Positions 1 to 64,000 of a stretch of DNA of 64,000 nucleotides are shown in pieces. This DNA is from Phaeosaccion multiseriatum (Eukaryota; Protista; Ochrophyta, other classes): positions 4,092,001 to 4,156,000 of the forward strand of contig OZ218952.1 in the NCBI GenBank assembly GCA_965112735.1, read 5' to 3'. Position numbers and translations under genes: made by a program. Position 1 is the first letter of the stretch, and each line of letters starts with the position of its first letter. The notes below the pieces were generated by a model. The model saw only the letters and a list, made by a program, of their open reading frames with translations. It ran no database searches and was not told the DNA's origin.

Positions 1-58
1 CACCAGTTCCCCCTTCCCTTCCCTGTCTTTAACCTATGCTCTGTTTCGACCTGCGAAA

Positions 59-1833
59 TTGAATCATCTGGGCCCGCCGGACCGACCACAGACGCAGCGG
101 CGATCCAAAGAGAGCGATGCTTTGGACGAGTGGGACCCCTTGAATGTTGCGGCGCTGTGGTGTGCGGTAGGGAGTAGAGGCAGTGGCATGGGAGGCAGCG
201 ACGGGTGGGGGGCAGGCCGCCAGAGGGCGCTGACGTTGCTGAGGTGGGCTGCGAGAGGGTCGGCAGCAGCAGCAGGAGTTGGTGATACAGCAGCAGGAAC
301 AGGAGGAGGAGAGGAAGGGACTTCACTATCTTCTACATTAATGGCCGCAGCCGTATGCCCCGTGCTGCAGCAAGTGGGGGATGCGGCTCACGCTCCAGAG
401 ACTGGAGGAAAAGGGGAGGAGGAGGAGGAGGAAGAACAGGAAGCTCTCTTTGCTCTGTCAGACGCCTTACTTTACGAGTACTTTGACGAGAAACGGTTAC
501 AAGCCGTGGCTAGGATGCGGAGCAAGGCAGCAAGCTCTCGTCGGAGCGGCGGCGGTAGCAGCAGCATTGACACCACACCAAGCCTAAGCACAAGAGAGGA
601 CAAGGAGGGGCAAGTGGGGGAGGAAGAGAGAGACGCCGAGAGGGCCATGACGTCCGCCGTGGAGCGAGAGAAGAGGCGTGTGGCGAGGTTTCAGCGGCTG
701 AGCCCGGCCCGGAGGCTGGCACTTTGGGCGCTGTGTAGCTCGTCCCTGCACGGGGAAGTGTCGTCCGAGGAGGGGCTCCAAGCCGTGAGAGACGTGCGGC
801 AGCGGGAGGAGGATTTTATTTACGCCCTGCACAGCCTGGAAGTGCAGGAGCACAGCAGACATGGAGGTGGTAGCGGCAAGTACAGCGGGGAGTCGGACTC
901 GTCGTCGTCGTCGTCAGCAGTGGGGATCAGCAGCAGCTATCACTCTTCCACGCGGGCGCAGCAGGAGCGGCACTGGGATAGAGTGAGTGGGGGCAGCGCT
1001 CACTCGGCAGCGCTCCTCTCCTTTTCTCAGCACTCCTCGAGTAGGCCCGGCCAAACAGGGGGGGGCAGGAGCGGGGGCGGTGGGGCCAAGCGTGAAGCGC
1101 CGTCTTTGGGGAAGGCGTTTGATGGCGTACCGTCGGGAGGGGCTTTCTTGCTGAGCAAGGGGCTGTACGATCGGCTACAAGCGGTGGCAGGAGGCAAACT
1201 AGGCGGGGCAGGCGGCGAGGCAGCAGCAGCCGCGACAGCAGGGGCCTTGATGAGCGCCTCTCCACAGCAGCATCACCATAAGAGTAGTGGTGGCCCTTCG
1301 TCCTCCTCCTCCTCGTCCTCCTCCTCCTCCTCCTCCCCGATTGGAGGAATGAGGGTAGCGTCCTCCACAACTCTGGCGCTGCTTTTGGCGGGGAAAAGGG
1401 TACAAGCACAAGTCATTAAGGAGGCCTTTGGAGTCAGCGTCGCCCCCTCGGGAACGCCGTCCTGGGCGATGGGAGGCGGAGGCGGCGGCGGGGGTGGCGG
1501 GGGAGGAGCGGGAAGAGCGGGGGTGGTCGACTGGGACGCTGTGAGAGCCTCCAACCTCCCTCTTTGGTGTGAGGACCTGGACCTGCTTCGAGAAGTGGCG
1601 CAGACGGTGGCGTCTTGCACCTACCGCCGCGATCACGAAGTGATGGAGGTGGCGCTTTTCTATATCGCACAGGGCAAGGAGACGCAGCTGAGGCAAGTGG
1701 CGAAGCTGGACGATCATCGCCCGTCGCACTCCAGGAGGAAGGGGGCGTCGGCAGGGAGTCGCCTCATGAAGCTTATGGAGCACGACTTTACTCGTCCGGA
1801 GGGCCGGTAAGTGAGGTTGTTGTTGTTGTTGTT

Positions 1834-1868
<35 letters not shown>

Positions 1869-4849
1869 CGTGCTGCTTTTAGACCTTTCAGACCTTCGAA
1901 ATTGCGCATGTATGTCTCTCCCTCCTTTTGTCTCCCGTCGCCCTTACCGCCTCTCTCACCTCCCCTATCCCGTGCCGCTCGTGCCTGTCTCTCCCGCCCT
2001 CTGTCTTCTCCTCCTCCCCCTCCCCCTCCTCCTCCTCCTCCTCCTCCTCCCTACTCCTCCTTTTCCTACTTCAGAGTCGTGGCCGAGAAGAACGCATACA
2101 CCTTACTGCGTCGTAGAGAGTTCATCCAGGCCGCCGCAGTGTTCCTCTTGCCCCGTCCGGCCATGCTCAAACAAGCCCTCAACGTCATCCTGGCCAATCT
2201 GCACGACTTCTCGCTGGCGGTGCTCGTGGCAAGACTGGTGGAGGCGAGGGATGGAGTAGTGAGGGGTGATGAAGCAGGAGAAGGAGGAGGAGGAGGAGGA
2301 GGATTGAGGCTCTTTCCTCCACCAGCTGCTGCTGCTAGCTCACCGCCTCTTGGTAGAGGAGAAGGAAGCAGCGCTGTGGGGCCCAGCACGTACAAACTTA
2401 TGCGGGACGAGCTTCTGGGGTCCTTTAGAGGAAGCGACAGGGGAGGAGGGAGGAGTGCGTCTATGAAGGACGGATTGCTGGAGGTGACTGCTTTGGTCTG
2501 GATGGGGCAACACGGGCGGGCGTTGCGCGTCCTCAACGAGATGAACGGTCTCGCCACTGCTACTGCCGTTGTGAGGTACGATTGGGGCGGCACAATAGGC
2601 TCGCGAACGCGCAACAAGAGCGGAAAGGACGCGAGGAGGAGCGGTACAGCAGGGGGTGACGAGGAGGTGGAGGGGGACGAGAACCATGTGCTAGGGGCTG
2701 CTTTGCGCGAGCTGAACATTGTCGTGGACGACACCCTTCACCCCATGCTGGTGCGCCTGCTGAGAGGGGCGGACGTGAGGAACCGCTTCGGCCGGGGAGG
2801 GGGGCGGAGAGGAGGAGATGGAAAGGGATGTATGGAGCCGCAGCAAGAGGAGGAGCAGCAGCTTACCTCTCAGCTGAGCGCTGCTGAGCATTTGACGGAC
2901 ATGGGGATGGAGTTGGTGGCACTCGAGCTTCTCAGTGGCTCTTCCGAGAGAGAGGAGGACCAGGATAGCGCAGCAGCTCAAGAGTTGGTGACACAGCAGC
3001 AGCAGCTGCACCAGCAACACCAGGGCATAGGGCTCGGTGGTGGGGGCTTCGGCGGAAGTGGAGGGGCGTCCTCCTCCAAGTTTTCCATTGCAGGGATGAT
3101 GAAGATGAAGCCGCAGGCGGCGGCGGCATGCGCGGACAACGGCGAGCTATCCGGGGGCATGTTTGGGTCATTCGATGCTCCTCCTTCTCAACAGCAGAAG
3201 AAGCCTCAGGCGGTACAGCACACTAATGGCGGGGGTGGCGGTGAGTTTTCGGGGGGCATTTTTGGCAGCTTTGACGGACCGCCAGCCAAGAGCAAGGCCG
3301 CTGTACCACCAACTGCTGTCGATAGTGGGGAGTTGTCGGGAGGCATATTTGGAGGCTTCGACGCCGCTCCTCAGCAGAAGAAAGCCCCTGCTGTGGCACC
3401 GCCTTCCGTGGGTGGAGACCCCTTCTCGGGTGGAATCTTTGGTGGCTTTGATGCTGCCCCACAGCGCAAGGCCAAGCCTCCTCCTCCTCCTTCAGGTGGC
3501 AGCAGGAGCAATGACACGGGGGAGTTGTCGGGCGATATGTTTGGGGGCTTTGACGCAGCGCCGCAGCGTGCCAAGAAGCCCGTCATCGCTAGTAGCAGTG
3601 GCAGCAACAGTGGGGAGCTCACAGGAGATATGTTTGGGGGCTTCGACGCTGCCCCTCAGCGCGCCAAGAAGCCCGTCGGTAGTAGTAGTGGTAGTAGCAG
3701 CAACAGTGGGGAGCTCACGGGAGACATGTTTGCGGGCTTCGACGCTGCCCCTCAGTCTTCGCGCACCAAGCAGAGTACTCCTTCTGGAGGAGGAGGAGGA
3801 GGAGGAGGAGGAGGAGGAGGAGCATCGTCTGTGATGCCCTTCGAGGAGCGCGTCGACGCCGCTGAGATCGCCACCACCACCGTAAAGGAGGCAGAGGAGG
3901 CTCAAGCCGCGAAGGAGGAGGAGGACGAGGACGAGGCCTTTTGGGCGGCCTTCGATGCTCATTACCTCCACCAGCACAACCTGTCTAGGCTGAGGTCAAG
4001 GTCACGCTCGGGATCGATCTTGGAGGCAGGGAGTGGAGGAGGGGGAGGAGGAGGGGGGGGGCGAGAGTCCAGGTCGGGCTCCGTGTCTGCGCCCCCGCTG
4101 TCAGCAGCAGCAGCGGCAGCAGCAGCAGCAACGTCCCCTCGCGTGTGGATGGAGTGGAAGGGCGAGCTGTGCTACTTGGCGGCCGCGAAGCGTGTCCTGC
4201 GAGAGGTGCACACAGCTCTTAAGGGCCTGGACAAGGCCTCGCCCTTCCAGGAGGACATGCAGGCCGCCCTACTTTCGCTGACCAATGGCAACCACGGCGA
4301 TGGCGATCAGAATACGCGGAGGAGGACTGCTACCGATACTACCGGTACCGCTGCTTCTACTTCTGTTACTGCCGCTGCCGCTGCTGCAGGTGGTGGTGGC
4401 GGTGGTACTAGGGCAGGTATGGGCCTTCTGGAGGGCGTCCGAGCGACTGTGACGCTTCTGTGCTCCACGTACGGCCTGTCCTACTCCGAGCTCGTCGCTA
4501 CTGCTGCCGCCATGGTGCAGCACGTGTCCGCAGCGGGCACACGGGGCCTGCCCACGGCCTGCCTCCTTCTGCAGGTGGGTAGTTGGGGTAACGTGAGATC
4601 TGTTACTGGTGTCGTCTGTTTTGTTTGGCTTTGGTTTTGGGCGGTTTCGCATTTGCGTAAGCGTATGTGTGGGATCAGAATTTTGTGTGCGTGTGCATTA
4701 GGTTGAAATTGTCACTCCGGAGTTGTATGAACCCTTCCGTGGCTGACTGCTGGTGCTACCCGCTCCTCCTCCTCCTCCTCCTCCCTCTCCTCCTCCTCCT
4801 CCCTCTCCTCCTCCTCCTCCTCCTCCTCCTCCTCCTCCTCCTCCTCCTC

Positions 4850-4885
<36 letters not shown>

Positions 4886-7800
4886 GTCATCGATCCCGTT
4901 GTGCATGCAGCTGCTCGGGCGGCCTGTGGCCGTGAATGCCTCTGTCTGCAGGGCGGCGAGGCGTTTGCTGCACTGCTGCAGCATACACGGCATTGCCCAC
5001 GAGGAGGACTTGCTTCTCGGCCTAGTCAACGACTCCTCCTCCAACCACAAGCAGCACATGATGATGGGAGGGGCTGCAGTGGAAGGAGCGCAGACGGCGG
5101 CAGGAGGATCAGCAGGAGGAGCAGGAGCAGCGGCAGGAGTTGGTGATACAGCGGTAGCATCCACCTCTAGCGCGATGTCAGTGGATGGTGGCCGTGGCGG
5201 GGAGATGGAGCTCGAAGACCTTAGCTTCCACCTTGCTGAGCTTCGGGCGGTGGCGTTCCAGCTTCAGGTGTGTCTGGCCACGCATGATGCCAAGGCTCTC
5301 CGACTGAGCTGTAGAGCACAGATGGAGGCGTCAGTGGGGTTCCGCGTCGGCTTGTTGTTGGAGAGCTGGAGGAAGAGTTACCGCAGTTTGGAGGCGTTGG
5401 TAAAGATGAGTCCGGAACCGCCTCAAGTGAACCCGCTCGTGTTTGCGGGAATGGAGGTAAGGTGAAGGGAAGGGGGCGGGTTGGAGTGGGGTGGGTGTGG
5501 TGTCTGTCGTGTGTTGTGGGCGTGAGGGACGGATTAGGTTAGGAATACTGTATGGTTGTCCTCTTTTTCTCTCTTTCTACTATCTGCCGTCTATCCATCC
5601 ATTCATGAACCCATCGCCTCTGCCGCTTACTCCATTCCATTCCTTTCCAAACGCCATCGCAGACCGTGCCTTTGTCTCTTCTGGCCAGTGGGTGCTTTGA
5701 CTTCCAAGCTCCCCCCCCCCCCCGTGCGTTGTCCGACGACGACGACGACGACGACGACATGCTGGACTTGTGTCGCTTGAAATCCGAGTCTAAGGCACCT
5801 GCGGCACAACCGGGGCATCAGCAGAGCGATGAGCAGCAGAGCGAGAAGGAGCAGGATGAGGAGGAGGAGCCGAGCGAGGAGGAGGTCGAAATTATGAGGC
5901 ACCTTGGCCCACTGTGGCACCACTATCGCGCGGACTTGAGCAGCGAGGCGGCGGAGCGACTTTTGGCGCACGCGGAGGCGGGCAAGTTTGTGCTTCGGCC
6001 GCTGTGCCTCCCCGCCAATGAGGCCATCATTGCGTACCACAACCGAGAAGGGAGCGAGGACGCTCAAGGCAAGGTTGAAGGCGAAAGAGAAGAGGGCAGC
6101 GGGTGTGGAGAGTTGTGGGAAGGGCAAGCTGCGGCGATTGCTGGAAAGAGAGCAGCGAAGAGGGCAACGAGAGTGAGCGGCTACGAGGTTATCGTCTCTG
6201 GAGGAGCAGAGAGAGTGCATCACGCCGTGCTGCGCGTGCGGCAAGTGACGGAGACGGAGTATGGCGAGGGGCACGAGGAGGAGAGAGGAGGGGGGGCAGG
6301 AGGTGGAGAAGGAGGGGCGAATGCGAAGGAGCGAGAGGAGGAGGAAGGAGGAACAGTGCACTACTACGACGACGAGTTTGAGAGCGGCACGAACGGACCC
6401 TTCGCCACCATGATGGAGGTGCTGCTGCACGTGTCCGAGACGCTGCCGTTCGCTTTGGTCATGGAGGATGGAGGTCGACGCCCCAGAGCCCTGGGGAGTG
6501 GCGGGGTGGGTGGGCCTGCTCCTCCTTCTCTGTTGCGCTCGAAGGAGGCAAAGATGGCGGAGTTGTTAGAGCCGCCTCTGCCACGCTACGTCCCCACCCC
6601 TCCGAGGAATGACGCGGCACTGATCCAAGCGCTATCCCTCGTGGCGGCGCACAGACCTGGGCAGCAAGTGGAGGAGAAGGCTGGTGGAGGTGGAGGTGGA
6701 GGTGGGGGCACTGGAGAAGGAGTAGCACCACCGTCACCCACGGGGGGCCCGTTCCAGTCACAGTCACATCCATCGCTTTCAGAGTCCCACCTTGGCCTCT
6801 CCTCCTCCTCCTCCTCCTCCAGGAAGGGTGAGGGCGAGCACGAGTATGAGGAGGCTTTGCTGTCTGCCCTCAATCATGGCCGCTGGCCGCTGTACTCCCG
6901 TATGGCGTGTGCGCTGGACCTGTTGGTTCTCCGAAATCTGCACAAGGGCCTCTGTGACACGCTTTCGGAGGCGCTGCACAGCTGCCACTTCCGCAGTGTG
7001 GCTCCTTTGGCGGTTCGGGCCGCGGGCTGGCTGGAGTTTAGAGGCCCCTCCACGCCCGTTATCGATAGGGAGGGAGGCGTAGGAGACGCAGCAAGTTTAG
7101 TGACGGCCGCCGCCGCCACCGCTACCGCCTCTCCCTCTGGCGCAGCAGGAGCAGGAGGAGGAGGAGGTGGTGGTGGTGGTGGTAAGGTGGCCGAGGGAGT
7201 GAGCAAGCAGTTCTACTTTGCGCTTCTTCAACCCATGTACACGTGGGGGCAGTGCCTGGATCGTCAGCTTTACGCGCAGACACACAAGCCCATCGTCACC
7301 GCCGTGGGTGCGAGCAATCGGTGGGGGAGGGCAGCGGCAGCCGCTCCTGAGGGTGGAGGAGGAGAAGGCGAGGTAGGGAAGGCTCCGAGTGGAAGAAGAG
7401 GATCGGCATCGGCAGCAGATAGCTCAGGCAGTGAGAGTTTGTCGAAGGAGGAGGAGGCACCGAGGTCGGAGATGCTTCGCTCGGAGGCGAGCTTTGGCAA
7501 TATGCTGTGGGAGGGAGAGAACGACGACGACGACAACGAGGACGAGAAGGAGGAGGAGGAAGTCGACAGGCGTGCGAGCTCTGCCTCTTCCAATGAGGTG
7601 ACGCAAGGCAGCCCTGAGGATGGCAATCCACGAAGCTCGCGGCGCTTCTCTTTTTCCAAGAGCTCTTCCAAAAGCCCTTCCCCTTCCTCCTCTTCCAAGT
7701 CGCGCTCTGTCACTATGGCAAAGGCAAAGGCCAAATCGAAGGCGATGCTCGGCAAGGTACGTCGGAGCAGCAGCGGCCGCAAGCTTGGCCTGGGCCTTCC

Positions 7801-7965
7801 CCGGCACAAGCGTCTGGACAAGGGAGGAGACGCCAAAGTTTTGTCCTACGTGGGTGGCAGAGAAAGCCCAATTCTCTTGCTCACGGGCTTGAGTGTGGTC
7901 GGCGGTGGCACCTACGGCAAACAAGTGGAAGGGGGAGAAGGAGAGAAGGAAGGGAAGCAGCAGCG

Positions 7966-8004
<39 letters not shown>

Positions 8005-11000
8005 GTCCACCAGTGGTATGTTCGCCCCCGCTTCCCCTCCCCCCGACGTGTCTACCCGCCACGTCAGCACTGCGTGGAGGGAGGGGGAGGCGGACGAACT
8101 GATCATGTCCTCCATGTTGCAGCGGGACAGTGGCCTCTTGTTCGAGACGGTGAGTGAGTCCGGCAGTGAATGAGTGAGTGAGTGAGTGAGTGAGGATGGT
8201 TTCTGCTCACAAATCAACGGTCCGTCCGAACGCCCGTGGTGTAACTGACGACTGACGTGTGAGCTGTTACCGCCTTGTTGCTTCCTTCTCTCGCGGTGCG
8301 TTGTGTGTGGGCACTCACCTCCTCCCTCCGTCCCTCAGGTGAAGCTGGGTCGCGGACACGGCGTGCCATACGTGCGTGCGTTCACCGAGTGGAGCGTGCT
8401 ACAGTACCTCACTACACAGGGCATCGACCACAGCATGGACGCTGCGCAGAGTCGCCTCCAACGCATGCTGGACGGTCGACTCGTCGCTGCAGTGCGGCCG
8501 CCTAAGCACATGCAACACAGACACCCCCACCACGGCCACCACCAGCAGCAGCAGGATCTGCGACGTCACCAGCAGCAGCGGGGTGGTCCCGATCGGATGT
8601 TCCGCTTCATCGACCGCTGGGAGGTGCAGGCAGTACAGAGCGCGGGTGGAGGTGAGTTTCTGAGTTTTGGATTGTGTAAGTGTGAGTTTGAGCTCGAGGG
8701 ACCCTGTTTCTTTCAGTGTGTCCGTGTTTGTTCGTGGTGGGGCAGGAAAGTGGTAGGCACTCCCTCCCTCCCTCCCTCTGTCCCTCCCGCCTGCCCTTCT
8801 TTGTGTCCTCTCGTGCGCTGTTCTTTTTGTGTCGTTTCGGCGCATCTCGTCGCCTCCGTCTGACGTGAAGAGTACTTCCATTTCCGTGGCTCTTGTCTCT
8901 CTCCCCCTCTCTCTCTCTCTCTCTCTCTCTCGCACTCTCTCTCTCTCTCCCGCTTTCTCTCTCGCTCTCGCTCTCTCTCTACGTGTGTGTGTGCGTGCGT
9001 GCGTGCGTGCGTCGCGTTTATCTCGAGTTAGGCGTGTTGCGGGGCGGGGCACTGGGGCGTCTCTGGCTCCGACCCCTCGTGGACCACAACGAAGCCTCAG
9101 CTTCAGATGAGGGGGGGCAGCAGCCTCCGACGGCGGCCGGTGATGCCTCCATCACGGGGAAGGGTGGAGGCGCCGCAGGGGGGGGAGGGAGGCAGCTGCA
9201 TCAACAGGCGCTGAGCATCATTGGAGGAGAGGTGGCGTCGCGCCTGTGGGGTACCTTTGGGGGGGAGGAGTGGCTCATACGGTGCGTCGCCAATGCTGAG
9301 TTCCCTTTTCTTCGACACGCCATGCTGCAGGAGGCGTGTACGATTGAAGGAGAAGGGGGGGGAGAAGGAGGAAGAGGAGCGGGGGACGGTATTTCTGCCA
9401 ACAAGATGACAAGAACAGTGAGCGGTGCGTCTCCATCCCTACACAGCGGTGGTGCTGACGCAGATTGGGACGTAGTCACCAAGGCGCAAGACTTGCCGCC
9501 CCTCGTGCTTCAAGACATGAGTCTCTGCTGCAAGCACTCGGGAGGTCGGACGGGCTTAGGAGGGGGAGGGGGGGGAGGGGAGTGGGGGGTGGCACCGGAA
9601 GAAGGCGCGTACTTGAACTGCATATTCGAACGGATGTATCGCAACGCGGCTTTCCGGCGCCTGCACCTCCCGCACCGCTTCATGCCGCTGCTTCAGACCG
9701 AGGTGATGGCGCTCAAAAACCTCGCCCCGCACTACTCGGTGCCGCACAGGATGGAGGTGTATGCAGTGCTCAGACTAAGGAGGGCCGGGCCACACGGGCA
9801 GCTGTCCAACAAACAGGTGAGAGCACGGTGGTACAGATGATCCTCTCTCCCCTGCCCCTGTGTTCCGCTCGCATCACCACCCGACACTGGCGCTCACTCG
9901 CACTGGCTCTCTCTCTCTCCTCTCCCCCTGCTGCGCCCCTCCCCTCCCTCTAGCACGGGGTGGACAGCGTAAAGACGGCCACATCTAAGCTGTCCCCTTC
10001 CAAGGAGGGGTACGGCTCGGAGCTGCTGCGCTGGGGGTGCAAGTGAGTGAGTGGTGCACGGCGGGCTAGGGCGGGAGGGGTGTCACGGCTTTGATAAACT
10101 CTCTCGAAAATTGAGTTTTTGCCCCCGCGACGAGGTAACGACAGGCATCCTGACGTCTTTTCCTGCTCACCTCCTCCTCTCCTTCCTCCTCCTCCTCCTC
10201 CTCCTCCTCCTCCTCCTCCTCCTCCTCCTCCTCCTCCTCCTTCTTCTTCTTCTTCTTCTCCTCCTCCTCCTCCTCCTCCTCCTCCTCCTCCTCCTCCTCC
10301 TCCTCCTCCACCACCACCACCATCACCAGTGCGAGCTTCCGCTTCTCCCTGCCCGAGGAGTACAACACGCTCATCTCTCACTACGGAGTGGGAGCCTACG
10401 GCCTCGTTCTTGACGCGCACGCCCCCACACGCGGCCCGCCCACAGTGCTACACCTTGCTGTATATCGCAAGCAACTGCTCGGGGACTCTCTGCTGGGCCA
10501 TGTGGAGGTGCCGCTACACACGCTCTCCGACGACGCCCCTCTGGACGATTGGCTACCGCTACAGGGGAGTGCCCGGGGTCAGGCGTGGTGAGTGAGCTGA
10601 GGAGGAGGAGGAGGAGGAGGAGGAGGAGGAGGAGGAGGAGGAGGAGGAGAAAGAGGAGAAGAAACAAAGGAGGAGGAGGAGGAGGAGGAGTAAGGGTGTA
10701 CTGTGTTGGATGTGGGTAGAGGTGCGGTGATGGAGCCCACTGCCACCACTGCCACCGCTTCCCTGGAGCGATTCCTTCGAGCAACGACCAGCTTCCGATG
10801 ACTGCGGTCTGCTCTCGCGGCTGAGCTGCTGTACTGAGTCTGCTGTACCCACTTTCTCTTACCCGTCCGCCCCATGCCGTCCTCGCCCATGCCCCCCGTG
10901 TCCCTGGTGCCCCTCAGGTTCATCAATCTGAAGATCTCACTCATGTTTGTGATGATGTGCGTGGGGACGCCACCGGACGACGAAGAGGAGGAGGAGGAGG

Positions 11001-11074
11001 TGTTTACCGACATGATGGGGCCAAACATATTTAGCCCCACAAGCACTGCGCTGCTCATGGAAGATATTTTTTAA
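59..11074 (+). CDS. Large multi-exon Rav1/DMXL (rabconnectin-3/RAVE)-like protein with additional SH2-like, DEP-like and C2 domains; 5' end lies outside the window
   Basis: Rav1p_C-like motifs (WDAVRASNLPLW..EVALFYIA..HDFTRPEGR|VVAEKNAYTLLRRREFIQAAAVFLL) joined across the GT-AG intron ~1807-2075. SH2-like LWHHYRADLSSEAAERLL..GKFVLR ~5900-6450. DEP-like YVRAFTEWSVLQYL..QRMLDGRLVAAV..MFRF ~8340-8625. C2-like LHLAVYRKQLLGDSLLGHVEVPL..DDWLPL|FINLKISL ~9700-10960. About 9 exons with canonical splice sites; stop at 11072-11074. Confidence 0.75.
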
Positions 11075-11895
11075 TTCATAACAACATAGGCCTCTTGCAG
11101 GCCGGCAAGGGCAAGGCTTTATCTGATATGTCGTACTACGTAGTACACCAAAATGTATACATTTACAGGCAAACTCGTGGTCCGGTGTCGCCTTGCTGAG
11201 AGGTGAGTATGATCAAGCGAGCCCCAGCACTGTCGCGAGCTGCCCCAGAGCTCATGTTGATGCTGACTACCACTCACGAGCGGTAGGGTAAGGCGGCCGC
11301 AAATTGTGGAGGGAAGGACACGCGATGGGCACCAGGCACCTGCTGACCCTCACTCAGCATCTGACCCTTACTCTTTTGACCTCGCCCTCACTCTCCCGTG
11401 GTGCTCTTTCTTCTCGACACGTACGCACGCACGCACGCACGGACGCACCTTTTCGTTGCAGGGTGCGGTCGCATGTCACTGGGCCTCCTCATTGGTGTGT
11501 CACTTCCTCCTCCTCGTTGGTATCTTGTCTCGCGCTTCACTCCTTCTCGACTGAGTCGAATTGCATCACCCCCATCTGAGATCCACCTTGAGCCCCTCGG
11601 GCACATGCTATAAAGAAAAGAAGTCTTGAGGTTGAGCGGAACGAGAATAATGGAGAGAGAAGAATCCCCCATAAAACTGGAACTTAAACTAGGATTCGAT
11701 GTTCGCTCCTGGTCTACTACGGGGCCAACGTGGTAAGGCGAAGCGCATGGAGTACTTCTTTGTCTGCCACAATACAGCCTCGTCCCGTTACTTTCTTCTA
11801 CAGACAAGAAGCCTTACCCCAAAAAGGAGGAGGGAGGGAGAGATTCTTCACTCATCAAAAGTCGGCCTCGCAATCCTTGCTTTTGACAGGACTCT

Positions 11896-13402
11896 ATGAA
11901 CCATAGAGGCATGACCGCTCTGCACGCCGCTTCATCCAAGGGCCACGTCGACGTCATCAAGCTGCTGTTGGAGGAAGTCTCTGGGGGGGTCGACCTGGAG
12001 GATGACGGTCACAGGACAGCTTTGCTCTGGGCTGCTGCCTCTGGAAACCCCCTCGCCGTGGCGGCTCTACTCGAGGCTGGCGCAGATGTGGATCACAATG
12101 CGGATAGGGAGAGGACAACTGCCCTCATGCAGGCCGCTGTGGGGGGGCATTTGGGCTGTGTGGAAACGCTTCTTTCCGCGGGAGCCTTTGTGGTAAGTGG
12201 TACTGCTGCTGGTGCTTCGCCTCTTACGCCGATTGCAGTCGAGTCATCTGGATTCAATCTCCCTCCCTCCCTCCCTCACTCCCCTTGGTGCTGTGTAGAA
12301 TGCAGTGAGGTGGGACGGCCTCACCGCCCTATTCCTCGCCTGCCAAGCCGGTCACGTGCGAGTGTGCGAGACGCTGCTCGAGGCGGGGGCCGTCTTGTCG
12401 TCCGACGATCTCATTCGTGCGGCGATTTGCGGTCACACCGACGTCGTGGCGGTGCTCATCGAGCAGGGGGGCTGCGATCCGAACCTCGTGGACTATGAGG
12501 GAAGGAGCGCCCTTCACCGGGCGTGCGAGTGCCCCACACCCTCTACGGCCAGTAGCTACGACACCGGGAGCGGCAGCATCTACGACAGCAGTGGCAGCGA
12601 CGGTACTGACGTCATTAGTCTGCTTCTCGACACGGGAGTAGACATTGACCTGGAGGACGAGGCGGGCAACACCGCGCTGCACATGGCCGTGCGGGGGGGG
12701 TGCGTGGAGGCGGTGGAGCTGCTCCTCGCACACGGCTGTGCTATTCCAAAGGGCCTCCGCCCAGACGGTGGTGGTGGTGGAGGAGGAGGAGGAGGAGGCA
12801 ACGAGCCCGCTGCGGTGATTGCCACGCGCATCGAAGCAGAGCTTGCCAAGAGGGAGCGGGACGCCGTCGCAGGTGCGCTGGTCGTTTGGCTTGTGATGGG
12901 GGAGGACGTTGATTCAGAGAGGACGAGGAGGAGGAGAGTGGACCCTCGGCCATGCCTGTTCCTGTCTTGCTGTGAGGGGTTACTTTGAAGCGAGATGCGA
13001 GGCAGAGGGGAAGAGAAGAGGACACGGGAGTGCCGTGCCATTGCTGGTCAGAAATGCCCCCATTCCTTCTCACTCGACTTCCCTCTCTCTTCTCTGTTTC
13101 TTTGGTTCTCTCCTCTTCGCCCCCCCCCCTCCCCCTCTGTGCAAGATGCAGCAGGAGCCGCCTTCTTTGGGTCTGTGGGCCCCACGCGCTGGCGTGACCA
13201 GATGCGGGCCAAAGCGGCAGCCGTGGCGTCCAATGCCATCCATGCCGCTGCCCTCGGAGTCATGCCCACCATGCCACTGCCTCTGTACCCATCCTCCTCG
13301 GCGTTGCTGAGGGAGCGCTGCGGTAGCAGGGGCAGCAGTCATAGCAGCGCACGAGATCGGTGCGGGAGCGGCCACAGTGTGGAGAGCATTAGGATTGGAT
13401 AG
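11896..13402 (+). CDS. Ankyrin-repeat protein (3 exons ~11896-12192, ~12306-12872, ~13147-13402); 5' end uncertain
   Basis: Repeated G-x-T/S-A-L-H-x-A ankyrin consensus (GMTALHAAS, HRTALLWAA, RTTALMQAA, GLTALFLAC, GRSALHRAC, GNTALHMAV); GT-AG introns keep the frame. Confidence 0.75.
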
Positions 13403-13631
13403 CACGAGCGTGGACAGCGAAGACCCAACCGGTGTATGTGAATGTGTGAATGTATGGTTTAGTAGTATCTTACGATCATATTTTTTTTTTGCGACGCGAG
13501 GGACTTTTAAAATTTGTAAGAGCTACAATCGGAATGAAAGCGGCCCAAAGGCTTGGTGGACGATCGCAAAGTCCCCTCTGCATGCTCTTGCGCTCTCTCG
13601 CCAGAGCTCATCTCTTTTCACGACTCATCAA

Positions 13632-16600
13632 TCAGAAGCGCAAGCGGACGGTGTGGCACTGCTCCAGAGGCTGGCGATGGCCCATCTCGTCCACCTGCTG
13701 CAGCGTCAGCACCGCCCCCTTTACGCTGGGGCCCACCGGGAGACGCGCAAGGCGGAATCGCTCGGCCGCCGTCCTACCCAGCCACAACCGCAGCCCCGTG
13801 CTGCTGCTGCTGCTGCTTGCCAGCCTAGGCGAGACGGCCTCCTCCTCCTTCTTCTCCTGCCTTTTTACTAAAGTGCACCACACATCCGCGTGCAGAGGCG
13901 CGAAAGACGAGTACGTCCACGCCAGAGTGGCGCTCAGCCAAAGGAGCCCCCCCCTCCCTCCCTCCTCCTCCTCCTCCTCCAGGCTCACTTCCCCCACGCG
14001 AATCGTTTTCCCTACCCCCCCCACGAGGTCCCCAAAAGCCCCTGCAGCGGCGAGTCTGCCTATGGAAAGCTGCCCCAGCAGAGCTCTGTAAACCTTCAAG
14101 CCCCCACTGCTGCCGCTGCTGATGCTGGTGCCGCTGCTGATGATGCCGCTACTCGCCGCCCTCTTGACCGCGGCCTGCGCAGCCAGCTCACGCCTGGCAC
14201 TAGTGCTATCGGTGGTGGAGGAAGCAGCCCCAGCCCCAGCCTCAGCGGCAGCAGCAGGTGCTGACACCGTCGTGCCGCTTCCGCCCGCTGCTGCTGCAGC
14301 AGCAGCAGCAGCCTTCTTTGGGGAGATGGAGCACACCACAGAGATGGAGCGAAGAGTGCTCCCTCTCCCCAGCAGGTCCCTCAACACGTAGCGCCGCGTC
14401 GTCCAAGGGCCTAGATTGGGCTTGGGCCGCCTTGGTTGCCCATCGCCGCAGCCCCTGCCGCCCAGCCACAAGGCATCTCTCACTTGCCCCAGAGACTGGC
14501 CCTCTTCGCGCAGCGTCTTGACCTTACGCAGCACCTCTTCCGGACTGCTCTGGGTGGTGTCCCCCCCAGCAGCATCCTCCTCCTCCTCCTCCTCCTCCTC
14601 CTCCTCCTCCTCTTCCAGTGGGAGGAAGCTGCTCTTGCCCTCCTTCCAGGCAACTCGCTCGGACAGCCTTGTCGCCCCCCGCCGAGGAGCTTTGGAAGCC
14701 GAGCCTTGCTGCTGTTTTGCGCTCTTCCCCATATCGACATGACCCACATCTCCTTGTCCTATTCCCGGGGGGGTGAGCGGGCCTCTGAGGATGACCTCCT
14801 CCTCTACCCCACCCGGCCCCTCAAGATGGAGAACCACCGCGAGTTCGCACGCCTCCAGCAAACACAAGCTCACTCGAATCTCGACGGCTCCCTTGGGCAG
14901 ACCAGCCTCGCTGCTAAAGAGGGGGAAACTGACTGAGGAGCCGGCAGAGGCCCCTCTTCCTCCTCCTTTGCCCCCACTGTCACCGGCAAGTGGAAGGAGG
15001 CCCGTGAAGCTCACGCAGCTGCCCCCGTCGAAGGCCGTGGTGTGGTCGAAGCGACAGAGCACGGTGGCCTCCCTCCTGGCGCTATTTGAAACGCGCCTCG
15101 TCTGGCAGCAGGCGGTGCAGCTCAGACTCTGTGCTGGCAGAGAGTAGAACGCTTCCTTGCCATCATGGTTGTCGCCCCCCACTCCTGCTGCTGCTGCTGC
15201 TGCTGCCTCCGCTAGCGTCGCTACCCTCCTCCCCTCAATCCAAACGGAGTCCCCCACTCCAGAGCTGAAGAAGTTCACAAATGGCCTTACCAGGCGCTTC
15301 GAGGCCAGTAAAGATTGAGACTGTGAGTGCCACGACTTACGCAAAAGGCCCCAAAACTTGCGATCCACCGCCCACCAGTCTTTCTCCAAGTCTTCCCATC
15401 GCTCAAACGGCAGCACGCCCCCTGCTGCCCCGCCGTCTTGTGCTCTCCCAAGCCCTCCATCACCATCGCCATCAGCAACAACCCCTTCCTCCTTCTCCTC
15501 CTGTTGCCCGCCACCACCGCCTCCCGTCCCACGCACCAGCCCCCTGCCCTTGGTCTGGTCCTGCATCGTCCACGCGGGGGCGAAGAGCGCTACGGACACT
15601 CCCGCCCTCTGCAGCCTGGCCACTGCCAAATTGCAGCTCCATCCGCCCCCGCCCCACGTGCCCCTGCCAAAAACATCGATGCCCATATACACGTCGAACC
15701 GCCTCCCTTGGGCTCTCCTGCAGGTGTGGGGTTGTGAGTTGTATTTTAGGAGGAGGAGGAGGCGGAGGAGGAAAGAAACGGAGGTGAGGAACGAATGTGA
15801 GGCGCCAGAAGAGAGAAGGAAAGTTGTAAGAATCATACCTAGCGCTGTCGTCCGGCTCTTGGTCCTTCCAGCAGTAGTTGCTAAAGAGACCGTCGCAAGC
15901 GTCGAAGAAGCGCTTGTTGTGCTCGTTCAGACAGTCTTGCCACTTGAGCTCCCCTGTCTCAATGACGCTATCATACCACAGCACCAGGGGCCGGGAGGTG
16001 GAGGAGGAGGAGGAGGAGGAAGAAGTTGCTGCTGAGGTCCCATCATCTTCATCCGCCATCCCCGCTTCGTCGAAGAGGGCGCAGGAGCGTTCTTTGAGGG
16101 CGCGTAGAAAGACAACGATGGCATCAACGCCACCCCCGCACCCTTCCCCCTGTACCGCGTTCTCAATGTTGATGAGCCTGTCCGCGCAGCAAAAGTAGGA
16201 TGGAGCACGAAAGGGCGGTAAGTACGTATTACAGCAGTGTGTCAGGAGAGGAAGTTGTACTGTACTGTCCTGCACGTACCATCCGTCGAATCCATAGTCT
16301 GCAGCAATGTCCGCCAACAGCTCGGCAGTCTTACGAGCTGCTTCCACTGAGGAGAAGAGCTTCGCACATACTTGACTCCCTGGTGGGGTACAACGAGGAG
16401 GGGTAGGAATAGCGAAGAGGGGCGCCGTGAGCAGCAGCGGCAGGCAGAGTAGATGGGCGAAGAAGCTGCTGCCCTGAACATACCTTCGTCCCATTCGGTG
16501 ATGAAGGTCCCCAGCACCCTGAGGCAGAGGGGCAAGAGTATACAGGGGCTCAGCGAATGTAGCGGCAAAAATCCCCATGCAGTTAGTTAGTCCTACATTC

Positions 16601-17329
16601 AGAGAGTGGTAACCCCTTCCTCTACCTTGTGCCGTGCCGATGTGCAACATCAATCCAGCCTGGGGGCGGGATGGTGACGAGCTTGTGCGAAAAGTAGACA
16701 AAAACGTCGATGATATCCCAGTCGTATATTCGGTACGCCCGCTCGTAGCGCCCCGTGAAGGGCTGAACCAGAGCATCCTCCAAATAACCACCGGCCATAT
16801 CATGGCACACCAACATGCGGCTGCGATTCGGGGGGAAAGGCGGCGGGCGAAAGGGGCGGGGTCTGGCTGGCCTCTTTTTGTGCTTGCGAGCAACAAACGC
16901 CTCGGAGTAGTCGACGCCTCTGTAGCCGAGCAAGTCTTGCATCGAGGTCAGAGGCTCTGCACGTGGGAGCCAAGTGGTCCCGGGAGCAGGCCGTTCGTGT
17001 GGAAACTGGACCACATCCGTTACGAGGTTGCCAATCGAAATCCCCTCATCGTCGTCAGGATCTCTCTCGCTTTCGGTGTCACCCCCCCGCGTGGCCCGAA
17101 GCGATTCGCTCTCCTCTTGTTTTCTCCGAAGCTCTGCCAGCACCGAAGCTCCGCTCTTTGTTCGCCCTTCCGCAGCCTCCATGCCCGTGAGCCAGACCCA
17201 AAAGTCGTCTATGGCTTGCCGATAATGACTCGCAACGATAAACATTATCAGGAGCCCGATAAGAAACGTGACTCCGTGCGTCGACACGAAGCTCGCAGCT
17301 GCGGCTGCAATGGTTTGTTCCTTCCTCAT
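13632..17329 (-). CDS. ENGASE: Endo-beta-N-acetylglucosaminidase, glycoside hydrolase family 85 (multi-exon)
   Basis: GH85 motifs LVCHDMAGGYLED, IDVFVYFSHKLVTIPPPGWIDVAHRHG, VLGTFITEW, YGFDGW|LINIEN (catalytic N-x-E), LWYDSV..GELKWQD.LN, DVYMGIDVFGRG, SVALFAPAW spread over spliced exons. Confidence 0.9.
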
Positions 17330-18105
17330 ACTTGTCCACCTTTTACTGATTGGGAGGGGAGAAGCTGTGCTTGCGCAGAGAGAAAAAAGCTTCACCCTTC
17401 TGCGCCATCTGTGAATACTTCAGGAGCACCAACCTGTGAAGAGGAGGGGGGATACAAAATACAAAAGGCCCATTACCGGTGCTTGAGTGGCGGGAGGAGC
17501 TTTCACTGAGCACGGTGTGCAGGTTTTGGAGCACGAGGGAGGGCGCCGGGGCGAGTAGACCGGCCTGGCTGAGGTGAGTGACTTGAGTGTTTGGGGTAAG
17601 GGAATTAAGAATTAAGGAGGAATGGAGTTGAGTTGAGTGAGTGAGCGGAAGGGTAAGGTGGGGAGTAAGTACGTAATGGAGGCGTGAGAGTTGAAGGGGT
17701 TGAGTGAGTGATGGAGTTAAGTGAGTGAATGAGTTGACCGAAGGTTTGTGGAGTCTAAAAAAAAAAAAATGGTGTTTGGTATGTTCGAATCCGGATTGTC
17801 GCCAGTTGGGGAATGCGCACCTCATATGAACGGCATGTCGCAGGAGGACGATAGATAAGAAAGAGAGATAGAAGAAGGAAGCTAATACACACTCAACATA
17901 GGATACGAACCCCGTGCTCGTTGGTTGTCTGGGGTGTGTGGTCTGTCCCACATCCCAGGTGGCTCAGGTTGAGCGAAGTGACTTGAGTGAGTGAGTGAGT
18001 GAGTTGAGGGAGTGAGCGAATGAATGAATAGTTGAGTGAGTGGGTGAGTGGGTGGGTGAGGGAGTGAGTAAGCCTCCATCCGCCCGTCCCTGGACCATGC
18101 TGAGG

Positions 18106-18136
<31 letters not shown>

Positions 18137-18181
18137 AAAAAAAAAATGTCCCCCTCGGGAAGGGGCCCCCTTAGGAAGGGG

Positions 18182-18188
18182 AAAAAAA
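18182..18188 (-). terminator. Pol III oligo-T terminator of tRNA-Tyr
   Basis: T7 run on the minus strand ~20 nt after the tRNA 3' end. Confidence 0.7.
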
Positions 18189-18209
18189 TGTTAGAGTCAT
18201 ATAGGTCAC

Positions 18210-18297
18210 TCCCCTCATCCTGGGTCGAACAGGAGACTTCGGGAGTTCTGTCAATGTCCATTACAATCCCACACTCTACCAACTGAGTTATAAGGGG
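18210..18297 (-). tRNA. trnY: tRNA-Tyr(GTA) with a 15-nt intron at position 37/38
   Basis: The reverse complement folds as CCCCTTA TA ACTC-AGTTGGTA-GAGT G TGGGA TTGTAA[TGGACATTGACAGAA]C TCCCG AAGTC TCCTG-TTCGACC-CAGGA TGAGGGG A. All four stems pair, and the C1:G72 and A73 Tyr identity elements are present. Confidence 0.9.
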
Positions 18298-18364
18298 GGT
18301 CAGGAATGGTGGAAAAAAATTGGTCTTTAATATAAAATTGTTGTCTGTCTAGGCAGGGGAGGAT

Positions 18365-18816
18365 TCGACCCCGTGCACGCCTAGCGGCCTAGGCCTATTT
18401 TGGAAAATTTCCCGGCCTTTGACGGCCTAGCGAGGGCCGTAGGCCCTCGGCCTATTTATAGGCCGCCTAGGCGGCGGATAGGCGGGGGCCGCACGCCAAC
18501 TAGGCGCAGGTCCAGGGCGGGAATATGCTCATATGCCCCTGGGCTGGCCCGGAACCCGCCCAAGCAAGTGTCGTCAGTTTTAAGCAAATGTATTGCATGG
18601 GATAAGTGAGGAGCAGACTTGGTTCGTGTTGTCTCTTTCCGCCTCGCTGGCCCTACGAGGAGTGCAGGCCTACAGGTGTGCTGCTACCCACTGGCTGGGC
18701 GGCACCACGCACGCGCCCACGGTCACTGGGAGGCTGCCTAGAGGCGGGCTAGAGGCCGCCTAGGGCTGAAAAGTGAGCGGCCTAGAGCCTAGGCCGCTAG
18801 GCGTGCACGGGGCCGA
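18365..18816. mobile_element. MITE family A, copy 1 (non-autonomous TIR element)
   Basis: ~30-bp TIRs TCGACCCCGTGCACGCCTAGCGGCCTAGGC ... GCCTAGGCCGCTAGGCGTGCACGGGGCCGA; internal sequence closely matches 29186-29678; no clean TSD. Confidence 0.85.
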
Positions 18817-19029
18817 GGAGAGGACACGCACAAGGGGAGAAGGAGCGCAGGCGGTGAGGGATCGACCACTCTTCGACCCGAAAGGCAAGCGCCGGTGCAC
18901 CGGAGCACCGGAGCCTTGGGCATTATTGAGAACGGGCCCGACTCTCCTCGACCGTCTGGCTCCTTGCTTCTCCTCAGCCCTCAGCACAGCAACCAAGGCT
19001 TCAATTCAAGTCCATGTAGGAATGTATAG

Positions 19030-20061
19030 TCGGCTCCAGACTGGCCTAGAAGCCTATGCTCTAGGCCCTAGGCCGAGCGGCCTACGCCCGCTCTAGGCCT
19101 AGGCCGGCGGCCGTTGGCCGCTCTAGGCCGGCCATTTTTTCTCCCTAGGCCGGCGGTTCTAGGCCTAGGCCTCGACCTATCTGATTAGTAATTACCGCCG
19201 GCGCAGCCGGCCTGATTATTGATTATGACCGGCGCCAGCCGGCCTGAGTACTGATTATGCGCCAGCCGGGGGCTGATTACTGATTACGGCCGGCGCACAC
19301 CGTAATCTTGTCCAGGGTCGAAGGGAGGGAGGGAGGGAGGGAGGGAGGGAGGGAGGGAGGGAGGGAGGGAGGGAGGGAGGGAGGGAGGGAGGGAGGGAGG
19401 GAGGGAGGGAGGGAGGGAGGGAGGGAGGGAGGGAGGGAGGGAGGGAGGGAGGGAGGGAGGGAGGGAGGGAGGGAGGGAGGGAGGGAGGGAGGGAGGGAGG
19501 GAGGGAGGGAGGGAGGGAGGGAGGGAGGGAGGGAGGGAGGGAGGGAGGGAGGGAGGGAGGGAGGGAGGGAGGGAGGGAGGGAGGGAGGGAGGGAGGGAGG
19601 GAGGGAGGGAGGGAGGGAGGGAGGGAGGGAGGGAGGGAGGGAGGGAGGGAGGGAGGGAGGGAGGGAGGGAGGGAGGGAGGGAGGGAGGGAGGGAGGGAGG
19701 GAGGGAGGGAGGGAGGGAGGGAGGGAAGGAGGGAGGGAGGGAGGGAGGGAGGGAAGGAGGGAGGGAGGGAAGGAGGGAGGGAAGGAGGGAGAGAGGGAGG
19801 GAGGGAGGGAGGGAGGGAGGGAGGGAGGGAGGGAGCAGCCGGCCTGATTACTGATTTTGCGCCGGCCGGGGGCTGATTACCAGTTACGGCCGGCGCACAC
19901 CGTAATCTTGTCCAGGGTCCTAGGCCGGGAGGGCTGCGCCCAAAATAGGCCTAGGCCGGGGACCTGCGGCCCCCTCTAGGCCTAGGCCGGGGGCCTGCGG
20001 CCCCCCTAGGCCGGCCGAATTTCGTCTCTAGGCCTAGGCTTCTAGGCCAGTCTGGAGCCGA
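19030..20061. mobile_element. MITE family B with 6-bp TSD and an internal (GGGA)n array
   Basis: 27-bp perfect TIRs TCGGCTCCAGACTGGCCTAGAAGCCTA ... TAGGCTTCTAGGCCAGTCTGGAGCCGA; TSD GTATAG at 19024-19029 and 20062-20067; CCTAGG/GGCC-rich subterminal repeats. Confidence 0.9.
19322..19835 (+). repeat. (GGGA)n tetranucleotide array, ~510 bp
   Basis: Seen directly; nearly pure GGGA with a few GGAA/GAGA variants near the 3' end. Confidence 0.98.
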
Positions 20062-20397
20062 GTATAGGTAAAGATTATTATTCTCCACAGCCATGTACCA
20101 GATATACTATCGCTCGTAATCCAAGAATGTCACTTCCCCTCCGCTTGCTTGCAAAGCGCCCTTCAGCCCCTGCCTACGCAAGGTTATAGCTACACCTCCC
20201 ACCAGCCAGTAGATTGCCCCACCCGAGCCACCGTCTCTGCAAGCACGTACTCCTCTAAGAAGGGCGTTCTTGCAGTAAGTACTACAGCACCGACAGCGCC
20301 CCCGGCACTTCCTCCTCTCCACCCTGGGGCGAGCCGAGCGAGTCGCTCGCTCCTCATGTCATTCAGTCAGTCCCAGTCCTCCCATCCTCGTAGCCAA

Positions 20398-22233
20398 TTA
20401 GTCAAGCCCATCGCTGTCCCCCTCGTCCGGAGCTTCCTCGTCCGCTATCTCGTCCGCGGTCTCGGGAGGAGGGGGGGGCATGGCAGCAGTGGCCACGGGT
20501 GGTGGTGCAGCGGACGCAGTGGGCGAAGCGGGTGAAGCGGGCGAAGCGGCGCGGGGCGAACTGGAGGGTCTGGTGTGGCTGGTGCACGGAGGTGGAGCGG
20601 TGGGAGGGTCAGAGGGGAGGCTGCGCATCAGAGAGGGGACCAGCCAAGAGGCGAAGCGGACGGCAAGCAAGCGAAGGGAGGGCGCTGCCAGCCAGTCTAA
20701 GCCGGATAGGACCAGCAGGGTCTACGCTAAGAAGGGGTACGTTGCAATGCCAGGAGTCTTTCGTGAGAGAAGCTTTGCTTGCTTGCCGCGGATGAATCAC
20801 ACACACGAGGCTTCAACACCCAAGGGAGAGGGCGGAAGCTTGCTTATACCCCTCGCCTCGCCCCCTCTCCTACCCGGACGCTCGCTAGCTACGGCGAAAA
20901 GCAATGAAGCATTGCTGCCTCGTCGTTGCTTCCCCGCCAAGTAAAGATGGCCTCACCTCAGCTTGAGTGATTTGCTACCTGGCAGCTCGGGCTTGAATGA
21001 GAACACCTCAGCGTTCAGCAGAGCTGCCTCCCTGCAGGGAGGGAACAGTAAGTGAACGGGGAAGAGAAGTAAGTATGGGATACAAGTCAAGTCTTACCCC
21101 TGTGCCCCGGCCGCCCCTAGCTACTCTACACCTCGTCCAGTCAGTGCACAGCCCAAGCCCCAGCCAGCCAGGCGAACACAACAACAAACAATCACACCGA
21201 AAGCGGAGGGCGGGCTTGGCTGGTGGTGTCTTGCGTCACCCACCTGAACTCTTGGCCCTTGTTTCTCCCCTCATAGAGATGCTCAAAGATGGTCTCGTCT
21301 TCATTTCTCTCGTCAGCTTTTACCGTCGTGGCCACAAGCGCAGGCTGGAAAGTTACACCTGTGGCATTGGTGATGAGCAGAAGAAGCAGCAGCAGCTCGG
21401 CGTGTAAGAGGACGAGAGGATGCCAACCCTTGCTTCTGCTGGAACATCACCCCATACGAGAGAGCCGGGAGGGGGGGAGGGGGCGAGAAAGATCGAGACG
21501 GAGAGGGACAGAGAGAAGGAGAGAGAGGGGAGAGAGAGAGCGAGAAAGAGAGAAAGAAGGCAGTCGACGCGGCCACCAATGTACCGTACCTTCTTCTGAA
21601 TGCACCTTGTCCGCGAGCCTTTGGCGTGACTCCTCCGTCTTCTTACCGTCGAGGTAGAGGCGCTCAAAGAGTTTGCCCTGATCCGCATCTCGAGTTTCGC
21701 CGTGGAGCTGGGGGATGCATGAATGAGGCAAGCGAAACGTTGGTATGGATGATGAGACGGAGGAGGAGGAGGAGGAGAAGTAGTAACAAACCATACCTTG
21801 TGGTACTGCTCCGTCTTTGTAACGTCGGGTGTGAAGGTGTCTTGACTGTGCACTTGATCTGCCAGGCGCTGGCGGGCCTCTTCTGTCCTTCTACCGTCCT
21901 CATAGAGCCGCTCGAACAGCTTGTCCTTGCTCCCGCCGTCCGGGGACTCGTACTGAGTGAGTGAGTGAGGGAGGGAGGGGAGAGACCGCCAGAGACAACA
22001 TGAACATCGTACGCAGAACGTACGCAGAACAGTAAGAGTAAAGTAAGAGAGGTGGTGGGGGGGAAAGGAAGGATGGGGTTCTTCAGCGCACACTTTCCCT
22101 TTTTTATTCAGGGCCGGGAGTTGGGAAACAAGCAAGCTACTACGGGCCGTAAAGTAAATGGACTTGCTCGTGAAGCAAGCAGGGCGGATGCGGTGCGGTA
22201 CCTACCGCGGTCAGAAGAGAAGTTGCCCCTCCT

Positions 22234-22289
<56 letters not shown>

Positions 22290-24760
22290 CACACACGCGC
22301 GCACGCACGCACGCATACAACACGCATGCACGCGCACACGAACACACACACACGCGCGTCATGAGCGTCATCATTTTCTCGGCGGAGCGACACCCGTCTG
22401 TGCATACCTTGTTGTACTGAGCCGTCTCCGTGACGTCGGGCGTGAAGGTGTCTTGGCTATGCACTTGATCTGCCAGTCGTAGGCGGGCCTCTTCAGTCTT
22501 CCTTGCGTCCTCATAGAGCCGCTCGAACAGCTTGTCCTTACTTCCGCCGTCCGGGGATTCGTACTGAGTAGGCGAGTGAGGGAGGGGAGAGACAGAGAGA
22601 CACGGACGTCGTAGAGATATCGTGAGTTAGTTAGCTACATGAGTACCACGTTTCTTTCTGCTCTGTAAGCGTGGGGCATGGGGCTTCTCGGTTGGGGAGG
22701 GATGACGTTAAAACCGGCCGTCCCCCCTCTCGTTCATTTCTTAAAAGTACTTGCCTTGTAACCTTCCGTCTGCTTCACATCTGGTTTAAAAGTGCAGTGC
22801 TCCGTCAGCTCCGCGTCCTCTAGCTTAAGCTGACATTTCAGGGACAGAAGCAAGGCAGCCAGGAGCCAAGAAGCAAGGCAGGTGGACGGACGGAGACGAA
22901 CGCGAAGGCAGAGAAGGGGTCAAAGGTGTAGGGAAATGAGCGACATGGAGGGAGGCAGGAGTACCACGTCTGCGGCTTGGTGCATCGATTCATTGACTGT
23001 GGTACCTTGAGAGCTGCCATGTCATCCCTGGGGCTGTGCACTCTGCGAGACTGCTCCTGCTTGCCCATCTCGTACAGCTCGGCAGTCCGAATGCCCTTCT
23101 CCCTGACAAGACGAGGGAGAGAGAGAGACGGAGGGGAGGGAGAGAGGGAGAACAAGGGGGATGAGAGAGAGCATTGGCTGCAGGGTCAGGGTCGTCCGAG
23201 GAGCAGTAGTGCAGGACCACAGAGAGTGGGGGACTTGCTTTCCAGGCCATACACACACACACACACACACCTTGCGAGTACTTTGCTATTGGCAGGCAGG
23301 GAGGGTTTGAAGGTGCACTCCACGTCCTCATCTCGGTGCACGGCCTTGGCCAGCTCGAGCCTCCGCGACGCGGAGGAGGTGGAAAGCATGTACAGCCGGT
23401 CGTGTACTTTGGCTGACCAGCCAGAGGAGGAGGGGGAGGCAGGAAGAGGAGGTTGTTTGGTTACACCAAGAAGAAGGAATGCAGGAAGAGGGAGGGTAGT
23501 ATGGCAGTATATACCTGCCCCATTGTTGGTGCAGATGTTCCTTATTCCTAAACTTATAACTTACCCCCAGTGGGCGAGGCTGATCTGCCTCTACGACCAC
23601 CACCTGGGCTTTCTTTGCTGCTTTTCCTCGACCGAGGCGTCACCTGACGAAGAGGCGGGGCGGAGGAGGGGGGTGGGGAGAGCCGTTCAATACGGGAGGG
23701 CATGCATTTTCAGTCGTTGTTGCTTGGAACGACGGAGAAAGACAAGACTTGTTCTCACCTGTGGCTGAAACGTGCATGGCCTGGCCTCTTCCTCCTCAAC
23801 TTTCAGCGACAGCATTCGAACAGTCTCCTCCTTATGCCGAGCGTCCGAATAGAGTCGAGCGTGGACAGTCTCGGCGGAAGCAGCTGTGGCGCCTTCGCCC
23901 TTCGACGACCCTCCCGCAAGTGTATTCACCTTGGGGATGAATGTGCACTCTTTCAACTCTTCCTGCTCCTTCTTTATTTTCCGCTCTATGTCTATGCTTT
24001 CCACAGCACTTCCCCCCACAAACAGCCGATTCACGACATCGCCTTCTCCCTTGTCGCTTCCCTCAAGTAGCTTGAGGTTCACCTTCTTGGTAACATCTGT
24101 GTTTGGCTGGAACTTCATCGAGCCGTAAATCTGGTGGTCTGATTATAGAGGAGCGAGCATGAGAGCATGCAGCCAGGGTGGGGGCACGAGAGCGATGGAC
24201 CCGGACATGTCGAGAGGGCACAAGAGAGAACGGAAGATATGAGAGAGAATCAGAGATAATGACGAGGAGGGACACGTACGCGGAAGCAGCCAAGTCAAGG
24301 GGGCACCACCCAGTCGTCCGACGAGAGAGGCACCCAGGCCAGTGCACAGCAGGCGCAGAGCAGGCCAGAAAGGGAGGAGGCAGGGATATAAGACGAGAGG
24401 GAGAGTAATAAGGGGAGAGAAGGGCGGGAGGAGTATGCGGAAAGCGAGAAGAGAGAGGGGGGTGAAAGAGCGAGCGAGCGAGGAGCAGAGAAGGGTGGCC
24501 GGGCGGGGGAAGGCGCTCAGCCAAGAGAGGAGACCCACATAGCCCAGACAGGGACACACAAGTGCGTGAGAAATGGAGGACGGACAGTCCTCTCTCTGCA
24601 GCAATGAGCAATAATCACCTGCTTGGGCGCGCTTCTCGGAAATCCTTTTGCCGTCATTATACAAACTCTCGTACATTTCTTGGCCGCCCACGTGATTCTC
24701 TGCCGGCTTGCTCACTAACGTAGGAGCATACGTGGCCTCCGAGTCGTCTAAGGTAGTCAT
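20398..24760 (-). CDS. Uncharacterised multi-exon repeat protein with RLY...(C/D)TFxP modules
   Basis: About 11 GT-AG exons splice in frame from ATG 24760 (MTTLDDSEATYAP) to TAA 20398. Recurring motifs: LFERLYED, VHARLYSD, ECTFIP, PCTFQP, ECTFKP, DTFTP, VTFQP, FSFKP. Confidence 0.65.
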
Positions 24761-25219
24761 CGCGGACTTCTGAAGGCACACCTCTCGGGCTTTTGGGTTT
24801 TTTTTTAACTCGGCGCAAAGCAGCTTCCGGCAGTTGGGCCGGCGAAAAGAGCTGAAACTGAAACTGAATATTTGTTTTTGTTTTCTTTTACGTAAATTAT
24901 AAAATACAGATAAAATAACAATGGATCAAAGGGGATGAAAAAGGGGGGGGAAACCAATTGGCAAATATGCAGTCAATCAATTACTCTTCTATTCTATTAA
25001 TTTAAATTTTTTTTTAATTCTTCCCACTTGAATAATCAGCTGTGAATAATGAATAATACATGACGGCCCTTCCAAGGGCAATGAGCAGTGACTAGAGAAA
25101 AAGAAACAAGACATTAGGCCGCCGGTGAAGATGCAAAGAGGCCAAGCAGGTGGGCAGCGAGCCACACTCTGGACACTCTCCGCTCGCTCCACGCGCCGCT
25201 CCGCCCGCCAAGCACCATT

Positions 25220-28200
25220 CTACTCCTGGCACGTGCCCTCGATGCAAAGTAGCTGTCTCTTACACGTGCTGTAGTCTTCGTTTCCTTCGCATCTCTCCCC
25301 GAGGCTGCCCAAGGAGGAGACGCACACGCCCGTGCCGCCAAAGGAGGAGTAAGGAGAGTACCAAGAAGAGGAGGAGGTGACTCCGTCCGTTGCCTCGTCC
25401 TCGCTGCCGTCGGACACACAGAAGGAGTACAAGTCCCCTCTACGCCCCCGAGGAGGGCAGCACGTGTTGCCGTAGTTCCACGACCGCCCAGTGCATGTCT
25501 CCCCCTCCTGGCCGCACTCCTCGCACTCTCCGTCCACGCACACGAGTCTCTCTGCACACGTGCTGTTGTCCACGTCGCCTTCGCAAGCATCACCAACCGC
25601 CCCCAATACGTCACACACACCCCCGATGCAGACGAATCCTGCCTCCCGGTCGCATGAGCTGTAGCCACCACTCCCCTCGCAAGCATCGCCTAGGGTGCCG
25701 GCAGCAGCCTGGCAGACGCCAACGGTAACGGGACGCTCCCAGGCGGGATAGCCGTAGGGCGTATAGACATCGGGTGTTGACGACTGGAAAGGGATGTTGA
25801 TGGAAGAGCTTGCCGATCGCGAGGCGTCGATGCAGGACCCAGTCGGCCTGTACCAGTACATGTAAGACTCCCCGCCCTCGTTCTCGGAGTCGGTGGAATA
25901 CCACGATGACCCGGATGACGAGGTGGAGGGGGTGCCGCAGCAGCCTGCGGCCTCCGTCCACGACGCGCTGGAACAGCTTTCGCCGTCCTCGATGCACGGC
26001 TGGCAGACCCCTTCAATGCAGTACAGATCTATGGCACAGGAGCTGCTGTAGGAGTCGCCGCTGGCATCTCCCTCGCATGCGTCGCCCTGGCCGCCGCGAG
26101 TGGCCTTGCACACACCCGTCGTCATGCTGGGGAATGTAGGAAGAAAGCCCGATTCCGAAATGCAAAAGCCCCCCCCCATCTCGCCGCTGCTCGTGCCGTC
26201 GCTGCCACAACAACCGCTCTCGCTCCAGTGGTACCCAGAGCAGTCCTCCCCGTCCTCGATACAGCCTCGGCACAGTCCCTCGATGCAATGCAGGCCGCGC
26301 TGACACGTGCTACCCGGCGAGTACCCACCAGCACCAGCATCTCCGTCGCACGCCTCCCCTACGGCCCCGCGGCGCGAAGCACAGGTGCCGCTCTTGAGCG
26401 TGCGGCCACGGTCCTCCTCGTAGTCGGGACTGGAGGTGGGGAATGTCGTGGAGGAGAACCAGGGGGAGCCCGCCCCAATGCAAAAGCCGTCCGGCTGATA
26501 GAAGCGAGAGCCAGAGAACTCAGAGGAAGAGTAGTTGCCTTGCGCGCTGGTCCCGTAGGTGCTGTCGTAACCATAATCATCTGCAGAGCCTTCAAAGCAG
26601 CAGGTGGACTCGCTCCACGAGTACGCCTCACAGGGGGAGCCGCTGGGGATGCACTCCTCGCACACGCCCTCGACGCAGTTCAGACTGTCACTGCAGGAGT
26701 TGTACCCTGAGTCACCCTCGCAGGCATCACCCGCCTTTCCAGGAGAGGCCTTGCACACCCCGACCGTGGAGAATTCCGTGGAGGAGTCCGTGGAGGAGTC
26801 CGAGATGCAGAAGCCGTTCCTGCCGCCGCCGCTGCTGCTGCTGCTGCTGCTCTCGATGCTGTTGTCGCTGCAACACGCATTGTTGTACCAATAGTGTCCC
26901 GAGCATGGGGCGCCCTCTTCGATGCAGTTTTGGCATGTGCCGTCGAGGCAGAAGAGATGACCCTCACAGGAGCTGTCTGCAGGACTGCCGCGCGCCTCGC
27001 ATGGCGACCCGAGCGTTCCTCGAGAGGACGCGCAGACTCCAGCGGTGGTGGTGTCGGAGTCACTGCTGAAGCCCATGTTGCTTCGCTCAGCACTGATGCA
27101 GTATCCCCATGTCTGGTAGCCAAAGCCGGGGAAAGAGGTGTAGAAGGTACCATCACTACCGCTTGTGTCACTAGCCTCGGCGGCGCCGCAGCATCCATTG
27201 AAGGAGTCGAACGACGTAGCCTCGCACGCCCCTCCGTCCTCGATGCACGGCTGGCAAATGCCGTCCACGCAAGGGCCGCTCTCGCAGGTGTTGGGCGATC
27301 CATAGAACGAGCCTTGCTCGCAAATGTCGCCGGTCTTGCCCTTGGTGGCAGAACAGATGCCAGTGCTGCTGATCAAAGCGGAACTGGAGTAAGAATCGAC
27401 TGACTCCCGACCTTCCACGATGCATGCGCCGGAGCCGTAAAGCCAGCCCCCCGAAGGGTCGGGGCAGCAACTAGATTGCTCCCAACGCGACGATTCACAG
27501 CTCTCTCCCTCCGCGATGCAGCCGCAAGTGCCGTCCTCGAGGCAAAAGAGGCCAGGACCGCAGGAGCTGAACGAGTGCCTGCCGGAGCAGGCCTCTCCCA
27601 AAGCACCCGCGAGGCCGCACACCCCTGCCCTCTTCGTCCCAGTCGTCGAGTATGCGGAAGAGCTGTACAAGACTTCATCGTCGCCATTGATGGTGGTGTT
27701 GTCGTCGTCGAAGATGCAGAAGCCCGGGCTCCACGACTCGTAAGCTTCGTATCTGTCGTAACCGTACTCCTCCTCGTAGACACCCCTGGTCATGTTGGCA
27801 AGGTCCTGATACGTATACTCGTCGGCCGACAAGTCGCTGTCGATCAAGGAAGAAAGAGTGTCCCAGGAGCTTGAGGAAGACCTGCCGCGGCCGTAACTGT
27901 CACAGCACTGAGAGCTATGCCAGGCGTAGGCCTCGCAGGGCTCGCCGACCTCGATGCAGGGCCCTCCACCACCACCATAGGGATAAGACCCTCCCTCTTC
28001 TCCGTCTTCGCCCTCCTCTTCTTCGCCTTCCGTTCCGCTCCCTGGCAGCGAAAGTGAGGCGGTGTTGCACTCGGGGAAAGAGTCGAAGCCGCAGAATTGG
28101 CAATCCTGGCCTAGGCCGGCAGCGTTACACCCGTGGCCTATTGAGGGGATGGAGGTGAGGTGAGGCGAGGCGAGGCAAGGGTATGGGTGAGGTCAGAAAC

Positions 28201-28788
28201 TCGTGATGATGGCAGGCATGGGCGGGCAGGGGGAGGGCAATTTTCGTTGTTTCTCTAGCGTTCTGCGTGGCGAGGACACTCCGCGAGGGACCCTATCCCC
28301 CCTCTTCGCAATCGGCAGCACCAGTTCTCCCCTCTCTCCCCTCCTCGGAATCAGCGTCGTGTGGGAGGCCGGCCTCCCAGCCACCACCACCACCCAGCTC
28401 TGACCTATCCCCTCCCCTTTGCGTAGCACAAGCTTACATCTCGTAGCGTGGACGGCGCAGTCCAGACAAGCGGCATCTGTGTGACACGGCTCGTCGGGAT
28501 TGAGTTCCAGGCAGCGGGCAGCGCAATCCACTCCAGAGGGTTCAAAGACCTCAGCTGATGCACGCTGAGGAGAAAGACACACACACGGAAACGGGAACAA
28601 CACGAGAACATGCGAGCAGGACAAGGGGCGAGGCGGGAGAGTAGCCGGGCGGGCGTCTGAGTGTATCCAATCAGTGCAGCAAAACGAGGAGGCCCCTCCT
28701 TTTTTCAGTTTTGTCTCACCTGAGTGTTGAGGAAGAGGCTGCTGCCGCTCAGCACGCCAAGCAAACCCATGCTCCTACATAAATTCAT
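25220..28788 (-). CDS. Secreted cysteine-rich repeat protein
   Basis: Exon 1 (28720-28788) encodes a signal-like N-terminus MNLCRSMGLLGVLSGSSLFLNTQ. The long last exon has ~6-7 modules of G-x2-G-x2-C..C-x3-L-x-C-x2-G-x-C-x2-C-x3-G-x2-C..CC..G-x-C..GVC separated by Ser/Tyr-rich linkers. Confidence 0.75.
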
Positions 28789-29185
28789 TGCTGTTGCACT
28801 CCCGTGGGAAAGAACAGCCCGTGCAAACGGGGGCCGTGCAAACGGGAAACCCTACTGAGCCTCAATAACTCTCTCCTTCAATACGTGACAACAGCCTCAA
28901 TGTGCTCGTGCCTCAATATGCTCCCTACGTGAATACGCACGATAGCCACAACGTGCCAGTGGCAAACGGAGGGGGAAGGCTAATAGCGTCTTCTGCTACA
29001 CAAAGGCAAGGTGGGGAGTGGGGAGTTGGGCGTGAAGCGGGGGAGGTTGAGGAAACTGAGCAGCTGCTCAAAGCAAAAGCACAACGCATAAGAACTTTCG
29101 TCTCTTTTAAGGTAGATTCGGGGGATGATTTGGGGAGGGGTACAAAATCATTGACTTGTCTCTCTCCCCATGTCCCAACGCGTAA

Positions 29186-29678
29186 TCGGCCCTGTGCACG
29201 CCTAGCGGCCTAGGCCTATTTTGGAAAATTGCCCGGCCTAGCGAGGGCCGTAGGCCCTCGGCCTATTTATAGGCCGCCTAGACGGTGGCCTAGGCGGGGG
29301 CCGGAGGCCCGCGGCCTAGGGGAGACGCCAACTATATGCCCCTGGGCTGGCCCGGAACCCGCCCAAGTGTCGTCAGTTTTAAGCAAATGTTAAGGAAAAG
29401 GGAAGAGTAGACTTGACTAGGTTCGTGTTGTCTCTTTCCGCCTCGCTGGCCCTACGAGGAGTGCAGGCCTACAGGTGTGCTGCTACCCACTGGCTGGGCG
29501 GCACCACGCACGCACCCACGGTCACTGGGAGGCTGCCTAGAGGCGGGCTATAGGCCGCCTAGGGCTGAAAAGTGAGCGGCCTAGAGCGGCCGGAGGCCGC
29601 CGGCCTAGGCCTATTTCGGCCGAAGGCCGAGCGGCCTAGCGGCCTAGAGCCTAGGCCGCTAGGCGTGCACGGGGCCGA
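29186..29678. mobile_element. MITE family A, copy 2, with 6-bp TSD
   Basis: TIRs TCGGCCCTGTGCACGCCTAGCGGCCTAGGC ... GCCTAGGCCGCTAGGCGTGCACGGGGCCGA; TSD GCGTAA at 29180-29185 and 29679-29684; homologous to 18365-18816. Confidence 0.9.
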
Positions 29679-29700
29679 GCGTAAACCAACGCGATAGAGC

Positions 29701-32700
29701 CTACAGCCAAGTAGGCCCATCCTCTCCTCCGAACATGGCGAGGGTCACTCCCACCTTTGGCCAACACCGGGGGGGCTCTCGCTCTTCTGCTTGCTCTTCC
29801 GCTCCACCACCTCTGGACTCGGCGCCTGCCGCTTGCGAATGCCCCTCGCCTTGTCCTACTGCTACTCCTACTCCTACTGCGGTTGCTGCTGCTGCTGCTG
29901 CTGCTTGTGCTTCTTCGTCTGCCACGAGGCGAGGCGAAGGAGGAGGAGGAGGTGCAGGTGGGAGAGACTGGGAGGGCATGAACGCGCTCCTCAGTATCTC
30001 TAGGATTTGCTGCAGCCCGTACCGACCCGAAACATGGCAGAGGACGAGCTCCCTCACTCCGGCCAAGCGATTCGCCTGCGCGACACAAAGGAGGGGCGGC
30101 ACGGGGGGGAGGGCGGTGGCGGAGCGAGTAAGCGAATTAACGGGCTGGGTTGAAAAGATTTTCACCAGATAGAGAGTTTCCTCCTGTTCTCATGGCTTAA
30201 CTCAACAAGTCCCAAGACCAAGTACGCGCTGAATTGAATGGAGGGTGAAAGGAGAAGATCCGACCATGTGGAGAGTGCAGTCTCCTCCGCCACACAGTCC
30301 CTCCTCCAAGCTCCCTCTCACCTGCTCCAGCACGTCCTCCAAGTGGATGTGCTGCCACTGCTTCGCCTTGCTTTTGTCTCCAGTCAAGTACGACAACTTC
30401 ACGATGAACGGACAGATAGACGAGAGAGAGAGAGAGGGAGAGCGCGCGCGAGTGGGAGAGGAAGAGAGAGAGAGACGGCGGAGAGAAGACAGAGAGGCAC
30501 AGAGACACAGAGACACACAGAGAGAGAGAGAGAGAGTAAGAGAGAGGGAGAGAGCCGGAGAGATAGAGATGCATAGATCGAGAGAATGAGCGAGCAGACA
30601 CTGAGACTTGCACATACCGAACACAAGTAAACGCAAGCGTGAGTTGGATGGGAGACCGCGCCTTGCAGGCTCAATGCTCACGTGCTCTTGCGTTTGAGAG
30701 CGAGCCCAAGGGCGCTTCCACACCCCCTTGCTCGCCCTTCCTTGATCTCTCTCGGCACGGCACGGCAGGGCAGGCCGTGTGAGTGAGCACGTCCCACGTG
30801 CCCCCCTCACCCTCCTCCTCACCCTCGCCCTCACCTCCATGAGTAGCAGCCTCGCCTTCCACACGGCGTCGACCTCAAGGAGAGCCTCCATCTCCGTGTC
30901 TCCGGTATACACCACCTACACAATGAAGCGAAGTGACATCAGAGCATTCAAAGATGGGGGTGTTGCACTGAGTGGACACCCAACCGAGGCACCAAGTACC
31001 CCGACTGGCGACTGGGGCGGGGGGTGAGTGGTGTTCAAAGATAGTTCCGACCCTCATTACACTCTCTCACTCACTTCCTCACCTCCACCACCTCCTTACT
31101 CTGCTCGATGGAGACGCCCGCCTTACGAAGATTCCGCAGCTCCTGCCCATCCAACCCCCGATACTCCTCCTTCAGGCCCATTCGCTATCCGAAACATGAT
31201 TGGGCGAAAGAGCAGCGCAAGCAAGAAGGGGTGGAGTGTCGTTGAGGGGTGCAGTAAGACAATCATATTCTCGCCACTCGACTTAAGAGAGACTTGAAGC
31301 GGGTGCTCGTGGGCATATAGACCTGAATCTACTGCCTCGTTCTCTCTCCATCTCTCGTTCTCCTTGCCTACTATACAAGACAGACACAACACAACAACGA
31401 CCCAAAAAGACCCACACAGGCCGGCCGGCATACAAACCTTTTGCTGGAGGATGGCGTATCCCTGACTCGCGACCCTGTGCTTGGTCTCGAAGGCCTGCAC
31501 GAAGCACCCGTCGCCTAGGGAGACTCTGGCGTGTCCGGGCAGGAAGGGCACGAACTTCATCGGAATTTCGGAGCCGTTCATCGCAGAGAATGCCACGCGA
31601 GCCGCCTCGAGGCCAGCGATAACATCCGGAGGAGCGTAGTAACTACTCAGCAGCAGCAACAGTAGACAAGAGGGGGGGGTGGGGAGAGGTCAAGACACAA
31701 TACAGAATGGGACAATGCGCCCGCAGCGACATCGGACGCGCCCACACGCACACACACACACATAGCACGCACGCACGCACGCACGCACGGACCTTGCTGG
31801 CGCCTGGGCTGTGAGGCTTCTCATCCTCGCGTGTATGACTGCAGCGCCGCAGTGGTCCGTATGCCCATGGCTGATGAACACGTGCTTGCAGCCTGCCACC
31901 TGCTCCGGGCAAACTCCAATGTCGAAGGCCACCCTCAGCCTCTTGACCCTCTTGTGTGTCACCTCAAGGCAAGTCGCCACTCCAGCCTTGGACCAGGCAC
32001 CGGATAGGAAGAAGTCACACACATCCTCCTCCGCCTCTTCCTTCTTCCGCCGCTGCTTTTTTTCGCTCTTTGACACAACCGGCACTCCTGGGGTGGACGT
32101 TGGTGCGGCGGCAGGCAGTGGTACAGCAGGCTCTGAAGCCGACTTCATCTCGCTCGGGGGTCCTCCTGACTGCGCCATGTCCTCTTGTTTTGCTCTAGCT
32201 TGACCACCTCCTCCTGCACCAGTTCCTTCGCCTACTTCTCCCTCCCCTCCGTCTGCGGCGTGCGCTGCCAGAGCCCCCCTCAGTGCACTTGGCTCACCTA
32301 GTGGGGCATGTGGGGTGAAGGCTTTGTCTGATTCGTCGTCTCCATCTACATCCTCCTCGTCCGCCTCGCCGTGGCCCTGGTCCTGCTCATTCTCGGCCGC
32401 ATGTCGAGTACTCTGCAGCTGCGCCCCTGTGCAGTGGAGCGCCTTCCTCTCCAGGGCCAGCAGCAAGTGTCGCATATCCTCAGCAAGCGAGGGCTCCTGC
32501 TCAAGCACCAGCTGATGCGCTGTCCACCCCTCCACGTTCTCCGTTTTGGCGAGTCGAGTGAATTCTCGCGCCCCTTCTCCCCCCCCTGAGCTTACTTCTT
32601 CTTGCTCCACTGCTGGTGTTGATGTTCTTCTCCCTTCCCCTCCCTGGAGAAGCTGCTCAAGGCTGCGCAACACGCCGAACTGTCCCTCAATAACCGCAGT

Positions 32701-33068
32701 GTGCACGAGAGTGTTTCCCGTCGTAGGCACCACGGATGATGCAGGACGTAGACCACGCTGCACAAGCCATGTCAGGGCATCGACATCCCCCTCCGCAGCT
32801 GCGATGTGGAGCAAATCCCTCCCTATAAAGAGAGAAGGGGAAGAGATAGATAGATAGAGAGAGAGAGAAGACAGAGGGAGGGGTAAGGAGGGAGAGGGCC
32901 AGCGGGAAAGGGCCTCAGCAAGGAGAAGAGGGAAAGCGTTATGTCTAATGCTTTACCTAACGGGTCCTTAAAGTCCAGGTCCGCGATGTCCCTTCCTCTC
33001 TCCAGCAATTGAGAGAGGTTCTCCTCCTTCCCCTGGCCGCGCAAGATGGACGTAGCAAGAGCAGACAT
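29701..33068 (-). CDS. Short-form (TM-type-like) tRNase Z / metallo-beta-lactamase with an N-terminal ankyrin-like region
   Basis: MBL motifs: SKAGVATC, AFDIGVCP, FISHGHTDH (HxHxDH), TKHRVASQGY, YTGDT, LLME, HIHL, LVLCHVSGRY. N-terminal LLHIAAAEGD..GNTLVHTAVIEG..GWTAHQL ankyrin-like repeats lie in the same exon/ORF as the first MBL motifs. Confidence 0.8.
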
Positions 33069-33575
33069 TTGAGGAGGTAAACATTTCAGGGGGTAGGTAA
33101 TGCTTAAGTGCCATCTATGCGTGATCATCATCGTAAGGAGGCGAGGTTGAAAGTTGGTAGTATGCCTTTGGCTCACATCTGGCTTCCACCCACCATATTT
33201 CCTCCTCCTCTGTCAATATATGTGCCTCCTCTGTCCTTGACCTGAGCGTATCACGTTGGCTGCTGGCTTTGATTTCTTCAGGAAGGTACAGCGGAAGGCG
33301 GAGCAAAAGTAGCGAAGCAGCACAAAGAGGGAGGAGAAAGCTTTTTTTTCTTCTTTCTGGCTTTTGAACGTCCTGTTTACGACCAATGGAGCTCTCTCCG
33401 TAACAGGTCCTCCCTCTCCCACTCGTGAGCGCCTCTGATAGGGGACTCACTGTAGTTGCGGTGGCCTCCGCAGGCGGAGAGTACCCCACCCAGATTGAAA
33501 CTCTTCTCTCTTGCCACAGCACGCCGCAAGCAGGAGAGAAGTACCACCACCAGCAATAGAAGCACAGCGGCCACA

Positions 33576-36273
33576 ATGGGCGGAAGGGACACCACCCAAA
33601 GCTTGGCCCGCTTCTTTGGAGCTGTCAATTCGGCAGTGGACATGCAGGATGGGCCCAACTTGGCCACGTGCCTGGAGCTGGGGTGTGGGCACCCTGTAGG
33701 GAAGGGCGGGTGGATAGATGACGCTGCTGCTGCTGCCATGGCGTCGCCAGACGGCGTGGAGGCCCTTTGCTCGCAGTACATCAAGAATCAGGCGTTCCGT
33801 GACGTTGTCGCGGCGGTACTGAAGAGCAGAGACGCTCGGAGTAGAGGGAGGCATGAAGACGCCTTCATGAGCTACACTGTCGGATTCAAGTGAGTCTGTG
33901 AGTCTCGGATGAGGCAGATCGGGCGACAAAAAGGACGTCCTCTACGGAGTCAATGTCACTCTTTGTGGACACGTGGAGGGGGGGGGGCGGGGGTCCCATT
34001 CCCAAAAGAGGACACTCACATTATATGTATTTCCCTTCTCATCATCGCTCCCTCCCTCGCCTCTCCGTCCACCCACCCACCCACACCCCCCTCAAGCAAA
34101 TTCACCGATGAGGTGTTTCGCAAGTGCGAACGCGAGAACTGGTTCATGCCCGCCATGCATGCCTTCGCCAGAGACCTGCGTCTGTCCGCCGAGGCGGCCG
34201 ACAAGGAGGCCAAGGAGGACGTGGGGGGGGGTGCAACAGGGAAGGGGCAGAACAAGAGGAAGAAGGGCGACGAAGGCAAACACCACCTCCGAGACGCGGC
34301 CAACGTAGTGCAAAACGCCTTTCGCTATGCCACCAATGACAGAACGCCCATTACGGACAGCAAGAGCAAAAAGGCGGGCTCTCTGTATCTGGTGTGTCAA
34401 ATGTTCAAAATCTACTTTAGGCTCAACCTGCTGCGGCAGTGCAAGGTATGTGAGGACGAGAGAGAGAGAGAGAAGGGGAGAGAGGGGGGAAGAGGGAGAG
34501 AGAGAGAGGAGGTAGAGAGAGAAAGACGAGAGAGAGAAGATAGAGAGTGGGAGAGAGAAGAGAGAGAAATGAGAGAGAAGAGAAAGGCGGGCATGACATG
34601 ACGATGCTCCTCATCGTGAGTGTACAGCGGTGGCAGAGGAGCATTTTCTGCCCGAGCGTTTGATTGATTCAAGTGGGTGGGCCGGTGAATCCAAGCGGCG
34701 TATCAACCGGCCATCCGATTGCTTGTGTACATCCCGTCTCTGCTCGATATCTTGGCAACTTCACAACCCGTCCTGTCTCTGTCACCGCAGTTCTGCATCA
34801 GCGCGATGGACAAGTACATTCTGGACACCGATGCGCGCTGCTTCGACAAGGCCGATCTCATCACCTACCGCTTCTACACGGGGCGGCTCAAGCTCTTCGA
34901 GGATCAGGTGAGGCTCCTGCTGCAGTTGGGTGTGCGACGCTGTTCACAGGCCACGCTGCTGCTGCTGCTGCTGCTTCCGTTGTGATACGTCAAGCCATGT
35001 TGCACACATTCAGTATACCCAAGGACATGTCACCCCCCTGCCCGCCCTTTCTCACCCTCGTCCTGCCCTCCTCCTGCTCTCTTTCTCCTCTTCGCGCCCC
35101 CTTTCCCTCCCATCCCCTCTCCCTCCCTCCCCCTCCCCTCCCTTCCACTCCCCTCCTCTCCTCCCCTCCCCCTCGCCTTCACCTTCCCAACCACCCAATC
35201 CTAACCACACCAGTTCGACGACGCAGAGACGCACCTGGACTTTTGCCTCAAGCACTGCCACAAGGACGCCTTCCACAACAAGCGCCGCATCCTCACCTAC
35301 CTCGTGCCCATCAAGCTCTACCTTGGCAAGCTCCCCACCCGAGCCCTACTGGACAAGTACCAACTCAACGAGTTCAAGAGCATCGTGGCGGCGGTCAAGA
35401 GCGGCGATCTCAAGGGGTTCAACTCAGGCCTGGACGATTGTCAGGAGCTGTTTATTAGGAAGGGCACTTTTCTGCTGTTGGAGAAGGTAAGGTGGCCCTC
35501 CTAAGGTGTTTCTCTCTCTGTGTGTGTGTGTGTGTCCCAGACTCAACCTGTTCATTGCTGCGTCTACACATTGCAAACAAGCAGCTCTGCCCCCGAGCAG
35601 AGTGGTGAATTACATTTCCTTCCACCAATCAAGGACTCCAACACCTTGCCCTCTACAACTCACAGGTGCGCACGCTTGTGTACCGCAATCTGTTCAAGAA
35701 GATCGCCTCTATTGCCAACACGCATCAAATCAGACTCAGCCTACTCGAGCAGGTGAGTGGGTAGGGAAAGGGAGGGGTGGGGCCCCCTCGCTCACAGAGA
35801 GGGCTCGAAGGCGTCTCAAGTCAAGGCGGAGGAGGCATGTAGCTTGCGCTACGATAACTCTCCTGAAGGGTGCCCCACTCTGCTACTGCTTGGACGGAGT
35901 GTTCCCTCCGTCCAATCGCAACTCTCTTGCCCCACACGCCCTTGCTCTCCCTGCCAAGCCACTGACATATCTCTCTCTCTCTCATCTCCTCGCTCTCTTC
36001 ACTCTTTCTTTCTGTCTCTCTCTTCCTCTCCCTCCCTCCCTCCCTCTGTCTCTCCATGACCACCCCATGACCACCTACCCACCCACCCACACCCTTCAAC
36101 CTCAGGCCCTGCGCGCCATGGGCATGGAAGACATGGAGCTTGCCGAGGTTGAGTGCATCCTCGCCAACCTCATCTTCAGAGGCATCATCAAGGGGTACAT
36201 TGCGCACAAGCAGCAGGTGCTGGTTCTGTCCAAGAAGGGGCCCTTCCCCACGGACAGGGTGGTGCTCACATGA
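33576..36273 (+). CDS. PCID2: PCI domain-containing protein 2 (Thp1/Csn12-like, TREX-2 subunit)
   Basis: SKKAGSLYLVCQMFKIYFRLN, ITYRFYTGRL, NKRRILTYLVPIKL.LGKLP, EVECILANLIFRGIIKGYIAHKQQVLVLSKKGPFP; 6 exons with GT-AG introns. Confidence 0.9.
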
Positions 36274-36398
36274 CACGCGTACACTGTGGCGTATGTGGGG
36301 CAGGGGCAGGGATATTGAGTAGTGGGCAGAGGCTATGCGTCCATCCCTCTCAAAATCAGTAATTACATCTATTTAAGAACTCGGCCGAGACTTTTTCT

Positions 36399-36935
36399 TC
36401 AGTCTGTCTTTCCGCTGTCTATTTTCCCGCCGCTACTGCTGGTGCTGCTGCTACCGCTGCTATCCCCGCTGCCCGCTCCAGCCGCTTTGCATCGATTGTA
36501 CTCTCCTACGAACCTACATAGGATGGGGGGAAGTGTGGCGCGGGGAGATTGTTAGATACAGGGTCAGGGAATTCATCGGGAGGGACGAACGACGCATCAC
36601 ATTGCGCATCTCCAAAGTGAGAAAGCAACTGGTGGGTGGCGAATGACCCTTCGGACTCGCCTCCTCCTCGCCTCTGCCCACATCTGTCTGTATCACTCCC
36701 GAATGAGAGCTCCTTACCAGTTCAAAGATGCCATGAGGCCGCATCCTAGGCCACCCATGATCGTAATGTGAATGTTGCCCACCCCCATGACATGCAGCAC
36801 GGCAATGAGCCCGAAGAGGAGCACGAGCACACCGTTGATGAAGGGAAGCAGGATCAGAGACGAGTCCGGCCGGAGGAGGTGCCCGACCAGTCCGCCCATC
36901 TCTTCCGCTGGGCGCCCTGGTTGTCCTGGCGCCAT
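36399..36935 (-). CDS. Pkr1-like ER membrane protein (V-ATPase assembly factor family)
   Basis: Two exons (36718-36935 and 36399-36513) give ~110 aa with two TM helices and LLRPDSS..N..L / NIH....L..GL.ASLNWFVGE, resembling the fungal Pkr1 pattern as I recall it. Confidence 0.6.
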
Positions 36936-37817
36936 CTTTTGCGTGCGAATAGTCAGGAATACGAGCGAGAGGGCGAGGAAAAGGGGGGGAGGAGGCTTCA
37001 GACTTCATTGGAATTGGATCACCGAAGTGAGGAGGAAAGGAGAGTGGCCAAGAGGGTGATTTGGATCAGGCTCCGGCCGGTCTAACAAGACACAACCCAC
37101 TCCTCCCACAGTGGCAACAGCTTTGATCCGCGTCGCACCTCACTCACCTAGAATTCCCTCCCCTCTCCCTCTCGCCAAATTCTTCCGGGAGATATCCTCC
37201 AATATTACTTCCGACTTTAAAACTGCTGGCAGTCTCCCTGGTTGCTGCCTTGGTTTCTCTATAGTAAGAAAGTAGATGGGAGGAGTAAGGAGAGGGGAGG
37301 GGAAGGAGAGCAAAGGTCCTGATTTGAGAATCTGGGGCCCGAAAGTCTCACCGAAAAAAACGTTTGGAAATGAAAACCCGAAAAGCTCAGGCCCTTTCAG
37401 GAGGTACATTCAAAAACGGCTCCAGACGAGGGTTTCCGACCTTATTCTAAGCGGGTTTCCGAGACTGTATATGCGGTGAGTCTGGGAGGGCCCAAAGTCT
37501 CACCCTTACGTAAGGGAAAAATAGCCATCACCCCTAATATTAAGGGGTGTGGCGGTTCGGAGAGTTCACACTTGGGTTTATTACAGGGTTGGCATTTGAC
37601 TTGATTTAAGTATAGAAAAACGGCATGATGATTACGTAAGGTATCTGGCAAATATCGATATATTCGATTTTACATGTGCCATGCCTTTTTCGGAAGGAGG
37701 GTACAAAGTGCGTCCATGGACTCGTTACCCGCTCAACAAAAGAGTTGTATTTCTGACGCCTGGGATATCCTCGTTTGCTCACGGGCAAGAAATATGTGCG
37801 AAAATGAAAAGCACACA

Positions 37818-38183
37818 ATGGACTCCGAAGATTCACGGGTTACCATCTACATTCTGCGCCTGGAGCACGGGAAGTGGTATTAGGGCAAGACCTCCAATCT
37901 GGAAGACAGGTTCATCGCGCATCGGGAGGTGAAGGCGTCCACGTGGACGCGCATGCATCGCCCCCTGGAGATATCCCAAAAGTACGAAGGGTGCTGCCCC
38001 TTCGACGAGGACAAGTATACCCTAGTGGCCATGCACATGTACGGGATCAACAATGTCCGCGGGGCGTCCTACGTGCAATTGGTTCTGTCCAGGTCCCAGG
38101 TACTGGAGATTACGCAGCGGATTCGCATGGCGAGCGACAGATGCGCCCAGTGCGGGGAGGGCGGACACTTCATACGCGACTGC
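37818..38183 (+). pseudogene. GIY-YIG nuclease + CCHC zinc knuckle (giant-virus-like family), in-frame TAG and 3'-interrupted by an LTR
   Basis: Read-through gives MDSEDSRVTIYILRLEHGKWY*GKTSNLEDRFIAH..STWTRMHRP..DEDKYTL.AMHMYGINNVRGASY..DRCAQCGEGGHFIRDC; stop at 37881-37883; intronless. Confidence 0.8.
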
Positions 38184-38706
38184 TGTAGCGTCGGTGAGCC
38201 TTCGCTAACTTACTGTGACACACACTCTATGTCTCTTCACTCTCACTCCTGGTGAGGCAGAGACACTAAGGCTTTATTGCAAGAACGCGAGTAATTTATT
38301 CTTAGCATTACTGGTGGGTTTCCGAAACGTCATGAATGAGTGCTCTACTCCACAGTCCCCCTTTAAGAAGCTTGATAGGAAACTATCCTGTCGAGCTATA
38401 GGAAAAAAAGGAGGAAAAAACGAGTGAGAAGACATCGTGAGAAAAACGTGCGAAGGAAAACTCCAAACAAAACAAGAAAAAATATCACACACGCAGCTTG
38501 TGCATGTGCAACAGGTCACGTTTGACCGTGGGAGAGAGCTTCATCTTCCGGAGGTATTGCTGCATGGTAGCAACAGGCATATCCCCCATCAGTAGGTGAA
38601 GAGGCTCCCAAGTGCGTTCGTCGGCTTCAAAACCAAGCCAATGAACTAGAACTTCGTATTCACCTTGTTCCTTGTGGAGTGTGACGAAGGAGTCGATCTG
38701 ATACTT
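38184..38706 (-). mobile_element. 3' remnant of a chromodomain-bearing Ty3/Gypsy LTR retrotransposon (chromodomain 38485-38706, PPT, 171-bp LTR 38184-38354)
   Basis: Mirror of 52680-53201. Confidence 0.75.
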
Positions 38707-38896
38707 TGCCAGGCTATCTGAGCCGTGCTCACGCCCCTCCTCTCTTCTTCTCTACCCCCTTACTCCCTTTCTGGCTTGAGAAGCTGGACGTTCTGGCCTC
38801 ACGCGGCAGTGTCAGCTTCAGTTTCAGAGGCAACCCCCCCCTCCTTTCGAAAGTCAGAGAATCAGTGACTTACTAAGCCTGACTGACTTCAGATAC

Positions 38897-41800
38897 TCAG
38901 GTGAGAGACAGCCACACACGGACCTTGAGCCTCCCGTCGGTGCCAGGCTCGTCCATGAAGGCATTCCTCCGATGTGCCACAATGTGGTTGTTGGCAATGC
39001 CAATGTCTCCCCGCTTGAAGGCCTGATTGAAGCGACATTCTTCCCAAAGAGCCTTCTCGAGTTCAATAGTGGCAATTTGGGTGAGGGGCGACAGTTTGTA
39101 GCCAGCCTTGCGATGGCCACTCTCCAACCATTCCTGAATGAAGCGGAAACTCATTTGGCGAGAGGAGTCTCGGTAGTCGAAGATGGGGTAGCTGTTGAGA
39201 CGAATGCGCTGCCGAAGCACGGCCGGGGAGCGGGACAGGAGTAAGAAAAAGTCTTTCGGGTTGACACGGGACCCACTCCCGAAGCCTTCTACCCCACGCT
39301 CAAGGATGTCCCGGACGAGAGGCCTGCGGAGTTCGTAGAGGAGGAAAGCAGGCAGCCGATTCTGTAACCGATGCCAAGCGTTACACGCCGATGCCATTTG
39401 GAACTCTCCTCCCTGTGAGGCGGGGCGGACGCAGAGCAGTCCCACACAGTCAGGCATCCAGTCCCTGCTAGAGCCGTCCGTGTGCCAGCCGCACTCGCTG
39501 TTCACGGCCGAAAAGAGCACATTATCTTTGCTGGCGTCCAGGCCGCGATTGCGCACCTGGTGTGCATCGAAGCACGCGAGGCGGGGAGGGAGGGGCGGGG
39601 CAGTCACGGGGGCAGGAGAGCAGCACAACGGACGAGAAGGAAGGAACGATCACCGTCAGTCAAAGGGATTTTGAAGCAGCCGGAAGAGAGTGAGTGTGGT
39701 GGGACGGAGGAAGGGACGAAGGGGGGCCAGGGAGGGGAAAGGGAAGGGAGCGAGGGAGTAAGGCAGACAGGTAGGCAGGAGGGCAGACAAGCAGCAATAG
39801 GAAAGCGTTTGGAATTGTGGACAGCAAAGCCCGCAAGCAACCCGGACGGTGGGCGGGGGGGTGTCAGAACAGTGGGTGGGGTGAGCGTGTGGGCGACACT
39901 CACGTCGAATAGACGGCCACGCGTGTCGTTTATCTTGGCCACGGAGCTGGCGAGGATGAAAAAGCACAGCTTGGCGAACTTCTCCCGGTGGAGCTCATCC
40001 GTCTCGTGCATGCTGTCTATGTCGAGGCCCCGAATCAGAATGTTGCCCGACTTGACCATGAGCTGCTTGGCGACAAAGTATCCGAATCGTCGCGTCTCAG
40101 CCAGGGGCCACACGTCCCCTGGGGTATAAGTCTCATGGTCGATGCCCTTGGCCAGCAGAGCACGCGCAGATCCATACAACTCGTCAAGCACCCCTTGCGG
40201 CAGGTGCAGCACAAACTCCGAGTCGCGCAGCATTTCGTTCCAGATGACCTCCTGTGGCGGCAGCATGAACTTGACGCTGGAGGCAAGGGCGGGCAGGATG
40301 CGTCCATCGGCACCCCGGCTACACAAAATGCGGTCGATCTCCTCGTCCGTGGTGTCGGTACCCAAGGCACCGTCCGTGCCGGCCTGCTCCAGGGCCACAG
40401 TTTTTCGCGCACCAATGCACATGTGAAGGGGTACCCCTTCCAAGGGCGCAAAGAAGTCGGAACTCGCCGCCAGGGTGGAGTCCACGGTGAGCTCCTTCAC
40501 CATCGGCGCGGTCGTGAAGCCCACTTCCTGCAGGAAGTTGAAATAGTCTTCCACCCTCTGTCGGGTTGTTGTTGCCGTTTTGTGTGTGTGCGTGCGTTCG
40601 TGTGTGTTGTTGTGGGCGTCTCAGTCTCAGTTTGTACCCGACAAATCAATCGAGGAGCGGTCTTTGTGCTGAAAGTGGGCGTGTTGGTTTTACAGGTCGG
40701 AGGTCAACAGGGTGGAGGGCAGTAGAAACAAGAGGAACAGGTGCTGCACGCATCCACACAAACGCGCACACACGCACAAACGCATGCAGAAGCATGCATA
40801 CACACATGTATACACACACACACGTACACGCACGCACCTTGTGGAAGTTCCGCACGTTGAGGCTGCCGCCGTCGGTTCTGTAGATCTTTCCCTCGAGGCA
40901 TTGGTCCATAGCGTTAAAGTAGTTCTGCTGCTCGGTGGGGCGCTTCCAATGGAAAGGAGGAACGTGCTCTCGCTGCCACCAGGGGGAACATGGGTGGGGC
41001 ACCGAGAAGATGAAGTGTCCTCCGTCCTTTAGCAGCCGCTGGACGTCGTGACCAACCTGAGTCGGGCGGGCGGGCAGGGGTTGCGGTGGTGGTGGGGGTG
41101 GTTGTGGATGTGGTGAGCTGGTGAGAGGGGCGACCGGGAGAGGCGCCGTGCGAGTGAGTGCCCGTCAATAGGTACGATGTGATGTGCGGGAATGTGTGCT
41201 TGTGTGGGAGGAGAGGCAGTTGGGGGGGTGGCGATGTAAAAGGACCACAGGTACGAGCCTTCATACAGGTCTTCCTTGACGACCCGACCGAGCAACATGA
41301 GGAGACATGTGACAGCGCGCACGCACACACACACACCAACACACACACCCAAACACATGCGCGCACGCACACACGCACTCTCGCACACGCACACAAACAC
41401 GTATACACACGCACACACACGCGCACACGCACACACACACACACACACGCACATACATACACACACACACGCACATACATACACAAACACGCAAAGACAT
41501 ACACACCCTACCTGCTTCATATCCTCGATGGTCATGTAGTTGAAGAGGAACACGGCGACAATAACGTCGAACGATTCCTCAATGGTTTGGAACTGTCGCC
41601 CGAGCAACCCTGCCTCTCTTTGTAGCGTCTGGACGAGGCTGCGGGAGTCGCCTGCCACATACTTGATATTGCCCAGGGGTGAAGCCTCCTCCGCGGCTTT
41701 GGCTTTTTCAATCATATCGGAAGAGATATCGATGCCGATGATGTCTTTCGCCCCCATCTCCGAGAGAATACGTGCACAGTATCCCTCGCCACAGCCCACG

Positions 41801-44800
41801 TCCAAGACGGAGGCTCCCTGAATGAAAGGCTTGCACATGTTGAAGAGGGCAGGGCGGCCGGTGAAGTCCGAAAGGCAGGAGGGCTCACGTCTTGCCCATG
41901 CGTTGCTCTGCTCATCGTACAGCTCGGACACGCTCTTGCCTGCGGTGGCCTCGCTGAACAAGCCTTGGGCTCCTCCTCCCCCTGCCCCGTCCTTCTCATC
42001 GACACCACCAATACCCTTTCCCTCCTTCACAGACACCGCGGGTGCGAGCGGGCATCCACTGCCATCGCCCCCACCTTTTCCCATGGCCGCACAAGGCGCG
42101 GAGGACTTGCCTTTTTCAGCCTCGGCCTTGGCTTCTCCTAGAGCCTCTGTGATGGCGAATGGACAGCCCCCTCCCACCGGCGGGCGCGGGAGTGGCGGCG
42201 ACACCGCCGAGGGCGAGTTCGACTCCGGGTCCACAGGCATCTTGTTAGCCCGCGCCAGCAGGCCATCCCACATGACGGACCGCGCTCTCAACGCAAGCTT
42301 TGCCCCACGGAACACGGCCTCTCGCGCCTCCTTGTCGTTCCCGGTGAGCTTCACGACAACATTCAGCAAGGTGGTCCCGTGCTCATCATCGCAGATGGTG
42401 TGCAGAGGGAAGAAGACGAAGGCCTGCTCGTCTCCGAAGACCTGTTTGAGCCCGCTGTAAATGAGCGGGTAAATGACTGGCACGAGCAGCTCTGCCCCGT
42501 ACGCGAAGGCCCCCAGCGCTTGATGTGGAGAGGACTCTGCGATTTCGGTCATGGTCTTGGTGAAGACATCTCCAGGGCCCTCCTCCTGCCCTCCTCCTCT
42601 TTCTCCTCCCTCCTTCTTGGTATCATCTCCCCCCGTGGCCCTCTCCGTCACGAGTTTGACGAGATTCTCAAACAGCTCGGTGTGAGGAATACCGTCGAAG
42701 GAGGCAACTGAATAGCCCTTCGCTTGTAGTTTGAGGCTCGCCTCGGGATCTACCAGCCCTTCCTCCTCCTTCTGATCGCTTTCGACCATGTCACGGAGCT
42801 CTGCAGGTGGGGTTAGGGCAAGGACGACACGGGACAAGGAGAGGGGAGGGGGAGAAGGAGGGGGGGGCGGAGGGAGAAGAAGGGGGGGTGGAGGAGGGGG
42901 GGGGCGGGAGACGGAGACGGAGACAAGGGAGAGGGAGAGACAGAGGCGAAAGGGAGAGGGATGGAGAGGGAGAGGTAGAGGGGAGATGGAGAGGGAGAGC
43001 AGAAGGAGACAGGGAAGGGAGAGGGGGAGGGCGGGGATTAGAGGGGAGAGGGAGAGGGAGGGGAAATGGAGAGGGAGAAGGGGGGGAAGTGGAGAGGGAG
43101 AGGGGAGACGGAGAGGGAGAGCAGACGGGAGAAGGAGACAAGGAAGGGAGAGGAAGAGAGGGCGGCCATGACAAGGTGGGATTTGCCGTAATCATCACAC
43201 GGGTCAAGGAGGATGAGGACTGCAGCACTGCTGCAGAGTTTCGTGTCGGTATTGTAACAGACACAAAAGGCAGGGTTTGATAGAGTGGTGGAGGGGGAAA
43301 CAGCCTGTACATTGTACATTCACTCACTCACTCTGTCTCTCTCTCTCTCACACACACGTGCTCACTCTCTCTCTGTCTCTCACACACGCCCACAGACACA
43401 CGCGCGCACACCCAACCAAACAAGCGCATGAACACACACACGTTTTTACACCCTTACACACACTCACACATACACACAATTTTCCACCCTCACACACACA
43501 CACTCATACACACACACATTTACACGCCCACGCACACACACACACAACACACACGCATCTGCTTTGCGTCCACCTCCTCCTCACTCTCCTCCCCTCGCCC
43601 AAGGCAATGCTATCCATGGCAGCGTACCTGGGCAAGCCATTTGGCTCGTGATTTTCTTGCTGAGCTCAAGGAAGCTGCGCGAGTACTTGCGATACTCTGT
43701 CACAAAGTCGAGGCACGCCCTTCGCGGGTGCATGAAGCTTGTTCCTCTACCGAACCGCTTGAGGTACTCGTGCGTGCTGGCCGGGTGGTGCAGTCCCGCT
43801 CTCAGGACGTAGTCGGCGAACGCTTCCCCCGTGGTGACTTCAGGGTTGAGATACGGCTGGTCCTGTCCGTATTCGACCATCCTTCCCACCGCCAGATTAG
43901 GGCTTGGAGTGGGTGGTGAATGTGGTCGGTGGGTTTGGCGGTGTGGATTGGTGGTGGTGGGGGTGGTGGCAGTGGTCGTGGCAAGGGGCGGTGTGTGGTG
44001 GAAATGGCGATAGTGGCGGAGGCAGTCGTCGGTGGTGGTGGTGGTGGTGGTGGCGGTTGTGGTGGCGATGATGGTGGCGGCAGTGGATGAAGAGACCGAG
44101 CGTAGGGAAGAAACAACGAAACAACACACAGAAATAAGCACAACAAGCGCAAGCGCAACAACATCCACAAGAAGAAACCACCAACCATCACTACACAGCC
44201 ACCGCAGTCAGTCATTCAGTCATTCAGTCTGACCACCCACCCACCCATCGTGCAACTGCAGGAGGGGGCAGGGTCAGCAGGCTGCCACTTACTCGTTTAG
44301 GAGGTCCTTACGCTCACTCGCGGTCATCATGGTGTAGTAGATGAGGTCAAAGAGCGTGGTCCACTGCTTCTTCTCCTCTTGTGAAATGTCCACTGGCATG
44401 GCTTTAAAGAAGCTGGTGAGGAGGGAGTGGAAATGCTCTTGCGTAACGCCCATCTCAATGTGCTTGACACCCAGGCGCTGCAGGCGGGGAATCCACTCCT
44501 CAAAGGACTCCAAAGAGTAGACGATCTGCTGGAGGAGGAGGAACACAGGCTTGACGTTGGCATTGAGGTTGGCATTGAAGAGCGGGATGGTCTCCGGGTG
44601 CGACTTGAAGAGGTTGCCCAGCCAATGCCGGGAGAAGCGCAGCAGCTCGTCCGGGTCTTCCCAGCACTTCATGACGCGGTCCAGGCTGTGCTCGAGCGAA
44701 GACTGGTCGAGATTGTGGGCAATGTACGTCTTCTCTTGATTGGTCTTGTTCTTGACTTCACTGTCGGGTGTGCTGATACCCTTCATTTGCATAAAGGCCG

Positions 44801-45518
44801 AGGTATCCCACTTGAGAACGGCGGCTGTGGAGGAGTGTATGTGTGAACAAGAAATCATGTGGTGGAGGATGGGTGGGGCGTGGGAGAAGAAGGGGCTTGA
44901 GTCGAAATGCGCCGCCCACCTATGGACCAACAACAAAGACAGCGCATCTCGAGATGTCGACGACCTCTCAGCATGGCAATGGCGCGGGCCGGAGAAGCCC
45001 CCCCCCCCTCTTCTCTACCGACCTGCAAATTCATCGAAGTCAAGCTCGCCATTGCCGTCCAGATCAACAGCCGCAAACACCGCGGCAGCAAACTCAGCGT
45101 CCATGTCCTTCGTCCCGCCAGGCACAAAGTCCAGATTGCCCCGCTCGAATGCGTCCGCCATGTCCTGGGCCGTGAAGACTCCCTGGCCCCTAACATCGAA
45201 GGCCTTGAACATCTCGCGAACGAGCATCAGCAAGGCGAACTCGTCACCCTCCCGCTCGTACTCGCTCAGACTGTACATCTCCACGAGCTGCGCACGCGAA
45301 AGCGATGTCACATGGGCGGCCTTCTTCCCCTCCTCCACTTCCACCCCACAAAACCCCACCCACTCGGCCCACATGTTCTCTGCGGCCTCATCGGTCCAGC
45401 TCAGGGCCGCCAAGAGGGACATGAACTTGGCCTTCTGCACGGCCCATCCGTCTTGGTCGCCCAACAGGTAGAGAAGGTCATCAAGGCACGAAGAGGGGGA
45501 CAGAGATGCCGCGGACAT
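38897..45518 (-). CDS. Intact five-module fusion protein (~1374 aa): EF-hand - globin - heme-oxygenase-like diiron oxidase (CADD/TenA/PqqC fold) - class I SAM methyltransferase - TauD/CAS-like Fe(II)/2OG dioxygenase
   Basis: Exons 45023-45518, 44293-44824, 43628-43902, 41512-42800, 40838-41056, 39904-40557 and 38897-39556 total 4125 nt, all GT-AG and phase-compatible. Motifs: [12 protein letters not shown]; [27 protein letters not shown]; [20 protein letters not shown]; [22 protein letters not shown]; [20 protein letters not shown]. Confidence 0.85.
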
Positions 45519-45663
45519 GTTGTTTTGACAAACTCAAGCAAAAGCGTGCTTTTCCCAGCTCAAGTCCGCTGCACGAGGCGTGCTGCACAAGCAAGGCGTC
45601 AGACCGTGCTGATAAATTGCTCAGGTCCTGTTGGTCTTCGATACCGGTCTTCTTCGCCACTTA

Positions 45664-45750
45664 CCCGTCGTCTCGACCAGCAAATCTACACCTGCAATTG
45701 TGAGCTTAAACTGGAACTGAAATTTCCTTCGTGGTACCTTTTACCTTATC
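45664..45750 (-). promoter_or_regulatory. 87-bp unique palindrome spacer; probable core promoter and non-coding first exon of the left copy
   Basis: The minus strand has an Inr-like TTTCAGTTCCAGTTT (45708-45722), followed by a consensus donor G|GTAAGT at 45665/45664, with no ATG in between. Confidence 0.5.
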
Positions 45751-45895
45751 TAAGTGGCGAAGAAGACCGGTATCGAAGACCAACAGGACCTGAGCAATTT
45801 ATCAGCACGGTCTGACGCCTTGCTTGTGCAGCACGCCTCGTGCAGCGGACTTGAGCTGGGAAAAGCACGCTTTTGCTTGAGTTTGTCAAAACAAC

Positions 45896-48800
45896 ATGTC
45901 CGCGGCATCTCTGTCCCCCTCTTCGTGCCTTGATGACCTTCTCTACCTGTTGGGCGACCAAGACGGATGGGCCGTGCAGAAGGCCAAGTTCATGTCCCTC
46001 TTGGCGGCCCTGAGCTGGACCGATGAGGCCGCAGAGAACATGTGGGCCGAGTGGGTGGGGTTTTGTGGGGTGGAAGTGGAGGAGGGGAAGAAGGCCGCCC
46101 ATGTGACATCGCTTTCGCGTGCGCAGCTCGTGGAGATGTACAGTCTGAGCGAGTACGAGCGGGAGGGTGACGAGTTCGCCTTGCTGATGCTCGTTCGCGA
46201 GATGTTCAAGGCCTTCGATGTTAGGGGCCAGGGAGTCTTCACGGCCCAGGACATGGCGGACGCATTCGAGCGGGGCAATCTGGACTTTGTGCCTGGCGGG
46301 ACGAAGGACATGGACGCTGAGTTTGCTGCCGCGGTGTTTGCGGCTGTTGATCTGGACGGCAATGGCGAGCTTGACTTCGATGAATTTGCAGGTCGGTAGA
46401 GAAGAGGGGGGGGGGGCTTCTCCGGCCCGCGCCATTGCCATGCTGAGAGGTCGTCGACATCTCGAGATGCGCTGTCTTTGTTGTTGGTCCATAGGTGGGC
46501 GGCGCATTTCGACTCAAGCCCCTTCTTCTCCCACGCCCCACCCATCCTCCACCACATGATTTCTTGTTCACACATACACTCCTCCACAGCCGCCGTTCTC
46601 AAGTGGGATACCTCGGCCTTTATGCAAATGAAGGGTATCAGCACACCCGACAGTGAAGTCAAGAACAAGACCAATCAAGAGAAGACGTACATTGCCCACA
46701 ATCTCGACCAGTCTTCGCTCGAGCACAGCCTGGACCGCGTCATGAAGTGCTGGGAAGACCCGGACGAGCTGCTGCGCTTCTCCCGGCATTGGCTGGGCAA
46801 CCTCTTCAAGTCGCACCCGGAGACCATCCCGCTCTTCAATGCCAACCTCAATGCCAACGTCAAGCCTGTGTTCCTCCTCCTCCAGCAGATCGTCTACTCT
46901 TTGGAGTCCTTTGAGGAGTGGATTCCCCGCCTGCAGCGCCTGGGTGTCAAGCACATTGAGATGGGCGTTACGCAAGAGCATTTCCACTCCCTCCTCACCA
47001 GCTTCTTTAAAGCCATGCCAGTGGACATTTCACAAGAGGAGAAGAAGCAGTGGACCACGCTCTTTGACCTCATCTACTACACCATGATGACCGCGAGTGA
47101 GCGTAAGGACCTCCTAAACGAGTAAGTGGCAGCCTGCTGACCCTGCCCCCTCCTGCAGTTGCACGATGGGTGGGTGGGTGGTCAGACTGAATGACTGAAT
47201 GACTGACTGCGGTGGCTGTGTAGTGATGGTTGGTGGTTTCTTCTTGTGGATGTTGTTGCGCTTGCGCTTGTTGTGCTTATTTCTGTGTGTTGTTTCGTTG
47301 TTTCTTCCCTACGCTCGGTCTCTTCATCCACTGCCGCCACCATCATCGCCACCACAACCGCCACCACCACCACCACCACCACCGACGACTGCCTCCGCCA
47401 CTATCGCCATTTCCACCACACACCGCCCCTTGCCACGACCACTGCCACCACCCCCACCACCACCAATCCACACCGCCAAACCCACCGACCACATTCACCA
47501 CCCACTCCAAGCCCTAATCTGGCGGTGGGAAGGATGGTCGAATACGGACAGGACCAGCCGTATCTCAACCCTGAAGTCACCACGGGGGAAGCGTTCGCCG
47601 ACTACGTCCTGAGAGCGGGACTGCACCACCCGGCCAGCACGCACGAGTACCTCAAGCGGTTCGGTAGAGGAACAAGCTTCATGCACCCGCGAAGGGCGTG
47701 CCTCGACTTTGTGACAGAGTATCGCAAGTACTCGCGCAGCTTCCTTGAGCTCAGCAAGAAAATCACGAGCCAAATGGCTTGCCCAGGTACGCTGCCATGG
47801 ATAGCATTGCCTTGGGCGAGGGGAGGAGAGTGAGGAGGAGGTGGACGCAAAGCAGATGCGTGTGTGTTGTGTGTGTGTGTGCGTGGGCGTGTAAATGTGT
47901 GTGTGTATGAGTGTGTGTGTGTGAGGGTGGAAAATTGTGTGTATGTGTGAGTGTGTGTAAGGGTGTAAAAACGTGTGTGTGTTCATGCGCTTGTTTGGTT
48001 GGGTGTGCGCGCGTGTGTCTGTGGGCGTGTGTGAGAGACAGAGAGAGAGTGAGCACGTGTGTGTGAGAGAGAGAGAGACAGAGTGAGTGAGTGAATGTAC
48101 AATGTACAGGCTGTTTCCCCCTCCACCACTCTATCAAACCCTGCCTTTTGTGTCTGTTACAATACCGACACGAAACTCTGCAGCAGTGCTGCAGTCCTCA
48201 TCCTCCTTGACCCGTGTGATGATTACGGCAAATCCCACCTTGTCATGGCCGCCCTCTCTTCCTCTCCCTTCCTTGTCTCCTTCTCCCGTCTGCTCTCCCT
48301 CTCCGTCTCCCCTCTCCCTCTCCACTTCCCCCCCCCCTTCTCCCTCTCCATTTCCCCTCCCTCTCCCTCTCCCCTCTAATCCCCGCCCTCCCCCTCTCCC
48401 TTCCCTGTCTCCTTCTGCTCTCCCTCTCCATCTCCCCTCTACCTCTCCCTCTCCATCCCTCTCCCTTTCGCCTCTGTCTCTCCCTCTCCCTTGTCTCCGT
48501 CTCCGTCTCCCTCCCCCCCCCCTCCTCCACCACCCCTTCTTCTCCCTCCGCCCCCCCCTCCTTCTCCCCCTCCCCTCTCCTTGTCCCGTGTCGTCCTTGC
48601 CCTAACCCCACCTGCAGAGCTCCGTGACATGGTCGAAAGCGATCAGAAGGAGGAGGAAGGGCTGGTAGATCCCGAGGCGAGCCTCAAACTACAAGCGAAG
48701 GGCTATTCAGTTGCCTCCTTCGACGGTATTCCTCACACCGAGCTGTTTGAGAATCTCGTCAAACTCGTGACGGAGAGGGCCACGGGGGGAGATGATACCA

Positions 48801-51800
48801 AGAAGGAGGGAGGAGAAAGAGGAGGAGGGCAGGAGGAGGGCCCTGGAGATGTCTTCACCAAGACCATGACCGAAATCGCAGAGTCCTCTCCACATCAAGC
48901 GCTGGGGGCCTTCGCGTACGGGGCAGAGCTGCTCGTGCCAGTCATTTACCCGCTCATTTACAGCGGGCTCAAACAGGTCTTCGGAGACGAGCAGGCCTTC
49001 GTCTTCTTCCCTCTGCACACCATCTGCGATGATGAGCACGGGACCACCTTGCTGAATGTTGTCGTGAAGCTCACCGGGAACGACAAGGAGGCGCGAGAGG
49101 CCGTGTTCCGTGGGGCAAAGCTTGCGTTGAGAGCGCGGTCCGTCATGTGGGATGGCCTGCTGGCGCGGGCTAACAAGATGCCTGTGGACCCGGAGTCGAA
49201 CTCGCCCTCGGCGGTGTCGCCGCCACTCCCGCGCCCGCCGGTGGGAGGGGGCTGTCCATTCGCCATCACAGAGGCTCTAGGAGAAGCCAAGGCCGAGGCT
49301 GAAAAAGGCAAGTCCTCCGCGCCTTGTGCGGCCATGGGAAAAGGTGGGGGCGATGGCAGTGGATGCCCGCTCGCACCCGCGGTGTCTGTGAAGGAGGGAA
49401 AGGGTATTGGTGGTGTCGATGAGAAGGACGGGGCAGGGGGAGGAGGAGCCCAAGGCTTGTTCAGCGAGGCCACCGCAGGCAAGAGCGTGTCCGAGCTGTA
49501 CGATGAGCAGAGCAACGCATGGGCAAGACGTGAGCCCTCCTGCCTTTCGGACTTCACCGGCCGCCCTGCCCTCTTCAACATGTGCAAGCCTTTCATTCAG
49601 GGAGCCTCCGTCTTGGACGTGGGCTGTGGCGAGGGATACTGTGCACGTATTCTCTCGGAGATGGGGGCGAAAGACATCATCGGCATCGATATCTCTTCCG
49701 ATATGATTGAAAAAGCCAAAGCCGCGGAGGAGGCTTCACCCCTGGGCAATATCAAGTATGTGGCAGGCGACTCCCGCAGCCTCGTCCAGACGCTACAAAG
49801 AGAGGCAGGGTTGCTCGGGCGACAGTTCCAAACCATTGAGGAATCGTTCGACGTTATTGTCGCCGTGTTCCTCTTCAACTACATGACCATCGAGGATATG
49901 AAGCAGGTAGGGTGTGTATGTCTTTGCGTGTTTGTGTATGTATGTGCGTGTGTGTGTGTATGTATGTGCGTGTGTGTGTGTGTGTGTGCGTGTGCGCGTG
50001 TGTGTGCGTGTGTATACGTGTTTGTGTGCGTGTGCGAGAGTGCGTGTGTGCGTGCGCGCATGTGTTTGGGTGTGTGTGTTGGTGTGTGTGTGTGCGTGCG
50101 CGCTGTCACATGTCTCCTCATGTTGCTCGGTCGGGTCGTCAAGGAAGACCTGTATGAAGGCTCGTACCTGTGGTCCTTTTACATCGCCACCCCCCCAACT
50201 GCCTCTCCTCCCACACAAGCACACATTCCCGCACATCACATCGTACCTATTGACGGGCACTCACTCGCACGGCGCCTCTCCCGGTCGCCCCTCTCACCAG
50301 CTCACCACATCCACAACCACCCCCACCACCACCGCAACCCCTGCCCGCCCGCCCGACTCAGGTTGGTCACGACGTCCAGCGGCTGCTAAAGGACGGAGGA
50401 CACTTCATCTTCTCGGTGCCCCACCCATGTTCCCCCTGGTGGCAGCGAGAGCACGTTCCTCCTTTCCATTGGAAGCGCCCCACCGAGCAGCAGAACTACT
50501 TTAACGCTATGGACCAATGCCTCGAGGGAAAGATCTAACTTCCACAAGGTGCGTGCGTGTACGTGTGTGTGTGTATACATGTGTGTATGCATGCTTCTGC
50601 ATGCGTTTGTGCGTGTGTGCGCGTTTGTGTGGATGCGTGCAGCACCTGTTCCTCTTGTTTCTACTGCCCTCCACCCTGTTGACCTCCGACCTGTAAAACC
50701 AACACGCCCACTTTCAGCACAAAGACCGCTCCTCGATTGATTTGTCGGGTACAAACTGAGACTGAGACGCCCACAACAACACACACGAACGCACGCACAC
50801 ACACAAAACGGCAACAACAACCCGACAGAGGGTGGAAGACTATTTCAACTTCCTGCAGGAAGTGGGCTTCACGACCGCGCCGATGGTGAAGGAGCTCACC
50901 GTGGACTCCACCCTGGCGGCGAGTTCCGACTTCTTTGCGCCCTTGGAAGGGGTACCCCTTCACATGTGCATTGGTGCGCGAAAAACTGTGGCCCTGGAGC
51001 AGGCCGGCACGGACGGTGCCTTGGGTACCGACACCACGGACGAGGAGATCGACCGCATTTTGTGTAGCCGGGGTGCCGATGGACGCATCCTGCCCGCCCT
51101 TGCCTCCAGCGTCAAGTTCATGCTGCCGCCACAGGAGGTCATCTGGAACGAAATGCTGCGCGACTCGGAGTTTGTGCTGCACCTGCCGCAAGGGGTGCTT
51201 GACGAGTTGTATGGATCTGCGCGTGCTCTGCTGGCCAAGGGCATCGACCATGAGACTTATACCCCAGGGGACGTGTGGCCCCTGGCTGAGACGCGACGAT
51301 TCGGATACTTTGTCGCCAAGCAGCTCATGGTCAAGTCGGGCAACATTCTGATTCGGGGCCTCGACATAGACAGCATGCACGAGACGGATGAGCTCCACCG
51401 GGAGAAGTTCGCCAAGCTGTGCTTTTTCATCCTCGCCAGCTCCGTGGCCAAGATAAACGACACGCGTGGCCGTCTATTCGACGTGAGTGTCGCCCACACG
51501 CTCACCCCACCCACTGTTCTGACACCCCCCCGCCCACCGTCCGGGTTGCTTGCGGGCTTTGCTGTCCACAATTCCAAACGCTTTCCTATTGCTGCTTGTC
51601 TGCCCTCCTGCCTACCTGTCTGCCTTACTCCCTCGCTCCCTTCCCTTTCCCCTCCCTGGCCCCCCTTCGTCCCTTCCTCCGTCCCACCACACTCACTCTC
51701 TTCCGGCTGCTTCAAAATCCCTTTGACTGACGGTGATCGTTCCTTCCTTCTCGTCCGTTGTGCTGCTCTCCTGCCCCCGTGACTGCCCCGCCCCTCCCTC

Positions 51801-52489
51801 CCCGCCTCGCGTGCTTCGATGCACACCAGGTGCGCAATCGCGGCCTGGACGCCAGCAAAGATAATGTGCTCTTTTCGGCCGTGAACAGCGAGTGCGGCTG
51901 GCACACGGACGGCTCTAGCAGGGGCTGGATGCCTGACTGTGTGGGACTGCTCTGCGTCCGCCCCGCCTCACAGGGAGGAGAGTTCCAAATGGCATCGGCG
52001 TGTAACGCTTGGCATCGGTTACAGAATCGGCTGCCTGCTTTCCTCCTCTACGAACTCCGCAGGCCTCTCGTCCGGGACATCCTTGAGCGTGGGGTAGAAG
52101 GCTTCGGGAGTGGGTCCCGTGTCAACCCGAAAGACTTTTTCTTACTCCTGTCCCGCTCCCCGGCCGTGCTTCGGCAGCGCATTCGTCTCAACAGCTACCC
52201 CATCTTCGACTACCGAGACTCCTCTCGCCAAATGAGTTTCCGCTTCATTCAGGAATGGTTGGAGAGTGGCCATCGCAAGGCTGGCTACAAACTGTCGCCC
52301 CTCACCCAAATTGCCACTATTGAACTCGAGAAGGCTCTTTGGGAAGAATGTCGCTTCAATCAGGCCTTCAAGCGGGGAGACATTGGCATTGCCAACAACC
52401 ACATTGTGGCACATCGGAGGAATGCCTTCATGGACGAGCCTGGCACCGACGGGAGGCTCAAGGTCCGTGTGTGGCTGTCTCTCACCTGA
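45896..52489 (+). pseudogene. Second copy of the five-module fusion gene, frameshifted in exon 5 (would end at ~922 aa)
   Basis: Exons 45896-46391, 46590-47121, 47512-47786, 48618-49906, 50362-50548, 50829-51482, 51830-52489. The 32 nt present at 40850-40881 are missing, which creates ATC TAA at 50533-50538. Confidence 0.8.
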
Positions 52490-52679
52490 GTATCTGAAGT
52501 CAGTCAGGCTTAGTAAGTCACTGATTCTCTGACTTTCGAAAGGAGGGGGGGGTTGCCTCTGAAACTGAAGCTGACACTGCCGCGTGAGGCCAGAACGTCC
52601 AGCTTCTCAAGCCAGAAAGGGAGTAAGGGGGTAGAGAAGAAGAGAGGAGGGGCGTGAGCACGGCTCAGATAGCCTGGCA

Positions 52680-53201
52680 AAGTATCAGATCGACTCCTTC
52701 GTCACACTCCACAAGGAACAAGGTGAATACGAAGTTCTAGTTCATTGGCTTGGTTTTGAAGCCGACGAACGCACTTGGGAGCCTCTTCACCTACTGATGG
52801 GGGATATGCCTGTTGCTACCATGCAGCAATACCTCCGGAAGATGAAGCTCTCTCCCACGGTCAAACGTGACCTGTTGCACATGCACAAGCTGCGTGTGTG
52901 ATATTTTTTCTTGTTTTGTTTGGAGTTTTCCTTCGCACGTTTTTCTCACGATGTCTTCTCACTCGTTTTTTCCTCCTTTTTTCCTATAGCTCGACAGGAT
53001 AGTTTCCTATCAAGCTTCTTAAAGGGGGACTGTGGAGTAGAGCACTCATTCATGACGTTTCGGAAACCCACCAGTAATGCTAAGAATAAATTACTCGCGT
53101 TCTTGCAATAAAGCCTTAGTGTCTCTGCCTCACCAGGAGTGAGAGTGAAGAGACATAGAGTGTGTGTCACAGTAAGTTAGCGAAGGCTCACCGACGCTAC
53201 A
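52680..53201 (+). mobile_element. 3' remnant of a chromodomain-bearing Ty3/Gypsy LTR retrotransposon (chromodomain 52680-52901, PPT 53021-53030, LTR 53031-53201)
   Basis: ATG-less frame KYQIDSFVTLHKEQGEYEVLVHWLGFEADERTWEPLHLLMGDMP..YL (chromodomain), then AAAGGGGGAC directly followed by a 171-bp TGT...ACA segment containing AATAAA. Confidence 0.75.
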
Positions 53202-53567
53202 GCAGTCGCGTATGAAGTGTCCGCCCTCCCCGCACTGGGCGCATCTGTCGCTCGCCATGCGAATCCGCTGCGTAATCTCCAGTACCTGGGACCTGGACAG
53301 AACCAATTGCACGTAGGACGCCCCGCGGACATTGTTGATCCCGTACATGTGCATGGCCACTAGGGTATACTTGTCCTCGTCGAAGGGGCAGCACCCTTCG
53401 TACTTTTGGGATATCTCCAGGGGGCGATGCATGCGCGTCCACGTGGACGCCTTCACCTCCCGATGCGCGATGAACCTGTCTTCCAGATTGGAGGTCTTGC
53501 CCTAATACCACTTCCCGTGCTCCAGGCGCAGAATGTAGATGGTAACCCGTGAATCTTCGGAGTCCAT
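53202..53567 (-). pseudogene. GIY-YIG + CCHC pseudogene, right-arm copy
   Basis: Mirror of 37818-38183, including the same in-frame TAG (53502-53504). Confidence 0.8.
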
Positions 53568-54203
53568 TGTGTGCTTTTCATTTTCGCACATATTTCTTGC
53601 CCGTGAGCAAACGAGGATATCCCAGGCGTCAGAAATACAACTCTTTTGTTGAGCGGGTAACGAGTCCATGGACGCACTTTGTACCCTCCTTCCGAAAAAG
53701 GCATGGCACATGTAAAATCGAATATATCGATATTTGCCAGATACCTTACGTAATCATCATGCCGTTTTTCTATACTTAAATCAAGTCAAATGCCAACCCT
53801 GTAATAAACCCAAGTGTGAACTCTCCGAACCGCCACACCCCTTAATATTAGGGGTGATGGCTATTTTTCCCTTACGTAAGGGTGAGACTTTGGGCCCTCC
53901 CAGACTCACCGCATATACAGTCTCGGAAACCCGCTTAGAATAAGGTCGGAAACCCTCGTCTGGAGCCGTTTTTGAATGTACCTCCTGAAAGGGCCTGAGC
54001 TTTTCGGGTTTTCATTTCCAAACGTTTTTTTCGGTGAGACTTTCGGGCCCCAGATTCTCAAATCAGGACCTTTGCTCCCGTTACCCATACCTACCTCTCC
54101 AATGAGGAAGGACGAGCGAGCTGTGTCGCCGCTTCAATGAGAAAGGACGAGAAAAACGGGCCGTGAAAAGCTCCACCAGCTCTTCCAACACGAGCGAACA
54201 AAC

Positions 54204-56773
54204 ATGGCTCGCCGCGTGTACGAAGAGAGGCGGTGGAGCCCGAGAGGAGAAATGGGCATGGCAGCTGCAGCAGACGTCCCCCAAGGTATACGGACTACCG
54301 TCTTAAACCCCCTCCACTATTTTCCTAATCCCAAACTCCTCGCTCCTCTGCTCCTCTGTTCCCTCGTGCGCAGGCGCTTCGTTTGTGCTGTTTCTGCTTG
54401 GACTTGTCTTCTTCTCCTTGGGCGTGTTCTACATCAACGCTAGCACCAAGGGCACGAGGGAGACTGAAGTGCTGCAGTACTCGGGAGCGATTAGCAACTG
54501 GACTGCCTTCCGACCGACGTTCGCGTCGTTGGCGCTCACCTACACTCTCAAGCTAAGTGGGGGAGGTGGGTACCTCACCGAGAAGTCGAATGGTACTGAA
54601 ACAACATCTGGGCTTGCTGCTGACGCACAGCTGTGGCCTGAAGAGGTGAGTGAGCCTTGCACACAGCCGTGAGATGGTCCACAACAAGTTCCCACCTCTC
54701 TATCATGGTGCTGCTTTTCTCTCTCTTTCTCTCTGGTTGTATCAATCTCTCCCTCCCTTCCTCAATCTCTGTTCCCTTCGCCGTGAACACGCAAAACCCC
54801 TCTCGTCGCCCATGAATCCCACAGGGGGTGGTAAGCACACATGGAGCTCTCAGGGTATCGACTGAAGGCGACCCCATATTCGACGAGGAGGCCGCTAATG
54901 ACGGTTCCATCTCCGGTGACCTCCCCACGTACAAGCCTCTCAAGTACGAAGGAGACGCATCGGCGCCAGAAGGAAAGCTCTTCAATTTTTCGGCAGCACC
55001 TTGGGTCGAGATTGAGGTAGACGCCGGGCATCGAAGTGGAGGGGGCGGGCCTTCGTCCACGTTCTCCACAGGCCCTTTCCCCAGCACCAGGGTCTATCAG
55101 GTGCGATATCTTCATCCCCCCACCTTGCTGCGGTTCGACCCGCCTGCTCGACAGGTCGGCCGCCAGCCAGATCTTCTCCTGCCGTCTGTCTTCCTACATT
55201 CTCCCTTTCCCCGTCCCCCTACCCTTTGGCATTGGCGCCCATCTCTCGGGGCGTCTCCGCCTTTGCCGCACCATCACACCCCCTCTGCCGCGACAGGTGT
55301 ACGCGCCAAAGCCTGCCCCAGAGACCAAGTGCAAGCAGATGCACCAAGGGCTCTATGACGTGGCTTCGGGCAAGTGCTTCGTGTACCAAAAGAGTTGAGT
55401 TCTGCAAAGGGCTGATGCGGGTACCGAGCAAGAGAGGGAGAGAAAGGAGGGGATAAAGAGTGTACTTCTGTATGACGTCGGGTGTCGATATAGCTCGAGA
55501 TATCTATTCCTTTCCCCACCCTCCACTAGATGTGTCCCAAGGCCTTCCCCATCATCTCCATGTCTCGTATCCCCGCCCCCAACCCGCGGCCTCATGTTCT
55601 TCTTCTTCTCTTGCATGTTGTGTCCCACATGGCTCAGTAAGCGGCATCTGTGTGCAGGTGGAAGCTGACCCATCTGGCCATTGGCAGCTCCACTCCGTGC
55701 TACTTGGAAATGACTCCTCTTCCGCCACGTCTCCTCCGTCCGTCGGGGCGGAGGCAGCCCTAGACCCTACTGGAGATGCTCCGACCTACGGTTGCGACCC
55801 AGGCGATGAGTGGTTTCCCGCACAGTATTCCACAGTCAAAGTGGAAGGGTACGACACGCGAGACGTGGTAGTACCGCCCATTGGATTGAACCGCATCAAG
55901 GTGAGTACAAGAGGAGAAAGCAATCGAATGGAACGACAAGGGAAGGGAGAGCACAGAGGGAGGAATCTTACTTTCGTCGGGATGAACTGCTGTGATTAGA
56001 TCGTCTTTCCCACCATACGACCCTTTCCCTCCCTTCCCCCCGCTCCCCTCTCCCACCTTTACTTGTGCTTCTTATGGTACTTGCTGTTTACTTTATGCGT
56101 TCCATTTCCCCTCCATCCCTCCTTGTTGTGACGCCAGGTACTTGTCCGGTCGAGGTACGACCCCTTCCTTCACCTCGAGGTGATGACAAACAGCACGGAC
56201 ACGCTGGCCCTCAGCAGCCGCAGCTCCCTCATTGCCGGTTGTACCTTCTTACTGCTCTCGGTGCTGCTCATGATCAACCCCGCCTGTCGCATCTACCAAA
56301 CCTGCTGCTGTGGACGAGAAGTGAGCGAGTACGAGAGAGACTCAACTTACTATGGCCGCCTCCGGGAAGACCACGTTTATGAGGAAGAAGAAGAAGACGA
56401 CGACGACGACGAGGACGAGGAGGAGCAGCAGCAGAAGGTTATCGTTTCATACAACGAGGCTGGAGGTGGCGGTGATGGTGGGGAAGTTTATGGCAAAGGG
56501 CGTTGGGGGGGGGGAGGACGTGCCTTCCAGAGGAGGAGTGAGGAAGACACCGAGCTCAGCGGCGAAGAATCTGAGTTTTGTAACAGCGCCCCTTCTGTGG
56601 TGAGGCACAGCGAGATTCAGATGACGGAGATGAGTCTCCGAGACCAAGACGACGGTGGTGGTGGTGGTAACAGTGGTGGTGGGAGGGGGGGGGGCGCATG
56701 GAGAAACGCACCAGGGTACCATCGAGTAGCCAGCCGAAGAGCCACCGCATCCAGCAGTAGCCTGCCTTCTTGA
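54204..56773 (+). CDS. Uncharacterised multi-exon membrane protein with two TM helices flanking a Cys-containing luminal loop
   Basis: N-terminal TM FVLFLLGLVFFSLGVFYI and C-terminal TM LIAGCTFLLLSVLLMI; N-x-S/T sequons; acidic tail; ~6 GT-AG exons. Confidence 0.55.
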
Positions 56774-57562
56774 TCCAGGCTGACTCTTTGGTGGTGGAAC
56801 AAAACCTGAGTCAGCTGCTGTACTCACGGACATGGGAAGAGGCGAGGCGCGGCGCATGAGACAATCGATCGAGGTGACAGCTGTCGAAGACTGTCAACGT
56901 GAAAGCTCTCGAAGACCCGAGTCGACTTGACTGAAGGGAAGGGGAGGGGGGGTGCTCTGCTTACTGCACATGGGGCATACACAGCCCCCGGGGCGAAAGT
57001 ATAGCGTGCCCTTGTGGCTGAGTGACGTCTGGGAGCGACTGGTCTCTCTGCCGTCACTGCCAGTCCAGACCTTATTGAGAACTGGCGAGCGCAAGTGCTG
57101 GCAGGAGGAATTAGCGCCGGTTGGCACGAACGCCTTGGACCTTGGGGGCGTCGGTTTTCCGCTCCTTCTCGTTCGTTGGATGGTCCTACAGAAGGGGAAG
57201 AGAGGGGTGGTAGGGTAGTCAGCCAGCAGAACGAGGCATCTGAACCTTGTTTCCATCCCCCCTGTGGTCGACTGTGGAGGTCTGTTCGTCCTGTGAGGGG
57301 AGGAGGGAGGAGGGCGAAGGGCATGATATGCAAGGGCCACCTCGCAAGGAGCGGAGCGGGGAGGGAGGGCGATAGGGCGGCAGGCGATGTGAAAGCCCGC
57401 CCTGAAACTGAAACTGAAACTGAAACTGAAACCGTAAATTCAACGACTTGCGTTTAGACCGCCCCGCCAACAAAAGAAACACCTACTGTGCATCGGTCCC
57501 TGCTGATCTGAGCCAGATGTTTTCACAAGCAGAATCGCACTGCATACTGCGCAGGAGCAACG

Positions 57563-60500
57563 ATGAAGAAATCTCTTCTCCCAGGGCTTGTGCTTCTGGT
57601 CGGGTTGGCGGCGGCCAGCGACAGGAGCGACAGCGGGTATCCTGCAGGAAAGAGAAGCCTCAGGGGGGCATCCATTTCGGCCGAACAAGCCCACGAACAA
57701 AGCCGGGTGCATCGTCCCGCCCTCAGGGGAGCATCGATTCCGGTCGTGGAGCAAACCCAAACGAAGTATAAGGCCTGCACTTCCCACAGCAGAGCGCCCT
57801 CCGCCGCCTCGAAGCTGCGGCGGGATCTAGGCTCCGAAGCGATAGGCGAGGTGAGGAGTAGAGGGGAAGGCGCAAGCTGCGTCTACCACAAAGCGAGACA
57901 TTCGTCCTTAGACCATCCCGCTCTCCGTAGCATGTCCTGCTGGAGTTAACTCATCCCTCTTCAAATTCGCTCCCCGCTGCTTGTTGGCCCTCGCTCGGGA
58001 ACCTCCTGACGTCGTTCGAGGGATGCCACAAGGTGTCCTTCAGTGATCCTAGTCGGGACGTGGCGTGCTTCACCGTCTTTGCCCCCGTGGAGTACGGCCA
58101 ATCCCTGCTCGCCCTCCCCCAAGAGAAGGACCTGAACAGGTAGGTGTGTGTTTGTGTGTGGTAGGGACTAAGAGACGCACGACTAGACTTCGCTGGGCGC
58201 TCTCGCTGCTCCTGCTGCCTTGGTGCCTCCGCTCTAGTCTCCAGCGTACGATTCTTACGATGTCTCCGTCCCCCTCGGCTAATACAACTTGGCCTGACTG
58301 GCTGGCTCACTTGCCTCGCTCTTTGATTTTCCGCCATACTGCTCCGGGTCTATCGCAGCGTTGAGACCCTCCCCAAGGGCCGCCACTCCTTACGCAAGCT
58401 TCAACTGTAAGTGCGTGGAATTGTAATTGGGGTTGGGATAGCTAAGCACGACTGCGAGTAACGAATAGCACCGCGAATAGCACCGGTCGATCAGTGTTGT
58501 GGTGCGTACGTAGCTACACAATTATCTCGGCGGGGGGGGGGCGTTCCGCTTTGCAATGTAAAGTGTGCGTCCTTTTGTTTCCTCCCCTCGACCGCTGCTC
58601 GCTCCTCTACCCGGCCCCTGCTTGCCTGACCCTCTCCTCGCCCCTCCCCTTGTCCTCCGCTGTCGTACCCTCGTGTCTTGCGCCTGCAGCGGGGACACAG
58701 AAACCATCACCGTGGACTTTGACGTCATCCTCACTATCCATGATGACTTTATGGGCGACGATGACGGCGACGATGACGGCGACGACGACAACAACGACTA
58801 CAACGACGACTACAGCAACTACAAGTACAACGACGGCACCGACAGTGGAAGTGGAAGGGGTCTTCTGCGTCGGCTGGCGGAGGGGGATGTGCCTACCTCA
58901 GACTTAAGTGAAGGTCTTCAGGGATTCTTGGACGATGAAGCACAGGACGTGGCGGATGTTGTGAGCGCTGATGACTACAGCGTCCAAGACTTGTCCATGG
59001 TCGAGATGGCCGACATCGATAGCCTCGCCGACACGACGTCTTACAGTGTGAGCTTCGGAATGGTCTTCGTCGTACCCGCGAGCGTGGATGCCCAAGATTC
59101 AGCGGGACAGCTCATCATCAGCAGCATGGTGGACGCATTTGCGGATTTTAGAGAAGATACTGGAGGCGCCGTCGACCTTACCATTGTGAGTGCCAGCACC
59201 CGCGCACCCACTGAGACCGTCACCATCACCATCGACTATGAAGGCAGCCTCATCCTTTCCGTCGATAACGTACTTCCGTCTGAGTTGGATGCGGCTCTTA
59301 GGAGCTTCGTGGAAGACATGGCAGAACTTGTGGCGGACGCCTTGGACACGATAGCAGAGGCGGTGGTGGGCACTTACGGTCCTGTTGACTACGCTGTCCA
59401 AGACTTCTCCATGGTCGAGACGGCCGACGCCAACAACCTCCCCGACACGACGTATTGCAGTCTGAGCTACACAATGGCCTTCATCGTGCCCGCGGGTATT
59501 GATCCCGACCCGGCAGGACTCGTCTTCAGCACCACGGAGACCATCAAGCAGTCAATTGTGGATCAGGTCAACAATGACATCATCAATTATACCTTTGTCA
59601 GCACCGCGCTCCATTCTGCCCCAACACCGGTGTCATTTCCAGCGTCTTTTTCAGACACTGGTGCGCCAACACCGGCGCCAGCTTTCGATGAAGTATCGTT
59701 TCCATCCACTTCCTGGGAGACCTTTGCGCCAACAAGTGCACCAACACCGACGCCAGCGTCCTTTCTGTGAGTACTCCCCGCCTCTGTCGAGGGTCTGTAA
59801 GCACTATGATGGGGTTAATAGGTGTATCAGGTGCATACATGGACTAGCACATGGGTTTAGGGGCGCAGCGGTGATTTCAGTTTCAGTTTCGATAGGGACT
59901 CCTCTGTTTGCCCCACCCCCGCCCGACTGTCGTTCGCTCCTCGCCCTCCTCCGTCATGCTCTCCTCATCTCGAGGGCTAAAAGGGTGACCCTTTGCAGAG
60001 TGTGCGTCCCTTTGCTTGCCCATCTCGACCGCTGCTCGCTCCTCTACCCGGCCCCTGCTTGCCTGACCCTCTCCTCACCCCTCCCCTTGTCCTCCGATGT
60101 CGTACCCTCGTGTCTTGCGCCTGCAGCGGGGACACAGAAACCATCACCGTGGACTTTGACGTCATCGTCAATGTCCATGACGACTTTATGGGCGACGATG
60201 ACGGCGACGACGACTTCAGCAACTACAATGACGACTACTACAACGACGGCAGGAGTGGCAGAAGGGGTCTTCTGCGTCGGCTGGCGGAGGGGGATGCGCC
60301 TACCTCCGACTTGAGTAAAGAGCTTCAGCTCTTCCTAGACGATGAAGCACGGGATATGGCGGGTGTTGTGAGCGCTGTGGACTACAGCGTTCAAGACTTC
60401 TTCATGGTCGAGACGGCCGACATCGATGGCCTCCCCGACACGACATCTTACAGTGTGAGCTTCGCCATGGTCTTCACTGTGCCTGTGGGCGTTGACACCA

Positions 60501-63500
60501 ACTCAGCCGGAGGGCTCGTGGTCAGTAGCATGGCAGAGATACTTGGGAATGTCGGAGAAGCGACTCAAGGCGCCGTCGAGGTTACCATTGTGACTGCCAG
60601 CACCCGCGCACCCATTGAGCCCGACACCATCACCATCAGCGTCGACATTGAAACCCTTGTCAACCTTCACGACGACGCCGGACCTTCGGATGAAGTGGAG
60701 CGTCGGCTGGCGGAGGGAGATGCACCCCCCGTAGCCATCAGCGCCGCTGTTGGGGGCCTCTTGGACACGATAGCAGAGGCGGTGGGAGATGCCTTGGACG
60801 AGATCACTTCCGGCGCTGCTGCCGTCGGCGTTGAAAGCTTCTCCATGGTCGAGACGGCCGACGCCGACGGCCTCCCCGACACGACGTCTTACCGTCTGAG
60901 CTACACAATGGTCTTCGTCGTGCCCGCGGGTATTGATCCCGACCCGGCAGACCTCGTCGTCACCACCACGGTCATGGTCCAGGAGTCAATTGTGGATCAG
61001 ATGGAAGGGGTCGAGGTTGCCATGATCAGTGCCACCCCCTCTGTACTCACCGCTACCCCAACACCGGTGTCATTGCCAGCGTCATTTTCAGACACTGGTG
61101 CGCCAACACCGGCGCCAGCTTTCGATGAAGTATCGTTTCCATCCACTTCCTGGGAGACCTTTGCGCCAACAAGTGCGCCAACACCGACGCCAGCGTCCTA
61201 TCTGTGAGTACTCCCCCGCCTCTGTCGAGGGTCTGTAAGCACTGTGATGAGGCTAATAGGTGTATCAGGTGCATACATGGACTAGCACACGGGTTTAGGG
61301 GCGCAGCGGTGATTTCAGTTTCAGTTTCGATAGGGACTCCTCTGTTTGCCCCACCCCCGCCCGACTGTCGCTCGCTCCTCGCCCCCCCTCCGTCATGCTC
61401 TCCTCATCTCGAGGGCTAAAAGGGTGACCCTTTGCAGAGTGTGCGTCCCTTTGCTTGCCCCTCTCGACCGCTGCTCGCTCCTCTACCCGGCCCCTGCTTG
61501 CCTGACCCTCTCCTCGCCCCTCCCCTTGTCCTCCGCTGTCGTACCCTCGTGTCTTGCGCCTGCAGCGGGGACACAGAAACCATCACCGTGGACTTTGACG
61601 TCATCGTCAATGTCCATGGTGACTTTATGGGCGACGATGACGGCCACGACGACTTCAGCAACTACAATGACGACTACTACAACGACGGCAGGAGTGGCAG
61701 AAGGGGTCTTCTGCGTCGGCTGGCGGAGGGGGATGCGCCTACCTCCGACTTGAGTAAAGAGCTTCAGCTCTTCCTAGACGATGAAGCACGGGATATGGCG
61801 GGTGTTGTGAGCGCTGTGGACTACAGCGTTCAAGACTTCTTCATGGTCGAGACGGCCGACATCGATGGCCTCCCCGACACGACATCTTACAGTGTGAGCT
61901 TCGCCATGGTCTTCACTGTGCCTGTGGGCGTTGACACCAACTCAGCCGGAGGGCTTGTGGTCAGTAGCATGGCAGAGATACTTGGGAATGTCGGAGAAGC
62001 GACTCAAGGCGCCGTCGAGGTTACCATTGTGACTGCCAGCACCCGCGCACCCATTGAGCCCGACAACATCACCATCAGCGTCGACATTGAAACCCTTGTC
62101 AACCTTCACGACGACGCCGGACCTTCGGATGAAGTGGAGCGTCGGCTGGCGGAGGGAGATGCACCCCCCGTAGCCATCAGCGCCGCTGTTGGGGGCCTCT
62201 TGGACACGATAGCAGAGGCGGTGGGAGATGCCTTGGACGAGATCGCTTCCGGCGCTGCTGCCGTCGGCGTTGAAAGCTTCTCCATGGTCGAGACGGCCGA
62301 CGCCGACGGCCTCCCCGACACGACGTCTTACCGTCTGAGCTACACAATGGTCTTCGTCGTGCCCGCGGGTATTGATCCCGACCCGGCAGACCTCGTCGTC
62401 ACCACCACGGTCATGGTCCAGGAGTCAATTGTGGATCAGATGGAAGGGGTCGAGGTTGCCATGATCAGTGCCACCCCCTCTGTACTCACCGCTACCCCAA
62501 CACCGGTGTCATTGCCAGCGTCATTTTCAGACACTGGTGCGCCAACACCGGCGCCAGCTTTCGATGAAGTATCGTTTCCATCCACTTCCTGGGAGACCTT
62601 TGCGCCAACAAGTGCGCCAACACCGACGCCAGCGTCCTATCTGTGAGTACTCCCCCGCCTCTGTCGAGGGTCTGTAAGCACTGTGATGAGGCTAATAGGT
62701 GTATCAGGTGCATACATGGACTAGCACACGGGTTTAGGGGCGCAGCGGTGATTTCAGTTTCAGTTTCGATAGGGACTCCTCTGTTTGCCCCACCCCCGCC
62801 CGACTGTCGCTCGCTCCTCGCCCCCCTCCGTCATGCTCTCCTCATCTCGAGGGCTAAAAGGGTGACCCTTTGCAGAGTGTGCGTCCCTTTGCTTGCCCCT
62901 CTCGACCGCTGCTCGCTCCTCTACCCGGCCCCTGCTTGCCTGACCCTCTCCTCGCCCCTCCCCTTGTCCTCCGCTGTCGTACCCTCGTGTCTTGCGCCTG
63001 CAGCGGGGACACAGAAACCATCACCGTGGACTTTGACGTCATCGTCAATGTCCATGATGACTTTATGGGCGACGATGACGGCCACGACGACTTCAGCAAC
63101 TACAATGACGACTACTACAACGACGGCAGGAGTGGCAGAAGGGGTCTTCTGCGTCGGCTGGCGGAGGGGGATGCGCCTACCTCCGACTTGAGTAAAGAGC
63201 TTCAGCTCTTCCTAGACGATGAAGCACGGGATATGGCGGGTGTTGTGAGCGCTGTGGACTACAGCGTTCAAGACTTCTTCATGGTCGAGACGGCCGACAT
63301 CGATGGCCTCCCCGACACGACATCTTACAGTGTGAGCTTCGCCATGGTCTTCACTGTGCCTGTGGGCGTTGACACCAACTCAGCCGGAGGGCTCGTGGTC
63401 AGTAGCATGGCAGAGATACTTGGGAATGTCGGAGAAGCGACTCAAGGCGCCGTCGAGGTTACCATTGTGACTGCCAGCACCCGCGCACCCATTGAGCCCG

Positions 63501-63967
63501 ACACCATCACCATCAGCGTCGACATTGAAACCCTTGTCAACCTTCACGACGACGCCGGACCTTCGGATGAAGTGGAGCGTCGGCTGGCGGAGGGAGATGC
63601 ACCCCCCGTAGCCATCAGCGCCGCTGTTGGGGGCCTCTTGGACACGATAGCAGAGGCGGTGGGAGATGCCTTGGACGAGATCGCTTCCGGCGCTGCTGCC
63701 GTCGGCGTTGAAAGCTTCTCCATGGTCGAGACGGCAGACGCCGACGGCCTCCCCGACACGACGTCTTACAGTCTGAGCTACACAATGGTCTTCGTCGTGC
63801 CCGCGGGTATTGATCCCGACCCGGCAGACCTCGTCGTCACCACCACGGTCATGGTCCAGGAGTCAATTGTGGATCAGATGGAAGGGGTCGAGGTTGCCAT
63901 GATCAGTGCCACCCCCTCTGTACTCACCGCTGCCCCGACACCGGCACCCACCCCAGCGTCAACTCCG
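57563..63967 (+). CDS. Secreted/surface acidic repeat protein (continues beyond the window)
   Basis: Signal peptide MKKSLLPGLVLLVGLAAA, short 5' exons, then repeated exons 58690-59766, 60127-61203, 61566-62642 (1077 nt each) and 63004-63967 with D-rich tracts, RRL motifs and PTPAP linkers. Confidence 0.7.
58560..63930 (+). repeat. Tandem ~1438-bp exon+intron repeat, ~4 units
   Basis: Exon starts are spaced 1437, 1439 and 1438 bp apart. Units 2-4 are nearly identical including introns; unit 1 is more diverged. Confidence 0.95.
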
Positions 63968-64000
63968 GTAAGCAATGGCCATACATGTCTCTTCACGCGA

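Follow-up and report, generated by a model that had tools for sequence, protein, structure and literature searches.

The window analysed here, a stretch of 64,000 nt from Phaeosaccion multiseriatum (assembly GCA_965112735.1, contig OZ218952.1, positions 4,092,001 to 4,156,000 of the forward strand), raises the question of whether a single gene can join a calcium-binding module, a globin and three enzymes in one polypeptide and, if it does, which parts of that arrangement are new and which are old. The domains of the reconstructed protein lie in the order EF-hand pair, 3/3 globin, heme-oxygenase-like diiron oxidase (HDO), ToxA-like class I SAM methyltransferase (MT) and FrbJ-like Fe(II)/2-oxoglutarate oxygenase (TauD). 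The best overall explanation, and one that we hold to be likely, is a single nuclear gene whose product is a 1374-aa enzyme that would carry out consecutive tailoring steps and have Ca2+ and globin inputs.

The gene model and its inverted duplicate

The gene lies on the minus strand, from 45518 to 38897, and the model that we rebuilt from the sequence reproduces exactly the frame proposed in an earlier sequence-only reading: seven exons, totalling 4125 nt and encoding 1374 aa and a stop codon, joined by six phase-compatible GT-AG introns with phases 1, 2, 1, 0, 0 and 0. The start codon is the ATG at 45518-45516, with an in-frame stop six codons upstream. Exon 1 (45023-45518; aa 1-165) encodes the N-terminal region and two EF loops, one degenerate (aa 108-119) and one canonical (aa 152-163), and is followed by intron 1 (44825-45022; 198 nt, GT..AG, phase 1) and by exon 2 (44293-44824; aa 166-342), which holds a 40-aa linker and the globin domain (about aa 206-342). 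Beyond intron 2 (43903-44292; 390 nt, GTAAGT..AG, phase 2), exon 3 (43628-43902; aa 343-434) encodes the N-terminal part of the HDO domain and contains an ATG at 43880 (M351). Intron 3 (42801-43627; 827 nt, phase 1), which is TG- and CT-rich, leads to exon 4 (41512-42800; aa 435-864) with the HDO ligand helices, a Gly/Ala-rich linker and MT motifs I-III. Intron 4 (41057-41511; 455 nt, phase 0, with a TG microsatellite) separates this from exon 5 (40838-41056; aa 865-937), the MT core (GG-F-FSVPHP), and intron 5 (40558-40837; 280 nt, phase 0) separates the latter from exon 6 (39904-40557; aa 938-1155), which encodes the MT C-terminus and the N-terminal half of TauD. Intron 6 (39557-39903; 347 nt, phase 0) precedes exon 7 (38897-39556; aa 1156-1374 and the TGA), the TauD core. 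The spliced protein was analysed by script and exon by exon, Pfam was run on the raw open reading frames, and exon 4 served as the query of the representative homologue search.

Homologue alignments cover aa 357-1373 colinearly, and about 20 full-length homologues pass without a gap across all four junctions of introns 3-6 (16 of the homologues spanning that of intron 3), a comparison by which these introns are confirmed as real. The codon-usage log-likelihood ratio is negative in every frame of all of the introns, as is expected of non-coding sequence, and reaches +0.66 bits per codon for exons 1 and 2 in the proposed frame, being negative in their other frames. Hidden in-frame introns in the Gly/Ala-rich linkers were considered and rejected, since the codon usage of the linkers is coding in frame.

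The joins at introns 1 and 2 have to be argued differently, because phase compatibility is found in 7 of the 28 candidate donor/acceptor pairs at intron 1 and in 2 of 9 at intron 2, which is not significant and lies within chance. We infer the splicing of both introns instead from codon usage, from the completion of the EF-hand, from the many homologues whose HDO is preceded by EF-hands and from one homologue, P0003, that is described below. Read without splicing, the frame at intron 1 terminates after 'EFAGR', while the spliced product reads EF-AAAV-L, fits the family pattern EFxxxxL and, only by the joining of exon 1 to exon 2, completes the EF-hand exit helix. At intron 2, whose join is the one that decides between one gene and two, the GTAAGT is the best donor consensus of the six; an in-frame TAA (44291-44289) sits within it, and an alternative in-phase acceptor would have exon 3 begin at 43881. 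Splicing of exon 1 directly to exon 3, skipping the globin, was rejected because there is no in-phase acceptor near exon 3, so that the EF-hand can be kept only if the globin exon is kept with it. None of the collections searched yielded a transcript or protein of the source organism.

The whole locus is also one arm of an 8.4-kb inverted duplication (37299-45663 against 45751-54086), which the earlier reading had overlooked. The arms are nearly 100% identical and flank a unique spacer of 87 nt (45664-45750), so that a second copy of the whole gene, copy B (45896-52489, plus strand), stands head-to-head with the copy described above, copy A, the two ATGs being 377 nt apart. At 50538 copy B is without 32 nt of copy A (40849-40880), which brings an in-frame TAA into its exon 5, and at 51924 (copy A position 39462) it has an Asp-to-Gly change on a nearly invariant TauD column. 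With its sister copy broken, the locus may be evolving quickly.

An enzyme cassette shared by bacteria and protists

All five domains that had been read from the letters were detected by Pfam, and their key residues are where a member of each family should have them: those for metal and SAM fall on columns conserved in the family, and the globin proximal F8 His and CD1 Phe align with those of the Methylacidiphilum globin HGbI. For the HDO, the exon 4 open reading frame matches PF14518 (Haem_oxygenas_2) at 35.0 bits (cut-off 28.9) and PF11251 (DUF3050) at 36.3 bits (cut-off 22.2). Its diiron ligands E447, H474, E538, H568, D572 and H575 occupy columns on which at least 88% of the 17 family members in the alignment agree, are invariant in the family HDO alignment, and align with H88, E142 and the HxxxDxxH motif of CADD. 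The assignment to the CADD type holds, in that a family HDO profile places the domain in the CADD/BesC branch: CADD (CT610, the 4-aminobenzoate synthase of Chlamydia; E 7.5e-13) and BesC (4-chloro-allylglycine synthase; E 1.6e-10) are its best PDB matches and share the six metal ligands, though the family differs from both in that some 20-25 additional residues separate the first Glu ligand from the first His ligand. A self-sacrificing enzyme in the manner of CADD is ruled out, for Tyr27 and Lys152, which we take to be the residues consumed by CADD, align with L390 (a conserved Leu) and I548 (a hydrophobic position).

The MT domain matches Methyltransf_25 at E 2.6e-14, its VLDVGCGEG motif lying on invariant columns and the SAM motif D768-G770-x-G772-E-G on columns conserved in at least 88% of the 17 family members; the best PDB match of the family MT profile is ToxA (8rdl, E 2.3e-24). 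TauD matches PF02668 in exon 7 at E 1.2e-16, with the iron triad H1180, D1182 and H1350, together with R1364 and R1368, on invariant columns, and the structure nearest to its family profile is FrbJ (5eqn, E 5e-24), followed by BBOX. The sequence hallmarks of an HDO, a class I SAM methyltransferase of the ToxA kind and a TauD/TfdA oxygenase are thus all present in the predicted protein. An NCBIfam search returned no specific family for any domain.

The same three domains recur as a cassette at 42 bacterial loci; in nearly all of these TauD follows immediately on the MT, and in about 20 the order HDO-MT-TauD is kept. The earlier reading had suggested that bacterial homologues of the three be checked for adjacency, and neighbouring genes in the same order are indeed found; of the three-gene operon that it envisaged, the content and order stand, but the cassette is often two genes (an HDO-MT fusion and TauD) or one. 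In Ferruginibacter (MAG L003/L007) and Aliikangiella maris (L008), for example, HDO-MT and TauD are orthologous to the domains of the window protein and follow its order, and the same cassette occurs in Chitinophagaceae, Flavobacteriales, Planctomycetota and Leptolyngbyaceae. Overall it is conserved in Bacteroidota, Planctomycetota, Cyanobacteria and some Proteobacteria; the bacterial phyla in which it occurs number five or more, and many protists have it as well. Between bacterial TauD and the profile of the eukaryotic domain the identity is 37% (E 4e-47), and the bacterial domain shares signature motifs with the window protein, including FRYMRxWIE(S/T)GHxKA. Unlike in the window, the bacterial genes are separate or partly fused and most are without an EF-hand or globin; some Bacteroidota loci additionally carry a GNAT acetyltransferase and an alpha/beta hydrolase. 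The window protein, with three orthologous and colinear domains, belongs to this cassette and, in the TauD tree, falls inside the clade of fused proteins. As judged by sequence, its catalytic part is the eukaryotic fused form of the bacterial HDO-MT-TauD cassette. The proposal that the enzymes were acquired from bacteria does not follow, as the TauD tree is unrooted and gives no direction of transfer.

The enzyme trio, often with a calcium module, is a widespread and uncharacterised cassette of bacteria and protists. A literature search on the domain combination, on DUF3050/PF14518 and on PDB 7N7V found no study of it. A word-indexed protein search with the full-length family profile was swamped, its output being the query's own cluster only. 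In known pathways, SznE/SznF and HrmI/HrmJ pair an HDO with a methyltransferase or Fe/2OG enzyme on an amino-acid-derived substrate, and the cassette may resemble these in logic, setting an HDO beside a SAM methyltransferase and/or a mononuclear-iron enzyme. No specific sequence relation to SznF, SznE or HrmJ was found, the nearest structures being CADD/BesC, ToxA and FrbJ.

An old calcium module and an apparently newer globin

Pfam EF-hand_1 (35.1 bits) and EF-hand_7 (34.7 bits) match aa 101-165 at E 7e-9, and the exon 1 module has a canonical 12-residue loop, with D, D, N and E at positions 1, 3, 5 and 12, in a helix-loop-helix pair with its degenerate partner. The EF-hand had been taken for a eukaryotic input module that was joined to the enzymes after their transfer, a view that is contradicted by the cyanobacteria, in which four EF-hands, HDO, MT and TauD form one open reading frame (Microseira sp. 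BLCC-F43, L042:3631-6783; Brasilonema angustatum, L041:3622-6771). These proteins, and likewise the environmental P0005 and P0002 and the EukProt transcript P0010, agree with the window protein in domain order, in catalytic residues and in the position of the EF-hands directly before the HDO, with 33-45% identity across HDO, MT and TauD; they differ in having no globin between EF-hand and HDO, and the cyanobacterial proteins have four EF loops where the window protein has one canonical loop. The EF-hand pair stands 20-30 aa upstream of the HDO in P0002, P0005, P0010, P0015, P0022 and others, as well as in the cyanobacterial single open reading frames, and some of the HDO-MT-TauD and EF-HDO-MT-TauD proteins originate from eukaryotic transcriptomes.

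The statement that no protein of such architecture has been described therefore survives for the globin only, since there are many proteins of 950-1250 aa with the make-up HDO-MT-TauD or EF-HDO-MT-TauD. The exon 2 open reading frame matches Pfam Globin (PF00042) at 35 bits against a cut-off of 22, so that, together with the matches to PF14518 and PF11251, profile searches support both the HDO and the globin fold, the two for which the original reading had said that a lack of such support would refute it. PDB 3s1i (HGbI) matches at E 1.2e-7, and with its profile match, F8 His and CD1 Phe the domain qualifies as a globin of the 3/3 fold whose nearest structures are the F-family single-domain globins (HGbI and Vitreoscilla Hb). 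For the globin exon, AlphaFold with a two-row alignment gave a model of low confidence (pLDDT 46), on which we do not rely; Foldseek with this model returned globins only, at a weak E of about 0.01. No globin occurs among the best 150 matches of the family, a word-indexed protein search with the globin open reading frame found no relatives, and no full-length globin-bearing relative was found in the protein and metagenome searches run.

The nearest relative is P0003, from contig L049 of JGI metagenome 3300081624, whose 5' end is cut off at the contig edge. In the TauD tree it branches as the sister of the window protein (SH-aLRT 100, 56% identity), and its C-terminus is 57% identical to exon 7. 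The HDO of P0003 is immediately preceded, within a single open reading frame, by a globin-derived domain: its 125 N-terminal residues are colinear with the window globin from the C to the H helices (23% identical, pairwise E 1e-5), with an alignment score of 85 that was reached by none of 1000 shuffles (31 +/- 5.5). Unlike the window gene, it is continuous on an intron-free genomic contig and has Tyr at the proximal F8 position and Val at CD1, and its N-terminal domain alone has no match to Pfam Globin or to PDB globins. A word-indexed protein search with this N-terminus found P0003 itself only, and metagenome scans with P0003 aa 1-330 and with the exon 7/P0003 alignment gave pattern matches, none confirmed as relatives. 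From these comparisons only the globin insertion looks new in the architecture, and lineage-specific; the fusion and the EF-hand look old and common to bacteria.

Among chimeric globins, flavohemoglobins, globin-coupled sensors and androglobin are likewise fused to other functional domains, and androglobin couples its globin to Ca2+/calmodulin control (PMC7475203, PMC13696810). The outputs listed for globin-coupled sensors are chemotaxis, kinase, cyclase and gene-regulatory domains, with no biosynthetic oxygenases (PMC7475203). The window globin differs from these sensors, and an identity as one of them was rejected, because it is internal (aa 206-342), is closest to the F family and precedes enzymes that lie outside the listed output classes.

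Alternative readings and a proposed function

The architecture would be lost if the 390 nt of intron 2 were an intergenic spacer or a trans-splicing region, with a 343-aa EF-hand-globin protein ending at the TAA at 44291-44289 and a 1024-aa HDO-MT-TauD protein beginning at ATG 43880. The stop codon at the proposed donor and the ATG in a good context (A at -3, G at +4), which stands 6-13 codons ahead of the homologous HDO region, are what make this reading possible; no homology to HDO domains is seen before about aa 357, some HDO-MT-TauD proteins lack EF-hands (P0011, P0021 and P0006, for example) and, as noted, phase compatibility is not significant. Two genes would nevertheless have to fit a 3' UTR, a promoter and a 5' UTR into a low-complexity spacer of about 410 nt that matches the confirmed introns in length and composition, and all homologues carry at least about 20-50 residues ahead of the HDO. 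An EF-hand immediately upstream is the architecture of the family, so that an unrelated EF-hand gene just there and on the same strand would be a coincidence. The strength of the GTAAGT donor and the union of globin-derived domain and HDO in one P0003 open reading frame also argue for a join, and we regard two genes as unlikely. Far less probable still is that the gene as read is absent from the genome, the locus being a fold-back assembly chimera or a decaying duplicate: near-identical 8.4-kb arms about a short spacer, one with a disabling deletion, are what such an artefact might leave, but both arms run out into unique sequence, 37 kb of it beyond one arm and 10 kb beyond the other, their differences (one clean indel of 32 nt, a single substitution and a few changes of repeat length) are unlike random read error, and copy A is intact across 4125 nt and colinear with its homologues. 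The observation is real, and the locus is probably one gene.

Within a single gene, the globin might still be a heme-free relic, reduced to a structural spacer or a dimerisation module and without a part in sensing or redox chemistry. The P0003 counterpart, with its substituted F8 and CD1 residues and its sequence no longer recognisable as a globin, points in this direction, as do the distal B10 and E7 positions of the window globin (Leu and Asn, against Tyr and Gln in HGbI) and the rest of the family, which, in its best 150 matches, does without a globin. Against it, the window globin retains F8 His and CD1 Phe, scores above the Pfam threshold and has a codon usage that indicates translation in frame. 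We consider a relic possible, though doubtful.

On the favoured explanation, of one gene and one enzyme, the cassette would modify a single small metabolite, probably one that bears an amine, in three successive tailoring steps: O2-dependent diiron oxidation by the HDO (N-oxygenation, or oxidative C-C cleavage or decarboxylation), N-methylation by the MT and 2OG-dependent C-H hydroxylation by TauD, with the fusion serving to hold the intermediates together. Ca2+ on the EF-hands most likely switches activity, and the globin, presumably inserted between EF-hand and HDO in the lineage of the window protein, most likely gives a heme-based O2/NO or redox input beside the O2- and electron-dependent diiron site. 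This function is deduced from distant structural relatives only, and the chemistry, the order of the steps and the binding of heme and Ca2+ are all inferred. More tentatively, a working heme globin could report O2, NO or redox state, or pass electrons to the HDO, under an EF-hand Ca2+ gate, making the protein a signal-gated pathway on a single polypeptide; its product would then perhaps be an N-methylated, hydroxylated metabolite, from a core cassette spread in aquatic bacteria and protists.

In the window gene a globin stands at the threshold of an O2-dependent diiron site. Should this globin bind heme, its partner would be a biosynthetic oxygenase and not a signalling domain, and the protein would offer a natural setting in which to study how the sensing of O2, NO or redox state can control HDO chemistry. 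Given the breadth of the cassette across bacterial phyla and protists, its product is likely to be a widespread small metabolite, which makes the family a tractable target for enzyme and metabolite discovery.

Gene model and conserved catalytic domains

The DNA of the window is eukaryotic nuclear in character, with a GC content of about 58% and with abundant TG/CA and CT repeats in its introns. The seven-exon model of the sequence-only reading, on the minus strand at 38897-45518, was rebuilt exactly, giving a 4125-nt coding sequence and a product of 1374 amino acids; its six GT-AG introns are 198-827 nt long and an in-frame stop lies six codons upstream of the start codon at 45518. A Pfam search of the unspliced ORFs returned the same five domains that had been named from the sequence, namely EF-hand, Globin, Haem_oxygenas_2/DUF3050 (the heme-oxygenase-like diiron oxidase, HDO), a class I methyltransferase (MT) and TauD, an Fe(II)/2-oxoglutarate oxygenase, and every match exceeds its own gathering score.

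When exon 4 was searched with HMMER against 1.84 billion representative proteins, approximately 30 proteins of 800-1250 amino acids matched both its HDO and its MT halves. These long homologues are colinear with residues ~357-1373 of the model and align without gaps over all four junctions of introns 3-6; exons 3-7, which carry the HDO, MT and TauD domains, are thus confirmed by homology. The proposed catalytic residues coincide with family-conserved columns: E447, H474, E538, H568, D572 and H575 as HDO ligands, SAM motif I in the MT, and H1180, D1182, H1350, R1364 and R1368 in TauD.

One gene or two

Because no transcript of Phaeosaccion multiseriatum was found in the sequence collections searched, the evidence on introns 1 and 2 is indirect. 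We consider it probable that the EF-hand, globin, HDO, MT and TauD exons form one gene. The alternative, in which two genes lie adjacent to one another, draws on a TAA inside the GTAAGT donor of intron 2 and on an ATG at 43880, which has a good start context and lies shortly upstream of the HDO homology; moreover, the phase compatibility of introns 1 and 2, taken alone, is no better than chance. Nevertheless, exons 1 and 2, including their 40-residue linker, resemble the confirmed exons in codon usage in the proposed frame only, while all six introns appear non-coding in each frame by the same measure. The unspliced EF-hand ends with 'EFAGR' and a stop codon, and splicing of exon 1 to exon 2 supplies an exit helix, EF-AAAV-L, that fits the family pattern EFxxxxL. 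An EF-hand pair lies 20-30 residues to the N-terminal side of the HDO in many members of the family; it would be a coincidence for an unrelated EF-hand gene to lie at exactly this place and in this orientation. Without exon 2, no in-frame joining of exon 1 to exon 3 is possible.

Further evidence comes from P0003, the nearest relative (JGI metagenome 3300081624), which is sister to the window protein in the TauD tree (SH-aLRT 100) with 56-57% identity in the TauD domain. Its ORF lies on a genomic, intron-free contig and overruns the 5' edge of that contig. Residues 1-125 are colinear with helices C to H of the window globin (pairwise E-value 1e-5) and are adjoined directly by the HDO; the alignment score of 85 compares with 31 +/- 5.5 for shuffled sequences, and none of 1000 shuffles reached it. 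A globin-derived domain and an HDO are therefore joined in one continuous ORF outside the window. On balance of all the evidence, we judge an arrangement of two separate genes to be unlikely.

The window globin itself exceeds the Pfam threshold and has its closest matches among single-domain globins of bacteria (Methylacidiphilum HGbI, E 1e-7, and Vitreoscilla Hb). The proximal His and the Phe at CD1 are both retained, and its distal positions B10 and E7 align with Leu and Asn, respectively; the quality of its AlphaFold model is too poor for the heme pocket to be judged. The corresponding domain of P0003 (2-376 of its contig, L049) has Tyr at F8, the site of the proximal His, and Val at CD1, and can no longer be recognised as a globin. 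Judging from these residues, the P0003 lineage may have lost or altered its binding of heme; given the Tyr at F8 and the lost resemblance, heme binding may be dispensable in the clade of the two proteins. Reviews of the globin-coupled sensors list chemotaxis, kinase, cyclase and gene-regulatory outputs and do not list biosynthetic oxygenases (PMC7475203).

An inverted duplication and its surroundings

The gene sits within one arm of an 8.4 kb inverted duplication, whose arms (37299-45663 and 45751-54086) are separated by a spacer of 87 nt (45664-45750). The second copy, on the plus strand at 45896-52489, lies head-to-head with the first, their start codons 377 nt apart. A deletion of 32 nt in its exon 5 introduces a premature in-frame TAA, and at 51924 Gly replaces Asp at a TauD position that is almost invariant. 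Outside exon 5 the arms differ in length at a few places, all of them either downstream of the gene or in intron repeat runs, with intron 3 affected. Most of the sequence of introns 3 and 4 is TG/CA microsatellite or CT-rich and of low complexity (41300-41510, 43340-43580 and 42840-43170). These differences argue for a real and recent duplication with one decaying copy, rather than a fold-back artefact of assembly.

The locus is flanked by ordinary eukaryotic nuclear genes: a large plus-strand ORF (59-4706) matching the C-terminal domain of Rav1p, of the RAVE complex, and a large minus-strand ORF (13632-15836) matching GH85 endo-beta-N-acetylglucosaminidase (ENGase). Rfam places an 88-nt tRNA on the minus strand at 18210-18297 (47 bits), whereas ARAGORN called no tRNA over the whole window; the Rfam hit may mark a tRNA gene that contains an intron or is unusual. 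At least four tandem copies of a unit of ~1438 nt, 75-100% identical, occupy 58500-64000, and their ORFs of ~400 amino acids (58565-59770, 59993-61207 and 61432-62646) gave no match in a Pfam search.

The HDO-MT-TauD family and its likely chemistry

The observations of the sequence-only reading stand, and its interpretation does so in part. Its proposed bacterial cassette exists: a scan of one genome per species located an orthologous TauD gene at 42 bacterial loci, with the MT directly 5' of it in nearly all, the order HDO-MT-TauD in about 20, and the HDO and MT frequently fused in one gene. The HDO-MT-TauD architecture is not unique, since such proteins also occur in transcriptomes of eukaryotes (that of the diplonemid Lacrimia lanifica and a second EukProt assembly), on intron-poor, eukaryote-like contigs, and in bacteria. 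Nor is the EF-hand a eukaryotic addition, because single ORFs of ~1050 amino acids in the cyanobacteria Microseira sp. and Brasilonema angustatum already combine four EF-hands with HDO, MT and TauD. In the unrooted TauD tree these fused cyanobacterial proteins sit with the unfused bacterial clade on one side and the eukaryote/environmental clade on the other. The globin is absent from all other long homologues examined. Unlike the intact genes of Microseira sp. BLCC-F43 and Brasilonema, that of Microseira wollei NIES-4236 (L043, 3255-6786) is broken into three ORFs of 251, 153 and 634 amino acids, which may reflect a pseudogene or frameshift errors.

By family profile the HDO is nearest to CADD and BesC, with hydrophobic residues aligned opposite the two residues that CADD itself consumes. 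The MT is nearest to the N-methyltransferase ToxA, followed by the phosphoethanolamine N-methyltransferases, and the TauD to the phosphonate hydroxylase FrbJ, followed by gamma-butyrobetaine hydroxylase. Our best inference from these distant relatives is that a single small, amine-bearing metabolite is tailored in three steps, in which the HDO would perform a diiron oxidation, the MT an N-methylation and TauD a C-H hydroxylation; the EF-hands would place this under Ca2+ control. A GNAT acetyltransferase lies beside the bacterial cassette in 13 loci (for example in a Bacteroidota locus, L030, 2714-3373) and an alpha/beta hydrolase in eight (for example in another, L022, 5489-6298); this recurrence suggests that the pathway may include an acylation or a deacylation. 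The Phaeosaccion locus is a globin-insertion variant of a widespread, uncharacterised family of EF-hand/HDO/MT/TauD enzymes.
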